Shown: positions 1 to 64,000 of the stretch, in pieces
Position numbering within the stretch: position 1 is the first letter of the stretch
Layout of the letters: each line of letters opens with the position of its first letter
Assembly (NCBI GenBank): GCA_964511085.1
Contig: CAZEDO010000003.1
Span: 3,883-67,882 of the forward strand
DNA: 64,000 nucleotides
Origin: an uncultured Lentimicrobiaceae bacterium
GTDB lineage: Bacteria; Bacteroidota; Bacteroidia; Bacteroidales; DASVHX01
Direction of reading: 5' to 3'
Notes under the pieces: model-generated
Told to the model about the DNA's origin: nothing
The model's database searches: none
What the model saw: the letters and a program-made list of their open reading frames with translations, nothing else
Translations under genes and position numbers: made by a program

Positions 1-569
1 TTGATCATATTTTAACCAGTCGTGATATTTACTATATTTACATCCTACTATTTTAGTATTACTGAATAAGCTTACAATATAAACAGTGTATTTACTCAGT
101 AATCATATCTTAATAATCACATGAAGTAATTCCATTTAAACACTGGTGTTAAATATATTATATAATTAATAATAGACAATGATTCTTATCACTTTATGAT
201 ATTTAGCAATTTTGAGTATCTTCTCTTGTTAATTATATTTATTACTTAATAAATTGATATTTAAAATATTATTTATTATAATACAATTGAGACATAAGAC
301 ATTCCAAATATATTTCGCCTAAATATAATTTCCGAAAATTGACAACAATTTTTCACCTAAGAGAAAAAAGTCTCAGGAAAACTATGGTCATTCATCTATC
401 TTGAATTTTAATTTATTTGGTCATCAGCATTGAAGTAACTGATTAAGATCTCACCTTAATACCAGGAGAAAAATTACAATGAGGGAATCTAAAGGCCGTA
501 AAATAAAAAACTGACTTTAGCAGTAATCAGAAAAGTCGGAAATATAGAAATGCGAAAAAGCTGCAAATA

Positions 570-1664
570 CTAATCGCCAAAACTTATGCCAATTCCACGG
601 GCAGTTTGCATCAGAGAAGTTTCTGATTCAACCAGATTGGGCTCCTGAATTGCATCCTGCAATGTAACCGAAGTAATGTAAGGGTGCCGATAGGAAACCA
701 TGCGGCCAAACTCGCCATTCATAACCATTTCGAAAGCCTTGACACCAAACTGGGAAGCAAGAACCCTATCGTAGGCAATAGGGATACCTCCACGTTGCAA
801 ATGCCCTAATATAGTAACACGCATATCGTGTTCACAACCCAATTCTTTCAAATCGTTCGCCAATTTATAAGCTACTCCGCCAAGACGTTTATGTGCATAA
901 CCGATTTCCCCACTCTGTGAAGCCACCACTTCGCCATGCACTGTATGGGCACCTTCTGATATAACTATGTTCACGAAGCCTCTGTCCTTGAAAAAGCGGG
1001 ATTCTATCTTTTCGAGCACTTTTCGGGTATCGTATGGAATTTCAGGAATGAGACATATCTCAGCTCCTCCTGCTACGGCAGCATTCAAAGCGATCCAACC
1101 GGCATCACGCCCCATCACCTCAAGTATCATAACACGGTTATGGCTGGCTGCTGTTGTCACAAGTTTGTCCACTGCTTCTGTAGCTATTTGAATGGCAGTC
1201 TGGAATCCAAAAGTAGAATCAGTTGCAGATAAATCGTTGTCAATTGTTTTTGGAACACCAATAATATTCAGGCCTTTCTCAAAAAGCGCCTGTGAAATCC
1301 GCTGTGAACCATCTCCACCAATGCTAATAACTGCATCTATACCCAGGTATTGTATTTTCCGGATCATTTCATCGGAACGATCAACGCTTGACCATGTACC
1401 GTCGTTGTTACGCACAGGCCAGGCAAAAGGGCCTCCTTTATTTGTAGTTTGTATAATAGTGCCTCCCTGGTAATGGATTCCCCTTACTGCTTTTTCGTCG
1501 AGAACTATTATTTCGGAAGGCTCGCGTAGAATACCATTAAAAGCTTCGATACTTCCAAGCACTTCCCATTCTTTACTTTTAGCAGCGCGTTTTACGATGG
1601 CACGGATTACTGCGTTGAGGCCCGGGCAATCGCCACCTCCTGTAATTACTAATACTCTCTTCAT
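570..1664 (-). CDS. pfkA: 6-phosphofructokinase
   Basis: 364-aa ORF with the GGGDCPGLNAVIR, GVPKTIDNDL and MGRDAGW motifs typical of the PfkA family. Confidence 0.9.
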   Translation of the reverse strand: MKRVLVITGGGDCPGLNAVIRAIVKRAAKSKEWEVLGSIEAFNGILREPSEIIVLDEKAVRGIHYQGGTIIQTTNKGGPFAWPVRNNDGTWSSVDRSDEMIRKIQYLGIDAVISIGGDGSQRISQALFEKGLNIIGVPKTIDNDLSATDSTFGFQTAIQIATEAVDKLVTTAASHNRVMILEVMGRDAGWIALNAAVAGGAEICLIPEIPYDTRKVLEKIESRFFKDRGFVNIVISEGAHTVHGEVVASQSGEIGYAHKRLGGVAYKLANDLKELGCEHDMRVTILGHLQRGGIPIAYDRVLASQFGVKAFEMVMNGEFGRMVSYRHPYITSVTLQDAIQEPNLVESETSLMQTARGIGISFGD

Positions 1665-1956
1665 GCTATTTTACTAAAACTATATTAATCAATGCTTTAC
1701 AATCAATAATAAAATTTTGATTTTTTTTGCAAAGGTATAATAATAATAACCTGTTATCAGCCATTACTGAAAAGGTTTCCCGGGCAAACGCAATATGATT
1801 TGAACAAGGTTAGTATTTTGTGAACAATGCTGGAAACAGTTTATGCGCAAAACAATTTTGAAATCAATAAAGCAGTTGTATTATCGGTTGTAATAGGCAA
1901 CTACTAATTATGACCAGGCCATTCAAACAATAGCTATTGCAGATGCAGGGTACAAA

Positions 1957-1988
1957 TGAAAAAAGCTCCGTTAAAACGGAGCTTTTTC
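1957..1988 (-). terminator. Rho-independent terminator downstream of hup
   Basis: GCTCCG/CGGAGC stem with a 6-nt loop, flanked by an A-run and a T-run, about 20 nt past the hup stop. Confidence 0.6.
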
Positions 1989-2009
1989 TATTTCTGCTTA
2001 AAGAGAAAT

Positions 2010-2282
2010 TTATTTAACGCTCTTTGTAAGCTCTGTACCTGCTTTGAATTTCACAACTTTCTTAGCAGCAATTTTAATTTCCTTACCAGTTTGTGGATTT
2101 CTTCCCTTCCTTGCGGCACGTTTTGCAACTGAGAAAGAACCGAAACCAACTAATGCAACTCTATCACCTTTTTTGAGGGCTTTGTGAGTAGCACCTACAA
2201 AAGCATCTAATGCCCTTTTAGCATCAGCTTTTGTCATCCCGGCTTCAGCAGCCATTGCTTCAATTAATTCTGCTTTGTTCAT
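2010..2282 (-). CDS. hup: HU family DNA-binding protein
   Basis: 90-aa ORF. MNKAELI start, GFGSF and RNPQTGKEI arm motifs of HU/IHF. Confidence 0.92.
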
Positions 2283-2421
2283 CTTTTTAAGTTTTTAAAT
2301 TAGTAATTAATTGGATAATTGTAGCAAAGATAAGCTATAAGTAGCAAAAAGCAAGAAAAATCTTCTGTAACCCCCGAAAATGTTGACAAAATGATATTTT
2401 TGTTAATAACTATGCCTTGTT

Positions 2422-3429
2422 TTAGTCACTTATAGCCGTTTTTGTTCCCAGAATCTCTATCATACTGCATGTTTGCCACATGCTATTAATATGTGTTCCC
2501 CGAATAAATTCAGACACCTGCATTCGTTTCTTTCCCTCAGCCTGCATCTCATCTATATGTACAAAACCATTACCTGCTGCGATTTTCAGATACGTTTTAC
2601 CATCTGTAAACAATTTACCAGGTTGTGTAGTATCTCCGTCTTCAACATGCGTAGCAAATACTTTTACCTGGAAAACATGGCCATCGGGTTTTTTGAAATA
2701 CGTAAATGCACCTGGGAATGGGCTTAGACCTCTTACCTGATTATAAACTTCAAGGGAATTTCTTTTCCAATCTATCTGGCAATCTGACTTAAATAACTTA
2801 GGGGCAGTTTTAAGCTCCGTAGATTCATTATCTATACTTTCCTGAGCCGTGAGGACAAAACTGGAATCTGCGATAGCCTGAGCAGTTTTAACCACCAGGG
2901 ATGCCCCTATATGCATCAACCGGTCGTGCAGTTGGCCTGCATTATCTTCAAAATGAATCGGAGCAGTCTCGCTGAAAATGATTTTACCAGTGTCAATAGT
3001 ATCAGTCAGAAAAAATGTAGTAACACCTGTTTCTGTTTCTCCGTTCATAATCGCCCGGTTTATCGGAGCGGCTCCCCTGTATTGAGGTAGTAGCGAGGCA
3101 TGCAGGTTAAAAGTGCCATATTCGGGCATCTGCCATACTATGGATGGCAGTTTCCTGAATGCTACAACTACCTGTAGGTTGGCCTGGAAGGATTGTAATT
3201 GCCCGATAAAATCCCCGGACTTTAAATTGGGCGGCTGTAGTAAGGGAAGATTATTATCAAGGGCGTACCGGGCAACAGCAGTTTTCCGCAATTTCATGCC
3301 TCTCCCCGCTGGTTTATCCGGAGCCGATATTACCGCTACCACGTTGAAGCCATGCCTGCGCAGTTCATGCAGTGGAGCCACTGCAAATTCAGGTGTCCCC
3401 ATGTAAATAATTCTTAAGTCCGGCATCAT
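2422..3429 (-). CDS. fmt: Methionyl-tRNA formyltransferase
   Basis: N-terminal IIYMGTPEFAV and the HASLLPQYRGAAPI formyltransferase signature. 335 aa. Confidence 0.9.
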   Translation of the reverse strand: MMPDLRIIYMGTPEFAVAPLHELRRHGFNVVAVISAPDKPAGRGMKLRKTAVARYALDNNLPLLQPPNLKSGDFIGQLQSFQANLQVVVAFRKLPSIVWQMPEYGTFNLHASLLPQYRGAAPINRAIMNGETETGVTTFFLTDTIDTGKIIFSETAPIHFEDNAGQLHDRLMHIGASLVVKTAQAIADSSFVLTAQESIDNESTELKTAPKLFKSDCQIDWKRNSLEVYNQVRGLSPFPGAFTYFKKPDGHVFQVKVFATHVEDGDTTQPGKLFTDGKTYLKIAAGNGFVHIDEMQAEGKKRMQVSEFIRGTHINSMWQTCSMIEILGTKTAISD

Positions 3430-3501
3430 TTTTTGTTTTATAAAACAAAAATACCTGAATTTTCATTCAGGTATCTTGTATATATTAACTTAAAGAAGAG
3501 C

Positions 3502-4197
3502 TTATTTCCCTTCTTTGCTCATTCCCTCGGCCCTTGCGATGTACTTTTCTATATCGCGGCTTTCCATGCTCTTTGGGAACTCTTTTTGAATCCTTTTATA
3601 AGTTTCGGTAGCTTTTGTATAATTACCGGATATTTCAAGCGCCCATCCTGCTTTGAGAAGGAATTGGGGCGATGTAAGGTCATTTGTTTTCTGATCAGCT
3701 GCTTCAAGATAGTAGTCAATGGCTTTCTTGGTATCCTTCAGTTCCATGTAAGCATCACCAATTGCACCTGTGGCCATGGGTCCAATAAATTCATCATCAC
3801 CGCTGAACTTCTTCAAATGCGTGATAGCAGTATTAAATTCGCCTTTTTTAAGGTAAATAATGCCAGCGTAATAGTGTGATAGGTTTGCAGCAGTTGTCAT
3901 GCTGTAATCGTCGATGATGTTAAGGAAACCCAGATAATTACCATCACCGTTCAATGCCTGCTTGATCGAATCCTGTTCAAAGTATTTCTGAGCCATGAAC
4001 ATCTGCGATTGTGCTTCCTTTTCTCTGGGGGCTATGTAAAATCTCTGAAATCCAAAGTAACCAAGCACCACCAGCACAAGGGCACCAATAATAATAGTAA
4101 GCAACTTTTGGTTTTTCTCAATAAAAAGTTCCGTTTTTCCAAGTGCTTCTTCAACAACTTGAATTTTTTCCTCAGTATTATCCGTCTTTTTTGCCAT
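3502..4197 (-). CDS. Membrane-anchored tetratricopeptide-repeat protein (YfgM-like architecture)
   Basis: One N-terminal TM helix (LLTIIIGALVLVVLGYFGF) followed by TPR-like repeats. Start placed at the internal MAKKT (ATG at 4197) rather than the ORF-track start at 4239. Confidence 0.6.
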   Translation of the reverse strand: MAKKTDNTEEKIQVVEEALGKTELFIEKNQKLLTIIIGALVLVVLGYFGFQRFYIAPREKEAQSQMFMAQKYFEQDSIKQALNGDGNYLGFLNIIDDYSMTTAANLSHYYAGIIYLKKGEFNTAITHLKKFSGDDEFIGPMATGAIGDAYMELKDTKKAIDYYLEAADQKTNDLTSPQFLLKAGWALEISGNYTKATETYKRIQKEFPKSMESRDIEKYIARAEGMSKEGK

Positions 4198-4333
4198 ATT
4201 AAGTTTAATTTTGAAGTGCAAAAGTATATTTTTTTCCAAACATTCACTACAGGAATCTGTAATTTTGCCTTTTCACATTCTATTTAACTGAATGTCAACA
4301 TAATACTCAATATAACTGCCTTAAAATTCAAAA

Positions 4334-5164
4334 ATGATCCATTATAAAATGAAGATACTTCGCCTACTCCTTACTTTATCACTTTTATTGATATCATTTT
4401 TCCAATTACAGGCAGGATGGTTGCTGACAGGAAAAAATATCGACACGGAAGGAAGAGCAATTCCTGAAAAGATATTTATAGAGCAGTATAAAGTGAAAAT
4501 TGAACAGCCCGAGTATATTGCTATATTCGACATGAAAACTTTGCGGATAATCCTTGTGGATCCTATAAAACTGACTTTTTACCAGGGCAGTCTTTCTGAA
4601 TATATGGATAGTGTTAAAGCCTTTAAAAAAGAAGCGTTGAAGGTGGCCACCGCAGATATGCCTTCTGAGCAGGCAAATACCTATAACATGACCTACCTTG
4701 ATCAAATTGAAAGTTTTTTCGAAATTCCCAAAGTAGCTCCCGGAAGCTTAGTTATTAATAAAACTGATGTTACATTTAAGATGGTAGGATGGCAGACTGA
4801 AAAATATGAAATTTCCTTAAATGGCATTTTAAGAGAGAGAGTCTGGCTTGCACCCGGAATGAAAGCGGGTGAAGGATTTGATTGGAAGTTATATTTCAGG
4901 TTCCTGAAAGCAGCCGCATTGGAAGACCAGTCGCTAATTTATATGAATACTCCGGAATATCTGGATTTGCTTAACACTGGTTTCCCTCTTCGTAAAATGG
5001 TAATCACCAACGGAGTTCAAACAGAATTCCAGGTAAACAGGTTGGAGGAAAAAACTATACCGGATTACGAATTTTACACCCCGTCATTATGCAAGGAACT
5101 TACTATAGCCGGATGGTTGAAGCAACATGTTGCAAGTGAAGATATCTATGACGATTATGAGTAA
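4334..5164 (+). CDS. Secreted hypothetical protein (DUF4412-like by recollection)
   Basis: Signal peptide MKILRLLLTLSLLLISFFQLQAG. The alternative start at 4349 gives a canonical signal peptide. No catalytic motif recognised. Confidence 0.5.
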   Translation: MIHYKMKILRLLLTLSLLLISFFQLQAGWLLTGKNIDTEGRAIPEKIFIEQYKVKIEQPEYIAIFDMKTLRIILVDPIKLTFYQGSLSEYMDSVKAFKKEALKVATADMPSEQANTYNMTYLDQIESFFEIPKVAPGSLVINKTDVTFKMVGWQTEKYEISLNGILRERVWLAPGMKAGEGFDWKLYFRFLKAAALEDQSLIYMNTPEYLDLLNTGFPLRKMVITNGVQTEFQVNRLEEKTIPDYEFYTPSLCKELTIAGWLKQHVASEDIYDDYE

Positions 5165-5942
5165 ACCGGAAGAAAAGGTTAAAAAGGAATCGAACAAGAG
5201 GAATCCTGTTGAAATGATGAGCATCAAAAACAGTGAACTGCCTCTATTTTATTCCTATCCTAAAGAGTTGCAGGAAGAATTGGTGGCTCATTTTTCCGGT
5301 TTTATGACAGACCGCCGCAACGATTTGTTCCGCAACATTGCCGGAAAACGTACACGCTATATCACAGTTGTTCTGGAAGATATTTTTCAATCGCACAATG
5401 CCAGCGCGGTCATACGTAGCTGCGAGTGTTTTGGCATTCAGGATGTTCATTTTATAGAGAACAACTTCAAATATGAACTTAACCCTGATATAGCACTTGG
5501 TTCGTGGAAGTGGCTAACACTAAACCGACATGCCGGTAACAATGACAATACTGCTGCATGCCTTGGCAGGTTAAAATCGGATGGCTACAGGATCATTGCT
5601 ACCTCACCGCATAAACATGATACTACGGCAAAAAAACTGGATCTGGAAAAGGGGAAAGTCGCGATTTTATTTGGAACTGAACTTGATGGGTTATCTGAAA
5701 ATGCACTTGCAATGGCTGATGAATATCTCAGGATTCCCATGGTTGGTTTTACCGAGAGCTTAAATATTTCGGTATCTGCAGCTTTAGTAATACACCAATT
5801 AACGGATCGGTTGAGGGATTCTTCGATAAAATGGCAGCTGGAAGAAGATGAAATATCTACTCTATTATTGCAATGGATGCGAAACTCGATAAAAATGAGT
5901 AAGTCAATTGAGAAGAAATTTGTAGAAAATTCTTTTTTTTAA
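5157..5942 (+). CDS. SpoU/TrmH-family RNA 2'-O-methyltransferase
   Basis: VVLEDIFQSHNASAVIRSCECFG, ILFGTELDGLS and IPMVGFTESLNISVSAA motifs of the SPOUT class. Start chosen at MSKPEEK, overlapping the upstream stop by 8 nt. Confidence 0.8.
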   Translation: MSKPEEKVKKESNKRNPVEMMSIKNSELPLFYSYPKELQEELVAHFSGFMTDRRNDLFRNIAGKRTRYITVVLEDIFQSHNASAVIRSCECFGIQDVHFIENNFKYELNPDIALGSWKWLTLNRHAGNNDNTAACLGRLKSDGYRIIATSPHKHDTTAKKLDLEKGKVAILFGTELDGLSENALAMADEYLRIPMVGFTESLNISVSAALVIHQLTDRLRDSSIKWQLEEDEISTLLLQWMRNSIKMSKSIEKKFVENSFF

Positions 5943-6020
5943 CAAACTTATACTATTCCGTAATTAATTTTTGTTATTTTTACAAAACTTATTTCAATCC
6001 AAACTACAAAACATAGAATC

Positions 6021-6443
6021 ATGGGAAAAGGAGATAAAAAATCGAAGCGTGGAAAAATCATTCTTGGTTCCTTTGGTGTTCGCCGCCCACATAGGCCTAA
6101 AGCACTAACACCCGCCATTATAGCTAAAGTAAAAGTTGAAAAAATAAAGGTTGAAAAAGCGAAACCAATCAAGCCAAAAGAAGAAGAGGTAGTTGAAGTT
6201 GTTACAGAAGTTGTTGTAAATGAAGTTTTTACAAAAACAGAAGAAAACCCGGCTGCTCCTGATAAAAAAGTAGTACAGCCTAAAAAAACAGTTAAAGAAT
6301 CAATTACTGAACCAGTTAAAGCAATTGCTTCCGCCGAAGCTCTTGAAGAACCTCCGGCAAGCGAAAAGAAAACCACTAAACCAAAATCACCCAGGAAAGA
6401 TTCTGCAAAAACTGCCAAATCTACTGAAAAACCCATCGGATAA
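6021..6443 (+). CDS. 30S ribosomal protein bTHX with a long Lys/Glu/Pro-rich C-terminal extension
   Basis: The N-terminus MGKGDKKSKRGKIILGSFGVRRPHRPK matches the Thx peptide pattern (MGKGDRRTRRGKI..G..G..RP). The remaining ~110 aa are low-complexity K/E/P/V-rich. Confidence 0.7.
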   Translation: MGKGDKKSKRGKIILGSFGVRRPHRPKALTPAIIAKVKVEKIKVEKAKPIKPKEEEVVEVVTEVVVNEVFTKTEENPAAPDKKVVQPKKTVKESITEPVKAIASAEALEEPPASEKKTTKPKSPRKDSAKTAKSTEKPIG

Positions 6444-6501
6444 ACCTGGCTTTTATGCTGCCTGGCAGCAAATGAATTGCGCGTGAAAAAAATAGTAAAG
6501 G

Positions 6502-7872
6502 TTAACCCTTTACTATTTTTTTATATACTTCTCCCCTATCCTCAAAATTCCTGAACATATCATAACTAGCTGCTGCCGGTGATAACAGACATATTTTACC
6601 TTTTTCTGTTTGCTCGCGCGCAATGTCAATTACCTGCTGATAATCAGCGGCAACAAACATTTTTACACCTGAATTTATTTCTGATAATTCCTTAAATATC
6701 CTTTTTCCTGCATCACCAACAAAAATAATGTTACTGATTGATGAATCCCTGAGATATCCAACAAGCGGACTATAATCAATGCCTCGGTCGAATCCTCCTA
6801 ATATCAATGTATCCACATCAAGTAGGGTTTTAATTGCCTCAATTGTTGCCTCAGGTATTGTTGCTATGGAATCGTTGTAGTATTGTATTCCATTATAAAT
6901 CCCGACAAATTCAATACGATGTGGCAAACCCTGAAACGAACTGATACCATTAGAAATATCCCGCTCAGAAACTCCGGCAAGACTGCACGCTGCTGCTGCT
7001 GCCATTCCGTTCATAAGGTTGTGATCGCCTGGAATATTGCTTGGATTATCCTTGTGAAAAAGATTACTGCTAAAACCCGGTGTATTTATCTGGATTTCTC
7101 CTCTAATATTAACAGTAATTCCTTGCTTCAATGGAACTTTGAGAGAATAAGGTAATAAATGGGACTGAGGTTTTGCGCGTTTTAGCCAATTCTGGATTCC
7201 GGGATTTTCAACATTGTATATAAAATAATCATCCTCCTTCTGAGCAGCAGCTATGTTCCACTTCGCATGATGATATGCTTCCACAGAAGTGTAATGATCA
7301 AGATGTTCCTGAAAAAGATTAAGTAGTATGCTAATATGCGGTGCCTTGGTGATAAACTCCAACTGGTGCGACGAAAGTTCAAACACAACGATTGTAGATT
7401 CGCCCAGATCATGCACAATTTCAAATGGAGGAAGTCCAATATTTCCGACTAATACAGCTTCATAACCAGCTGAATTCAGTATGTGACAGATCAGGCTGGT
7501 TGTAGTGCTCTTGCCTTTAGTTCCTGTAACACCAATCACTTGATGTGCATACGCATGAAGAAACAAATCAGTTTGAGATGTTATCTTATCAGTACACATT
7601 AAATCAGGGAACTCCTGAAGAGATATTCCGGGAGTCTTTATGATAAGATCGTAAACTTCAATCCCCTTCATGTAATGTTCGCCAAGATTAAAAGACAGGA
7701 AATTATCTGCCGGATTAATTTGTGCTGATACATCACTTCGTAAATCAGCAATAGTAAGATGCAGTTTTGGGAAATACTCCCTTATCAGTTTATAAGTAGA
7801 TTGCCCTTCGCGCCCAAAGCCGAGTATCAGTATCTCTTTATCATCGAAAAACCTGGCAAGAAATTCTTTCAT
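6502..7872 (-). CDS. murD: Mur ligase, UDP-N-acetylmuramoyl-L-alanine--glutamate ligase (MurD-type, possibly MurD2)
   Basis: 456 aa. GVTGTKGKSTTTSL P-loop and the Mur ligase middle and C-terminal domains. Not embedded in a dcw cluster. Confidence 0.85.
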   Translation of the reverse strand: MKEFLARFFDDKEILILGFGREGQSTYKLIREYFPKLHLTIADLRSDVSAQINPADNFLSFNLGEHYMKGIEVYDLIIKTPGISLQEFPDLMCTDKITSQTDLFLHAYAHQVIGVTGTKGKSTTTSLICHILNSAGYEAVLVGNIGLPPFEIVHDLGESTIVVFELSSHQLEFITKAPHISILLNLFQEHLDHYTSVEAYHHAKWNIAAAQKEDDYFIYNVENPGIQNWLKRAKPQSHLLPYSLKVPLKQGITVNIRGEIQINTPGFSSNLFHKDNPSNIPGDHNLMNGMAAAAACSLAGVSERDISNGISSFQGLPHRIEFVGIYNGIQYYNDSIATIPEATIEAIKTLLDVDTLILGGFDRGIDYSPLVGYLRDSSISNIIFVGDAGKRIFKELSEINSGVKMFVAADYQQVIDIAREQTEKGKICLLSPAAASYDMFRNFEDRGEVYKKIVKG

Positions 7873-9257
7873 TTCAGCGCCTTTTTAAGAATGGATAAAA
7901 ACTGTACCGGAAGAAAATGTACATCGTTAAATGAATTCAACAGATTTTGCGACAATGGTGTATTCTCTGCTTCAACTTGCATACTTTCTTTATAGTGTTG
8001 TAGTAAAACCGGCAACTGTAGGCCGGCACGTTCTTCAATAATCATTCTCAAAGCAAAGTTTACTTCATCAACAGTACCCACACATTCAAAAGGCTTAACT
8101 TCATCTAAGCCGGTCAATTGCCTCATAAAAGGCCATAGCGAGTCATCCGTAAAAATATCTTTCCCAAAAACATCCTTCATACTGTCATTTGAAATAAAAG
8201 GCGAAAGAATAATAAATGCGAACAGGCATTTTGGGCAATTGCCACACCAGATATCGGTCTTGCTGCCAACATTGCAACTTTTAAAAACTGGAAAATAAGC
8301 TGGAAATTGAGAAAACAACCTGCCAATCTGCAATTCGTTGAGCGGCCTGAGGAAGCTGAAATAATTAAAATCAGGGGACAAGTATTTCGCTGAATATTTC
8401 CGGAAATCGGCTTCAAAAGCAATTGATTTGGAATACTGGTGATTAATCTCAGTATCCTCAATAGTTGCTTCATTAGCGCTCGATTCGTTAGAGAGCGCTA
8501 TATAACGGTAGCCGGTGAGTGCCGAAGCTAATAACGACTGGAAAGCAAGCAAAGCTGAAAAAGGTGTATGGCCATTTAAAAAGTCCTGTTTGTTTAACTC
8601 CAGCAGCAATGGGTCAATAGTGCGGGTGATCTCAATAATGCGATCATTCGGAAAACCGGCCTGTTTTGCTGTGAGAATACTTGCCCCACGTGGATTTAAT
8701 ATGAGGGCAAGTGTATCGAAATGCCGGGAGAGTAATTCCAATGTAACAACTGAATCCTTGCCCCCTCCAATGGGAATTATCAATTTATCGCAGAGGTCAA
8801 TTTTAAATGGTGCAAGTTGAAGTCCGGGAACCGATTCGATCTGCATGAATGAATCACGGTCCGTTTCAATTGAATTGAGATAAAAAAACTCGCCTAATCC
8901 CTGGAAATAAACTTCCTTCCACCAATCAACCTGACCTTTATCCAAAGTGTGCGGTTTTACGATAACTGTGGGGGGGCACGCAACTTTCCAATAGCTTATC
9001 AACTCTACAAGACCAATATGGAAAATCAGGTTCTGAAACCGGACATCTGTCACTATTTCATTCATGCGATCCGGTAAATAGAAATCCCTGACAGGTATTC
9101 TAAATATAGGATTGAAATGAAATTTATCTGCCAGGTTGAAGTGAAAAATAGCTTCCAGGCCAATATCAGTAACATTTATTTCGTATGATTCGTAGATAAA
9201 AAAAGGGAATTCCTTGCGTAATTGTTCATAGCGCTGGCGCTTATTAATCTGAGGCAT
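7869..9257 (-). CDS. Conserved protein with a PP-loop-like ATP-binding motif; candidate MurL-type UDP-MurNAc-L-Ala-L-Glu epimerase
   Basis: 462 aa. IPIGGGKDSVVTLELL (SGGxDS-like PP-loop) and a CGNCPKC motif. Its stop overlaps the murD start by 4 nt (translational coupling). The functional call is from gene context and memory of the MurD2-MurL pairing. Confidence 0.45.
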   Translation of the reverse strand: MPQINKRQRYEQLRKEFPFFIYESYEINVTDIGLEAIFHFNLADKFHFNPIFRIPVRDFYLPDRMNEIVTDVRFQNLIFHIGLVELISYWKVACPPTVIVKPHTLDKGQVDWWKEVYFQGLGEFFYLNSIETDRDSFMQIESVPGLQLAPFKIDLCDKLIIPIGGGKDSVVTLELLSRHFDTLALILNPRGASILTAKQAGFPNDRIIEITRTIDPLLLELNKQDFLNGHTPFSALLAFQSLLASALTGYRYIALSNESSANEATIEDTEINHQYSKSIAFEADFRKYSAKYLSPDFNYFSFLRPLNELQIGRLFSQFPAYFPVFKSCNVGSKTDIWCGNCPKCLFAFIILSPFISNDSMKDVFGKDIFTDDSLWPFMRQLTGLDEVKPFECVGTVDEVNFALRMIIEERAGLQLPVLLQHYKESMQVEAENTPLSQNLLNSFNDVHFLPVQFLSILKKALK

Positions 9258-9358
9258 TCAAGTATGGTATAAAATTTGCAAATAAATTTTGTGCTTACTG
9301 TATTCAAAAGTAATATTTTGGAAGATTGCAAGGCAAGAATTTTTAAAATTCAGTAACA

Positions 9359-9922
9359 ATGACAACATTAAAACTAAAGCCAGCCAAAGGCATTCTACTC
9401 ATTTCCGAGCCAGTGCTCAACGATTTCTACTTCAGTAAATCGCTGGTACTTTTAGCTGATCACAGCGACGAAGGATCATTTGGCCTGATCATTAATAAAC
9501 CCACTGATCTTGTATTGAGCGATATCTCCGATGAATTTTCAGGAATTGACACTCACCTTTTTATAGGAGGCCCCGTTAAAACCGACAGTATCTATTTTAT
9601 TCATACACGAGGCGATTTAGTTGGTGGAAGTTCCCGAATAATGGAGGGACTATTTTGGGGAGGCCATTCTGATGAATTGAAAAAACTAATCCTTAACAAA
9701 AAGATATCAACTAACGAAATCAGGTTTTTTATCGGTTATTCGGGATGGCAGCCTGGACAACTGGAAAATGAATTTAAAGAGGAAGCCTGGATCGCAGCAA
9801 CCACAAATCCACGGCAGATACTAAAAAGCGAACCTACGTCAATGTGGAGGAATATATTAAAAACAATGGGTAAAGAATATGCGATGTGGGTTAATTATCC
9901 TACCGACCCCACGCTTAATTAA
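9359..9922 (+). CDS. YqgE/AlgH family protein (UPF0301)
   Basis: 187 aa. GILLISEPVLNDFYFSKSLVLLADHSDEGSFGLIINKP matches the UPF0301 N-terminal signature. Confidence 0.85.
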   Translation: MTTLKLKPAKGILLISEPVLNDFYFSKSLVLLADHSDEGSFGLIINKPTDLVLSDISDEFSGIDTHLFIGGPVKTDSIYFIHTRGDLVGGSSRIMEGLFWGGHSDELKKLILNKKISTNEIRFFIGYSGWQPGQLENEFKEEAWIAATTNPRQILKSEPTSMWRNILKTMGKEYAMWVNYPTDPTLN

Positions 9923-10542
9923 AAAAATGAGCTGAATTTTTGGGCAATACTATCAAACATGTGCAATGCCAGTAGTGGCTTAAGTGCAATTGTAAATATT
10001 ATCCCAAATACCGCACCCCATAAATGAGCGTCATGGCCAACATTGTCAACTGATTTTCCTGACATATATGCAGAATAAAACAGATAGAGTGCCCCAAATA
10101 TAATAGCCGGCACACTAAAAGGAATAAATAATATGCCAATAGGAGCTAAAGGATTGAATATAATACTTGCAAATACTACGGCAGACACAGCTCCCGAAGC
10201 CCCTACCGCCGAATAAGCCGGGTTATCCTTATATTTTCCGTAAGCTGGTGTAACTGACAGTACTATACCACCCAAATAAAGCAAAAAGAAGTACAGATAT
10301 CCTTTTAGTCCGAAAATACCGGTATAGAAATACTCCACCACACTACCAAATGAATATAAAACAAACATATTCACAAAAAGGTGAACAAAATCGGCATGTA
10401 CAAGTGCATAAGAGAAAAACCTGTACCCTTCGTGGTTATATTTTATTCCGAAAGGCAGGTAAGTAAGCTTGTTAAATAGCACGCTATTATTAAAGGCTAT
10501 TAACGATACAATTACTGTAATTGCAATCAGGAAAAAGGTCAT
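9919..10542 (-). CDS. Rhomboid family intramembrane serine protease
   Basis: Six predicted TM segments. GASGAVSAV (GxSG catalytic serine) and a downstream HLWGAVFG histidine. Confidence 0.85.
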   Translation of the reverse strand: MTFFLIAITVIVSLIAFNNSVLFNKLTYLPFGIKYNHEGYRFFSYALVHADFVHLFVNMFVLYSFGSVVEYFYTGIFGLKGYLYFFLLYLGGIVLSVTPAYGKYKDNPAYSAVGASGAVSAVVFASIIFNPLAPIGILFIPFSVPAIIFGALYLFYSAYMSGKSVDNVGHDAHLWGAVFGIIFTIALKPLLALHMFDSIAQKFSSFF

Positions 10543-10557
10543 AAAGCCGTTTTACCG

Positions 10558-11397
10558 CTATTTACTAACTTTCGTGTAATCGATTTCCGATCCAAAAGCA
10601 CTGTGCGGAATCAAATAAACAACCAGTACAATTATAGCAGCAGCAACCGGCCAAACCCGGTTTTGAGGATCCTTACGGAGTTTTAGCGCAGCCAATACCC
10701 ATACAATAACCATGATAATGGTTTTATTGTCGGTAAGGTCGTGGCCAAATGGCCAACCCGACCAATAAACACCAAAAGCATATTTCTGCACAATCGGACC
10801 TAAAATCAATCCGCCAGGAATGAGGAACATGATAGTAAGCAATGAATATTTATAAGTTTGTGTACCTCTTATCAATGCTTCAATAGCAGTTCGTGAACTA
10901 AAAAGCAAGCCCAGGAACATTAACAAAATATGTGGTATTAAAATGGGTAAAGGCACCCGGCCTTTGAAGCGCATGACTACAGGATTGCCATTTTTACCTG
11001 ATATCTTAACTTGTTCATTGCCAGACTGCAATGTAATCTCATACATCATTTTACCGGCAGCCGCTAATTTGGGCATCATAAATACTAACCTTTCACCCGA
11101 TCGGATCATTGGAGCCATTGTTAATGAATCGTGGCTCTTATAACGCTTATATTCAATGGTTCCAGCAACAGATTGATCCGGAACATCAAGGCTGATCTCG
11201 GCATCAGTCTCATTTTCTGCAGTACGGATAAGTTTATACTTTATGATTTGTTTGTTAAGTGTCACCCTTCCTTTTACAGGATAAGTGGGGCCAGTCATTT
11301 TTTGATACTCAGCAACTGCTATTGTAAATATTACTGCGAATATCCAGTAAAGAACTGATTTGCTCGGAAGTTTCATCAATAGTGTCGGAAGTTTCAT
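10558..11397 (-). CDS. Polytopic membrane protein of unknown function
   Basis: N-terminal TM helix, a ~120-aa soluble domain, then 4-5 TM helices. The 5' end carries an in-frame 21-nt tandem duplication that yields two ATG starts (11397 and 11376). Confidence 0.55.
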   Translation of the reverse strand: MKLPTLLMKLPSKSVLYWIFAVIFTIAVAEYQKMTGPTYPVKGRVTLNKQIIKYKLIRTAENETDAEISLDVPDQSVAGTIEYKRYKSHDSLTMAPMIRSGERLVFMMPKLAAAGKMMYEITLQSGNEQVKISGKNGNPVVMRFKGRVPLPILIPHILLMFLGLLFSSRTAIEALIRGTQTYKYSLLTIMFLIPGGLILGPIVQKYAFGVYWSGWPFGHDLTDNKTIIMVIVWVLAALKLRKDPQNRVWPVAAAIIVLVVYLIPHSAFGSEIDYTKVSK

Positions 11398-11635
11398 CAA
11401 TATTGTTTTAGTGAAATGAAGGCTGCAAATTTAAGCTGATTTTTTTAGAATATTCAAAAAACAACATACACTATTACTTTGGTGTATATGCTTCAAAACC
11501 TAAACAACAAAAAATAGAAGCATACAATGTAATAATCGCTAAAGCTTTCCGTTTTAAATTGAAGTAACAAATTTATTAGTTTTACATTGGAAAGGCATTA
11601 TCCTTTGCCAATTATATTGAGCCTTACATCTATTA

Positions 11636-13126
11636 ATGAAAAGAGCTTTAAGAAGAATTTATAGCCTGATATTCTTTGTCTTATTAATTTCTGTTGCTTC
11701 GGCTCAGGAGATGTTGGGAATTGTTAATTCTAATTATTCAGGTATTCATTCAGCTTTAATAAACCCAAGCGGGCTCACAAATTCAAAATATTATTTAGAT
11801 GTCAATTTTTTATCCCTGGGGGTTTCAATCGAGAATAATTATGTTTACATAGCCAATTCTGATTACAGGTTTTCACAATTACTTTCATCAAATCCTCAGT
11901 TGCCGACACACCCTCCTGATAATCAATCTACTTTCGATTATTACAACAAAGACCTGAAGAAAGCATTTGCAAACATAAGGGTAATGGGACCTTCTGTTAT
12001 GCTCTGTTTTGGCGATCATGCCTTTGGATTGACAACCGGTTTTCGCACAGTTGTTTCGGGACGAAATATCCCTTACGAAATAGCCAAGTTCGGTTATTCA
12101 AGCCTGGATTTTAAACCTCAGCACCGCATTAATTACAAGGATTACAAGAACTTTAATATTGCAGCAATGAGTTGGGCCGAAATCGGATTCAGTTATGCCT
12201 ATGTCTTCAAGAAGTTATACAATGATAATTGGTCAGCCGGAATAAGCGTAAAAAAGCTTATGGGTGTTGGTGGTGGCTATGTCAATGTTAGCAATATCGA
12301 CTACATGTTAATGAACAAGGATACGGCAATAGTTAATAATATGAATGCTGAAGCTGGATTTTCACTTCCTGTTGACAACCAAACGAATGACATTATCAAG
12401 TCTCCGGTTTTCCGCGGAGGCGGTTTTGGGTTTGACATTGGTATCACTTACAAACAAACTTTAAAAGGTCAGCAAAACATAAGCTTTTCTAAGATTTGCG
12501 CGCGACCTTTCACACCTTACAAGTATAAAATCGGGGTTTCGATAATCGACATAGGAAGAATCAGTTTTAAGAAAAATGCCCGGAAACTTATCTTTAACGA
12601 TGCAAGCACCTACTGGCCGGATCTGCGAAGTTTCAACTACCAGAATGTTGATTCTGCGATAAGTAAGATAAGCCAGCGTTTTTATGGTAATCCTGATGAA
12701 TTGGTTCAGGGAGACAAGATAACTATTGGCTTGCCAACGGCATTGAGCGTGCAATTTGATTTGCATTATACAGGAAATTGGTATTTGAATGGTACATTGA
12801 TCTACCCCTTGCGAATGTATAAGGCCAGCCTTATGCGCCCTGCCCAGTTTGCCCTGACTCCTCGTTTTGAGACAGATCTTTTCGAAATTGACTTCCCTGT
12901 CTCTCTTTATGACTTCGCAAAGCCAAGGATAGGAATTTGCGCCCGTATTGGATTTTTAACGGTTGGCACTGATAAACTGGGAGGCTTTTTTCACTTCAAT
13001 GACTTTACAGGCCTGGATTTTTACTTTGCTGTTAAACTCAGCTTCATTAAAGGACATTGCAAAAACTCAGGGGGCGACACCAATTGCGCCCAAAGCGAAT
13101 ACAAAAAGTTTATCAAGAAAAAATAG
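11636..13126 (+). CDS. Outer-membrane beta-barrel-like protein of unknown function (DUF5723-like by recollection)
   Basis: Signal peptide ending SVASAQ, alternating beta-strand-like pattern and a C-terminal aromatic-rich region. Confidence 0.45.
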   Translation: MKRALRRIYSLIFFVLLISVASAQEMLGIVNSNYSGIHSALINPSGLTNSKYYLDVNFLSLGVSIENNYVYIANSDYRFSQLLSSNPQLPTHPPDNQSTFDYYNKDLKKAFANIRVMGPSVMLCFGDHAFGLTTGFRTVVSGRNIPYEIAKFGYSSLDFKPQHRINYKDYKNFNIAAMSWAEIGFSYAYVFKKLYNDNWSAGISVKKLMGVGGGYVNVSNIDYMLMNKDTAIVNNMNAEAGFSLPVDNQTNDIIKSPVFRGGGFGFDIGITYKQTLKGQQNISFSKICARPFTPYKYKIGVSIIDIGRISFKKNARKLIFNDASTYWPDLRSFNYQNVDSAISKISQRFYGNPDELVQGDKITIGLPTALSVQFDLHYTGNWYLNGTLIYPLRMYKASLMRPAQFALTPRFETDLFEIDFPVSLYDFAKPRIGICARIGFLTVGTDKLGGFFHFNDFTGLDFYFAVKLSFIKGHCKNSGGDTNCAQSEYKKFIKKK

Positions 13127-13178
13127 GTTTCCCACTTTTGCCCTTTCTTAAGGAAATTTGCACAAAGTATTATAAGGA

Positions 13179-14402
13179 TTAAGATGCCTTTACATCAAGT
13201 GCATCGCGAAGGCCATTTCCGATAAGCATGAATGCAAGTACCATAATCATTATAGCAAGGCCTGGAAGAATAGCAAGGTATGCTGAATCGAGAATGATGT
13301 AGCCATAATTATCTTTAATCATTGTACCCCACGAAGGCATTGGAGGTTGGACTCCTACACCAAGAAAACTCAAGCCAGCTTCTATAAGGATGGCTGACGC
13401 AAAATTTGCTGCTGAAATTACTATAACCGGGGCTAATGTATTGGGAAGAATATGCCTGAATATGAGGCGCGGGTTAGAGAATCCAAGTGCTTTGCCTGCT
13501 TCCACATATTCTTTTTCGCGGATGCTAAGAAATTGTCCGCGAACAACCCGCGCCACTTCAACCCACATAGTCAGACCTACAGCAATAAAAACCTGCCAAA
13601 AACCTTTTCCTAATGCAAATGTTATTGCTATTACCAATAAGAGCGTGGGAATTGACCATACCACATTAATCAGCCACATAATCAGGGCATCGGTACGGCC
13701 ACCAAAAAATCCCGCAATTGAGCCTAGAAGCAGGCCTATCAGCAGGGAAATGGCAACTGAGATGAAACCCACCGACAAACTCACCCGTGCACCAATCATA
13801 AGCTGGCTTAAAACATCGCGGCCGTAGCGGTCAGTTCCCAGCCAATAATGTCGTGTTTTTATATTTTGCTTCACTACTTTATTCTGCAATGCAGCAATAG
13901 CAAGAGATTGCTTTCCTGAACCTGCTACTTTAACAAATTCCCCTGGAGACTTCATGCCTTTAACAGAAATCTTTACACCATAAAGTACCTCGGAGAGATT
14001 GAACCGCAATTCAGGCCCATCATACCTATTACCACCTGTGTAAGCCTTTACAACAATTTTATCATTTTCAAAATGATATGATATTATTGGAACTGAACGG
14101 TAATTGCTCTTTTCGCCCCAGAACATACGTAAAGGCCACGCCGCCGACGAAGGTGTTTCAGAACGGTTCAGCAAAAGCATCTTTATCGAAAAACCTGGTT
14201 TTCGACAGGAAAGTTCGAGGATTTGCCCATTGGCAAAAGGTGTTTGATCAGGAGTAATAAGATAACCAAGAATTGCAACCAGTACCGCCAAAATAACCAC
14301 AGCAGCAGAAATGATAACAAATTTATCTTTGAGTAAACGCTTTAACGCCAACCTGGAAAGCGATCCTTCGCTTATATATTGCTTGTTTCGGAAGAGCCCC
14401 AC
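13179..14402 (-). CDS. ABC transporter permease (DppC/OppC-type)
   Basis: EAA-loop region EYVEAGKALGFSNPRLIFRHILPN and six TM segments. Long N-terminal periplasmic extension. Confidence 0.8.
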   Translation of the reverse strand: MGLFRNKQYISEGSLSRLALKRLLKDKFVIISAAVVILAVLVAILGYLITPDQTPFANGQILELSCRKPGFSIKMLLLNRSETPSSAAWPLRMFWGEKSNYRSVPIISYHFENDKIVVKAYTGGNRYDGPELRFNLSEVLYGVKISVKGMKSPGEFVKVAGSGKQSLAIAALQNKVVKQNIKTRHYWLGTDRYGRDVLSQLMIGARVSLSVGFISVAISLLIGLLLGSIAGFFGGRTDALIMWLINVVWSIPTLLLVIAITFALGKGFWQVFIAVGLTMWVEVARVVRGQFLSIREKEYVEAGKALGFSNPRLIFRHILPNTLAPVIVISAANFASAILIEAGLSFLGVGVQPPMPSWGTMIKDNYGYIILDSAYLAILPGLAIMIMVLAFMLIGNGLRDALDVKAS

Positions 14403-14407
14403 TCTGA

Positions 14408-15181
14408 TTAATATGACTTATCGCCACCAAATAATCCACCGATAATACTTCCTCCGATGCCACCGATGCCAGTACTCTCGTCACGATTACCAAACCTTGA
14501 TGCAGCAACTATCCGATCAGCAAGGCGGCTAAGTGGAAGGCTCTGGAGATAAACTGTTCCTGGCCCTGCGAGCCTTGCCAAAAAAAGGCCTTCGCCTCCA
14601 AACATAGCATTTTTAAATCCACCGACAAACTGGATATCATAATCCACAGTAGGTGCGAAAGCAACGATACACCCGGTATCAACCCGCAATGTTTCCTGCT
14701 CGCCTAATTCGCGGCGGATAATGGTACCACCGGCATGCACAAAAGCACGGCCATTGCCACTAAGGCGTTGCAAAATAAAACCCTCTCCCCCAAAAAGGCC
14801 GGCTCCCATCCGCTTTGTAAAAGCAATATCAATATCCACACCTTGTGCGGCACAGAGGAAAGAATCTTTCTGGCAAATGAAAGTTCCTCCCATCTGATCC
14901 AGTTCAAGAGGTATTATTTTTCCAGGATACGGTGCACCAAAGGCAACATGTTTCTTTCCAGCCGCGGTGTTAAGAAAAGTTGTAATAAAGAATCCATCGC
15001 CGGTGAGCATACGTTTGAATCCTTTGAACAAGCCCCCACCGGTACCCGTCTGCATTTCGATACCTTCTTCCATATACATCATTGCCCCAACTTCGGCACG
15101 AACGCCTTCACCGGGATCAAGCTCAATCTCAACAATCTGCATATCGTCGCCCAGAATAGTATAATCAATTACATCAGCCAT
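14408..15181 (-). CDS. TIGR00266/AIM24 family protein
   Basis: 257 aa. The [37 protein letters not shown] pattern typical of the family, with a Gly-rich C-terminus. Confidence 0.75.
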
Positions 15182-15299
15182 ATCTATTTATTATTGGTAT
15201 TAGCAAAACTATGGAATATTTCATTAACCTGCAATGCAATTTGACAACGATTTACTTCCGTAAAGCCTGAAAACGCATAAAGCTTGCATATTTTTTACT

Positions 15300-15329
15300 T
15301 TTGCATTTAAGAAATTTAACCTACTTTTG
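15300..15329 (+). promoter_or_regulatory. Primary-sigma promoter of tRNA-His
   Basis: TTTG at 15300-15303 and a perfect TAnnTTTG (TACTTTTG) at 15322-15329, 14 nt before the tRNA 5' end. Confidence 0.55.
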
Positions 15330-15343
15330 CCGATGAATTACAC

Positions 15344-15418
15344 GGTGGTTGTAGCTCAGTCGGTTAGAGCGGTAGATTGTGGTTCTACAGGTCGTGGGTT
15401 CGAGACCCATCATCCACC
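15344..15418 (+). tRNA. tRNA-His (anticodon GTG)
   Basis: Manual cloverleaf: G-1 paired to C73, acceptor GTGGTTG/CATCCAC (one U-U mismatch), D stem GCTC/GAGC. Anticodon stem GTAGA/TCTAC with loop TTGTGGT, T arm GTGGG-TTCGAGA-CCCAT. CCA is not encoded. Confidence 0.9.
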
Positions 15419-15424
15419 CAACAA

Positions 15425-15458
15425 AAACTCCCATTTACTTTCGTATTTGGGAGTTTTT
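15425..15458 (+). terminator. Rho-independent terminator after tRNA-His
   Basis: AAACTCCCA / TGGGAGTTT stem followed by a T-run. Confidence 0.7.
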
Positions 15459-15559
15459 ATTATCGAATCCTTCAGGCTTGGGAGAATAATATTTCTGTAT
15501 CGTTGCTCCGCAAGCAATAAAAAGCTAGTATAAATCCAAAAAGGATTGCTTTAAAACAT

Positions 15560-18385
15560 TTATGGAGTTATTGCCCCGGCAGCCAAATTTGTATTGTTTT
15601 CAACGATCGCCATATCACTGCCGTCAATCACACCATCTCCATTGCAATCATCAGGCAGATAACCTGAAGCGGCATTATTTGTATCGTTTTCAATAACTGA
15701 CATGTCTCCGCCGTCAACAATCCCGTCCTGATTTACATCACCACAAATAATTGCATAACCATTATCAGCCATGAGCAAAAGGTTGCCAGCATAAATATCA
15801 TCAGGTGTGCCAAATGACTGGTAAATAAGAGAGCCTGCAAATGAAACAGCAGTCGAGCTCACCGTTTCGAGGTGGCTGTGATTTTTTATAGTAACGTAAT
15901 AGTTACCATTCAAAGAAGCATCAATTGTTAAAGATGCTGTTCCCGTTGTACTAAGTTCCACATCCGTGTAAGCTGGTGCAGCGAGCGTAGCATACGTGGT
16001 TGCATCATGCAACTCAACTGTAATATGATCGGCAACACCGGCTGGCCAGTGAGGTCCATTTTCGTCTAAAGCCTGATTCAAAGTTCCACTACCTGCATAC
16101 AGCCCCTGAAGAAATACAGAAGTAAGGTTCAGAGTTTTGGATGTTACTGAATACTGCGTCAGGCTAACATCATCAATATAGAATAAGCCTGTTGAATTAT
16201 CACCGGTGGTTGCAGTGGCCCTGAACCGGAAATAGATTTGAGGATTATTGTCATTTATTGGTAAAACAACCTGATGCCATTGTGTAATTGATGCATACAG
16301 AGGAATTGGATCTTGCTCAACCAGGGACCAGTTTGTATTATCATATGATTTCTCGATAAACAAATGGAGATTACTTGCCAGGTTTTTATCCAATACTTTA
16401 ACAAAAAATTCCAACGTTCCGGCACCATTATATGCAGGTGATGTAAGTGTACCTCCATCAGAGGGAGAAAGCCACTTAAACTTAGGTGTCAGATAAATAG
16501 TGGAACCATAGAATCCCATACCATTAGTAGATGAACTTCCTACATTGGTAGTATTTGACCATCCGGCAGGTGGCATAATATCAAATCCTTGTTTAAAAAT
16601 GTAAACATTTGTACCTGGCTCCTTGCTGAAAGTCACATGGTATGTAGAAGTTGTAATTCCATCCTGGGCTGTACAAATGATAGTAGCAGTTCTCTCTGCA
16701 ATTGAACCGGTTAAGTTTACTGGTTGCGTAACAACATATGTAGCAGGTGGACAACCTGATGCCGGGATAACAAAATCAGGTTCTGCATCCACAATTAGCG
16801 AATTGGTTTCAATGGGAACAACGATGGAATAATCGAAAGTAGCCAACTCAAACCCTTTAACCCGGATATTTTGTTTCAATGGGTCTAACCCATTTGGAAG
16901 CCATTTGATATAAGTGAGAGCTGAATTAGCACTTGGTAGTGCAAAAGTGAAATTAATAGTGTAAGTATGATTTGTTGAGCCGTCCTGGGCAGTAACAAGC
17001 ACGGTTGTTGAACCTGGCAATAATGCTGCAGGTGTAACAACGGCTGTTGCAAGAGGGAAGTTAGTGGTTGCTGTAACTACTGGAACTGTTGGCAATCCAT
17101 AAGGTACTACAAAAGAATAAATATATGTTGAAGGTAAGAACCCTGCAACAGTTGTACCATTCACTTTCAAATCACTTAAAGTAGCATCATTGCTTAAAGT
17201 AGCCGGAATAGTTGTAAAAGTTGAACTTTGCAACACAGATTCGTTTCCGGCGCCATCTTTTACCGGGCCAATAGCCAGATAGTATTGCTGTGCATTCAGC
17301 AAGCCGGCTCCCGGAGTAACAGTAATAATTGTTTTTGTTGCATCAATAGTTGCTGTGAAAGGAACAGGAGTACCAGAAGCATTGGTGGTTTTTAACGTTA
17401 CCAGTGAAGCCAGATCGCTATTTGTCAAATCTGATCCATCGGTTTTCCTTACAGGCTCGTTGAATGTGATAGTTGGGATTACAGAAAGCAGAACATTTAT
17501 TGATCCATTAGCCGGAACAAAAGCACCAACCGGAGCCACAATATCCTGTGTAACAGCATCAGCCCAGGTAAGGCCATCCCTTATGCCATCCACAGTCACC
17601 ACAGGTGAGTATGCTCCACCCTGCCGGAGTTGGACACATCGTTGTCCTATTCCATCAGATCCGACATCAGTGGCAGAAGCATTAGGCGCTGGTTCCGTTA
17701 CAGGAAAAGGATTTGCCGGATCAAAAACAAAAACGTCAACCACATCATTAAAAGTTCCGGTAATAAAAGTATATTTGAGAACAACAAGGTATGTTGTGTT
17801 AAGACTATAATATTGAGATGTCCATATGATTGGAGCTGTACTACTTCTGGCGCTCTTGGTAACTCCAAAATAAATCTGACCTGATAGTAATGAATCCTTA
17901 GCATATAACCTTCCTTTAAAAACTGTGAGTGAGGCACCGGTCGTTTCTTTAAAACTGAGGAAATAATCACCACCTTTGGTAGCAGAAGTAACATTTACCA
18001 ACGCGGAAATATATACACTGCCTGAAGAAATGGTACTGGCACCTGTAAAATTTCTGAAAAGATCCTGACCACCAGCGATATTACCGAATGTTGCGGCTAA
18101 TCCAATACCTGAGGCCTGGTATCCGGAATAAAATAATCCTGACGAATTTACCTGTATGGGATTAGTGTTATCAGTGCCTTGCAGAGTCCACAAAGTAGAA
18201 CCACCTTGCCCGACAAGGTTTCCAGATGGATAACTGAAGTTCTCATTGATCTGAATTATCTGTCCCCAGCCTTTGCCTGCAAATAGCAACAGCATTAATA
18301 TCATAATAGCAGGAAGAAACAGGAAGTTGAATTTAACCATAAAAAAGTTTTGTGGCTTTGTGGGAAATTGAGTATTATTTTCCAT
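15560..18385 (-). CDS. Giant secreted multidomain protein with a C-terminal beta-sandwich plus dockerin-like module
   Basis: 941 aa. Contains a signal peptide ending GKGWGQ, an N-terminal LamG-like domain shared with 23342..27460 and 51408..53570, and an SbsA/Big_5-like Ig domain. Also two cadherin-like beta-sandwich domains (DATLSDLKVNGTTVAGF) and a MAM/choice-of-anchor-J-like domain (LFYIDDVSL). The last 192 aa are a FLQGLY beta-sandwich plus DVNQDGIVDGGD / DCNGDGVIDGSD double EF-hand loops. Confidence 0.85.
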   Translation of the reverse strand: MENNTQFPTKPQNFFMVKFNFLFLPAIMILMLLLFAGKGWGQIIQINENFSYPSGNLVGQGGSTLWTLQGTDNTNPIQVNSSGLFYSGYQASGIGLAATFGNIAGGQDLFRNFTGASTISSGSVYISALVNVTSATKGGDYFLSFKETTGASLTVFKGRLYAKDSLLSGQIYFGVTKSARSSTAPIIWTSQYYSLNTTYLVVLKYTFITGTFNDVVDVFVFDPANPFPVTEPAPNASATDVGSDGIGQRCVQLRQGGAYSPVVTVDGIRDGLTWADAVTQDIVAPVGAFVPANGSINVLLSVIPTITFNEPVRKTDGSDLTNSDLASLVTLKTTNASGTPVPFTATIDATKTIITVTPGAGLLNAQQYYLAIGPVKDGAGNESVLQSSTFTTIPATLSNDATLSDLKVNGTTVAGFLPSTYIYSFVVPYGLPTVPVVTATTNFPLATAVVTPAALLPGSTTVLVTAQDGSTNHTYTINFTFALPSANSALTYIKWLPNGLDPLKQNIRVKGFELATFDYSIVVPIETNSLIVDAEPDFVIPASGCPPATYVVTQPVNLTGSIAERTATIICTAQDGITTSTYHVTFSKEPGTNVYIFKQGFDIMPPAGWSNTTNVGSSSTNGMGFYGSTIYLTPKFKWLSPSDGGTLTSPAYNGAGTLEFFVKVLDKNLASNLHLFIEKSYDNTNWSLVEQDPIPLYASITQWHQVVLPINDNNPQIYFRFRATATTGDNSTGLFYIDDVSLTQYSVTSKTLNLTSVFLQGLYAGSGTLNQALDENGPHWPAGVADHITVELHDATTYATLAAPAYTDVELSTTGTASLTIDASLNGNYYVTIKNHSHLETVSSTAVSFAGSLIYQSFGTPDDIYAGNLLLMADNGYAIICGDVNQDGIVDGGDMSVIENDTNNAASGYLPDDCNGDGVIDGSDMAIVENNTNLAAGAITP

Positions 18386-18435
18386 AGGATTACATTTTGG
18401 GCGTCAGCCATTAATTAATAAATATTTTTTCAGTG

Positions 18436-18503
18436 TAAATGTATAAACGCACCTACTCATTGGGGTTTCTGAATTGATCTATTCGGTTTCCAAATTGACC
18501 AAT
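18436..18503 (-). promoter_or_regulatory. Promoter/operator module A (GAAACC-N15-GAAACC-N20-TACATTTA)
   Basis: In gene orientation, GAAACC sits at 18464-18469 (proximal) and 18485-18490 (distal). The -7-like box is at 18436-18443 and the ATTGACCAAT palindrome at 18494-18503. Coordinates +/-2 nt. Confidence 0.65.
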
Positions 18504-18556
18504 CAACAAGAATATGCTTTGAAAGTGTTATAGTTTAAGAGCAGGTGTATTTTTAT

Positions 18557-18565
18557 GGGGGGGGG
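18557..18565. repeat. Homopolymeric G9 tract (intergenic)
   Basis: Run of 9 G between the stop of 18589..22029 and promoter module A. This is unusual in such an AT-rich sequence. Confidence 0.8.
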
Positions 18566-18588
18566 ATATAGCTGGTGCATTAGCAGCA

Positions 18589-21500
18589 TTATGGTAAAGC
18601 AACAGAAACAGCTGCTGCTGCATTATTTTCCACAATAGACATATCGCTGGAATCAACCAGGCCATCTCCATTGACATCTTCAGCTAAATAACCACTTGAA
18701 GCAATAGCGGATAAATTTTCAACAATTGACATATCACCTGAGTCAACTATTCCATCCTGGTTTGCATCGCCTCCAAATATTGCATATCCACCACTTCCCA
18801 TTTGAACTAGATTGCTGCCAAATGCTTTTATTGGATTATCAAAGCTATAAGTTATATTGCTACCAGAAAATGATATTATAGAAGAAGAAACTGTAGCTAT
18901 GCTGTTGCGATGCCTGATAGCCACATAATATAAACTATTGTATATACCTGGCAAAGTGAGTGTTGCAGATCCATCAGTATTCAAGTCAATATTATAAGCA
19001 GTGTAAATAATGTTATTGTACAAGGATCCGTCATGCAGTTCTATAGTGATCTGATCAGCAATGGCACCTGCGAATTGATCGCCTGAAACACCCTGTGCTT
19101 TTCTCATGTAGCCAGGGCTATAATACAATCCTTCAAGGAAAAGGTTTAGGTTGAATGTTTTGTTTGAAGTTAAGGTTTGAGCAGCTTCGTTTGAATAAGC
19201 TGAACTCCCGGAAGCATTATAAGCTACAACACGGTAAGTATACAGAATTGAAGCAGAGAGTCCGGTATTACTGTAGTTTGTTATGTTTGCGCTTACTGTT
19301 CCTATTTCAGTAAATGCTCCGGCGTCAGCTTTGCGCTCAATCCTGAATCCTGTTTCATTTGATGAGTTGTCAGCCCACATAAGATTAATCTGGCCTGGTG
19401 GTACTGCTGTAGCGGTAAGACTGGAGGGTGCTGCCGGAGGCAGTGTATATTCATTTGCACCAATATCGGCGGCAGCGGTATAAAGAGCATTTCCCCAATA
19501 ATCTCTGCCTCCATTATTTGAAATTGTTTTACCGGTGTTTATACATGATGATCCGGACTGGAGTTTGTATCCACTTACTGTATTAAGACCAAATCCACCG
19601 CTTCCGGGACTCACCAGCTTTGGATCGGTGGTCACTTTATGAGCATCAGATGGTTCCGTTGAAGGATGAATTCCGTAAAAACAATTGTAATCAATAGACC
19701 TTGTATATCCTGTAGTCCAATCGTAGCTGGCCGTGGGACTGAGATTATAAATCAGGTTGTTGTTGAATGTATATATCCTTGATCCGGCACCACCAACATT
19801 GCGTTCAGAAATGATTAAAGGTGAAAGATTTGATGGTATATAAACAGTGTTATTGTATATACGAACGGAAGTAACAGGATAATTGATGCAAAAAATTACC
19901 CCTTGGTCATTCTGACTAATGTTATATCGGCAAACCACATTCACATCTGCCTGAACGGTACAAGTCCAGAAAAGACCGTGGGCATTATCGTGGCTGTAAC
20001 TATACTGCCAGTATGTATTTGGCGAACGCAGGTCGGCATCATATAAACTGCCGTCAGCATCAGGCGAATTATTATCGTATCCTTCATTGTACTGAAAAAC
20101 AGTTCCTGAACAGGCTGCTGAAAATATTGTATTTCCTGTGATTCCGTTTGCTGTATTATAACATACATTGTTTTCAATAACTCCTCCTTCAAACAGACGG
20201 ATTATCATCGCATTTTTGGAAATATTGGAGATCGTATTATTGCGGATTACTGCATTGGTGATCTTCATTGAGTTCCATTCTGCAGAATAAGGATCAAATC
20301 CATCATCCGTTACACACTCAGTAATTATTCCCTGATTCTCGCACGAAGAAATCACACAATTTTCGATAAGGATATCATTAAAATGAGTTTCCTGTGAAGC
20401 AACTGAAACAATTGCAAAACCAATTCCACCTGTACGCTTGTCTGTACGTTCTTGACCAACAGAGCCTTTAATGTTATGAATATACAGATTCTTCAAATAA
20501 ATATGATTGGCAGTACCAAAATTCTCTGCTTCAATCCGCACACCTCTGCGATCGCCTGCAGCAGCAGCATTATTCGTAATTTCCAGGTTATTGACTTCCC
20601 AGTATTGCTGATTATAAAGGTAAACCACTCCTGTTCCGGTCATACCATTTCCATCGATTATTGGTTTATTTCCTTCACCATACATATCGATAATAATTGG
20701 GCTTCCTGAAATTCCAGAGCCTTTTGGATATAACTTTCCGGTCCAGACTCCTCCAGCCTTAAATAAAATCCTGTTATTAGCAGTAAAAGTTGTTGCATTT
20801 ACTTTAGTAAGTGTTTTCCATGCGGTAGCAGAAGACAAACCGTTGTTTGCATCATTCCCTCCGGTAAAATCAATAAAATATGTAATTATTTCTATACTTT
20901 GAGTTGTAGCTGAAGCTTCGTTTGAATAAGCAGAGTTACCTGTTACATTATAGGCTAAAACACGGAAAGTATATAGCGTAGATGGAACAAGTCCGGTGTT
21001 GCTATAGCTTATTATGTTTGGCCCAACGATAGCTATTTGCGCAAATGTACCAGTTCCTGTCTTTCTCTCAATAATGAAACCGGCTTCATTACTGGCATGA
21101 TCGGTCCAGAAAAGTTGAATTTCACTTGAAGAGATACTATTGGCAGTAAGATTGTCGGGCGAAATTGGTAATGTTGGGGCACCCAATGTTGTAGCGGAAG
21201 ATTCGTTTGAATATGCCGAGTTCCCGAAAGTATTGAAAGCAAATACACGGTATGTATATAAAGTAGATTCATTAAGCCCCGTATTACTATAACTATTAAC
21301 ATTCGCACCTACAGATGCAATTTCGGTATAAGTACCTGATCCTGTCTTACGCTCAATTTTATAGCCGTCTTCATTGTTGGCATTATCTGTCCATGTTAAA
21401 TCTATCTGGTTTGAAGCTATTGTATTTGCTGCCAAATTAGTTGGGGCGTCAGGAACAACTGGGTTTGAAACGATTACAAGTTCAGGCCGGTTGGCCACTG

Positions 21501-22029
21501 CTTCTTTACTGCTGAAAGTGATAGTTGGCGTGGTGACTGTAGCCGAATAAACAACAATGCTTATTATTTTATCGTTTCCGGAGAACTGGCTTTGAACGTA
21601 GGTAGTTATATCCCATTCATAATATCCAGGTGATGCTAACAATGGGGTAGTAGCAATTATTGTTCCTTCTGCAGGTGCGTTGCTCCATGTTAATCCAGTT
21701 TCCGTCCATCCATCAGCTACCTGATGAATGTTCATAGAAACAGCTGTAGAGGTTGTAGCATATAATCTTATTATAGCGCTGGAAACCACGGTTACACCTG
21801 ATGTTGTTAAATCAAATTTTAGATATGCCTTACGAAAATTAACCGACGTAGCTTTTTTTACTATCAAATCCACTGCAGTTCCATAGTTTGTTGTGGCATT
21901 CGCATCATAAATGTACGAATCGGCAGTTGGGTTATAAGTTGCCGCCAAAGCAACCTTTCCTGGAATTAGCAAGGCTATTATTATGAAAAAAGAAGAGAAA
22001 AATGTTGTTTTTGATATGAATCGTTTCAT
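18589..22029 (-). CDS. Giant secreted enzyme: DNRLRE-like domain, 2x FN3, right-handed parallel beta-helix, FN3, dockerin-like C-terminal module
   Basis: 1146 aa. N-terminal signal peptide, then a DNRLRE-like region (TADSYIYDANATTNYG..KAYLKFDL) and FN3 repeats (IDLTWTDNANNEDGYKIERK). The beta-helix core is homologous to 59570..61930 over about 480 aa. The last 190 aa are FLEGLY beta-sandwich plus DANQDGIVDSGD / DVNGDGLVDSSD loops. Confidence 0.85.
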   Translation of the reverse strand: MKRFISKTTFFSSFFIIIALLIPGKVALAATYNPTADSYIYDANATTNYGTAVDLIVKKATSVNFRKAYLKFDLTTSGVTVVSSAIIRLYATTSTAVSMNIHQVADGWTETGLTWSNAPAEGTIIATTPLLASPGYYEWDITTYVQSQFSGNDKIISIVVYSATVTTPTITFSSKEAVANRPELVIVSNPVVPDAPTNLAANTIASNQIDLTWTDNANNEDGYKIERKTGSGTYTEIASVGANVNSYSNTGLNESTLYTYRVFAFNTFGNSAYSNESSATTLGAPTLPISPDNLTANSISSSEIQLFWTDHASNEAGFIIERKTGTGTFAQIAIVGPNIISYSNTGLVPSTLYTFRVLAYNVTGNSAYSNEASATTQSIEIITYFIDFTGGNDANNGLSSATAWKTLTKVNATTFTANNRILFKAGGVWTGKLYPKGSGISGSPIIIDMYGEGNKPIIDGNGMTGTGVVYLYNQQYWEVNNLEITNNAAAAGDRRGVRIEAENFGTANHIYLKNLYIHNIKGSVGQERTDKRTGGIGFAIVSVASQETHFNDILIENCVISSCENQGIITECVTDDGFDPYSAEWNSMKITNAVIRNNTISNISKNAMIIRLFEGGVIENNVCYNTANGITGNTIFSAACSGTVFQYNEGYDNNSPDADGSLYDADLRSPNTYWQYSYSHDNAHGLFWTCTVQADVNVVCRYNISQNDQGVIFCINYPVTSVRIYNNTVYIPSNLSPLIISERNVGGAGSRIYTFNNNLIYNLSPTASYDWTTGYTRSIDYNCFYGIHPSTEPSDAHKVTTDPKLVSPGSGGFGLNTVSGYKLQSGSSCINTGKTISNNGGRDYWGNALYTAAADIGANEYTLPPAAPSSLTATAVPPGQINLMWADNSSNETGFRIERKADAGAFTEIGTVSANITNYSNTGLSASILYTYRVVAYNASGSSAYSNEAAQTLTSNKTFNLNLFLEGLYYSPGYMRKAQGVSGDQFAGAIADQITIELHDGSLYNNIIYTAYNIDLNTDGSATLTLPGIYNSLYYVAIRHRNSIATVSSSIISFSGSNITYSFDNPIKAFGSNLVQMGSGGYAIFGGDANQDGIVDSGDMSIVENLSAIASSGYLAEDVNGDGLVDSSDMSIVENNAAAAVSVALP

Positions 22030-22071
22030 TTAGTCGCTGTATAAAGTTAATTAAAAATTGACATTACCAAT

Positions 22072-23151
22072 TCAAAAATTTATCTGTCTATAGATATCTG
22101 AATTTAATTGAACATTAGATTTCAGAACCAAGTTGTGTATATAATCTAAATATAATTTGTCGAGAAACGACGCCCTGATAGTTCTTTTACAATCATTAAA
22201 ACTCCTGTAGCCTAATAATCTCTTCTCTTTTACCTGAAAGATATATAATGCATCAGGATACTCTTTTACAGGGCTCCGTTCATTTATGAGCATCTTATTC
22301 GCTGCTTCTTTTACCAGTGATTTAACTGCATTGTCTTCTTCCTGCGAATAAACAGAATCGTTGTAAATGATATCTTCAACAGTTAACAAAACTGCCTGAT
22401 TTTTTTTATATTTTTCTTTAATTTCGGCAATATAGGATTCGTTCGTAAAAATGCTATCTGCAATATCAGTAAGCATTAGGGCTACATCTTTTCTTAATTT
22501 ACTATCCTCTTCAAAGTTATTTTCAGGTTTGATTTTCATACCTATCAGGCGAATTTTCATGTAATAACCCCTGCGATAAAGGCGATTCTTATCAATCTCA
22601 TAAACTTGCTTTAGTTTTTCATCTGAAATGCTGAAAACTTTTTCGTCTAACACGTTTTTCAGTTGGTTTACCATGTTAGTGAAAAGATAATTGTAATATA
22701 CATCTTCGCTGTACTGAACCGGCCCGTAAATTACTTTATTCAACTTCCTGGCTTCAAGCCTTCTATTGTTTTCCTTTTGGAGTAACCTAAGAAATTCCAT
22801 GTAGCTGATATCCGATACTATACCCCATTTTTTTGCGCTGATTTGCTGAATTTTGATCTGTTCCAACGTATCAAGGGTTTCCTTTTTCAATATATCAGAT
22901 GGTGTTTTACCGTCATAGGCTTTGCTCCAAAATTCATTATTGTATTCGGAACCATAGTTGATCCGGAAATACCGGATTACTTGCGAACGCCTTTTTTCAG
23001 CGCATTTCATAAATTCTCTTACAATTATTGGCTCACCATTAACAAAGGCTACTACAGAAGTATCTGCAAGCATTGTCTGGGCTATGCATGGGTAACCAGA
23101 AACTATGACAAACATGATCAAAATACATATTCTTCTCAAACATAAATGCAT
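22072..23151 (-). CDS. Secreted SurA-N-terminal-like / PpiD-like chaperone candidate (no PPIase motif seen)
   Basis: Signal peptide MHLCLRRICILIMFVIVSGYPCIAQ (start moved to the internal ATG at 23151). The VAFVNGEPIIVREF segment resembles SurA/PpiD N-terminal chaperone domains. It sits between two dockerin-type giant genes. Confidence 0.45.
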   Translation of the reverse strand: MHLCLRRICILIMFVIVSGYPCIAQTMLADTSVVAFVNGEPIIVREFMKCAEKRRSQVIRYFRINYGSEYNNEFWSKAYDGKTPSDILKKETLDTLEQIKIQQISAKKWGIVSDISYMEFLRLLQKENNRRLEARKLNKVIYGPVQYSEDVYYNYLFTNMVNQLKNVLDEKVFSISDEKLKQVYEIDKNRLYRRGYYMKIRLIGMKIKPENNFEEDSKLRKDVALMLTDIADSIFTNESYIAEIKEKYKKNQAVLLTVEDIIYNDSVYSQEEDNAVKSLVKEAANKMLINERSPVKEYPDALYIFQVKEKRLLGYRSFNDCKRTIRASFLDKLYLDYIHNLVLKSNVQLNSDIYRQINF

Positions 23152-23341
23152 TTCAGATTTATTAAAGCTCAATAACAACACAAACATCCTTATAAGATTC
23201 TTTGATGAATTAACAAATGTAATTAAGAATGTGCATCATAAAGTTATTGATTAGTCAACTCAGGTATCTTGAACGATCATTTACCTTACTAATTATTTGA
23301 AAACTATTTGTCAAAGCAATAGAATTCCAGGTAATACTAAT

Positions 23342-26300
23342 TTATGGAGTGGAAGATGCAACAGCAGATGCAGCATTGTTTTCAACAATCGACATGTCAC
23401 CGCCATCTATAAGGCCGTCTCCATTAGCATCTTCAGCTAAATATCCATTTGAAGCAACAGCAGAAGAGTTCTCAACAGGTGCCATATCGCCGGAGTCAAC
23501 TATTCCATCCTGGTTTATGTCTCCTCCATATATAGCATATACACTACCATCCCTAAGGAGGAGGTTGCTGCCAAAGGCTTTTTCAGGTGAATCAAATGCA
23601 AATCCGATTACTCCATTAGCAAAGGAAACAGGAAAAGCACAAGTTGTTGTAATACTGTTTCGATGCTTTACAGTAATATAATAAGAACTTCCCAGGGTAG
23701 CGGGAACTACAATTGAAGCATTTCCAACTGTGCTAAGATCCACATTATTGAAAGAATACACCTTTGTAGCATAGTTTGCAGCGTTATGCAATTCAACTGA
23801 TATCTGATCGGCAATATCGCCTGGAAATTGATCACCCATATCACCCTGTGCTTTTAACATCGTGCTATTTCCATTGTAAAGTCCCTCCAGAAATAATGCT
23901 AAATTTAGAGTCCTGTTAGCGACAGCATCATTTGAATATTCAGAATTGCCAGCAACATTATAAGCGCAAACACGATATGTATAGGATTTTGGTTTGGCAT
24001 TAACTTTACTCCATTCCTGGGCAAAAAAAGATGCCAACCATGCCGAAATCTCCGTTTCGTGCCCAAGACAGCTATGAGTAGCACCAGGAATGATATGTAG
24101 TTCGTTTGTAACACCAACAGCATCAAGTGCATTGTGCAAATCAATACTATTCTGTGGAAGAATTGTTACATCTGCATCACCATGAACCAATATAGAAGGC
24201 ACATCTGTTGATTGAAGGTAATTAGCAGTTGAATAAGGAGGTGAAGGATAAACCCATCCCCTCATTTCAGGTTCAAGTCCTCCCCAAAGAGTAGCATTAG
24301 CAACAATTCCAGTCTTGTTCCAAAGAGTTGTCAGGTACTGATTTTCTGGCGGAGATATTGCTGTTGGGTCTGGACCATCGAACTGGCATACTGTTTGAGC
24401 GGTTCTGCCACCTGCTGAACCACCAGCTATAAAGATAAGGTTTGGATCAATATGATATGTTGCTGCGTTTGCTTTTATCCAGCTAATGGCTGCGTTTGCA
24501 TCCCTTGCTGCATCCTGAAGGGCTGGAAACTCGGAAGCCTGAGTGGGCATATCGGCTGCTAAACGCAGTCTGTAGTCGATGGACATGCAAACGTATCCGC
24601 GCTTTGCAAACCTTGTACTGTAATCCACAATATAACCCTGGGTCCTGTATGAATCTGTTCTGAATCCTCCACCATGAATCCAAATAATCACCGGACGGGC
24701 TTGCGTGGCATCACCAGTTGGTTGATATATATCCAGCAGGAGCTCAGTTGGAACTCCTTTGTAATTAATTACATCGGCAAATTTTACTCCCGAAGTAACT
24801 GTTATAGCAGCAAACCGGTCAGCCGGGATAAAAGCACCAGGGTCAAGTCCTGGCATTGAATTACCAGAAGTAGTCACATCTGCTCCAGTGGTAGCTACTT
24901 GAGTAAAAAGTCCGTTGTCAGGTTTGCGCTCTATCCGAAATCCTGCTTCAGTTGAATTATTATCCGACCAGCTAAGATTGATCTGAGTTGCTGAGGATGG
25001 AATAGCTGATAAACTATATGGAGCTCCCAGTGCCACTGAGAAATTCACCCTGTAAGTATTCGTGGATATTCCATCGGGTGCAGTTACAAGAACAGTTGTT
25101 GTGCCTGGCATACTTGTAGCATTTGAAACAAGTATAGTTGAAGCAGGTTGAGTTGCTGTTGCTGTAACTATTGGCACTGTTGAAGTTCCGGCAGGTAATA
25201 TCACATTATATGAGTAGGTGGTTGGGGAGAATCCTGATATTGTAGTACTACCGACTTTCAAGTCACTAAGTGAGGCATCTGCCGTAGAATTCATGGTAAG
25301 GCTGATATCATCTATGTAAAACAAACCTTGTGAAGTTGTACCTGTATTTGCTGTTCCACGTAAACTCAACATTATACCGGAACTGTTATCATTCACAGGA
25401 ATAATTACCTGGTGCCATATTGTAGTACTCCCATCCATTGGCATTGGATCGGTGCTGATGGTTGTCCAGCTTGAACCACCGTCAGTTGATTTCTCAACAT
25501 AAAGATGCAGTTGGTGCAAAGGATCGGCATCCAGTACCCTCACATAAAATTCCAAAATCCCGGCTGTATTGCATGAAGGAGAAATTAATGTTCCTCCATC
25601 GAGAGGTGCTGTCCATTTAAATTTTGGACATGATAATCCTGGTGAAAAGAGGCCAACTCCATTTGAAGCGGAATTGCTTATATTTCCAGTAAAAGACCAA
25701 CTTGCAGGTGGAAAAGCGGCAAATCCCTCCTTGAAATGATAAGCCATTCCTGAAGATATATTAAATACAACTGAATAAGTTTTAGTAGTAACTCCGTCCT
25801 GTGCTGTTACTACAACGGTTCCTGTTCTTTGGGCCAATGTTCCTATAAGGTTTGCAGGTGGTACAAATCCCAAAGTTGCACCGGGTTGGGCTGTAGTAGC
25901 TACCAACGTCAACGAAGATACTTCATCTGGCAGTTCTGTTGTATAATTTAATACAGAAGAAGAAAAGCCGGTGACCATAACACTTTGGCTTCCTCCTGAA
26001 GGCAACCACCTGAGGTTACTCAGATTGGCATCGTTTGAAGGAGCTGCCAATGTAAACGCAACGGTATAGGTTAATTGGGTTATTCCATCCTGTGCTGTAA
26101 CAAGCAAGCTTGTGGAACCTGGCAATGAAACAGCTGGAGTAATAGCAACATTAGCCAATCCGAACGTCGGAGTAGCTGTAACTGTTGGTACAATTGTCGT
26201 ACCAAAAGGTAGTTCAACTGAATAAGTATAAATCGCGGATGCAAAACCTGCAACGGTAGCTCCGTCTATTTTAAGATCATTCAAACTGGCATCAGTACTG

Positions 26301-27460
26301 ATGGTATTGGAAAGTGTTGTAAAAGTTGAAGATTGGGTTCCTGATAAATTCCCGGCTCCATCCTTTACCGGCCCTGTTGCAATGTAGTAGGATTGGGAGT
26401 AATCTAGTTCAGAGGAAGGAATCAGGGTTATAATTGTTTTAGAATCATTGATTGAAGCACTAAATGGTACATCTGTTCCAGCAGCATCCGTGGTTTTGAA
26501 AACAACAAGCGATGCCAGATCCGCATTTGTAAGAGGAGTTCCATCAGCTTTAATTACAGGCGCATCGAAAGTTATTGTTGGCATTACGTTCCTTAGTACA
26601 TCTATTGCTCCGTTTGCAGGCACGAACGTAGCAACTGGTGCCACATTATCAAATGCAACAGCATCTGTCCATGTAGTTGCAACTCTTAATCCATCAATCA
26701 TAGCTGATGGACCATTAGCCCTTTGAGTAAGCATTACGGAACGCATCCCGGCCGCGTCAGTAGTCGTAATGTCTGCATAGGAAATTGAAGGAGTTGGTTC
26801 AGGCATGCCAGGAACCGGATTAATGAAAAGGTCAACATTATCATTTGTTGTGCCAATGACAAATGTGTACTTATAAACTAACAAATAAGTTGTATTGAGC
26901 TGATAATTGAAGGCAGTCCAGCCTGATGTTGGTGAAGTTGGAGGAGTAGTTCCTTTTGCAATCCCGAATGAAATTCCACTTGCACCATCACTTTTAATAT
27001 AGACCCTGGCCCTCACTACACTAGCTGTTCCCGATGTACTTGCATCAATTTTATTTGCCAGAAAATACTCTCCTGCAACAGTAGCGCTGGTAATTTTAAC
27101 CATGCACGCAACATAAACACTACCGGTGGTCAAAGCAGATGGAACAAATTGTTTAAAAGGATCCATCCCATCAGCTGGCCCCACCAACTGGGCCGAATTT
27201 CCAATTCCTGAACTGGCATACCCGGTATAGAATAAACCTTCACTTGCAACATTTAAAGGCACTGTTCCAGTCCCCTGAAGTGTGTAGCCTGGCGTTGGTA
27301 CTGCTGTAAGTGAGACTCCTGCCGGATAAGCGAAATTATCAACCAAGAGTTGTGCAGAGCTAACCTCTGCAGATAGCATTATTACCAGAAGAGCAATTGT
27401 TCGAATAGAAAGCAGGATTGCCCCGGCCATGTCTTTCACTTTTGTATAAGAAGGTTTCAT
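23342..27460 (-). CDS. Giant secreted multidomain protein with a nested alpha/beta-hydrolase (esterase) and a dockerin-like C-terminal module
   Basis: 1372 aa with the same N-terminal LamG-like, Ig, cadherin-like and MAM-like domain order as 15560..18385. Has HGGG (aa 929-932), GGSAG (aa 1012-1016), HGDAD and GATHS esterase motifs. The last 190 aa carry DINQDGIVDSGD / DANGDGLIDGGD loops. Confidence 0.85.
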   Translation of the reverse strand: MKPSYTKVKDMAGAILLSIRTIALLVIMLSAEVSSAQLLVDNFAYPAGVSLTAVPTPGYTLQGTGTVPLNVASEGLFYTGYASSGIGNSAQLVGPADGMDPFKQFVPSALTTGSVYVACMVKITSATVAGEYFLANKIDASTSGTASVVRARVYIKSDGASGISFGIAKGTTPPTSPTSGWTAFNYQLNTTYLLVYKYTFVIGTTNDNVDLFINPVPGMPEPTPSISYADITTTDAAGMRSVMLTQRANGPSAMIDGLRVATTWTDAVAFDNVAPVATFVPANGAIDVLRNVMPTITFDAPVIKADGTPLTNADLASLVVFKTTDAAGTDVPFSASINDSKTIITLIPSSELDYSQSYYIATGPVKDGAGNLSGTQSSTFTTLSNTISTDASLNDLKIDGATVAGFASAIYTYSVELPFGTTIVPTVTATPTFGLANVAITPAVSLPGSTSLLVTAQDGITQLTYTVAFTLAAPSNDANLSNLRWLPSGGSQSVMVTGFSSSVLNYTTELPDEVSSLTLVATTAQPGATLGFVPPANLIGTLAQRTGTVVVTAQDGVTTKTYSVVFNISSGMAYHFKEGFAAFPPASWSFTGNISNSASNGVGLFSPGLSCPKFKWTAPLDGGTLISPSCNTAGILEFYVRVLDADPLHQLHLYVEKSTDGGSSWTTISTDPMPMDGSTTIWHQVIIPVNDNSSGIMLSLRGTANTGTTSQGLFYIDDISLTMNSTADASLSDLKVGSTTISGFSPTTYSYNVILPAGTSTVPIVTATATQPASTILVSNATSMPGTTTVLVTAPDGISTNTYRVNFSVALGAPYSLSAIPSSATQINLSWSDNNSTEAGFRIERKPDNGLFTQVATTGADVTTSGNSMPGLDPGAFIPADRFAAITVTSGVKFADVINYKGVPTELLLDIYQPTGDATQARPVIIWIHGGGFRTDSYRTQGYIVDYSTRFAKRGYVCMSIDYRLRLAADMPTQASEFPALQDAARDANAAISWIKANAATYHIDPNLIFIAGGSAGGRTAQTVCQFDGPDPTAISPPENQYLTTLWNKTGIVANATLWGGLEPEMRGWVYPSPPYSTANYLQSTDVPSILVHGDADVTILPQNSIDLHNALDAVGVTNELHIIPGATHSCLGHETEISAWLASFFAQEWSKVNAKPKSYTYRVCAYNVAGNSEYSNDAVANRTLNLALFLEGLYNGNSTMLKAQGDMGDQFPGDIADQISVELHNAANYATKVYSFNNVDLSTVGNASIVVPATLGSSYYITVKHRNSITTTCAFPVSFANGVIGFAFDSPEKAFGSNLLLRDGSVYAIYGGDINQDGIVDSGDMAPVENSSAVASNGYLAEDANGDGLIDGGDMSIVENNAASAVASSTP

Positions 27461-27508
27461 ATATCAGTTTTTAAAGATTTCCTATTTGATTTGATAAGTT
27501 TCACGAAG

Positions 27509-27576
27509 CTAAAATAGATCAGAGTACTCTATGGCGGGTTTCGGAATTGTTCAATTCGGTTTCTTTATTGCCCAAT
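27509..27576 (-). promoter_or_regulatory. Promoter/operator module B (GAAACC-N15-GAAACC-N20-TATTTTAG)
   Basis: Proximal repeat at 27537-27542, distal at 27558-27563. Box at 27509-27516 and ATTGCCCAAT palindrome at 27567-27576. Confidence 0.65.
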
Positions 27577-27600
27577 CAACCAGTGATGATTATTTTTATC

Positions 27601-27643
27601 AAAAAAAGCATTTACTAATGGAAGACCACCGGTAAATGCTTTT
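27601..27643 (-). terminator. Rho-independent terminator after miniprotein gene 27717..27950
   Basis: AAAGCATTTAC / GTAAATGCTTT stem followed, on the minus strand, by a T7 run. The arm sequence is shared with the terminator at 31635-31674. Confidence 0.75.
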
Positions 27644-27716
27644 CATTTTAAGCTAATAGCTTTATGCTTATATAAGTTACTACATACTAATAACCAAGGC
27701 TTTCGTCATTCTTCAG

Positions 27717-27950
27717 CTACTCAGTAATTGAAGCTACCCGGCGTGTGTGGTAAAACTTATACACTCCAAATAGCAAAGCCAATAACAAGAGCATGCTTAA
27801 ACCGCCTTCAATGGGAGCACCGCCGCCAATGGGTCCTCCGGTAACAGCTCCACCACCTGATTGAATTCCAGGACCTGGCTGCGCCTGTGCCATAATGCAT
27901 GCCAATACGAATAATGAACAGAGGGCTATAATTTTAGATGTCTTTTTCAT
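27717..27950 (-). CDS. Gly/Pro-rich miniprotein: signal peptide plus tripartite sorting-signal-like C-terminus
   Basis: 77 aa. Composed of MKKTSKIIALCSLFVLACIMAQAQ (signal peptide), a 25-aa G/P-rich linker and a GGGAPIEGGL motif. These are followed by the TM helix SMLLLLALLFGVY and the basic tail KFYHTRR. It starts 15 nt after the stop of 27966..31481. Paralog of 31710..31946. Confidence 0.7.
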   Translation of the reverse strand: MKKTSKIIALCSLFVLACIMAQAQPGPGIQSGGGAVTGGPIGGGAPIEGGLSMLLLLALLFGVYKFYHTRRVASITE

Positions 27951-27965
27951 GATTTTAAATATTTA

Positions 27966-30900
27966 TTAGTTTACGAATACTTTTCCTGTGGCAATACCCT
28001 TTATAGTAATCACTTTCACAAGCAGGCAGCCAGTGTAGTTCACCATATCCGTTTTTTCAATCTGGTTGCCGGTCATCCGGGTACTACTCAAAAGGCGGCC
28101 GGTGATATCATACACTTCGATTGTGCCTTGCAGGCCATTAGGGTTTCTCACATACAGTATATGCATATTGCTGTAAATACTAAACATACCGGTGTCTGTT
28201 TCGCCAATACCACTGGTATTTTTGAAATGAAGGTTAAAGCGGTGCTCGGTATCGGCGGGAGCTGCGCTGAAACTGTACACAGGATTCTGCCGGAGATCCT
28301 GAGTTGTACTGGTTTTTACGTCTTCAAGCAGAAGTGGGGTGGCAGTATTAAAATTCTCAATACCTGATACCGTAAGGGTGTAAGTAGTTTCAGCACCAGC
28401 TTTGAAACCCAGGGAAACATCTGAATTAGCCTCCATTGAAGGCAGCGAATTTACTGTAAGAATGTTATCGGCAATGATAGAATACAACTGAGGTGCTTCT
28501 GTTATTCCAAAAAGCTTATAGGCATCGTAATCGCTATCGAAGCCTACAGTTGAAGATTGATTGAACGCTACAACAGCCTTATCTTCATATCCATTCCCAG
28601 TCACTTTTAGGAACATCAGATTATCGGAGGTTTCAGCTTTTTTATAAAACGAACTGCTGTGTACGCGCGAAGCCTGAGGAACCAGGAGTTCTGCATTCGC
28701 TGCATTTGCTTTTACAAAGAAACCCTGCATGGCTGGTACTACATTGTCTGTTAATGTACCATATCCTGATGGAGTTGTGGGGCCACATACATATTGATTG
28801 CCATCCCAAACATAAACATATCCATCAAGATTTGTCTTTGTCCAGATGCCCAGATCAAGATCTACGGCCGAAGGGAAAGGATTGCCTATAAAATGCCAGC
28901 CAGGGCCGTAACCAGGCGCGCCGGTTGTGTAACTGAGACTTGAATATGTTTGATCGCCACTGTTAATTGTGCCTGTAAAATCAAGAATATGAGACCCTGA
29001 TGGGAATTTAACAGAATAACCCGTTTTTGGGTTTAATGTATTTACATCAACCAGGCGGTTCCATGCACCAGTGTTTTCGATATACTCATCAACATAAGCA
29101 CCATCAAAAAGTGGAGAAGCCATGAAACTATTGCTGGTTGGCAGGCAGAAAAGATGCCAGGTATTGGGACCTGCTGTAAAGTTACGCTCAACTGTAACAT
29201 CGCCGCTAACAGTGCCACCGGTGATCAAGGAAGCACCTGATGCAACCTTAAATGCACCTGATGTTATCGTGAGATTAAACAATGTTGCCTGGCTGCTGAG
29301 GGTAATCCCGGCTGTGTTGTTGATTATTAGTGAACCTAAAGCACCAAAATCCATAAACCCGGTTCCACTGATAGTTTGTGCTATGGAACCATTTAGGGTG
29401 AGGTTTGTTGTTTTAGTCGCTTTACCGAATGTAAGTATCGCCGGAGTATTAACAATAATATTTCCCTTAATTGTCATCGGCGCTGTGAAATCCCAGTTTA
29501 CTGTTCCACTTGTAACTGTATAATTATCACAAGTAAAAGGGCTACTCCCTTGATTATTCTGAGTTGTGAGTGGAGAATCGTTTTCAAAGTTAGCATAAGT
29601 CCTTCCACTATACGAAGGTCCACCTGATGCAGCTGTGAATTTGTATAAACTGCCGGTTTCAAATGTCAAAACTGAATTAGGTTGACCCGCACCAAAAGGA
29701 TTACTTCCTGCATCCTGTATATACGTTGAGCCCGATTGGAATTTTACCGAATTCAAACTTGTTGTTCCAAATACACTTCCGGTAAAACCTGTTGTAGCTT
29801 TGAAAATACTACCACTGGCAAAAACCAGGCTGTTTGCATCTGCCGATTTTACCACATGAGCTGCTCCGCTTACCGTCATCGAGCTACTAATTAGCCCATT
29901 TGTTCCTGCATTTAACGACAACGATAATGCAAAGGTACCGGATATATTCAATTCCGAACTACTTCCGCTCACAGTCAGATCATCTCCTGCGGTTCCGGCA
30001 ATAGTTATTATTGTAGCAGCTGGTGCCTGTAAAGTTATCTTTGAACCACCGGAAACCAGCAATTGGGCAATTGTTTGAGTTGTTACATTGGTAATAGTAT
30101 AAGTTCCGCCATTGTCGAAACGAAGAATGTCATTTATGGCAGGTGCTGAACGGGCTGGATTCCAGTTTCCTGCTACCTGCCAGTCATTGCTTGTAGATCC
30201 GGTCCATGCATAAGTAGCTGGTGGGCCAAGCACATAACCACTACAAGTCACATTTGCAGGGGTACTGGCTCCTCCGCCTGCATTTCCGACATTTTCTAAA
30301 TTATAATTTCCAGTTGGCAAGCCTAACTTCAGCCTGACGTATATTGTGGTTGAACTTAATGTTGCACCCGAATAAGGAACATTGACAAAACTGTAAAAAT
30401 CAGAATTATTAAGAGATACTTCATAATTTGTACTACCAGTTACCGTAACGGTGCTGCCATCCAGATTAACTCCGCTTATGGAATAAGGCTGCGAAGGTGA
30501 AGACAAGGAACCAAAAACGTAATTAAAATTACTCAGAGATGATGGAGTTACACTTATTGTTGGAGTTAATACCGGAGATACTACAACTGTAAAGTTATCA
30601 TACATTCCTTTATTACTTGAACCAGCGCCATTGCTGTGATTCCATAAAAATCCGCAACTTGTCATGGCAGTTGATGTATAATTGCTATTTAAAGTACTAG
30701 TGCCTACTTGTGTTAAAGTGCCTGTTGCCGGGTCGGTTGGATCAGTAGTGCTTCCATCATCTCTCACATAAAGTTCCCAGATATTAGATGAAGGCGTATA
30801 TAGAACCTTAATACTGGCATATCTTGTCATTGTACCCAGGTCAGGAGATGGACCAATGATTGTAGTTACATTGGAATTTAAAACCAAGCCATTTGCAAAC

Positions 30901-31481
30901 CTTACAAGTTTTAGAGCATTATTTGTAGTTCCTTTTACCAAAACTACTGCATATCCGTTAGTTGATGTATTTGTGGGATTTGCACTTGATATGGCAAGAA
31001 TAACAGCAGAACCATAATTTCCAGCATCAAAACCTGACAGAGCTGTACTCCTGTTTGTTTTCATATTAAACGTCCAGGTGACAGGACCAGGATTTGCATT
31101 AAGTGTAGTTGAAAACGGAGATGAAAATGTTGATAATGGTCCGGTAATATATGTTCTACCTGCAGCTGGAGTGGCACCAGGATACATCTGAACTACATAA
31201 TTTGCAGGGTCAACTGTAGCAGCATTAGTAATTGATATTCCTGCAGGACTGGCTGTACTGGCTGTTGTCCAGGTCATGGTTGGAGTTCCTCCATTAGTCA
31301 AAGGAGATACCCCAAGATCCCGGTTAAAGTTATCGGCAAACACAGTTGTTGGCTGGCTCCAACCTTTGATTGAAACCATTAAAACCACAAGCACAAAGAG
31401 TGCCGGGAATCGAAAGAGATTTTGTTTAGCCGCACTCAGGTTTCTCTTTGGCGCAGGCCTTGTTGTGTAAAGGTTTGTCAT
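27966..31481 (-). CDS. Giant T9SS cargo, adhesin-like (extended signal peptide, LamG-like N-domain, beta-helix-like repeat region, type-A T9SS CTD)
   Basis: 1171 aa. MTNLYTTRPA leader before the hydrophobic core. The C-terminus IEVYDITGRLL...LLVKVITIKGIATGKVFVN fits the T9SS type-A sorting domain. Paralog of 32054..36142. Confidence 0.85.
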   Translation of the reverse strand: MTNLYTTRPAPKRNLSAAKQNLFRFPALFVLVVLMVSIKGWSQPTTVFADNFNRDLGVSPLTNGGTPTMTWTTASTASPAGISITNAATVDPANYVVQMYPGATPAAGRTYITGPLSTFSSPFSTTLNANPGPVTWTFNMKTNRSTALSGFDAGNYGSAVILAISSANPTNTSTNGYAVVLVKGTTNNALKLVRFANGLVLNSNVTTIIGPSPDLGTMTRYASIKVLYTPSSNIWELYVRDDGSTTDPTDPATGTLTQVGTSTLNSNYTSTAMTSCGFLWNHSNGAGSSNKGMYDNFTVVVSPVLTPTISVTPSSLSNFNYVFGSLSSPSQPYSISGVNLDGSTVTVTGSTNYEVSLNNSDFYSFVNVPYSGATLSSTTIYVRLKLGLPTGNYNLENVGNAGGGASTPANVTCSGYVLGPPATYAWTGSTSNDWQVAGNWNPARSAPAINDILRFDNGGTYTITNVTTQTIAQLLVSGGSKITLQAPAATIITIAGTAGDDLTVSGSSSELNISGTFALSLSLNAGTNGLISSSMTVSGAAHVVKSADANSLVFASGSIFKATTGFTGSVFGTTSLNSVKFQSGSTYIQDAGSNPFGAGQPNSVLTFETGSLYKFTAASGGPSYSGRTYANFENDSPLTTQNNQGSSPFTCDNYTVTSGTVNWDFTAPMTIKGNIIVNTPAILTFGKATKTTNLTLNGSIAQTISGTGFMDFGALGSLIINNTAGITLSSQATLFNLTITSGAFKVASGASLITGGTVSGDVTVERNFTAGPNTWHLFCLPTSNSFMASPLFDGAYVDEYIENTGAWNRLVDVNTLNPKTGYSVKFPSGSHILDFTGTINSGDQTYSSLSYTTGAPGYGPGWHFIGNPFPSAVDLDLGIWTKTNLDGYVYVWDGNQYVCGPTTPSGYGTLTDNVVPAMQGFFVKANAANAELLVPQASRVHSSSFYKKAETSDNLMFLKVTGNGYEDKAVVAFNQSSTVGFDSDYDAYKLFGITEAPQLYSIIADNILTVNSLPSMEANSDVSLGFKAGAETTYTLTVSGIENFNTATPLLLEDVKTSTTQDLRQNPVYSFSAAPADTEHRFNLHFKNTSGIGETDTGMFSIYSNMHILYVRNPNGLQGTIEVYDITGRLLSSTRMTGNQIEKTDMVNYTGCLLVKVITIKGIATGKVFVN

Positions 31482-31544
31482 AGGTTCTGGTTTTTAATAT
31501 TTGCTTTATGTGAATATTTTCTTGATTTGACTTTTATAGCAGGG

Positions 31545-31612
31545 TAAAAATATAAACAAGTAATAGCAAAGAGGTTTCGAAATAGCTCAAATAGGTTTCC
31601 ACATTGTTCAAA
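31545..31612 (-). promoter_or_regulatory. Promoter/operator module C (GAAACC-N15-GAAACC-N20-TATTTTTA)
   Basis: Proximal repeat at 31573-31578, distal at 31594-31599. Box at 31545-31552 and ATTGTTCAAA half-palindrome at 31603-31612. Coordinates +/-2 nt. Confidence 0.65.
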
Positions 31613-31634
31613 CAACCTTAAATGATCAGCAAGC

Positions 31635-31674
31635 AAAAAAAGCATTTACCAGTATTACGCACTGGTAAATGCTT
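31635..31674 (-). terminator. Rho-independent terminator after miniprotein gene 31710..31946
   Basis: 14-bp stem AAGCATTTACCAGT / ACTGGTAAATGCTT with a 7-nt loop, followed by a T7 run on the minus strand. Confidence 0.8.
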
Positions 31675-31709
31675 CTTAATGAAATTATTAACAGACTTTT
31701 GATCTTTAG

Positions 31710-31946
31710 CTATACAATAGCTAAAGAAACTGTGCGCATTTGGTACAATTTTCTTAAGCCATAAGCTGCTCCCATTGCTACCATTATGACTAATCCACTA
31801 CCAATTGGAGCCCCACCGCCAACAGGGCCGTTACCGGCACCAGGAGTAGCACCACCGTTAGGATGAGGAGGAGACTGAGCAAGCATCAGTAAAGGCGCTG
31901 TAACTAAAAAAGCTGAGATAAGTAATATTCTGAAATTCCTTTTCAT
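31710..31946 (-). CDS. Gly/Pro-rich miniprotein, paralog of 27717..27950
   Basis: 78 aa. Composed of the signal peptide MKRNFRILLISAFLVTAPLLMLAQ, a G/P-rich linker and a GGGAPIGSGL motif. These are followed by the TM helix VIMVAMGAAYGL and the basic tail RKLYQMR. Confidence 0.7.
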   Translation of the reverse strand: MKRNFRILLISAFLVTAPLLMLAQSPPHPNGGATPGAGNGPVGGGAPIGSGLVIMVAMGAAYGLRKLYQMRTVSLAIV

Positions 31947-32053
31947 ATCTTTTTGTTTTAAATTCTGTTATTTATTTAAGTTCCAGGAGACGATTGCCGG
32001 GGGTGTCTCGATGAACATATCCAAAGTGTCACCCTGAGCGTAGTCGAAGGGTT

Positions 32054-35000
32054 TTATTGTACAAACACCTTCTTAACCATTGTACTCTGGTTCGTGATCA
32101 CTTTAACAATATAGTTTCCTCCATTTACAAGGCTTATTTTGCTGCTGCCCTGTGCTTCAGGTAATGAAGCTACAAGCTGGCCAGCCACCGTGTAAACAGA
32201 GATATCACCTTTTTTATTATCCTTCAGGTCAACATATACTATCCGGGAGTTGCTATAGATGTTAGCTAATGAGTTTTCAAGATCGTTAACTCCTAACGCG
32301 CTGAAATGCAGGATAAAACGTTGTTCGTTTTCACCTGGAACAAAGTTGAAAGAGTATGCGCTTTTAGAAAGCTCGGTAAAAACGCCTGTTTTAGTGTCTT
32401 CCAGCGTTACATACTGCAGATCGTTGATTTCGGTGGCTGCAATGGTGTAAATACCTTCAGTACCAACTCTCATTCCAACGGGAACAAAGCTCGTTTCAGC
32501 TAATGAATTGATGGCTAAAATCTCACTGCCAACAGTATAAAGTTGGGCAGCTTCAGCAACATCTCCAAAAAGCTTATATGCATCATAGTCACCATCAAAT
32601 GCTGCTGTGGCTTCCGGTGTAAACCTTACAACGGCTTCATCATTATATCCGTTACCGGATACCTGAAGTCTTACCATGTTACTCACAGCATTTTTAAAGA
32701 AAGCAGTTGCATTATGTACACGAACATTATTGTCCATCGCCAGTGTCCCTGTAGTAGAACCATCATCTTTCACATTTACAAAGAATCCCTGACAAGGAGC
32801 GATAAATTTGGTGCCCCCATTTAAGCCAACTCCTGAAACATATGTTGCCCAGCCGGCATTTGGATCAATTTCGCTATATGCAACATGTCGGTATGTAGCT
32901 TCATTCACATTAGTTTTTGTCCAACCCGAAACCGCATCCCAGTCAATTGATGAAGGGTAAGGGTTGCCTACAAGATTCCAGCCAGAACCACTACCAGCAT
33001 AAGAACGTGTCAGTGCAATGGATTTGGTGCCAGTATTGAGAGTTCCTGTAAATTGAGCTGTGTATCCTGCACCATCATATAATGCAAATCCTCTCAAAGG
33101 TGTAAGCGGAGTGCCACTATTTAATACGTCAGTGTAAAGATTTGTTAATTCTGAATGTTTTTGCAGATATTTGTCTAGGAACATAGCCGAATACGCATTA
33201 GAAACGGGTGCAGAAATCAAATGCCATTCACCTCCGACTATGGAACGCTCAACTGTAACATTGCCGCTAACAGTGCTATTGGTGATGAGAGATGCGCCCG
33301 AAGCAAATGTAACAGTGCCCGAACCAAAGTTTAGGCTATTGTTAGCTGTAACATTCTGCAAAGCGCCAAATGTAACTGTTCCGCCACTTATTGAATGCGC
33401 AGAGGCAGCATCTAAAATAATTGTTCCAACTGTAGATGGACTTAAACTGAGTGTTGCTCCAGATGCAACTATTATATCTTTCTTAATAGTAAATGCCGCA
33501 GCCACGCCAATTCCCCATGAACCTGCAGTGACAGTTAGGTTGTCCATCGTCAAAGGGCTTGAAGAAGTATAATTCGCACCTGTAGCCTGGTCTAACTCAA
33601 AGTTTGCATATGTCCGATTACCCAGACTTGGACTACTGATGGATTTGTGAACATATGTACTTCCAGGCTGCCACACTACGATAGAAGAAGGTGCAGTTAA
33701 AGCAAATGGATTTGAACCTCCATAAAAAATATATTTGGAACCGTTAGCAAACACAACAGAATTTGCACTGGCAGTAGCTGTTCCAAAAGCATTCCCGCTA
33801 AAGCTCGCACCTGCAGTAAAAGTTGCGCCATTCTGAAAAGTGATTGTACTTGCGTCTATTGCAGTCATCCTGTGGGCCGCTGTATTAAAATACATGGATC
33901 CGCCAACTGTACCTGTTGTTCCTGTGGCGAGTACAATGCTAATTACATTAGTGGCTTGTGTTAAGCTAAGTGCCGAACCACTTGAAATGTCTATATCCAC
34001 ACCCGCTTCTCCGCGTATATTCAAAGTAATAGAAGTAGATGACTGTAACTCAACACTGGTGTTATTAGATATTAACAACTGCGAAATCGTTTGACCAGGC
34101 ACACTCGTAACTACAATACTTCCGCCACCGTTGAACTGCAGAATATCGCTGATTTCAGGAGTAGTGCGGGTTGGTGTCCAGTTACTTGCAGTTGCCCACG
34201 ATGCTGTGCCTGTTTGATTCCAGGTATAAGTAACCGCCGGTGGGATCAATGTTGTTGCAGATATAGTTGGTGCACTTGAAGTAAAGTAATTATATGTTCC
34301 GGCATTAATACCGTCGGAATTAACCGACATAATTTTAAAGCTATAGATAGTACCTGATGACAGACCTGATATAGTCAGATTTGTTGTAGCACCCGAAGTA
34401 ACATAGGCAGCAACAGCTCCTAGTCCAAGAGTAGTGCCTATAGGGTACACGGTGGCATCTGCAGGAACACCTGAAGGAGCTGCTGAGCTTTGTCTTTGTA
34501 AAACAAAAAAGCCATCTGCTCCACCCACAGGTGAAGTCCAGGCAAGATCGATAGTCGAATTGGATGTTGCTGTTGCAGTAAAAGCGGTGACCTGACTTGT
34601 TGGCTCGTTTGCTAGTGTAAAGAAATTTCCTTCAGAGGTAAGCGTTGTATTTATTATATTGGTTGCATAGGCTTTATAATAAATATGAGTTTTTGCAGGT
34701 AGGAGTGTACGGCTTTGCGTGAAAATTCCGGTGGCAGTGCCCCCTTCTGCCAGTTTATTGTCGGAAATAGATACACCGCTTGAAGTACCCCATACCGTGC
34801 CTCTTTCAGTAAGTACACTTCCACCATCTGATGTAATATTTCCCCCTAAAAGGGCGGTATTATTCGTTATTGTAGTTGCCGTAGGCGAGGAAATCAGCGG
34901 CGCAGTTGCACTTCCTGTTGTTGTTACTGTGACGAGAACAGGCGAAGCCTGTAAATTACTTCCCGAAGCATCCTGGGCAACAAAATAAACATCGTAAGCT

Positions 35001-36142
35001 GTTGAGCTTGCCAGAGAACCACCGGCTGCTGCAGAATATTCAGTGCTTCCTGCCGCACAGGCAATTGAGCCACTTGCAATTGCTGCTGATCCGCCAGCAT
35101 TTTGCCCTGCTTTAACCTGAGCAGAAGAAGGTGCTGTTGAGCCATTTGCTACCACAACGAAGTAAGATGTTCCGGCAACATTTGCATTTACTTTGGCTGT
35201 AAAACCAGTTGGTGTTGGGTTTTCAGCTTTTGGCCAACCCGATGTCCAGGTAACAGGAACATTTACCTGTACCTTGAAATTATCAAACATAGCCTTGTTA
35301 CTGGCACTAGCCGCTGTACTATGATTGTAGAAGAAACCAAAGTTTGTATAGGATGCTGAACTTGTGTAAGTAGAATTAACAACACTCCCGCCTACCTGCG
35401 TAAGGGTACCAGATAAAGGATCTACAGATGCTACTGTTAAATCGTCCCTGTAATAAAATTGCCATGTATCTGTTGAGGGTGTAAAAACAACTTTCACGCT
35501 AGCATGTGATTGGTAAGTGGCAAGATCAGGTGAGGGTCCGATAATTGTTGTAGTATTAGCATTCGCTGTGAGACCGTTTGCGAAACTTACCAATTTAACT
35601 TGGTTTGTGGCACCTGCATTTTTTGATAAAACCACAGCATAACCACTTGCACCAGCGTTGGTAGGATCAGCATTATTTGTGGCGAGGATTATAGCAGAAC
35701 CATATTGACCAGCATCTAAGCCTGTTGAAGAAGAATTTCTCTGGAGCCTAATATTAAATGACCAGGTAACAACACCCGGATTGTTGTGAAGTGTTGTTGA
35801 GTTATATGGGTAACTATAAGCGGATGATAAACCCATAAAATACTCTCTGCCGTTAGCTGGAGTAGCAGACGCATATTGCTGGAGCACGTTAGTAGCTATT
35901 GCAGTAATACCAGCCGGACTTGTTGTACTGCCAACGCTATATGTCATTGTTGGCGTGCCACCAGAAGTCAGACTTGTGTGGCTGCTGCCAAAATCATCCG
36001 CAAAAACTGTAGATTGTCCCCATCCCTTCCCAGCAATCAAAAATAACATCAGCACAAAAAGTGCCGGCAGGCAAAAAAGGTTTCGTGCAGCCGTGCTCAG
36101 GTTTTTCCATAGCGCAGGCCTTGTTGTGTAAAGGTTTGTCAT
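32054..36142 (-). CDS. Giant T9SS cargo, adhesin-like, paralog of 27966..31481 with about 330 extra aa of Ig/FN3-like modules
   Basis: 1362 aa. The first 10 codons are identical to the paralog (MTNLYTTRPA). C-terminal T9SS type-A CTD (DISVYTVAGQLV...YIVKVITNQSTMVKKVFVQ). Confidence 0.85.
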   Translation of the reverse strand: MTNLYTTRPALWKNLSTAARNLFCLPALFVLMLFLIAGKGWGQSTVFADDFGSSHTSLTSGGTPTMTYSVGSTTSPAGITAIATNVLQQYASATPANGREYFMGLSSAYSYPYNSTTLHNNPGVVTWSFNIRLQRNSSSTGLDAGQYGSAIILATNNADPTNAGASGYAVVLSKNAGATNQVKLVSFANGLTANANTTTIIGPSPDLATYQSHASVKVVFTPSTDTWQFYYRDDLTVASVDPLSGTLTQVGGSVVNSTYTSSASYTNFGFFYNHSTAASASNKAMFDNFKVQVNVPVTWTSGWPKAENPTPTGFTAKVNANVAGTSYFVVVANGSTAPSSAQVKAGQNAGGSAAIASGSIACAAGSTEYSAAAGGSLASSTAYDVYFVAQDASGSNLQASPVLVTVTTTGSATAPLISSPTATTITNNTALLGGNITSDGGSVLTERGTVWGTSSGVSISDNKLAEGGTATGIFTQSRTLLPAKTHIYYKAYATNIINTTLTSEGNFFTLANEPTSQVTAFTATATSNSTIDLAWTSPVGGADGFFVLQRQSSAAPSGVPADATVYPIGTTLGLGAVAAYVTSGATTNLTISGLSSGTIYSFKIMSVNSDGINAGTYNYFTSSAPTISATTLIPPAVTYTWNQTGTASWATASNWTPTRTTPEISDILQFNGGGSIVVTSVPGQTISQLLISNNTSVELQSSTSITLNIRGEAGVDIDISSGSALSLTQATNVISIVLATGTTGTVGGSMYFNTAAHRMTAIDASTITFQNGATFTAGASFSGNAFGTATASANSVVFANGSKYIFYGGSNPFALTAPSSIVVWQPGSTYVHKSISSPSLGNRTYANFELDQATGANYTSSSPLTMDNLTVTAGSWGIGVAAAFTIKKDIIVASGATLSLSPSTVGTIILDAASAHSISGGTVTFGALQNVTANNSLNFGSGTVTFASGASLITNSTVSGNVTVERSIVGGEWHLISAPVSNAYSAMFLDKYLQKHSELTNLYTDVLNSGTPLTPLRGFALYDGAGYTAQFTGTLNTGTKSIALTRSYAGSGSGWNLVGNPYPSSIDWDAVSGWTKTNVNEATYRHVAYSEIDPNAGWATYVSGVGLNGGTKFIAPCQGFFVNVKDDGSTTGTLAMDNNVRVHNATAFFKNAVSNMVRLQVSGNGYNDEAVVRFTPEATAAFDGDYDAYKLFGDVAEAAQLYTVGSEILAINSLAETSFVPVGMRVGTEGIYTIAATEINDLQYVTLEDTKTGVFTELSKSAYSFNFVPGENEQRFILHFSALGVNDLENSLANIYSNSRIVYVDLKDNKKGDISVYTVAGQLVASLPEAQGSSKISLVNGGNYIVKVITNQSTMVKKVFVQ

Positions 36143-36203
36143 AAGATTTGTTTTAATATTTGGTTTATTTGGTTGCTGGTATATACAAACTTAATTTGCA
36201 GGG

Positions 36204-36271
36204 TAAATATATGAACAAGCAAAAGGGAAGGGGTTTCAGAATAGCTTTAATGGGTTTCTGTAATGTTCAAG
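36204..36271 (-). promoter_or_regulatory. Promoter/operator module D (GAAACC-N15-GAAACC-N20-TATATTTA)
   Basis: Proximal repeat at 36232-36237, distal at 36253-36258. Box at 36204-36211 and a degenerate palindrome AATGTTCAAG at 36262-36271. Confidence 0.65.
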
Positions 36272-36359
36272 TATTCCGTAAATATTCCGGATAAACCCCG
36301 CACTAATGGACACCTATTATACTAAGCAACTGTAACTTACAATGTACTGCATGCGGATA

Positions 36360-36398
36360 GAAACCTTAGAGTAACCATGGAGAAACCTCAGAGAAACC
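36360..36398 (+). repeat. Three GAAACCT copies in the opposite orientation to promoter module D
   Basis: GAAACC at 36360-36365, 36382-36387 and 36393-36398, giving spacings of 22 and 11 nt. Confidence 0.6.
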
Positions 36399-36426
36399 TC
36401 GAAAGTATATATATTACTGCCGGAAT

Positions 36427-36886
36427 GGGACGAGGGGCGCAAGCCTTGGGACGAAGGCGACCTGGAGCTATCAGCATAAATCTTAATCAAATCAGACTAA
36501 CACATGGGCGGATTCAGATCAAATCTTCAGGGCTGAAATTGAGAATTCCGGGGTAAACTTCCCTGTGCTTAACTTTGGTAAAAATGACCTTTATGGTCTC
36601 TTTTGAGACGAACTCCTGTAATTTGGCTGTTAACCTTTCGCTTTTAATAGTAAGGTCATTAGCTACTTCAATGAGAGATTATTGTTTCAAGTGGTTCCCT
36701 TTTCCCCTTTTGATAAACAGGGCAGCCTTTAATAATTATGTATGACAAGAATAATGTATTTACTACGTAATTGGTATTTCTGAAAATCAGTTATTTATTT
36801 CATTTTTGAGAAGATTCTGGTTGTTATTGTCAGGTATTAAGTCACTTTTGCTTTCTCCAAATTCATTCAGGTGCGCCCCTCGTCCC
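36427..36886. repeat. 460-bp ORF-poor segment bounded by perfect 15-bp GC-rich inverted repeats (MITE-like or invertible-segment-like)
   Basis: GGGACGAGGGGCGCA at 36427-36441 and its exact reverse complement at 36872-36886. Each end carries a second degenerate GGGRCGARGGSG copy. The interior holds a start-less 54-codon minus-strand ORF fragment. Confidence 0.55.
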
Positions 36887-36906
36887 TTGCCCCTCGCCCC
36901 TTTTTC

Positions 36907-38214
36907 CTAAAGATCAACCTGTTTCATTTTAGGCGCCAGAAAATGAATAATCAGCCATGCGGTTAAATAGGCCAATCCTGCAATAATAAACATGATGTAA
37001 TAACCCGTTTCGATATGCCCGAGTCCTTTGTAATGGTCCAGCAAAACACCGGCAAGCCTGGCGATAAGTATTCCTCCGATAGCACCTGCCATTGACCCGA
37101 TTCCCACAACCGACGCTACAGCCTTTTTTGGAAACATATCCGACGAAATGGTGTACATATTTGCCGACCATGCCTGGTGGGCCGAAGCAGCCAATCCAAT
37201 TACAAAAACGGCAATCCAGGGGTTAATTTTGCCTAAAGCCTGCGCCGCAACCACCGGGATCACGCAAAATGCAAACGCGAGCATAGAAGCTTTACGGGAC
37301 TTATAAACAGGCCAGCCTTTTTTAATCAGGAAACCTGACAACCAGCCACCGCCAATACTTCCGATGCAGGTCATGGTGTAAACCACCGCCAGCGGCAGGC
37401 TTACCTGCATGCCGGTCATATTGTATTCCGATTTCAGGAAAGAGGGAAGCCAGAAGAGTAGGAACCACCAGATAGGGTCGGTCATGAATTTTCCAAAGAC
37501 AAAAGCCCAGGTTTGCTTAAACCCAAGCAGCTTTAACCATTTTACAGGTTCCTGGTTAACGTTGACCTGTTCTTCAGGATCACTATGAATATATGCATAT
37601 TCGGCTTTCCCCAGCCTTTTCTGCTTTGCTGGAATTTCATAAAAGATAAACCAGAAGACCAGCCAAATAAGTCCAATGGCCCCTGTAATGATGAATGCTT
37701 CCTGCCAGCCCCAGGTAACAGCAATCCAGGGAACGGCAATAGGAGCAATTATAGCTCCAACATTGGAACCTGAATTAAAAATACCTGCTGCCAGTGCCCG
37801 TTCCTTTTTGGGGAACCATTCAGCAACAGTTTTAACTGCTGCCGGAAAGTTGCCGGCCTCGCTCAAACCCAGCGCTGCACGTGCCGCTCCAAATCCAAAT
37901 GTAGATGTAGCAAAAGCATGGGCAATGGAAGCAAAGCTCCAAACTGTAAGCGATACAGCATATCCAAGTTTGGTCCCTATCTTATCGATGATCCTGCCAA
38001 AACCCAGTAATCCAATGGCATAAGCCAATTGAAATGCAATCACGATGTTGGAATAGTCGGTTTCTGTCCAGCTAAATTCCTTTTCGAGGATCGGTTTTAA
38101 CAAACTTATCACCTGGCGGTCAAGATAATTGACTGTTGTAGCAAAGAAAACGAGCGACACAATGGTCCATCGGTAATTGCCAATTTTAGCTGTGATTTCC
38201 TGTTGGTTATTCAT
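36907..38214 (-). CDS. exuT: MFS transporter, hexuronate transporter-like
   Basis: 435 aa, 12 TM. The N-terminal YRWTIVSLVFFATTVNYLDRQVISLLKP is typical of the ACS/ExuT subfamily. Adjacent to uxaC. Confidence 0.75.
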   Translation of the reverse strand: MNNQQEITAKIGNYRWTIVSLVFFATTVNYLDRQVISLLKPILEKEFSWTETDYSNIVIAFQLAYAIGLLGFGRIIDKIGTKLGYAVSLTVWSFASIAHAFATSTFGFGAARAALGLSEAGNFPAAVKTVAEWFPKKERALAAGIFNSGSNVGAIIAPIAVPWIAVTWGWQEAFIITGAIGLIWLVFWFIFYEIPAKQKRLGKAEYAYIHSDPEEQVNVNQEPVKWLKLLGFKQTWAFVFGKFMTDPIWWFLLFWLPSFLKSEYNMTGMQVSLPLAVVYTMTCIGSIGGGWLSGFLIKKGWPVYKSRKASMLAFAFCVIPVVAAQALGKINPWIAVFVIGLAASAHQAWSANMYTISSDMFPKKAVASVVGIGSMAGAIGGILIARLAGVLLDHYKGLGHIETGYYIMFIIAGLAYLTAWLIIHFLAPKMKQVDL

Positions 38215-38343
38215 TTGGACTGTTTTAGAGATTAAATTTAAAATTGCGGGGTTTGGTTATAATGGAAGAAGTGCGGGTGCCATGTGCCATGTACCGGGAA
38301 TTCTGATGTTATTATTTGAGTGTGCACTTATTCCGGGGTTCTA

Positions 38344-39759
38344 TTATTTATTACTATTCCAGAATGGGAAATACTTCTTTGCATTGTGATATGAAATATT
38401 GGAAACCATTTGGCCTATCATTTCAAGATCATTTGGGATTTCGCCATTTTCAATGTCCTTTCCTAAAATATTGCAGAGAGTTCTTCTGAAATATTCATGA
38501 CGTGGAAAAGAGAGGAAACTCCGGGAATCGGTGAGCATACCAACAAAACGACTCAGTAGCCCAAGCGAAGACAATGTATCAATATGGCGTTCCATCCCCG
38601 ATTTCTGATCAAGAAACCACCATGCCGCGCCCCACTGGATTTTCCCTGGAACTGAACCATCCTGGAAATTTCCGATCATTGTTGCATATACTTCGTTATC
38701 AGCAGGATTCAGATTGTATAATATCGTTTTAGCCAAATTTTGTTCCGAGTTAAGCTTATCCAGAAATTTTGACATATTTAGGGCAACAGGCATGTCGCCG
38801 ATGGAGTCAAAACCGGTATCCGGGCCAATTTTTTTTAACATCTCCGAATTATTATTTCTGACAGGACCGTTATGGAATTGCTGAACCCAGCCTGCCTCCT
38901 TGTCCATAACCGAAAAATGGTATAGCATTGCTGATTTGAATTTCCGGATCTGATCGTCATGCGGATCTTTTCCGCCACGCACTTTGTCGAATATTGTTTT
39001 TATCTCGCTGTCGCGGAATTCATCTGAATAAAAAGTATCCAGCCCATGATCGGACAAACGGCAACCGTTCTTATGAAAATATTCATGCCGGGTGCTCAGA
39101 GCAGCAAGCAAATCATCGAATTGATAGATATTTATATTGGACGCTGCCTCAAGCTTTGAAATGTATTGATTGTAAACCACGGCATTATCAATAGCCATGG
39201 CTTTATCGGGCCGCCATGCAGGAATTACTTTGGTTTCGAACTGATCATTCTTAATTTTTTGATGGTATTCCAGCGTATCAGAAGGATCATCGGTAGTGCA
39301 AACCAACTCAACATTCATCTTGCGAATAAGGTTCCTCACAGAGAATTCCTTTGTCCTCAGTTTTGCAGAAGCTTCCTCATAAATTTCTTTCGCCGTATGT
39401 GGATTCAGAAGCTTATCTATTCCAAAATATCTGCTCAATTCAAGATGCGTCCAATGGAAAAGTGGATTTCTCAGTGTATATGGCACTGTTTCTGCCCATT
39501 TCAGGAACTTTTCATAATCACTGGCACTCCCGCTGCAATAATTCTCATCAATCCCATTGGTACGCATGGCCCGCCATTTATAATGATCGCCATACAACCA
39601 TACCTGTGTGAGATTTTCAAACTGCGTGTCCTCTGCAATATCTTTTGGATTAAGATGGCAATGATAGTCTATGATTGGCTGATCCTTTGCGTATTTAAAA
39701 TAGAGTTCCGATGCTGATTTGCTTTGAAGCAGGAAATCTTTGTCCATAAATGCTTTCAT
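38344..39759 (-). CDS. uxaC: Glucuronate isomerase
   Basis: 471 aa. The N-terminal FMDKDFLL...PIIDYHCHL signature of UxaC. Confidence 0.9.
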   Translation of the reverse strand: MKAFMDKDFLLQSKSASELYFKYAKDQPIIDYHCHLNPKDIAEDTQFENLTQVWLYGDHYKWRAMRTNGIDENYCSGSASDYEKFLKWAETVPYTLRNPLFHWTHLELSRYFGIDKLLNPHTAKEIYEEASAKLRTKEFSVRNLIRKMNVELVCTTDDPSDTLEYHQKIKNDQFETKVIPAWRPDKAMAIDNAVVYNQYISKLEAASNINIYQFDDLLAALSTRHEYFHKNGCRLSDHGLDTFYSDEFRDSEIKTIFDKVRGGKDPHDDQIRKFKSAMLYHFSVMDKEAGWVQQFHNGPVRNNNSEMLKKIGPDTGFDSIGDMPVALNMSKFLDKLNSEQNLAKTILYNLNPADNEVYATMIGNFQDGSVPGKIQWGAAWWFLDQKSGMERHIDTLSSLGLLSRFVGMLTDSRSFLSFPRHEYFRRTLCNILGKDIENGEIPNDLEMIGQMVSNISYHNAKKYFPFWNSNK

Positions 39760-39849
39760 TATTTCAAGTTTTTTTAATCAACAATTATTCTAATTTAATT
39801 TTTGCAACACTTCGTTTATACTCGAAAAACCATTTCCTGTGAATTACCT

Positions 39850-41172
39850 TTATTTACGACTGGTTTTTAGCGAATCACCTTTAATAACCAGCTTTGATAA
39901 GCTCTGCGCATAATTATCAGCAAATGTTCCGGTCATAAACTCTTTGTCGTTTAATGGTGCATATATTTCAAGACTCGATTGCAGAAGCTGGTCAAAATAT
40001 AAAGCCTCAACTTCATCACAATTTAAATTTGAACGATAAATGAGTAAGTCCTTATAACCTGCTACATCAGGAGCCGGTTTATAAGGAATACCGCCGGCTC
40101 CGCCAAGAACAAACTCCTTAAGACAAATTGACTCCTGAACAGTACCGGCTAATTTCCCATTAGAGTAAATAGCGGTTTGCCCGGTTGCAAATTGATGTGT
40201 AACAACGATGTATTGCCACCCATTATTTTCAGCAGATGTATCGCTGCTGACAGACTGATTTTCCATCGAACGGTACACAATTTTACCTCTTTCAATTTCA
40301 ATACTTGAAACCTTCTCTCCTCTTATTAAAGCAATCGTTCCATCACTTTTAGTTTTAACAAGGAAGCTCATTGAAAAAGAATGAATCGTATCATCTGGTG
40401 TAAAGCTTAACGGCTTGGATGATGAAGGCTGGCTAATTATAAGATAATCCGAACTTCTTATTTTGTAAGGTATCGGTTTCCCTGTTTCAATTGCATCAAA
40501 TAAGCCGGGGACAAAGGCAAAGAACATTTCCTGATGCCCTTTATAATCAGGATGCGACTTATCATGATAATAGCCTTCAAGCCAGTTCCCTTTTCCATTA
40601 TCAACAGGGCCCAATACATTAATACTTGGCACATCCCAGGTATTTATTATCAGGTTCATTTTTTTAATGGCTGCATATTGTTCGGGTCGGAAATCGTTGC
40701 GTGAATAACAGTTTATCACAATAGGGTACATCCCTTTTTCCCGGCAAAGCTGCACCAGGTGGAGCATCCCGCTCCGATACTTTTCGAAACAACGGTTTTG
40801 GATTAATTTATTCGATGTTGCAATTCCCTCATTTCCCAATGACAATCCAAGAATGACATATTTTGGTTTTTCAGGCATTAGTTGTGTATCAAAACGGGGC
40901 AATATTTTTGCTGTGTTATCACCACCTCTAGATACATTAACAACTTCCCACCCTCTTTTTTCAAGCATCCTGGCAATAAGTCCGGCATATCCACCAGCTC
41001 CGGTAGTATCTCCGGATCCATTTGCAACAGATGAACCAAAAATGGCAATTTTACGATTTTGGGCTGTAAGATTACCGACAGATAAAATGAAAAAAATAAT
41101 ACCGTAAATCAGAAAATATCTGACCAGCAAAGCAATACAGGGCCGAATGGATATTTTATTCACTTGATTCAT
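39850..41172 (-). CDS. Secreted SGNH/GDSL hydrolase fused to a LamG-like C-terminal domain
   Basis: IAIFGSSVANGSGD block I (GDS-like) and GLSLGNEG block. The C-terminal ~200 aa have a concanavalin/LamG-like pattern. Confidence 0.65.
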   Translation of the reverse strand: MNQVNKISIRPCIALLVRYFLIYGIIFFILSVGNLTAQNRKIAIFGSSVANGSGDTTGAGGYAGLIARMLEKRGWEVVNVSRGGDNTAKILPRFDTQLMPEKPKYVILGLSLGNEGIATSNKLIQNRCFEKYRSGMLHLVQLCREKGMYPIVINCYSRNDFRPEQYAAIKKMNLIINTWDVPSINVLGPVDNGKGNWLEGYYHDKSHPDYKGHQEMFFAFVPGLFDAIETGKPIPYKIRSSDYLIISQPSSSKPLSFTPDDTIHSFSMSFLVKTKSDGTIALIRGEKVSSIEIERGKIVYRSMENQSVSSDTSAENNGWQYIVVTHQFATGQTAIYSNGKLAGTVQESICLKEFVLGGAGGIPYKPAPDVAGYKDLLIYRSNLNCDEVEALYFDQLLQSSLEIYAPLNDKEFMTGTFADNYAQSLSKLVIKGDSLKTSRK

Positions 41173-41196
41173 CTGTGGTAATAGAACTGAGCACGG

Positions 41197-42651
41197 TTAA
41201 ACATTATAAGTTGAAGATGAAGTATCACCTCCACGGCCTGTCCAGTTAGTATGAAAGAACTCACCACGAGGCTTATCTATCCTTTCGTAAGTATGAGCAC
41301 CAAAATAATCGCGTTGGGCTTGCAGGAGGTTTGCCGGAAGGCGTTCGGACCGATAACCGTCAAAATAAGTTATTGCCGTAGCAAAAGCAGGTATAGAAAT
41401 TCCATGCTCAATAGCCGTTGCAACAACTCTTCGCCATCCTTGCTGAGCATCCAGTACTTTTTTCGTAAAATATGGATCCAGAATCAAGTTAGGCAGTTCA
41501 GGATTTTGGTTAAAAGCTTCAGTTATTTTGCCAAGGAAAACTGAACGGATAATACAACCACCGCGCCACAAAAGTGCAATTCCACCGTAATTGAGGTTCC
41601 ATCCATGCTCCTTTGCAGCAGCTTTCATAAGCAGGTAACCCTGGGCATAGGAAACTACTTTTGATGCAAAAAGTGCTTTTTCAAGATCAAGAATGAATTG
41701 CTGCCTGTCTCCGTCAAATTTCACTACTTGTGTTTTAAATATTTTTGAGGCTTCCATCCTTTCGTCTTTCTGGGATGAAAGAATTCTGGCAAATACGGCC
41801 TCTCCTATCAAGGTAAGAGGGACACCCAAATCAAGAGCCGCTATACCAGTCCATTTACCAGTTCCTTTTTGTCCGGCAGTATCAAGAATTTTATTTACCA
41901 GTGGCTCTCCATCTTTGTCTTGATGTTCAAGTATTTCGGCTGTAATCTCTATCAGGTAACTTTCGAGGTCGCCTTTATTCCAGCTGGCAAATACCTTTTG
42001 TATTTCAGCAGCCGACATACCCAAAACATCTTTCATAATCTGATATGCTTCGCAGATGAGTTGCATATCACCATATTCAATGCCGTTGTGCACCATTTTC
42101 ACAAAATGGCCGGCACCATTTTCGCCAACCCAATCGCAACATGCTTCGCCATTATTGACTTTGGCCGCAATTGCCTGAAAAATGGGTTTTACAAATGGCC
42201 AGGCCTCTTTTGAGCCACCAGGCATAATTGAAGGGCCTAGCAGGGCACCTTCTTCCCCACCGGAAACGCCAGTCCCTATATAAAGAAGCCCTTTGCTTTC
42301 CACGTACCTGGTCCGGCGGTCGGTATCGGTAAACAGAGTGTTTCCACCGTCAATTATGATATCTCCAGTTTCAAGAAATGGCAGTAGCAATTCAATAAAA
42401 TCATCAACTGCTTTCCCTGCTTTTACCATCAGCATAACCTTTCGCGGATGTTTCAGACTCTTAACCAATTCCCCGACGGAATGTGTTCCGATGATATTTT
42501 TTCCTTTACCTCTCCCATTAACAAAGGTTTCTACTTTATCGATACTGCGGTTAAAAACGGCAACAGTAAAACCCTTTTTTTCCATATTCAACACCAGGTT
42601 TTCGCCCATTACCGCTAATCCAACCAATCCAATGTCTGCCAAATTATCCAT
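41197..42651 (-). CDS. gnd: 6-phosphogluconate dehydrogenase (decarboxylating)
   Basis: 484 aa. IGLVGLAVMGENLVLN Rossmann motif and conserved Gnd core motifs. Confidence 0.9.
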   Translation of the reverse strand: MDNLADIGLVGLAVMGENLVLNMEKKGFTVAVFNRSIDKVETFVNGRGKGKNIIGTHSVGELVKSLKHPRKVMLMVKAGKAVDDFIELLLPFLETGDIIIDGGNTLFTDTDRRTRYVESKGLLYIGTGVSGGEEGALLGPSIMPGGSKEAWPFVKPIFQAIAAKVNNGEACCDWVGENGAGHFVKMVHNGIEYGDMQLICEAYQIMKDVLGMSAAEIQKVFASWNKGDLESYLIEITAEILEHQDKDGEPLVNKILDTAGQKGTGKWTGIAALDLGVPLTLIGEAVFARILSSQKDERMEASKIFKTQVVKFDGDRQQFILDLEKALFASKVVSYAQGYLLMKAAAKEHGWNLNYGGIALLWRGGCIIRSVFLGKITEAFNQNPELPNLILDPYFTKKVLDAQQGWRRVVATAIEHGISIPAFATAITYFDGYRSERLPANLLQAQRDYFGAHTYERIDKPRGEFFHTNWTGRGGDTSSSTYNV

Positions 42652-42675
42652 ATTAAGATTCTTAAGTTTTATAAG

Positions 42676-43836
42676 TCAGGCTTTACAGCCATATATTTGT
42701 TTTATTTCATTCTTTACGGTAAATCCAAGTTTTTCCAACATTTCTATTGCCCCCATTTTCCCATTTGAGAGATTTACCTTGTAAGCTGGAAATTCGCGGC
42801 GGTTTGGATATCTACCCCTTTGTTGTTCAAAAGATTCCGGCGAAATTTGCAAACGGATATGATCTTTCAGGATATCATATGTATGCAGTACGCTTTCCTG
42901 TACAATTTGCAGGCATCGCTTTCCTGTTCCATCAAGTACGATTATTGGGTTTAAAGGCTCAGGAAGTGATAGTGGGTAATATTTATTTAGCGGCAGATTA
43001 AAATATTGGCACAGCGACTGAACAACCATGGCTGTTCCATTCGCTTTTCCATCTGTGGAATAGCCTGCTATGTGTGGTGTTGAAATATAAATCTGGCTTA
43101 ATAGTTCGGTATCAATATTAGGTTCGTTTTCCCAAACATCAAGCACTGCTCCGCTCAATTTTTCTGATGAAAGTACGGTTTTAAGTGCATTTGTCTCAAC
43201 CACTTCTCCACGGGAAGTATTGATCAGCCACGCTCCCTCCTTCATTTTACCAAACAACCTGCTATCAAAAAGATGGAATGTCTGATCTTCCCCTTCAGGT
43301 ATAAGCGGAACATGTAACGTGATAATATCGCATGTTTCAAGAATTTCGTCAAGTCCCGAAAACCCTGCGCTTCCTTCTTTCCGGGCTCTTGGAGGATCGT
43401 TAAATTTCACTTTCATACCAAGCAGCTGAGCTGCTGCCTGAACTTTTGAACCGACATTTCCAACACCTATAATTCCCAGTATTTTATCATTCAGGCTAAA
43501 ATCATATTTATGAGCAAGCGTCAGCAAAGCTGCTATAATATATTGTTGAACTGAGGAAGAATTGCAGCCAGGGGCATTTACCCATTGGATTTTTGCTGAT
43601 TTACAATATTCAGTATCAATATGATCGAATCCTATAGTTGCAGTGGCAATGAATTTCACAGCAGTTCCTTCCAGTAATGATTTATCACATCTGGTCCTGG
43701 TGCGGATTATTAAAGCATCAACATTCAATAATGAATCCCTGGTAATAAGATTACCTGGCATATACTTCACTTCAGCATATGGCTCCAGAACCCCATTGAG
43801 GAAAGGAATTTTTTCATCTGCAATTATTCTGAGCAT
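42676..43836 (-). CDS. pdxB: D-2-hydroxyacid dehydrogenase, 4-phosphoerythronate dehydrogenase-like
   Basis: 386 aa. GIIGVGNVGSKV NAD motif, PHIAGYS catalytic His region and a PdxB-like C-terminal dimerisation domain. Confidence 0.7.
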   Translation of the reverse strand: MLRIIADEKIPFLNGVLEPYAEVKYMPGNLITRDSLLNVDALIIRTRTRCDKSLLEGTAVKFIATATIGFDHIDTEYCKSAKIQWVNAPGCNSSSVQQYIIAALLTLAHKYDFSLNDKILGIIGVGNVGSKVQAAAQLLGMKVKFNDPPRARKEGSAGFSGLDEILETCDIITLHVPLIPEGEDQTFHLFDSRLFGKMKEGAWLINTSRGEVVETNALKTVLSSEKLSGAVLDVWENEPNIDTELLSQIYISTPHIAGYSTDGKANGTAMVVQSLCQYFNLPLNKYYPLSLPEPLNPIIVLDGTGKRCLQIVQESVLHTYDILKDHIRLQISPESFEQQRGRYPNRREFPAYKVNLSNGKMGAIEMLEKLGFTVKNEIKQIYGCKA

Positions 43837-43853
43837 TTTGAGAGATTAATTTG

Positions 43854-45119
43854 TTAAAAACGATTTTTCCAGGCCCATAATCCAAGAGCAGGATTGGAAA
43901 TAAAATACACTTCTTCCCCATTCACATCATTAAATCCGTCCTTTAGCTCAGAAGGATTATATTTTTTCATCATTTCATTAAGATTTCCATAGTTAAAATT
44001 TACACTTTCGATCTCCTGTCGGGTAAGTTTGCCAGGACAATAAGTAACCCTGAATCTGTTTTCGTGGGATCCGTGAATAAGATGCGCGGCTGCACTTAAA
44101 TTTTCACGTAGCTCAAGATTATTCTTAACCAATTTTAATATTTCCGGGGTTGTGAGATAGCCATATTTACGAATCAAGCGGTCGATCTCCTTATCCTCTC
44201 CAAATTCCTTTAGCCCTGGTGCAAGAACTATTAATTCTCCTCCGTCAGCCAGAGCCATTCGGGTTCGATAGATACTTTTGTTTCCCAGCCATGTACTTTT
44301 AAACTCAGTAGGATCAAGGTAAACCACCACTTTCTTCAACGGCTCATCCAGTAATTCGAAGTTCACTTTAAGTGATAATTCAGCAGCTTTATCAAAACAC
44401 TCACTACTGTTGCCAATAAAAAGACCTTTAACCGCCATGTTGCCACTATGGCCATTTCCTATAACAGTATGTATATAAACGATTGGCAGATGTGCGGCGA
44501 AATGCTCTGATGCATAATTGAGAACCTTCCTTACCGGATTATCAGCCCGTCCCATAATTCGCTCCATTCCATAGGCAGCTCCCAGAAAATGGCTTTTATT
44601 TATCCCTTCTTTACCTCCTGTGCCAACAAATATATTTTTGTTGTAATTAGCCATGCCAATCACTTCGTGGGGAACAACCTGACCAATAGATAGGATGAGA
44701 TCAAAATTTCCTTCAACCAGAAGTTTGTTTACCTGCGCCGGCCACGAAAAATCAACCTGATCCTCTGAAACTTTTCGCAGATATTCAGCCGGCACTTCAC
44801 CCAGGGTAACAATATCGCTTCTCCAGTTGTGCACCCGAAAAAGTGAATGAGGTACTTTCCCAAACATACGGGTGAGTTCGGTTTCCGACATTGCGACATG
44901 TGTTCCAAGAGCCGGCAGGATATCTGTCACCGCATTTCCATAATATTGCCATGCCATTTCAGTAAGTATTCCAGCCCTGGAATGGAAACGCGTGAAATCC
45001 GGAGGCACAATTAAAACCTTACGCCGCGGCCCCAACTTATCAAGTGCTTCATATAGCCCTTTTCTAAGATCTTCAGAACTAAACTCCGAATCTACTGAAC
45101 CGTGGTCGTAATAAATCAT
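43854..45119 (-). CDS. LarA-like (DUF2088) putative nickel-pincer-dependent 2-hydroxyacid racemase/epimerase
   Basis: 421 aa. The N-terminal KVLIVPPDFTRFHSRAG pattern and overall length fit the lactate racemase N-terminal domain family. The substrate is not inferable. Confidence 0.6.
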   Translation of the reverse strand: MIYYDHGSVDSEFSSEDLRKGLYEALDKLGPRRKVLIVPPDFTRFHSRAGILTEMAWQYYGNAVTDILPALGTHVAMSETELTRMFGKVPHSLFRVHNWRSDIVTLGEVPAEYLRKVSEDQVDFSWPAQVNKLLVEGNFDLILSIGQVVPHEVIGMANYNKNIFVGTGGKEGINKSHFLGAAYGMERIMGRADNPVRKVLNYASEHFAAHLPIVYIHTVIGNGHSGNMAVKGLFIGNSSECFDKAAELSLKVNFELLDEPLKKVVVYLDPTEFKSTWLGNKSIYRTRMALADGGELIVLAPGLKEFGEDKEIDRLIRKYGYLTTPEILKLVKNNLELRENLSAAAHLIHGSHENRFRVTYCPGKLTRQEIESVNFNYGNLNEMMKKYNPSELKDGFNDVNGEEVYFISNPALGLWAWKNRF

Positions 45120-45207
45120 ATTAATATTTTGAAATGCTCCGATCGTTTTAATTCTGAAACATTTGCCAGTATTATACTTTGGATCTATGCAATAATGGAA
45201 TCGCTAA

Positions 45208-46287
45208 CTACCTTCTTACCCTGGCATTTCCCTGCCAGATGCTCCATATCATTTCTTCATCCGCAGGTTGGGCATAGTCGGTTAAAAAAGTTGTAGCCAG
45301 CGCACCACTTGCCCATCCAAATTGCATGCACTTTTCAGGTTCCCATCCTTTTAAAATTCCGTATAGTAATCCCCCAACAAAACCATCCCCACCACCAATG
45401 CGGTCGAGAACATCAATTTCACGTGGCTCTATCACATGCCATATATCTCCTTCAAGCATTATTGACCCCCATAAATGCTTATTAGCACTGACAACCTGAC
45501 GCAATGTGGTAGCAAATACTGAAGCATTTGGAAAAGCCTTTTTTACACGAAAGATCATCTCTTTGAAACTCCCTATCTGAGCTTCGATTCCCTGGCCACC
45601 TGCCTTTGGGCCATCAATACCCAGGCATAATTGAAAATCCTCTTCGTTTCCAACGAGGACATCAGATAATGATGCGATTTCTGTAAAAATAGCTTTCAAT
45701 TCCTTATCCCGCCCTTTCCAAAAGGAAGCACGATAGTTGAGATCGAAAGATATGCAAGTGCCTGTCTTTTTAGCGGCTCGTGCCAATTCCAGGCAAAAGG
45801 TTCCAGTTTCGGGCGACAAAGCAGCTATTAAGCCTGAGAGATGAACAATCCGGACTCCTTCTTTTACAAAAATACGGTCCAGATCAAAATCTTTAATATT
45901 TAACATACGACCTACTTCTCCAGCCCGATCATTATGCACACGAGGCCCGCGTGAGCCAAATCCGCTATCTGCTATATTGAACTGGTGGCGAAATCCCCAG
46001 GGATCACCCTGTTCTATTTCTTTCCCCTCATAAGTCATATGTCTGCTAGCAAGGTTGCTTTTAATAAACTGAGCTACCGGACTGTCCTTCACGAAAGTTG
46101 TAAGTACTTTCACCGGAAGCCCCAGGTAGGCCGAAATGCTTGCAACATTGGTTTCTGCACTGGTCGCCTGCATCTTAAAAGTATCGCTGCTATGAACAGG
46201 TTGTCCGTTAACCGGAGTTATGCGCACTCCCATGCTGGTCGGAACCAGGAGAGAAAACGCAAAGTCTGTTTTAAGTTGTATGCTCAT
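45208..46287 (-). CDS. kdgK: PfkB-family sugar kinase, 2-dehydro-3-deoxygluconokinase-like
   Basis: 359 aa. C-terminal DRIGGGDGFVGGLLYG (PfkB signature 2). Lies in a hexuronate context. Confidence 0.75.
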   Translation of the reverse strand: MSIQLKTDFAFSLLVPTSMGVRITPVNGQPVHSSDTFKMQATSAETNVASISAYLGLPVKVLTTFVKDSPVAQFIKSNLASRHMTYEGKEIEQGDPWGFRHQFNIADSGFGSRGPRVHNDRAGEVGRMLNIKDFDLDRIFVKEGVRIVHLSGLIAALSPETGTFCLELARAAKKTGTCISFDLNYRASFWKGRDKELKAIFTEIASLSDVLVGNEEDFQLCLGIDGPKAGGQGIEAQIGSFKEMIFRVKKAFPNASVFATTLRQVVSANKHLWGSIMLEGDIWHVIEPREIDVLDRIGGGDGFVGGLLYGILKGWEPEKCMQFGWASGALATTFLTDYAQPADEEMIWSIWQGNARVRR

Positions 46288-46312
46288 TTTGTAAATTTAA
46301 TTTAATCTGATA

Positions 46313-47164
46313 TTACACACCACTATATGCATTAAATCCTCCATCCACCAGCAAAACTGTACCAGTCACAAATCGTGAGCTATCGGACAAAAGGTATGCT
46401 ACTGCCCCAAGTAATTCATCAGCTTCGCCAAAGCGACCCATGGGAGTTCCGTTTATAATTTTCTCTCCACGGGGCTTTAGATTTCCTGTTGCTTCATCAA
46501 TAAGAAGGAACCTGTTCTGATTGGTAAGAATGAAGCCTGGTGATACTGCATTAACACGGATACCTGTCTTTGCCAGGTGAACTGCCAGCCACTCTGTAAA
46601 GTTATTAACGGCGGCCTTGGCAGCTGAATAAGCAGGTATTTTAGTAAGTGAACGGAAGGAATTTAACGATGAAATATTTAACACCGCACCCTTTCCCGTT
46701 TCAAGCATATCAGTTGTAAGGACAATTGTCGGGAGTAAGGTCCCAAGGAAGTTCAGATCAAATACCCGTTGAAATCCTTCTATTTCCAAGCCATAGAATG
46801 AACCTTCAAGATTGCTGATATTGTCTTTTGTTATTTCTTCAACCTGGGTTGTTGCCTTAGGTGAATTCCCCCCTGCCCCATTAATAAGAAAATCAATCTT
46901 ACCAATCTCCCTGTTTATTATCTCCTTTGCAGCAATTAACGATTGTTTATCAAGAACATCAGCTGAAACCCCAAAAGAAAAGCTACCAGTTTGCGCTGTT
47001 ACTTCAGAAGCTGTTTTTTTTGCAGCATCAATATTAATATCCAATATCACCGTTTTCATCTCAAGCAGGCCGAGTCCCAGAGCAATCGCATTCCCTATCA
47101 CTCCTGCACCTCCGGTTATAACTACTATTTTATCTTTCAGGTCATCAAATCCAGGTTTAATCAT
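46313..47164 (-). CDS. SDR-family oxidoreductase (UxuB-type fructuronate/mannonate reductase candidate)
   Basis: VITGGAGVIGNAIA (TGxxxGxG) and YSAAKAAV (YxxxK). Adjacent to kdgK. Confidence 0.7.
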   Translation of the reverse strand: MIKPGFDDLKDKIVVITGGAGVIGNAIALGLGLLEMKTVILDINIDAAKKTASEVTAQTGSFSFGVSADVLDKQSLIAAKEIINREIGKIDFLINGAGGNSPKATTQVEEITKDNISNLEGSFYGLEIEGFQRVFDLNFLGTLLPTIVLTTDMLETGKGAVLNISSLNSFRSLTKIPAYSAAKAAVNNFTEWLAVHLAKTGIRVNAVSPGFILTNQNRFLLIDEATGNLKPRGEKIINGTPMGRFGEADELLGAVAYLLSDSSRFVTGTVLLVDGGFNAYSGV

Positions 47165-47419
47165 ATAATTACATTTTAATATTTTGAAGTTCTTTTTGTA
47201 AAGAATTGCATTTCAGACGTGTTCTTTCTTTATCATGCAAATCGATGGCAATGCGAATTAAATTGAGTTAAATCAAAAATACACAATCATACTCTATAAC
47301 AAACGAATATTAAGTGAATTCCGACAACTAATATTCAATATAATAAATGGATTTGCTTCATCAGACAAAATACTCCGGCAGTAGAAATACCAATAGACAC
47401 AATAAGGCACAAACAGAAA

Positions 47420-49261
47420 TTAATCATATTTTAAGCTAACCTGTTTGTAAAAATCCTTCAATGTATAAAAGGCCTTTTTTTTATTTCCTGTTTCTGAGAT
47501 CAATCCTTTCCTGTTCCATCCGTCCTGAATTCCGGGAAGAACACGCCTGGGAGAGCGGAAATCAACAAGTATCCAGGGAGTAGTTCCGCGTAGTTGGGGA
47601 ATTTTATCCACCATTTTCAGGTTTTCTTTATAGAAATACTCCTGGTATTCCTCACTCCAACGGGTTAAACTATCGCCATGCATTCCTCCTAAAGCATCAG
47701 CGCCAAGTTCCGAAATAATCACTGGTTTATTCTGATTAATGACCCATTGAATTTTAGCACATTTATCGGGCAATCCGTCATACCACCCTATATATTGGTT
47801 AAAGCTGACGATGTCAACAAATTCAGCAAAAGGGTCAGTGATTGTCCGAACCATTTCATTTTCCTTTGACGCATGCTGTTCAAGCGCGGCACTGATAAGA
47901 CGTGTGTCATCTATATTGCGGGCAGTATCAACCAGCCGGTGCAGGAAACTAATTCTGTCGTCGTTAACAGGAGTTTCGTTGGCCATTGACCAAATAATAA
48001 CAGCCGCCCTGTTTTTATCCCTGGATATTATTTCTTTCAGCTGATTACTGGCAGTGGCAAATGTTTCCGGGTTTGTCCATTGGATAGTCCAATACACAGG
48101 ATTTTCCTCCCAAACAAGGATACCCATTTCATCAGCAAGGCGTATGACATTCTCGTTGTGCGGGTAATGTGCAAGGCGTACAAAATTACAGCCTAATTCC
48201 CTAACCCAGTTCAATAGCATAAGGGCATCTTCGCGGGAATACGCCCGCCCTCCACGAATCGCATTTTCTTCGTGGATAGAAATTCCTTTCAGGAATATTG
48301 ATTTACCATTTAGTATAATATCAGTTCCCTTTGTTTCAATAGTGCGGAAACCAATTTTGTCAGAAACTTTATCTGTTTCAGTACTGATAAATACGTCATA
48401 AAGGACAGGTGTTGTTGGGGACCAGCGTTTGATATTCTGTACTTTAAGATCTATACTCACATATCCATTGGCATCAGAAATCAATTTGCTCTTGATTTTA
48501 AGCTCCGGGATGCTCAGCTCTATCGTTTTGCCTGCTTTGTTAGCTCCATCAAGCTGAATATACCCGCCAATATTATCTGAAGAAGATTTTCTTAATTGTA
48601 TAAAATAGTCCCTGATAAATGTTGCCGGAATTTCTACCAATTGCACATCACGGGTAATACCTCCGTAATTCCACCAGTCCGTATTCAAAGTAGGAACTTC
48701 ATCTGCTTTGCGTTTATTATCAATTTTAACAATCAGGAAATTGCCCTTTTCTTTTACAATATCGGTGATTTCGAAGTTAAATGGTGTAAAACCTCCTTTG
48801 TGGAACCCAAGTTTCTTTCCATTCAGATAAACATCTGACCTGTAATTTGCTGCTCCAAAATAAACGAACAGTCTGTTACCAGGAGCATTTATTGCGTAAT
48901 CAAAAGCCTTTTTGTACCATATTGTCCCTTCATAATAGAACAGGTTTTCCTTTTGGGAATTCCAGTCCCTAGGTACTAGTAATGTTGGTGATTTATCAAA
49001 ATCGTATTCAATCCTTTCAGTTTTATCTTTTGGTTTTGTATTGGTATAAAATGCCCTGTCCTGTGGCTTGGGATTCTGATCATAAGGTATTGTCCTGTAA
49101 TCATAATATCCCATTTCATAAGGGTCAACTATATAATTCCATTTACCATTCAGAGATTGAACATCACGGTTATATATATTTTGAATCAATTTATCCTGGC
49201 TTATTGAGGGCAGCGTTAAACAAGCTAGAAATATAATCAGGGCATTTTTTTTCTTATTCAT
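47420..49261 (-). CDS. Glycoside hydrolase family 2, beta-glucuronidase-like (secreted)
   Basis: 613 aa with a signal peptide. WSMANETP (acid/base) and IISELGAD (nucleophile) correspond to the GusA WSIANEP / ITEYG motifs. Confidence 0.75.
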   Translation of the reverse strand: MNKKKNALIIFLACLTLPSISQDKLIQNIYNRDVQSLNGKWNYIVDPYEMGYYDYRTIPYDQNPKPQDRAFYTNTKPKDKTERIEYDFDKSPTLLVPRDWNSQKENLFYYEGTIWYKKAFDYAINAPGNRLFVYFGAANYRSDVYLNGKKLGFHKGGFTPFNFEITDIVKEKGNFLIVKIDNKRKADEVPTLNTDWWNYGGITRDVQLVEIPATFIRDYFIQLRKSSSDNIGGYIQLDGANKAGKTIELSIPELKIKSKLISDANGYVSIDLKVQNIKRWSPTTPVLYDVFISTETDKVSDKIGFRTIETKGTDIILNGKSIFLKGISIHEENAIRGGRAYSREDALMLLNWVRELGCNFVRLAHYPHNENVIRLADEMGILVWEENPVYWTIQWTNPETFATASNQLKEIISRDKNRAAVIIWSMANETPVNDDRISFLHRLVDTARNIDDTRLISAALEQHASKENEMVRTITDPFAEFVDIVSFNQYIGWYDGLPDKCAKIQWVINQNKPVIISELGADALGGMHGDSLTRWSEEYQEYFYKENLKMVDKIPQLRGTTPWILVDFRSPRRVLPGIQDGWNRKGLISETGNKKKAFYTLKDFYKQVSLKYD

Positions 49262-49489
49262 AAATTAAATTTTAGGCTGATAATTTCAACATCAATTCAG
49301 GATAGGAGAAATAGGTAAATAATCAAATTGATAGTATTTGATATAAATACTATTGTAGGTAAGCAAAACAAAAAAAAACAGGAAATCAGGCATAGACTAA
49401 ACAATATGAAAAGCCTTACGTAAAAGGAACAATTTGATGAAGGAGCAATCCGGATCTAGCATCCGGATAAATCCATAATTATCAATCTA

Positions 49490-51001
49490 TTAGTGTTTTA
49501 CGAATTTACTTGTTATTGTTTTGTTTTCTCCCTTCAGGGTGACAAAATAGACGCCACCAGGTAAACTGTGAATATCAAAAGTTTTAATGGATTGCCTGAT
49601 ATCTTCAGTCATTAACCGGCGCCCAGTCAAATCAGATACAGTTAGAGAAGTGAAACAACGATCAGTCGATTGGACTGTTAATGTATTGTGAGCCGGATTT
49701 GGATAAACAGAAATCCTGGTATCAGAATTAACTTCTGAAACAGAAAGTCCGCTTACCTTTTTCCCTTTGAGTGAAAGGTCATCTATCCAGATACGTGTTA
49801 ATCCTTCGGCAGTTAATGTAGGTGTAAATATAACCTGAGTACTATCGTCTTCTCCAATAAAATAAGTAAATTTTTTCCATTCGGCAGTCATTTCCGAAGA
49901 GGTAATATTGCCTAATGTAATACCTATGCCACCTAGGACTTTCTTTTGAACTAACAGGTTTTCGACTCCATCAGGCTGGTCAATAGCAAGCCAGAAAGTG
50001 AGCGTATCTGATTTAGTGTACTTTGCAGTATTAAGAAATCCGATTTTATCAGGTTGCCCTCTCATAAACTTCAAAGCAGCCAGACCGAAAAATTCTCCAT
50101 GATTTCCCCCTCCTCCAACTACCGTATTTGTTGTGTAAGTATAACCACCACGCCAACCCGGTAATGGCATTACTCCATCACCCGTATTTACAAACCCGAC
50201 TTTATAAATATAATCTGAAACGGTGAATACGATCTTGTAGTTTTTAGTAACAGTTCCGTCCTGGGAAGTAACAGCAACAGTACCTGTTCTGTCGGCTTCA
50301 TAACCTCTGAGATTTGTAGGATTAGTTATTGTAATTGTAGCACCTGGATTATTAGGTGTACCAGCCATTTCTATATGTTCCACACTATATGGAACTTCCA
50401 TTATGTAATCTAAATTTGCGGCAGTAAAACCATCAATACTGATGCCATTATATGTAAGATCGGTTAGGGTGGCATCATTTGGCTCTATTGCCATTTTGGT
50501 AACACTTATATCATCAATATAACACAGGCCGAGCGAAGCTGTTCCATTAACCGAAGCTGCATGAAACCTAAGATATATTTGAGTAGCTGCATCGTTTACT
50601 TGTATATTAACAAGCTGAAATATAGAATCATTTTCCATATTGCAAGGATCTTTTCCAATTTCTGTCCAGGCTACCTGATCGTATGATTTTTCGATCATCA
50701 GGTGAAAGTCGCTCAATGTACTTGTATCCCTGACTTTAACATAAAATTGCAATGTGGCAGCGGTATTTAATGCTTTGATCATTAAAAACGATTCGTTAGG
50801 CTTTAATTTTGCAGAATATGTGCCAGGATTCAAATCTTCATTATTATGAGTTAATGAATAAGTAACATTCGTTGCAATCCAGCCTACGGGCGGCGCATTC
50901 AAAACAAAGGTTTCCTGAAAATGATAGATCTGCGCGACACTAATTCCGGAGAAAGATAGCGAAAGCGTGATAATTGACAGAATGAGTAGATTTTTTTTCA
51001 T
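49490..51001 (-). CDS. T9SS cargo with MAM/choice-of-anchor-J-like domains and a cadherin-like beta-sandwich
   Basis: 503 aa with a signal peptide. LCYIDDISV and IWIDDLSL motifs, DATLTDLTYNGISIDGF cadherin-like domain. C-terminal CTD ISVYPNPAHNTLTV...GVYFVTLKGENKTITSKFVKH. Confidence 0.8.
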   Translation of the reverse strand: MKKNLLILSIITLSLSFSGISVAQIYHFQETFVLNAPPVGWIATNVTYSLTHNNEDLNPGTYSAKLKPNESFLMIKALNTAATLQFYVKVRDTSTLSDFHLMIEKSYDQVAWTEIGKDPCNMENDSIFQLVNIQVNDAATQIYLRFHAASVNGTASLGLCYIDDISVTKMAIEPNDATLTDLTYNGISIDGFTAANLDYIMEVPYSVEHIEMAGTPNNPGATITITNPTNLRGYEADRTGTVAVTSQDGTVTKNYKIVFTVSDYIYKVGFVNTGDGVMPLPGWRGGYTYTTNTVVGGGGNHGEFFGLAALKFMRGQPDKIGFLNTAKYTKSDTLTFWLAIDQPDGVENLLVQKKVLGGIGITLGNITSSEMTAEWKKFTYFIGEDDSTQVIFTPTLTAEGLTRIWIDDLSLKGKKVSGLSVSEVNSDTRISVYPNPAHNTLTVQSTDRCFTSLTVSDLTGRRLMTEDIRQSIKTFDIHSLPGGVYFVTLKGENKTITSKFVKH

Positions 51002-51196
51002 GACATATAGTTTTTAGTTGATTTATTTGTTAGTTGAATTCTAATCACCTGATTGACAAAAGTAAGTTTTGCAGCTATATTGATATGCACCGTAAAGGTA
51101 GTTTTACTCAGCCAGTCATTACACAAGTTATCGGACACTCTTACTATCAATGTAGTTCTCTGGCTTTTCATCCTGCATCAAGCGGTTTTCAGAATA

Positions 51197-51264
51197 TAAA
51201 AGTATAGCAGAAGGAAATGCAAGAGGTTTCTATGCAGTTCAAATAAGTTTCTTTTGCGACCAAT
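51197..51264 (-). promoter_or_regulatory. Promoter/operator module F (GAAACT-N15-GAAACC-N20-TACTTTTA)
   Basis: Proximal repeat at 51225-51230 and distal (degenerate, GAAACT) at 51246-51251. Box at 51197-51204. The implied leader is about 190 nt. Confidence 0.55.
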
Positions 51265-51313
51265 AATGTGTGTTAATAGTAACAGGTTCATTTTTTTCTT
51301 TTCGACAGGCATG

Positions 51314-51341
51314 AAAAAAGCCCTGAAAAACCAGGGCTTTT
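51314..51341 (-). terminator. Rho-independent terminator after 51408..53570
   Basis: AAAGCCCTG / CAGGGCTTT stem with a 6-nt loop, followed by a T-run on the minus strand. Confidence 0.75.
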
Positions 51342-51407
51342 AACCGAAAAAATCAAACTAACCAAATTAATAATCAAAAACCAACCTTATTATGTTAAAC
51401 AAACAAG

Positions 51408-53570
51408 TTAGAAGATACAGACCTTTCTTGTTTTCATTCCTTCTACAGTACTTACCATTATTAAATAAAAACCTTTTTCCCAACCTGATACATTAATAAC
51501 TAATTCGTTTGAAGGCGATTTCAGGTTGGCAATTTTTTGACCTGCAAGGTTATAAACCTCAATTACCTCTATTTCAACTGTAGAAATAATACAGATCCTA
51601 TCTGATGTGATTGTTGGGTAAACATGAATCCCATCATAGCTTATATTGCCAATGCCAACATTTGAATAAAAATTGGCAACAAGATTATGGTTCTCTGAAA
51701 CATTCGTTAATGTTAATTCTATATTGGTACCCAGAATAACTCCACCTTCTGTCCAATTCAAAAAAACATAATTCGGATTTGCAATAGCCGTAAGCGTTAT
51801 GCTTCCGCCAAGTGGCACATTGCCGGTTCCTGTTATTATTCCTCCTTCACTGGGGTTTGCTGTTGCTGATACTGTGAATACATCAACACTCTCAATAAAG
51901 TTCCCCAATATAGTATGGTCGGTAATTACATTAGTTAGAGTAAGTACTGGATCTGTTCCTAAGATGGTTCCGTTTTCGCTCCAATTTTCAAATATAAATC
52001 CTGTATTTGCAAAAGCATTTAGTGTAATATCAGAGCCATAACTAATGGAGCTGGAACCAGTAATTGTTCCACCTTCAGGAGGAGTAGGTAAGCCTGTAAC
52101 TGTAAGAGTTTGTAAAACAAACTGGGCAACAACATCATGATTAGATGAAACATTCGTAATTACTAAAACAGAATTCGATCCAATTACATTCCCTCCTTCT
52201 GTCCATTGTGCAAAAACGTAACCTGTATTCTGAAAGGCCGTGAGTGTAGCAGTCCCACCATAGGCAACAGTTCCGGTTCCTGTAATAGTGCCACCATCAG
52301 AAGGCGAGGCTGTAGCAGTTATCTGAAATGAGGCTGGTACAAAATTGGCAACTAATGATCTGTTACCACTAACAAGGAATGTATAAACAGAGTTTGAACT
52401 TACTACAGAGCCTCCGTCAGTCCAGTTTGCAAACATATAACCTGTTGCAGCAGAAGCAGTAACTGTGGCATTAAACCCTTCACCATAAACCCCGCCTCCA
52501 GAAACAGTTCCGGTAGCTGCCGGTAAAACTGCAAGATCAACAGTATAATATGCGTAAGCATGGTTAACTGTATAGGTTTTTGTTGTTGTTCCATTTTCAG
52601 CCGTTACCAGAATACTTGAAATTCCAGGAATTGAAGCAGGAGGTGTAATCACTACTGAGGCCGCCCAATCTGTTGGGGTAGCCAAAACAATTACGGATGT
52701 CTGACCTGCAGGAACAGTATCATTATAAGTAACAACGTCAGGACTAAAACCGGTAACGCTCAAAGCATCAACTTTAATGTTACTCAAAGTAGCAATATTG
52801 CTTATATTCAGTACTTGTTGCCAGGTTTTGGCAACCCTGACCCCATCTACAATCACAGTGGGTGAAGATCCGGTTGTTCCCTGGCGTAAAAGTACCGATC
52901 CAATCCCAACATCAGAGGCAGTAATATCAGAGGCAACAGCTGAAGGAGAAGGTTCAGGACTTCCAATCACCGGATTTACAAAAAGACATGTAATATCGTT
53001 GGTTGTTCCTTCAATAATCTCATATTTTATTACGAGCAAATAAGTAGTGTTTAAGCTATAAATAAACGGTGTATAATCAGCTGATGCAGGTGCCGTGATA
53101 GCACCTTTAGATATACCAAAGGCCAAATTATTTGAACCATCAACCTTTGCATATACTCTTCCTCTGAAGGTTGTATTTGTCGGAGAAGTTGGTGATTCCT
53201 TGAACGAAATGAATGCATCTCCTGTAGTGGCTGAAGTTACTTTAGCCAGGCAGGCCATATATATTAAGCTTCCTGGAAGGGTTTGCTTGGTAAACCCTCT
53301 GAATAAATCCTGCCCTGTAGTACCAACAGCAGCAGCATTTCCGATTCCTGAACAAGGAAATCCGGCATGTGACAGACCTTCGCTGACAACGAAAATTGGA
53401 TTAATCAAACTACTAGTACCCGACTGGATCAGCCAATTATGCCAGGCAAGAGAATCGCCGGAAGGATAGTCGAAATTATCGAACATCAACACCTGTCCCC
53501 TGCCGGTTATTGAAATGCCTGCCAAAACAGACAAAGCAATTAAAAAATTACGAATGGTATTAGTTTTCAT
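51408..53570 (-). CDS. T9SS cargo: LamG-like N-domain, cadherin-like domain, 4-5 InlB-B/Listeria-Bacteroides-type repeats, type-A CTD
   Basis: 720 aa. The N-domain is homologous to 15560..18385 and 23342..27460. Repeats carry GYVFAQWTEGG / GFIFENWSENG / NYVFLNWTEGG. CTD is IHVYPTITSDRI...FYLIMVSTVEGMKTRKVCIF. Confidence 0.8.
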   Translation of the reverse strand: MKTNTIRNFLIALSVLAGISITGRGQVLMFDNFDYPSGDSLAWHNWLIQSGTSSLINPIFVVSEGLSHAGFPCSGIGNAAAVGTTGQDLFRGFTKQTLPGSLIYMACLAKVTSATTGDAFISFKESPTSPTNTTFRGRVYAKVDGSNNLAFGISKGAITAPASADYTPFIYSLNTTYLLVIKYEIIEGTTNDITCLFVNPVIGSPEPSPSAVASDITASDVGIGSVLLRQGTTGSSPTVIVDGVRVAKTWQQVLNISNIATLSNIKVDALSVTGFSPDVVTYNDTVPAGQTSVIVLATPTDWAASVVITPPASIPGISSILVTAENGTTTKTYTVNHAYAYYTVDLAVLPAATGTVSGGGVYGEGFNATVTASAATGYMFANWTDGGSVVSSNSVYTFLVSGNRSLVANFVPASFQITATASPSDGGTITGTGTVAYGGTATLTAFQNTGYVFAQWTEGGNVIGSNSVLVITNVSSNHDVVAQFVLQTLTVTGLPTPPEGGTITGSSSISYGSDITLNAFANTGFIFENWSENGTILGTDPVLTLTNVITDHTILGNFIESVDVFTVSATANPSEGGIITGTGNVPLGGSITLTAIANPNYVFLNWTEGGVILGTNIELTLTNVSENHNLVANFYSNVGIGNISYDGIHVYPTITSDRICIISTVEIEVIEVYNLAGQKIANLKSPSNELVINVSGWEKGFYLIMVSTVEGMKTRKVCIF

Positions 53571-53749
53571 GCTATCAGATTTAGTTGTTATTATGTATAG
53601 AATTCGTTCTGAGATTTAAGAATAACAAAGTTTAACTGTTATAAATATATTATCAGTAGTAGCATTGTGACGATAGCTACTAAGAGTAGCGTTTGCCAGA
53701 TCAAAAGCTTTTTTGCTTTCATTCGCATATATCAGGTAATTTGGATAGG

Positions 53750-53804
53750 CTAAATTAGAATATGAAGCAGTGAATCGGGTTTCTTTACAGTTCAAATAGG
53801 TTTC
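53750..53804 (-). promoter_or_regulatory. Promoter/operator module E (GAAACC-N15-GAAACC-N20-TAATTTAG)
   Basis: Proximal repeat at 53778-53783 and distal at 53799-53804. Box at 53750-53757. The implied leader is about 175 nt. It lies about 175 nt downstream of the HTCS stop. Confidence 0.6.
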
Positions 53805-53980
53805 TGATTAAATCTATCGTGATAAAATAGGACTTTCCAGGGTGAATTTACAAAAATGGATTCATACCTTAGAGGGGTTATCCTTTCTCAAAAGAACTTA
53901 TTATTCGAATAATCATCAATTTTCAGATTATATACAATTGTAGTCCACCTCGTGATCCAGTTTGTTTCAGGTACTATATA

Positions 53981-56900
53981 TTACGCGTTCATCCTGTATT
54001 CGCTGGGTGTTTTGCTAAACTGGCGTTTAAAAGCTGTACTGAAATGTTTTGAATTAGCGAATCCCGACAGGTATGCAATCTCAGAAATAGGAAAGTCTGA
54101 TTCCAGCAGCATCCTGGCAGCCTTTCTCAGCTTTACAATACGCACAAAATCCTGGATAGAATTACCTGTAAGTGCCTTAAGTTTCCTGTATAAAACAGAA
54201 CGACTCATGGCCATTTCCCTACTAAGCTTTGTAACATCCAGAGTATCAGAATCACTATCGTTCTCAATTAAGCTTATGATATTCACAAGGAATTGTTCAT
54301 CAAGTTTGTTACTTACTACTTCAGAAGGAATAAAATTCGGTTGGCCGGTAAATTTGTTCCTTAGCAATTTCCTGCTGGTTATCAGATTTTCGATAGTTAC
54401 CTGCAAAAGATCAGGATTATATGGCTTTGATATGTATGCATCTGCCCCGGTTTTAATACCAATAATTTGATTTTCGTCTCCACTTTTTGCAGTAAGCAAC
54501 AGAACAGGAATATGGGAAGTTAGAATATCCTCTTTAATATTTTGACAAAACTCAATTCCATCCATTCCGGGCATCATAATATCTGATATGATAATATCAG
54601 GCAAATACTGCCTGGCTATTTCAAGACCTCCTGTTCCATTAGCCGCAGTGAGAACCCTGAAGGCTGGCCTGAATTTTTCAGCTATTACCCTACAGACCTG
54701 AGGATTATCATCAACAACAAGCAAAATAGGCATTTTGTCATCAGGAGGCAAAGCGCCTGAATCTGAAACAGGCATATCAACAATTTCTCCTGAGAACCCC
54801 TGATAGTCCATTTTAAGGTTGAAATTGACTTCTTCCTTTATTTCTGCATCACCTAAATGATCTTTCCCTATTGGCAAGCTAACCAAAAAAGAAGAGCCTT
54901 TCCCAATCTCACTTTCAGCTTTTATTTCACCATGATGCAGTTCAACCAGTCTTTTGCAGTATGCCAGTCCAATGCCGGAACTATCTATTTTACGATCGAC
55001 CCCCATAGTTTTTGACACGTGATAGAACCTATCAAATATCATTATTATATCTTCCGGCGCAATTCCAATTCCTGAATCCCGGATAGCAATTTCAATATAA
55101 TTTCCACGTTCATTGGCACTAATGTTCTCCTTTATATCCTTCACCCTTGTCTGAATCATAATTGATCCCCCTTCATCAGTGTATTTGAAAGCATTGGAGA
55201 GAAGGTTAAAAATGATTTTTTCCATCTTTTCCGCATCAAACCAAATTTCCGGAATGGCTCCTTTGATGCTGAGTTCAAAATTGATATTTTTCTTATTGGC
55301 TAAATCATCGAAGCTTTCTTTGATACCCTGGAGTAATTGAACAATATTGCCTTTTGTCGCTTTCAACTTCATAAGACCACTTTCGGCTTTCCGAAATTCA
55401 AGCAATTGATTAATGAGGAATAACAATCTTTTGGCGTTCCTTTCAATATTGCTTAATGTTTCTGCTTTCTTTTCGGAACCAGCAGTTTTTAAATTATCAA
55501 GATGACCCAGTATTAATGTTAACGGAGTTTTGAACTCATGCGAAATATTAGTAAAGAAACCTAGTTTCAACTGATTCAATTCTTCTAATTGTTCTTTTTC
55601 TATCCGCTCGAGAAGAAGTTGCTGCTTTACCTGTACCCATGAGGTATTTACCCTAATGAACAAAACTAAGGAACAAATAATGATAATAGCATAAATTGTG
55701 TAAGCCCACCAGGACTTCCACCATGGTGGTAAAACTCTTATCTGAATAACTGCAGGTTCAACGCTGGCAACTCCATCGTTGTTAACTGCCTTTACCATAA
55801 AAGTGTACAATCCTGGTCGCAGGCTGGCATAATTGGCAGAGCGCACTTCGCGAAAATCAGTCCATGCTTCATCAACTCCTTTCATTAAAAAGGAATATTG
55901 ATATTTACCGTTATTGATAAACCCAAGTGCTGAAAAGTGAATTTCAAAATTAGATTGAGCAAAATCCAAAGTCAGCTTCTTAAGTAGAAATAATTGTTTC
56001 TCAAGAGGGCTGTTTGGCTCTCCGACTTTCACCAGTTTATTTGAAATGTAGAGGTCAGTAAAGATGACTTTGGGAGGATGCGAATTTATCACAAGGTTTC
56101 CTGGGTAAAAGGCATTAAATCCATTGCTGCCACCAAAATAAATCTTGCCATCCCTGGTTTTGAGTGAAGCTTTCTGGTTAAATTCATTTCCTTGAAGGCC
56201 ATCAGCAACAGTATATATTTTAATCTTCCTCTGCATTGGATCATACCACACTAATCCTTTGTTTGTAGATAGCCAGAAATTATTATTGCCATCCTGCACT
56301 ATAGCATTCACAACATTATCAGGCAATCCTTCTCTAGATGTTATTGAAGTAAACTTTCCATCAGTCTGATCAAGAATACTCAATCCGCCACCCTCAGTCC
56401 CTGCCCAAATCCTCCCGTCATTTGCAATCAGAATTGAGAGAATCCTGTTATTGGCAAGGGTTGTGGTATCTGTATTTGAATGTGTATAAACTAAAAAATC
56501 TTCCGTTTCGGGATTGAAACGGTCAAGACCATGGTTTGTTCCCAGCCATATATTCCCCTGCTTGTCATTACATAGTACCTTGATCGTATTGCTGGATAAA
56601 TGCGAGTTGGAGGAAGTGTATCTTTTGAGATGACCTGTATTTCGGTCCAGAAGGTAAATCCCTCCTAAACTGGCAATGCAGAGTTTGTTACTACTGGTTT
56701 CGGTAATTGCATATACACTGGCTTTGTCAAGTGAACCAGACACATCATCAGGGTGGCTGAATTTTCGGAAGGCATTTTTTTTTCTATCAAAAATGCTTAT
56801 CCCACCACCAAATGTACCAATCCATAGGCTACCCTCATGATCTTCGTAAATTGCCAGAACTGTATTTGAAGATAAGGAATTGCTGGCAGACCTGTTGAAA

Positions 56901-58105
56901 GTAAAGGATTTGAATTTGCCGGTAATAGGATTGTAAAGGTTAAGCCCTCCGAGTGTTCCTATCCAGATATTCCCTTCCCGATCCTGAAAAAAAGTTCTGA
57001 TATGATTGTCTGATAAGCTCTCTTTATCATTGACCTGGTGCTTGACGGGTAGGAATTTCCAGTCGAATTCGCTATAATAATTTATACCACCAACATAATT
57101 GCCCACCCAAAGCCCTTTGTACCTATCCACAAAAATTTCGTACACCGAGTTGTTGCTTATGGTATAAGGGTTATTCGGATCACTCATGCATGGAGATATG
57201 AATTTGGATACAGGATCATAAATATTGAGCCCACCACCATCGGTTGCAATCATAATCCGGCCATCAGGAATACGCTCAATATCCAGTATCTGATCATTAG
57301 AAAGTGTCGAATTAGTTGATGTAATATTTTCAACCTGTCGGGTTTTCTTATTATACCTGATAATTCCGGAAGTGGTACCCAACCATATAACACTCTGATT
57401 TTCATTAAATAAACAGAGCACTCTTGCATCAATAATACCGCTTATTGAATAAACCGGTTTGACTTTGCCTGTTACCTGGTTGTATGTAAATAGCCCACCA
57501 AGTGTACCCAACCATAATAAAGTGTCGTTTTCAAAATAAATGGTATTGATCCTTTCTATTCTAAAGCCGGAAGGCACCTTCTGCTGAAGGTTAACACTCA
57601 CTAATTTCCTGTTTTGATCATCATAGCGGTATAAGTCTTCTCCATGTGTACCTGCCCAAATCCGTCCTTTCGAATCTTCTGCAATGGCTTGAATGTTATC
57701 GCGGTCAATAGAGCCTGGGCTGCCTGTACTGATTGTATATGTATCAAAGTCATCAGTCTCGGTGTTATATCGGCTAAGGCCTCCTTCCTGTGTTCCAATC
57801 CACATTCTACCCCTTGAGTCCTTAAATATTGTATTGATGTAAGCATTTCTTAAGCCACTATTGTTATTATCATATATTTTGAAGGAATACCCATCGAACC
57901 GGTTTAAGCCACTCCGTGTTCCGATCCACATAAAACCATAATCATCTTCATTAATAGAATATACAGAGTTGTGCGATAATCCTTCATTTGTAGTTAGATG
58001 ACGAAAAAAGAGGCTCTTCTCCTGCCCCGTGGAAAAGAGTGGGCATAACACTAAGAAAAGAAGAGCCGCAACTACTGCTGGTGCTATTTTTCCAGTTATA
58101 CGCAT
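53981..58105 (-). CDS. Hybrid two-component system regulator (beta-propeller/Y_Y_Y sensor, HisKA, HATPase, REC, AraC-type HTH)
   Basis: 1374 aa. Contains repeated propeller blades (WIGT..GL.R..), a TM helix and the H-box FFTNISHEFKTPLTLI. Also has ATPase DSGIGI, REC LLVVDDN...SDIMMPGMDG and the AraC HTH SEIAYLSGFANSKHFSTAFKRQFSKTPSEYR. Confidence 0.92.
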   Translation of the reverse strand: MRITGKIAPAVVAALLFLVLCPLFSTGQEKSLFFRHLTTNEGLSHNSVYSINEDDYGFMWIGTRSGLNRFDGYSFKIYDNNNSGLRNAYINTIFKDSRGRMWIGTQEGGLSRYNTETDDFDTYTISTGSPGSIDRDNIQAIAEDSKGRIWAGTHGEDLYRYDDQNRKLVSVNLQQKVPSGFRIERINTIYFENDTLLWLGTLGGLFTYNQVTGKVKPVYSISGIIDARVLCLFNENQSVIWLGTTSGIIRYNKKTRQVENITSTNSTLSNDQILDIERIPDGRIMIATDGGGLNIYDPVSKFISPCMSDPNNPYTISNNSVYEIFVDRYKGLWVGNYVGGINYYSEFDWKFLPVKHQVNDKESLSDNHIRTFFQDREGNIWIGTLGGLNLYNPITGKFKSFTFNRSASNSLSSNTVLAIYEDHEGSLWIGTFGGGISIFDRKKNAFRKFSHPDDVSGSLDKASVYAITETSSNKLCIASLGGIYLLDRNTGHLKRYTSSNSHLSSNTIKVLCNDKQGNIWLGTNHGLDRFNPETEDFLVYTHSNTDTTTLANNRILSILIANDGRIWAGTEGGGLSILDQTDGKFTSITSREGLPDNVVNAIVQDGNNNFWLSTNKGLVWYDPMQRKIKIYTVADGLQGNEFNQKASLKTRDGKIYFGGSNGFNAFYPGNLVINSHPPKVIFTDLYISNKLVKVGEPNSPLEKQLFLLKKLTLDFAQSNFEIHFSALGFINNGKYQYSFLMKGVDEAWTDFREVRSANYASLRPGLYTFMVKAVNNDGVASVEPAVIQIRVLPPWWKSWWAYTIYAIIIICSLVLFIRVNTSWVQVKQQLLLERIEKEQLEELNQLKLGFFTNISHEFKTPLTLILGHLDNLKTAGSEKKAETLSNIERNAKRLLFLINQLLEFRKAESGLMKLKATKGNIVQLLQGIKESFDDLANKKNINFELSIKGAIPEIWFDAEKMEKIIFNLLSNAFKYTDEGGSIMIQTRVKDIKENISANERGNYIEIAIRDSGIGIAPEDIIMIFDRFYHVSKTMGVDRKIDSSGIGLAYCKRLVELHHGEIKAESEIGKGSSFLVSLPIGKDHLGDAEIKEEVNFNLKMDYQGFSGEIVDMPVSDSGALPPDDKMPILLVVDDNPQVCRVIAEKFRPAFRVLTAANGTGGLEIARQYLPDIIISDIMMPGMDGIEFCQNIKEDILTSHIPVLLLTAKSGDENQIIGIKTGADAYISKPYNPDLLQVTIENLITSRKLLRNKFTGQPNFIPSEVVSNKLDEQFLVNIISLIENDSDSDTLDVTKLSREMAMSRSVLYRKLKALTGNSIQDFVRIVKLRKAARMLLESDFPISEIAYLSGFANSKHFSTAFKRQFSKTPSEYRMNA

Positions 58106-58132
58106 CGAATTTTTTTTTGAAAGTAGATATAA

Positions 58133-59545
58133 TTATCCAATTACCTCTTTCTTTTTGAAATATTTGATCAACTTGTAGCGGTTCATGTTGAGTAAACGCA
58201 TGTGGTTAATCAGCGGATTGTAATACTGGTAGTTGTTATCAACAATTCCTTTGTTCGAATCGCTGTTCGACGGATCGGCAGTTTTATCTGTTGGATCGTT
58301 ATCCATATACCTGAACCAATGCCAGCCAACACAGTTATTCATTTGCAATAATTTCAGGCAGAAATTCTCATAAAAAACTCCCCGGTCATTCTGTGTTTTC
58401 ACCCTCCATCCTGCACCTGACACATTCCCCAAGCCCGAATCGTCACCTTTGGTATAAAACTCTGTAATAAGAATAGGCCTATCAGTCCAGGCACTCCATT
58501 CATCAAAGTGTTTCTGAGATGGCTCCCATTGCCCGTAGTAATTAATAGAAATTATATCAGCATATCTACCAGCTGCTTTAATAATGCCTTCATTATGCTT
58601 CGGTCTGCCATGCAGCCTGCTTCCAAGAAACATATGTGCAGGATCATGCATTCTAATCGCAGATGACACTACCTTGTAGTAGCGATCGGCCACAAATCCA
58701 AGGAAAGAATTTCGCAAGGAATCATTAATCTGATCAGGTGATTTACCCGATAATTTTAACCAATACAACGCTGCCATGTAATTAGAATCATTTTCATTAC
58801 CCACAGACAGGTATTCGTCAAGGATTTTTTCACTGAATTGGAGTTCATTGTCCGAGAAATGCCCCAGGAGGTTTGGATCATTATTAGTTTCCTCTGTTTT
58901 TATTGCCTGCTCATTACAGAAGGATTCAAATTCAGGATCAAACACAGCAAATGACATACCTTTCATATTTTGCGATTTCCTTTGTTTTTCATAATTTGCA
59001 TAAAAATTCCATATCATTGTATAGCTCAAGGATGTACTGTTTTGTTTGTTACTGTATTGAACCATCGGCACATCTGACCAGCACCCGACTCCGTTAAAAC
59101 CCATATTGATCAAATCGTGATCTGTTTGAACAATCCATTTTTCAACGGTATTAAATTTCGAAATAAGCGCTTTCTCATTCCTGTCAGAGTTGCCTGGCCT
59201 CACTCCACTTACTCCTACATGCCAGCATTTATATCCTTCAGGATCTATTATCCACCACCTGTTTTCTATCTTTTTAGCATAAAAAAAACCTGTTGCCTTC
59301 ATTTTTAATTCAATGTCGCCACCGTATTTGCTGAAATTCTCATCGGCAACAGACTTATAACCAGGCAACAAATCAATAGTTACTGCTTTACATTTCGTCC
59401 AGTCGGAATATGAAACCTTTCCATTTTTCTTACTCCATTTTTTCGCATCTACTACTATTGAATCTGAATTCCCCGCAAGCTTGTTCGTTCTGCATGAACC
59501 CAACACCAAAAAGCATAAAAGAAAAACAACAATCTTCCCGTACAT
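58133..59545 (-). CDS. Lipoprotein, clan GH-A (TIM-barrel) glycoside hydrolase candidate
   Basis: Lipobox LVLGSC. HFSDNE (putative acid/base NE) and ILITEFY (putative nucleophile). A GWHWFRYMDN motif is remembered from GH50-like or agarase-annotated Bacteroides proteins. The family is not assigned. Confidence 0.55.
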   Translation of the reverse strand: MYGKIVVFLLCFLVLGSCRTNKLAGNSDSIVVDAKKWSKKNGKVSYSDWTKCKAVTIDLLPGYKSVADENFSKYGGDIELKMKATGFFYAKKIENRWWIIDPEGYKCWHVGVSGVRPGNSDRNEKALISKFNTVEKWIVQTDHDLINMGFNGVGCWSDVPMVQYSNKQNSTSLSYTMIWNFYANYEKQRKSQNMKGMSFAVFDPEFESFCNEQAIKTEETNNDPNLLGHFSDNELQFSEKILDEYLSVGNENDSNYMAALYWLKLSGKSPDQINDSLRNSFLGFVADRYYKVVSSAIRMHDPAHMFLGSRLHGRPKHNEGIIKAAGRYADIISINYYGQWEPSQKHFDEWSAWTDRPILITEFYTKGDDSGLGNVSGAGWRVKTQNDRGVFYENFCLKLLQMNNCVGWHWFRYMDNDPTDKTADPSNSDSNKGIVDNNYQYYNPLINHMRLLNMNRYKLIKYFKKKEVIG

Positions 59546-59569
59546 AATATTTTTTTTTGTTAGGTAGTG

Positions 59570-61930
59570 TTATTGAACGAGTATTATAGTCTGTCGTGTT
59601 AACTTATTTTCAGAAGTTAGCCTCAGCAAATAAGCTCCGGGGATAAGCATGAGGTTTGAAAGAGGTATTGACATTTTCAGCCCCCCCCCCGACATGTGAA
59701 ATTCTTTTTCAAATACAAGTCTGGTGTCTATCGAATTCAATGTAACACGTACATTCGTGTTTGGAAAATCATCAGCTTCAATTATAACAAACTCTGTAGC
59801 TGGAATTGGATATACCTTTATAGTATTGGTCAATTTCAATTCCGAAATTCCAATTGGACCTGTATATTCAAAAGCCCCTCTGTCAATGATTGAATAAGTC
59901 GGGACTACATTCCCCTCTATATCCTTAACAAGGCTTGCGTTAACTACCGTGCCAGAATTTATGGCAGGCGATGAACTTTTTAACCTAAACCCAACAAGAG
60001 AATCAATCCCATGCCCAGGTTGATCCGGCGATTCAAATTGAGGATCGAGGTCTATTCTATGAGCATCGGCTGGCACATTTGCTATACCCGAACCAAAGAA
60101 AATATTGTAATCGAACTCATTGCCGGTACTTGCGCCCAGATCAACTGATGCACCTGCTCCCATTACCTGAAAAATATTGTTATAGTACTTAGTATTAGAT
60201 GAATAACCTTCCCAGCTTTTATGCCGGATCAGGTCAATATTTGTCAAAGAAGCTTTGCTATAAATAGTGTTATTATAGATACTGCTATTGGTGGCAGAAC
60301 CCGAAGTACGGATGACATGATCAGCATTATTCGCCATAACATTGTAGCGAATAACAGTACCGTCATTAAAATTACTGCCAGGGCCTCCTGTTAAAAGAAT
60401 TGCCCCATATCCGTTGTCGTGGCTGTAATTATACTGAATAGTTGTATACTTCGAATTATAATCACTGTCGAATCCTCCGGCATCTTCGTCACCACTGTTA
60501 TACTTTGTAAAACAGGCTTCATTATATTGCCATAGCGCATAATTGGTGTTGAAACTGAAAGAGGCATTCCCCGAACCTTTTATCGAACAATTGTTAAAAA
60601 GATTGTTTTCCATTATTGGCTTGAAGGCAACCCGCACAATAAGCGCATTGGCTCCGGTGCGCTCAAATGTATTATTCCTGAAAATCATATTTGTGCTCGG
60701 TGTCCAGTTCCCATCGGTTGAGAGGGTTCGGTCGCTCCATGATGAACGGTTGGAAATTCCGGTACGGTCCAGATCGTGGATATAACAGTCTTCAACAAGT
60801 AGTGTATCAAAATATGTAGGTGTTGCGGAGCCGGTTACATCAAAAAATATCCCACCATTATTTTTAGATGTTTCACCATCCATACTTCCATTTACATCCG
60901 AAATTTCCAGACGTCGAAAAATTAGATGCCGCACAACTCCCATGTCGTCTGCCTGCACATACAAGGCTCTTCTAAAATCAACAGTATCGCCATGATTCGT
61001 AATAGAAAGATCCTGAACTTCTATATATTTTTGGTTGGTCAATTGCATAGTGTTTTGGACTAAACCCTGTCCTTCTATTTTAGGATTAGCCCCTTCGCCG
61101 TATTTACCAACACAGATTGGTTTGCCAGCTACACCACTGCCTTTGAAACTGAGTTGTCCCTGCCAGACAACTCCTGCTTTTAATAGGATTGAATCCCCTG
61201 GTTCAAAAGTAGTTGCACTGATATTTGCAAGGCTTTTCCAAGCCTGGGAAGGGTTTGCAGCCGAATTATCGTCATTACCGGCATTAAAATCGACATAATA
61301 AGCACCGGTACGGTGAAAAGGTACCGGCCCTTCAACTAATTCCAATAAAGGTTGGTTCCCCGACGAATTCTCTTTCGAATGCCACCGTGTGTCTTTTGTA
61401 GAAACTGCACCTCCCACATCTTTAAGTATGAAAGCCACGTTTACTCGTCCTTCACTTACTGCCTGATTTAAATAACTTGTCACATCCCACGCATAGTAAC
61501 CTTCTCCGGCCACAAGCACTATATCGCCTATAAATACACCCGGAGGCCGGGTATTGCCTGTAAGCGATTCCTCCTGCCATGCAGTATCGGTAGAATATAT
61601 CTGCGTTCTTTTTGTCTCAAGCACTTTCCCGTATAATTTTACCTGGGCCGAAACAAAAGTCGTGTCGAATGAACCAATATGGAATTTGATATATGTTTCG
61701 CGTGTAAACTCCTCAGAAGATACGCTCTTCCTTGTTTTGAGACTGTCAGGATCTATTATCCCATAAGGGTCGTTTGCCTTTAATCCGCCGGCATAAATGT
61801 AGCAATCGTCATGAGCTGGAAATACAAATTGAGCTGCTGCCTGCTGGCCGAATCCAAAGATTAACAAAAGCAGATAGATACATGAACCTGCCCTGGTAAA
61901 AGAAGTAAAGGAATTTTCGTTTTTATGCAT
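59570..61930 (-). CDS. T9SS cargo enzyme: DNRLRE-like domain plus right-handed parallel beta-helix (polysaccharide lyase/hydrolase-like)
   Basis: Start moved to MHKNENS (ATG at 61930) to avoid overlap with susD. The core is homologous to 18589..22029 (AWKSLANISATTFEPGDSILLKAGVVWQGQL versus AWKTLTKVNATTFTANNRILFKAGGVWTGKL). CTD is IKVYPIPATEFVI...GAYLLRLTSENKLTRQTIILVQ. Confidence 0.8.
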   Translation of the reverse strand: MHKNENSFTSFTRAGSCIYLLLLIFGFGQQAAAQFVFPAHDDCYIYAGGLKANDPYGIIDPDSLKTRKSVSSEEFTRETYIKFHIGSFDTTFVSAQVKLYGKVLETKRTQIYSTDTAWQEESLTGNTRPPGVFIGDIVLVAGEGYYAWDVTSYLNQAVSEGRVNVAFILKDVGGAVSTKDTRWHSKENSSGNQPLLELVEGPVPFHRTGAYYVDFNAGNDDNSAANPSQAWKSLANISATTFEPGDSILLKAGVVWQGQLSFKGSGVAGKPICVGKYGEGANPKIEGQGLVQNTMQLTNQKYIEVQDLSITNHGDTVDFRRALYVQADDMGVVRHLIFRRLEISDVNGSMDGETSKNNGGIFFDVTGSATPTYFDTLLVEDCYIHDLDRTGISNRSSWSDRTLSTDGNWTPSTNMIFRNNTFERTGANALIVRVAFKPIMENNLFNNCSIKGSGNASFSFNTNYALWQYNEACFTKYNSGDEDAGGFDSDYNSKYTTIQYNYSHDNGYGAILLTGGPGSNFNDGTVIRYNVMANNADHVIRTSGSATNSSIYNNTIYSKASLTNIDLIRHKSWEGYSSNTKYYNNIFQVMGAGASVDLGASTGNEFDYNIFFGSGIANVPADAHRIDLDPQFESPDQPGHGIDSLVGFRLKSSSPAINSGTVVNASLVKDIEGNVVPTYSIIDRGAFEYTGPIGISELKLTNTIKVYPIPATEFVIIEADDFPNTNVRVTLNSIDTRLVFEKEFHMSGGGLKMSIPLSNLMLIPGAYLLRLTSENKLTRQTIILVQ
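59681..59690 (-). repeat. G10 homopolymer (coding strand) inside the T9SS CTD coding region
   Basis: C10 on the plus strand. It encodes S-GGG in ...EFHMSGGGLKMSI, 36 codons before the stop. Confidence 0.85.
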
Positions 61931-61995
61931 TTTATAAATTCGAAGTTTCGATTTAATATTATTGAAATTAACCATCACCTGTGCGGCATGAGCCA

Positions 61996-63630
61996 TTAGT
62001 AATATCCGAAATTTTGCGGGAATCCTCCCATAGCATCTATTTCAGATTGTGGTATCGGCCAACGAATATGGAAATCCTTAATATTTGAACGGGATGAGTA
62101 CCAGGCCGGATCAGTAGCTATAATCCCCCTGAACATTGTTGTACCTCCGGATGCCCTTACCCTCTCTACCAGAAGTCCCAGCCTTTTTAAGAAGAACCAG
62201 CGCCTTCCCTCAAAAGCCAATTCACGTGCATGTTCTTCCAGCAGCGTTTCTTCATCCATGGTAGTGAGGATTTGATTCGGGTCTTCTGCCGATATCCGTT
62301 TCTTTCTCAACTCGTTGAGGTAATAAAGAGCCTGACCTGTATTTCCCATCCGCAGATTTGCTTCTGCAGCCATGAGGTAAACTTCTGAAAACCTGTAGAT
62401 ATAAATATTATTAAACGAACGCGTTGTATTAGCGATCTTTACATAATCAAAGTACTTTTTGCAACCGACGCTTGCATTCTTGAAAAAATTTGTACCGGTT
62501 AACATCGGCCCCTGTCCGTATTTTAAGGTATCTCCAAACTTATATGTTTGATTTGTAAAGTCAAATGTCTCATTATTATACGTGTAGTAATGCTGCCACC
62601 ATGCATCCCATCGCTTATCGTATTTCGGATTATACAGGCTCAGAAGGTATTCATTTGGAAAAACCCTGGCCCATCCGTAACCACCAAATTCCGATACCTG
62701 GCTTGTGCCTGGAACCTGCTTGTAGTCAGCAGTAAAAACAAGAGGAAGCCTATGGCCTGAAGGCGCTCCGGTAGAAGAGCTAACATCGGCACCGCCGACA
62801 GCAAACTCATCAAATTGCATTACATAGATACCTTCGGATGTGTTGTTCCTTGCATCTTTTGTAAAAACAAGTGAAGGATCAATAAGTGCATAAGGCCCAT
62901 CGGTTATTAGTTTTTCAGAAAGCGCAGCAGCTGTCGGCCAATCCTGCCTCCATAAGGCAACATCAATTCTCAGGAATAAGGCAGCGCCAAGACCAAATTG
63001 TCCCGGTCTTGCAGTCCAATCGTTTCCATAATAACTAATAGCTGAATCAAGATCAGCAATAATTACTTTATACACTTCATCCTGGGTAGCTACGGAATAT
63101 ATCCTGTTTGCTATGTTATCTACGGTTGTAGGTTCAAGGTTAAGCCATATATTATCAAATTTACGTACAAGCCAGAAAAATGAATTAGCACGGTGAATAT
63201 AAGCTTCGCGAAGTATCTTTTTTTTATCTGCTTCCGGCACATCTGCAGCCATGCCAAAAGTGATTATACTATTAGCCCTTTCAATAATCCTGTATTCTTT
63301 CTTCCACCAACTACTAACAACGCCCTGGGTGGGGAAATTCAGGTCAGGGCGATAGCGTGCGACGCATTGATTAAGTGCAGCCCGCATGAAATCGATATCG
63401 GTGCCACAATCACCTAATACCACATCAAAATCGCTGCTTTCGTTATCATCTGCCTGGGCACGTTCAAGAGAATACAGCCCATTGACTGCAGATTGCAAAC
63501 CATCTTTTGTATTGAACAGGAAGTCGGTTGTTACTGAAGACGGGTTTTCTTCTACGAGATAATCTTTGCAGCCCCATAAACCAGTTAAGAGGACAAGCAA
63601 CAACAGGAAATATACTTTATTGTCTTTCAT
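61996..63630 (-). CDS. susD: SusD/RagB family nutrient-binding outer-membrane lipoprotein
   Basis: 544 aa. Lipobox LTGLWGC and a TPR-like SusD fold pattern. Lies immediately downstream of a SusC-like gene. Confidence 0.88.
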   Translation of the reverse strand: MKDNKVYFLLLLVLLTGLWGCKDYLVEENPSSVTTDFLFNTKDGLQSAVNGLYSLERAQADDNESSDFDVVLGDCGTDIDFMRAALNQCVARYRPDLNFPTQGVVSSWWKKEYRIIERANSIITFGMAADVPEADKKKILREAYIHRANSFFWLVRKFDNIWLNLEPTTVDNIANRIYSVATQDEVYKVIIADLDSAISYYGNDWTARPGQFGLGAALFLRIDVALWRQDWPTAAALSEKLITDGPYALIDPSLVFTKDARNNTSEGIYVMQFDEFAVGGADVSSSTGAPSGHRLPLVFTADYKQVPGTSQVSEFGGYGWARVFPNEYLLSLYNPKYDKRWDAWWQHYYTYNNETFDFTNQTYKFGDTLKYGQGPMLTGTNFFKNASVGCKKYFDYVKIANTTRSFNNIYIYRFSEVYLMAAEANLRMGNTGQALYYLNELRKKRISAEDPNQILTTMDEETLLEEHARELAFEGRRWFFLKRLGLLVERVRASGGTTMFRGIIATDPAWYSSRSNIKDFHIRWPIPQSEIDAMGGFPQNFGYY

Positions 63631-63652
63631 TGTTTATTGTATTAAGCAGTCA

Positions 63653-64000
63653 TTAAAAATTCACGTTTACACCAAAGGTATAGTTAACGGTTTCAGGATA
63701 GGAATCTGGGTTTGTTTCCGGGCTCACCGAAAGGTATTTAGTAATCGTAATAAGGTTATCGCCCCGCAGATATACCCTTACTCTGCCAATGTTTGCTGCC
63801 TTTGCCCATTGTTTCGGCAACGTGTAAGCAAGTGTCAGATTCGTAAGCCTCACATAGGAAGCATCCTGATAATCGAGCGTACCTCGGTACTCTGAAGTTA
63901 CCGTTTCGTGTGGCCTGAAAGTGGAGTTTGAAGGATTTTCCGGCGTCCAGTAATCACGTTTAATACCGTTTTTATAACCTTGAAGTGAGCCGCCATAATT
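63653..64000 (-). CDS. susC: SusC/RagA family TonB-dependent outer-membrane transporter (3' end only; gene continues beyond the window)
   Basis: The reading frame is open to the window edge. The C-terminal beta-barrel strands end ...YTFGVNVNF with a terminal Phe. Followed 22 nt later by susD. Confidence 0.8.
   Translation of the reverse strand, partial: NYGGSLQGYKNGIKRDYWTPENPSNSTFRPHETVTSEYRGTLDYQDASYVRLTNLTLAYTLPKQWAKAANIGRVRVYLRGDNLITITKYLSVSPETNPDSYPETVNYTFGVNVNF

Follow-up and report, generated by a model that had tools for sequence, protein, structure and literature searches.

Phase variation in Bacteroidota is known mainly from DNA inversion, in the form of invertible promoters. A close counterpart of the locus described here is the C-terminal phase variation of Helicobacter canadensis (Snyder et al. 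2010, PMC2823697). In this epsilonproteobacterial pathogen, dozens of poly-G tracts of at least 10 lie near the 3' end of coding sequences, and a change in tract length alters or truncates the C-terminus without preventing the synthesis of most of the protein. Population heterogeneity at these tracts was demonstrated by sequencing. The loci hmbR, hpuAB and nalP of Neisseria and those of Campylobacter carry G/C homopolymers of at least 8 within surface or secreted ORFs and are switched between ON and OFF frames by slipped-strand events; the tracts are usually near the 5' end, so that the protein is abolished, and they are conserved across strains and organized in genome-wide phasomes. In natural isolates of Listeria monocytogenes, the inlA alleles of a surface protein are in-frame or frameshifted depending on one base in a 5'-terminal poly-A tract (A6/A7, 8-aa peptide); the reversion frequency was measured, and certain lineages carry an interrupted, stabilised form of it (Orsi et al. 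2010, PMC2831843). With regard to T9SS cargo, the export signal is located in the terminal CTD strands, and truncated proteins stay in the periplasm (PMC4804311, PMC11285876). CTD truncations of RgpB and HBP35 of P. gingivalis, which lose the last beta strands, were found to block outer-membrane export and to cause periplasmic build-up (PMC4804311, PMC11285876). In the literature searched, we found neither a natural hypermutable tract in a T9SS CTD nor repeat-driven switching of a T9SS signal.

The locus lies in a stretch of 64,000 nucleotides, hereafter the window, from an uncultured environmental Bacteroidales. Positions 59681-59690 read C10 on the plus strand, that is, G10 on the coding (minus) strand of an enzyme gene with the following features.

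59570..61996, minus strand: enzyme gene, CBM96 + GH136-like beta-helix + choice-of-anchor-Q + putative T9SS CTD, 808 aa from the first ATG
61832..61930, minus strand: probable Sec signal peptide MHKNENSF...GQQAAA/QFVF, putative cut before QFVF (sequence inspection; helix 2-31 in the model)
61337..61825, minus strand: CBM96/DNRLRE carbohydrate-binding module, aa 36-198 (Pfam PF24517, 83.8 bits; NF033679; fold matches 8wab and 7vbo)
59861..61303, minus strand: putative right-handed beta-helix catalytic core, approximately aa 210-690 (Foldseek; closest fold GH136 lacto-N-biosidases)
59573..59818, minus strand: predicted T9SS type A CTD, aa 705-786, seven modelled beta strands (profiles, DSSP, motif alignment)
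59681..59690, minus strand: G10 homopolymer, third base of Ser747 plus Gly748-750 (786-aa numbering); G11 in GCA_049317905.1
59573..59680, minus strand: the 36 codons lost or replaced by a tract change of plus or minus one, covering modelled strands beta5, beta6 and beta7, including PGAYLLRL and TIILVQ (alignment, DSSP, simulation)

An alternative start at the ATG at 61930, which was also the start given in the first-pass annotation, yields a protein of 786 aa with a better signal peptide than that of the 808-aa start. By eye, a hydrophobic stretch is followed by AAA/Q, and cleavage at this site would expose a glutamine; the N-terminus is therefore probably a Sec signal peptide, in keeping with the Bacteroidetes Q-rule (PMC5837995). 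The beta-helix exhibits strong fold similarity to 7v6i, 7v6m and 5gqc (Foldseek, E 3e-21 to 3e-23), which suggests a GH136-like catalytic domain; the Pfam Beta_helix score of 22.4 bits is under the cut-off. The best fold matches are the GH136 lacto-N-biosidases LnbX, BsaX and TnX, with TM values of 0.67-0.70 on the target and 22-23% identity. In contrast to these enzymes, the present protein has an N-terminal CBM96 and a predicted T9SS CTD, and its gene belongs to a SusC/SusD PUL that also encodes a GH50-like enzyme.

The profile scores of the CTD are marginal. TIGR04183 gave 23.6 bits on the isolated last 86 aa and 19.0 bits on the whole protein, against a cut-off of 23, and PF18962 gave 25.7 bits against a cut-off of 27; a precomputed PF18962 match is present in most close homologues. 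The AF2 model (mean pLDDT 86) shows seven strands between residues 705 and 785 at pLDDT 77-90, and the motifs YP.PA and PG.Y.L as well as the terminal hydrophobic strand align across 40 homologues. Profile and modelled fold together point to a T9SS type A CTD cargo. The neighbouring genes are listed below.

61996..63630, minus strand: SusD-family protein, adjacent on the upstream side and overlapping the enzyme gene at its first ATG (PF07980, PF14322)
58133..59545, minus strand: GH50-like glycoside hydrolase, 470 aa, starting 24 nt past the enzyme stop (PDB 5t3b, E 3.9e-73; GH50 beta-agarases, E 1e-34)
53981..58105, minus strand: PUL hybrid two-component sensor/regulator, 1374 aa (precomputed Pfam Reg_prop, Y_Y_Y, HisKA, HATPase_c, Response_reg, HTH_AraC)

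The GH50-like gene has no Pfam match. Two further neighbours (49490-51001 and 51408-53570) also encode a Por_Secre_tail, which implies that the organism has a T9SS; no T9SS machinery genes were recognised among the scanned ORFs of the window. A look-up of the SusD protein returned one further sample, ERZ1426841. Neither TAnnTTTG nor the shorter TAnnTTT occurs on the coding strand from 59760 to 59501; the idea that the tract belongs to a Bacteroidetes-type promoter inside the enzyme gene, serving the GH50-like gene downstream, was therefore rejected.

The G10 tract begins at nucleotide 2307 in the ORF of 2427 nt, in the codons GAA TTT CAC ATG TCG GGG GGG GGG CTG AAA (EFHMSGGGLK), and is separated from the stop codon (59570-59572) by 36 codons. 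It is the only G/C run of at least 10 in the window, the next longest being G9 at 18557-18565 and G7 at 8970-8976; 0.012 such runs are expected under an iid model and 0.09 under a first-order Markov model. Glycine is encoded least often by GGG (12.6% of Gly codons), and TCG accounts for 11.2% of Ser codons. Given Gly-Gly-Gly, codon usage predicts GGG GGG GGG with a probability of 0.002, and the coding sequence of each of the window's 15 other Gly3 or Gly4 peptides is interrupted. No G/C run of at least 8 was found in approximately 124 kb of orthologous loci of related Bacteroidales. The tract is absent from all orthologues of at most 76% identity, and the closest of them reads TCC GGA AGA AAC at this site. 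Given that the tract is specific to a species-level lineage, it would be young. As in Neisseria and Campylobacter, it is a G/C homopolymer of at least 8 in the ORF of a protein that is probably secreted; in contrast to those loci, it is located at the 3' end, is confined to one lineage and has almost no company in 64 kb.

In the AF2 model, M746-S747-G748-G750 form the loop between strands 738-745 and 751-756, i.e. the beta4-beta5 loop. Among the 40 homologues, this loop is hypervariable both in its sequence and in its length, which indicates that poly-Gly is tolerated there. Simulation of the alleles showed that with G9 the sequence ...HMSGGG is followed at once by TGA, that with G11 the last 36 aa are swapped for AENVNTSFKPHAYPRSLFAEANF (23 aa, with no recognisable feature or function), and that G13 stays in frame with one added Gly. 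The three frames yield 808, 795 and 772 aa and differ in the C-terminal tail alone. A poly-G of at least 10 near the 3' end with frames of this kind is characteristic of C-terminal phase variation, and an uninterrupted G/C repeat of at least 8-9 inside an ORF, a change of which alters the product (here in simulation), is characteristic of contingency loci in general. The affected C-terminus is, in contrast to H. canadensis, a defined secretion/sorting domain, so that the predicted effect is on localisation.

Most of what the first-pass annotation had proposed for the gene and its tract was borne out by these results. Sequence and translation agree with a G10 on the coding strand that encodes S-GGG 36 codons ahead of the stop, and the run count identified it as the window's longest G/C run. 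The description as a PUL-encoded beta-helix enzyme with a T9SS CTD is in agreement with the Pfam and TIGR profiles, Foldseek and the SusD neighbour, subject to the marginal CTD scores, and the proposed position inside the CTD corresponds to the beta4-beta5 loop of the modelled seven-strand domain. The immediate stop on loss of one G was reproduced by the allele simulation, and the proposed removal of the terminal strands by a change in either direction amounts, in the model, to the loss of beta5-beta7. With regard to the gain of one G, the replacement of 36 aa by an unrelated tail was confirmed, but the tail comprises 23 aa rather than the 25 aa given.

An independent MAG, GCA_049317905.1, is 99.97% identical to the window over 10,238 bp, but has G11. 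The protein encoded by this allele (P0001) ends in ...SGGGAENVNTSFKPQAYPRSLFAEANF, which is the predicted +1 tail, and no CTD match is on record for it; its ORF of 795 aa contains no further stop or indel, but carries G49R and the Met>Arg change in the CTD frame listed below. The G11 copy is annotated just as 'DUF7594 domain-containing protein'. The difference between G10 and G11 is the sole indel in approximately 66.7 kb aligned, in a comparison of the window with seven loci from three to four other assemblies and one Logan contig. Other homopolymers were identical wherever covered, namely three T9 runs (all in locus L014, two also in L012) and the G9 at 18557-18565 (L017 and L018), which is invariant in three assemblies. 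This agreement and the lack of other indels led us to reject generic homopolymer noise of long-read assemblies. Three substitutions were found in the enzyme gene.

59649, minus strand: T>G on the coding strand in the G11 MAG, Met>Arg in the G10 frame (CTD) and His>Gln in the +1 frame
59615, minus strand: T>G on the coding strand in ERZ4201038, ACT>ACG, synonymous in the G10 frame
61786, minus strand: GGA>AGA in the G11 MAG, Gly49Arg, at a residue invariant in 40 homologues

Two alleles, G10 and G11, are thus known, both from metagenome-derived assemblies. The 808-aa protein is P0121 in the protein collection and its 90% cluster has two members, which means that no full-length G9, G12 or G13 alleles are on record. 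An exact-product look-up of the 808-aa and 941-aa window proteins in the contig index found neither, and a pattern scan of metagenome DNA with both flanks and a variable gap gave 0 matches and hence no further alleles from JGI metagenomes. The protein-guided metagenome scan returned relatives at 57-66% identity alone, and the GTDB representative genomes, among which the species itself is not included, contain orthologues of at most 71% identity. When the last 200 aa were used as the query of a protein search, a single protein came back, at 56% identity; as it missed even P0001, this search is uninformative.

The first-pass annotation had named two patterns that would speak against a switch. 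One of them, a single invariant length, does not hold, since G10 and G11 occur in assemblies that are 99.97% identical. The other, a tract interrupted in all relatives with no frameshifted alleles, holds for the interruption in distant relatives, but a frameshifted allele exists in the form of G11. Length variation between near-identical genomes, as expected of a contingency locus, is therefore observed, with two alleles. A one-base homopolymer difference between in-frame and frameshifted alleles is also what is seen in inlA; the present alleles, however, are at the 3' end. They are known from assemblies, which sets them apart from the sequenced populations of H. canadensis.

It is unlikely, although the idea carries real weight, that the tract has one true length and that G10 and G11 differ by a homopolymer miscall or PCR stutter in low-coverage short-read metagenome assemblies. 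Illumina indel error climbs approximately 1000-fold with homopolymer length and reaches about 2% in homopolymers (PMC3334598), a rate which we consider too low to flip a consensus easily. In the third assembly, ERZ4201038, the contig NODE_10334 (k-mer coverage 4.6) stops 14 nt from the tract, and the organism's other contigs are at a coverage of just 3.7-3.8. The break shows that the site is technically difficult, and is compatible with length heterogeneity or with poor reads. The G11 MAG, in contrast, was assembled through the tract: its contigs 52 and 127 overlap by exactly 55 nt (window 53764-53818), which suggests a k=55 de Bruijn short-read assembly, and we would expect an assembly of this type to take the majority k-mer path through G11. 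The identity of the G9 and of the three T9 runs also argues against an artefact. The two T>G changes (59649 and 59615), found in two assemblies at most 75 nt 3' of the tract against a background of approximately 1-2 differences per 10 kb, are possibly poly-G-associated errors, and Illumina substitution errors are predominantly A/T to G/C; nevertheless, both are outside the G-preceded context of Illumina hot spots. Moreover, the G11 allele differs independently at a second site of the enzyme gene, 2.1 kb from the tract, where the change is non-synonymous, and by our own estimate two strains this diverged would be expected to differ at a neutral G10 anyway.

The variation could also be real but one-way, the tract having arisen by chance in an unconstrained loop and the frameshift being the first or easiest inactivating step of a pseudogene in the GCA_049317905.1 lineage, which would have no more need of the enzyme. 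We regard such decay as unlikely. The 10.2 kb aligned with the G11 MAG contain two SNPs, both within the 2.4-kb enzyme gene (P ~0.05) and both non-synonymous in the original frame, although these numbers are very small; G49R affects an invariant column, which fits decay better than a maintained switch. Orthologues do without the tract, and nothing points to variable tracts elsewhere: the G9 at 18557 is invariant, and relatives have no such runs. On the other hand, apart from the frameshift the 795-aa G11 ORF is free of stops and indels, and the triple GGG is unbroken by synonymous change in both alleles. G11 would also revert as readily as it arose, which makes physical reversibility hard to avoid.

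Expression-level recoding, in which slippage of RNA polymerase or the ribosome on the G run would mix CTD-bearing and CTD-less enzyme from each allele and DNA length would be of minor importance, is very improbable, as transcriptional slippage on long homopolymers, which does occur in bacteria, is documented mainly for A/T runs of at least 9, rG:dC hybrids are more stable, and the +1 tail has no recognisable function.

We tentatively favour, with a confidence that is close to evenly balanced, the reading of G10 as a genuine slippage-prone homopolymer in a CTD loop that acts as a heritable and in principle reversible ON/OFF export switch. The phase-variable secretion switch of the first-pass annotation is therefore partly supported overall, and is plausible but unproven. 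Replication strand slippage, presumably reversible, would alter the run by one G. G10 (or G13, or G7) would keep the frame and the full seven-strand CTD, and the enzyme would be exported in two steps, through Sec at the inner membrane and through the T9SS at the outer membrane. With G11, which occurs naturally, and with G9, which is predicted, the signal peptide, CBM96 and beta-helix would be kept and beta5-beta7 lost. Such an enzyme would probably not be recognised by the T9SS, and its secretion would give way to periplasmic retention or degradation, so that the switch would act on export and not on synthesis. By analogy, the G9 and G11 alleles may be natural equivalents of the RgpB and HBP35 truncations, which are laboratory mutants of a distant genus.

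An evolved contingency locus, selected because a free-living polysaccharide degrader benefits from stochastically toggling a PUL enzyme, by slippage between G10 and G9 or G11, between an exported 'public good' that attacks extracellular polymer and a CTD-less form that is periplasmic or undeployed, is quite unlikely. Contingency tracts are typically kept across strains or species or are part of a genome-wide set, and this was not observed here, given the absence from orthologues, the lack of any run of at least 8 in the 124 kb and the invariant G9. The lineage-specific tract, this invariant G9 and the presence of G49R on the OFF allele all argue against such a locus. If a selected switch were nevertheless true, it would provide the first example of a T9SS sorting signal under simple-sequence-repeat phase variation, and one of few SSR-based cases in Bacteroidota.

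In practical terms, the site is an example of a homopolymer that makes a gene look like a pseudogene when MAGs are annotated. Should the difference in length prove real, it would amount to a new form of C-terminal phase variation, a switch of localisation and not of expression, in which one hypermutable run uncouples the enzyme from secretion while synthesis continues. Producers and non-producers of the extracellular enzyme would then occur within one clone, which in polysaccharide-degrading communities would bear on public-good/cheater dynamics.

The analysis confirmed a run of ten G on the coding (minus) strand at 59681-59690, located 36 codons upstream of the stop in the enzyme ORF 59570..61996, as the first-pass annotation had claimed with the ORF taken as 59570..61930. 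The plus strand shows C10 at these positions in the context ...TTTTCAG CCCCCCCCCC GACATGTGAAATTC..., and the coding strand reads GAA TTT CAC ATG TCG GGG GGG GGG CTG AAA (E F H M S G G G L K). In allele simulations, loss of one G produced ...HMSGGG followed by TGA, the immediate stop that had been predicted. Gain of one G (G11) converted the final 36 residues to AENVNTSFKPHAYPRSLFAEANF; the replacement by an unrelated tail was thus correctly foreseen, but the tail comprises 23 residues rather than 25. A G13 allele is in frame, with one additional glycine.

This is the only G/C homopolymer of at least 10 in the window (GC content 40.1%), where 0.012 (iid) or 0.09 (first-order Markov) would be expected, and it had rightly been described as the longest. 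The next, a G9 run on the plus strand (C9 on the minus strand) at 18557-18565, lies in an intergenic stretch, 24 nt beyond the stop codon of a CBM96/fn3/dockerin-like gene at 18589-22029 (-) and ~172-180 nt upstream of the first codon of a 941-aa Big_5/cadherin-like gene at 15560-18385 (-). Codon usage renders the tract still more unusual: GGG is the rarest glycine codon (12.6%) and TCG is a rare serine codon (11.2%). The probability of three GGG codons for a Gly-Gly-Gly peptide is 0.002, and the other Gly3/Gly4 peptides encoded in the window all use interrupted codons (15/15).

The following features were recognized in the enzyme, whose residues are numbered on the 786-aa form:

N-terminal, minus strand: CBM96/DNRLRE module (83.8 bits; Pfam and NCBIfam)
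59570..61996 gene, minus strand: beta-helix (weak generic match) and choice-of-anchor-Q segment (Pfam and NCBIfam)
C-terminal, minus strand: T9SS type A sorting domain, the CTD (Pfam and NCBIfam, scores at threshold)

The sorting domain scored 25.7 bits with PF18962 (cut-off 27) and 23.6 bits with TIGR04183 (cut-off 23), the latter for the last 86 residues scored by themselves. No Pfam family specific to the catalytic beta-helix recognizes the region 59861-61303 (-). An AlphaFold2 model, built with 40 homologues as input (mean pLDDT 86.4), was compared with the PDB. The folds closest to the modelled core were those of the GH136 lacto-N-biosidases 7v6i, 7v6m and 5gqc (E 3e-21 to 3e-23; 22-23% identity), and the modelled N-terminal module was nearest to the CBM96 structures 8wab and 7vbo. 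CBM96 is known to bind alginate or chondroitin sulfate. The N-terminus comprises a hydrophobic stretch ending in AAA|Q, a feature that would fit both a Sec signal peptide and the Q-rule of Bacteroidetes (PMC5837995).

The cluster is ordered SusC-SusD-enzyme-GH50-like-HTCS, with SusD and HTCS identified from domain matches. The GH50-like protein (58133-59545 (-), 470 aa) has no Pfam match but clearly resembles PDB 5t3b ('Glycoside Hydrolase', E 3.9e-73), as well as GH50 beta-agarases in their C-terminal catalytic part. This gene order, including the GH50-like gene beside the enzyme, is kept in the closest relative (76% protein identity). Two genes nearby also carry Por_Secre_tail domains, and uronate-utilisation genes (UxaC, PfkB, GH2, MFS transporter) are found elsewhere in the window. 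The domain matches, the fold matches and the SusC/SusD cluster therefore uphold how the product had been described, as a beta-helix enzyme that is encoded in a PUL and carries a T9SS sorting domain.

With regard to the CTD, DSSP assigned seven strands in the model (705-707, 714-719, 726-733, 738-745, 751-756, 765-773 and 776-785), which would make Met746-Ser747-Gly748-Gly750 precisely the hairpin loop that joins beta4 to beta5. Across the 40 aligned homologues, no other part of the CTD varies as much in sequence or in length as this loop (SGRN, SGNS, TNNG, LNGS, DGQ-, NTG-- and others), and the surrounding YP.PA, PG.Y.L and terminal hydrophobic strand are conserved. A poly-glycine loop is therefore likely to be structurally tolerated. 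From this position, any frameshift is predicted to delete beta5-beta7, and with them the PGAYLLRL and TIILVQ strands, in agreement with the anticipated loss of the terminal strands. In P. gingivalis, export depends on a signal within the last strands or the final 22 residues of the CTD, and cargo lacking even a few C-terminal residues stays periplasmic (PMC4804311; also PMC11285876). By analogy with these truncations, the prediction that the frameshifted enzyme would not be exported by T9SS is well grounded.

Tract length was found to differ between two assemblies; a comparison across strains had been proposed in the first-pass annotation. A full-length protein search returned one near-identical match, P0001 (NCBI MFZ4706307.1, 795 aa), from MAG GCA_049317905.1; it ends in ...EFHMSGGGAENVNTSFKPQAYPRSLFAEANF, the predicted +1 tail, and its contig carries G11. 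No PF18962 match is on record for P0001, nor for some few of the intact homologues, P0004 among them. The contig is 99.971% identical to window positions 53764-64000 (10,238 columns, two mismatches and one gap), the gap being the extra G. P0001 and the 808-aa product of the window are the only members of their 90% protein cluster. A query limited to the final 200 aa of the enzyme recovered neither P0001 nor the homologues of 57-76% identity that the full-length query had found; the word-index step of this search can miss obvious relatives with a short query. Look-ups of neighbouring proteins provided further assemblies of the same organism (ERZ4201038, GCA_037134235.1, ERZ4223250 and SRR12676970). 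The tract is the sole indel in the ~66.7 kb aligned to the window, and the T9 runs at 56775, 58110 and 59550 have the same length wherever covered. The two known alleles both come from MAGs.

Both SNPs between the G11 contig and the window fall in the enzyme gene and are non-synonymous in the original frame, and one of them (61786, GGA>AGA) causes Gly49Arg in a column invariant in 40/40 aligned homologues. Such a pattern is what one-way decay would produce, selection having relaxed once the gene was inactivated. Nevertheless, two SNPs are a tiny count, the remainder of the G11 ORF is intact, the run is uninterrupted in both alleles, and G11 must revert at about its rate of origin. The site reads TCC GGA AGA AAC in the closest orthologue (76% identity) and AAT AAC GGC, AAC GGT AGT or GAT GGT GCC in others, and these interrupted codons suggest that the tract is young. 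Nothing pointed to a larger set of variable tracts: the G9 run has the same length in ERZ4201038 and GCA_037134235.1, the two assemblies covering it, and no G/C run of at least 8 occurred in ~124 kb of orthologous loci taken from MAGs of related Bacteroidales. The proposed phase-variable secretion switch is partly supported: tract length, position and alleles differing in length alone agree with it, but conservation and phasome membership do not. The tract is best read as a real mutational ON/OFF site for enzyme export, reversible in principle, the adaptive value of which is unproven and possibly nil.

A sequencing or assembly artefact at the homopolymer is an unlikely source of the length difference, which is probably biological. 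Coverage of the organism is low in the assemblies that record it (3.7-4.6), and NODE_10334 of ERZ4201038 (k-mer coverage 4.6) starts at 59667, 14 nt 3' of the tract, so that this assembly broke there. Two coding-strand T>G differences, one in the G11 MAG (59649) and one in ERZ4201038 (59615), lie <75 nt 3' of the tract, the background density being 1-2 differences per 10 kb, and the prevailing substitution error of Illumina is A/T-to-G/C (PMC3334598). However, the pair is outside the G-preceded context reported for Illumina hot spots, and relaxed constraint or repeat-associated mutagenesis are possible causes beside poly-G-associated sequencing error. A biological difference is favoured by its confinement to the most slippage-prone site, other long homopolymers being in agreement. 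Between strains ~2 sites per 10 kb apart, a neutral G10 tract is expected to have changed, given the generations elapsed (our rough estimate). Contigs 52 and 127 of GCA_049317905.1 share an overlap of exactly 55 nt (53764-53818, intergenic, between the HTCS gene and that of a 720-aa CTD protein), which suggests that short reads were assembled on a k=55 de Bruijn graph with a branch point here, hence strain heterogeneity in the sample. Such an assembler would be expected to take the majority path, and it ran straight through G11. Illumina indel error reaches ~2% in homopolymers (PMC3334598), which we judged too low for an easy consensus flip.

Other differences between assemblies were observed. 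Sixteen clustered substitutions relative to contig 127 occur at 44838-44982 in a Lar_N-family gene (43854-45119); most are multiples of 3 apart, suggesting third-codon positions, and the cluster looks like a short inter-strain recombination tract. Five substitutions at 55171-55203, within the first 46 nt of ERZ4223250 contig NODE_20022, are probably an artefact of the contig end or mark a junction between strains. At ~27700-32000 (84-320 and 4080-4313 of L017, an overlapping locus of the same organism), two short gene calls (77-78 aa) that match PID_CTERM faintly flank a 1171-aa protein (27966-31481) devoid of Pfam domains.

The tract works like known slipped-strand phase variation. A more precise likeness is the 'C-terminal phase variation' proposed in Helicobacter canadensis for 3'-located poly-G tracts of at least 10 (PMC2823697), and the G10/G11 alleles resemble the natural in-frame and out-of-frame homopolymer alleles of L. 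monocytogenes inlA (PMC2831843). In contrast to these systems, what is toggled at the C-terminus is a T9SS sorting domain, so that export, not the protein itself, is predicted to be lost, and the host is an environmental Bacteroidales. In the literature searched, no paper was found linking phase variation, homopolymeric tracts and type IX secretion. If real, the switch would represent a known kind of phase variation with the T9SS sorting domain as a new target.
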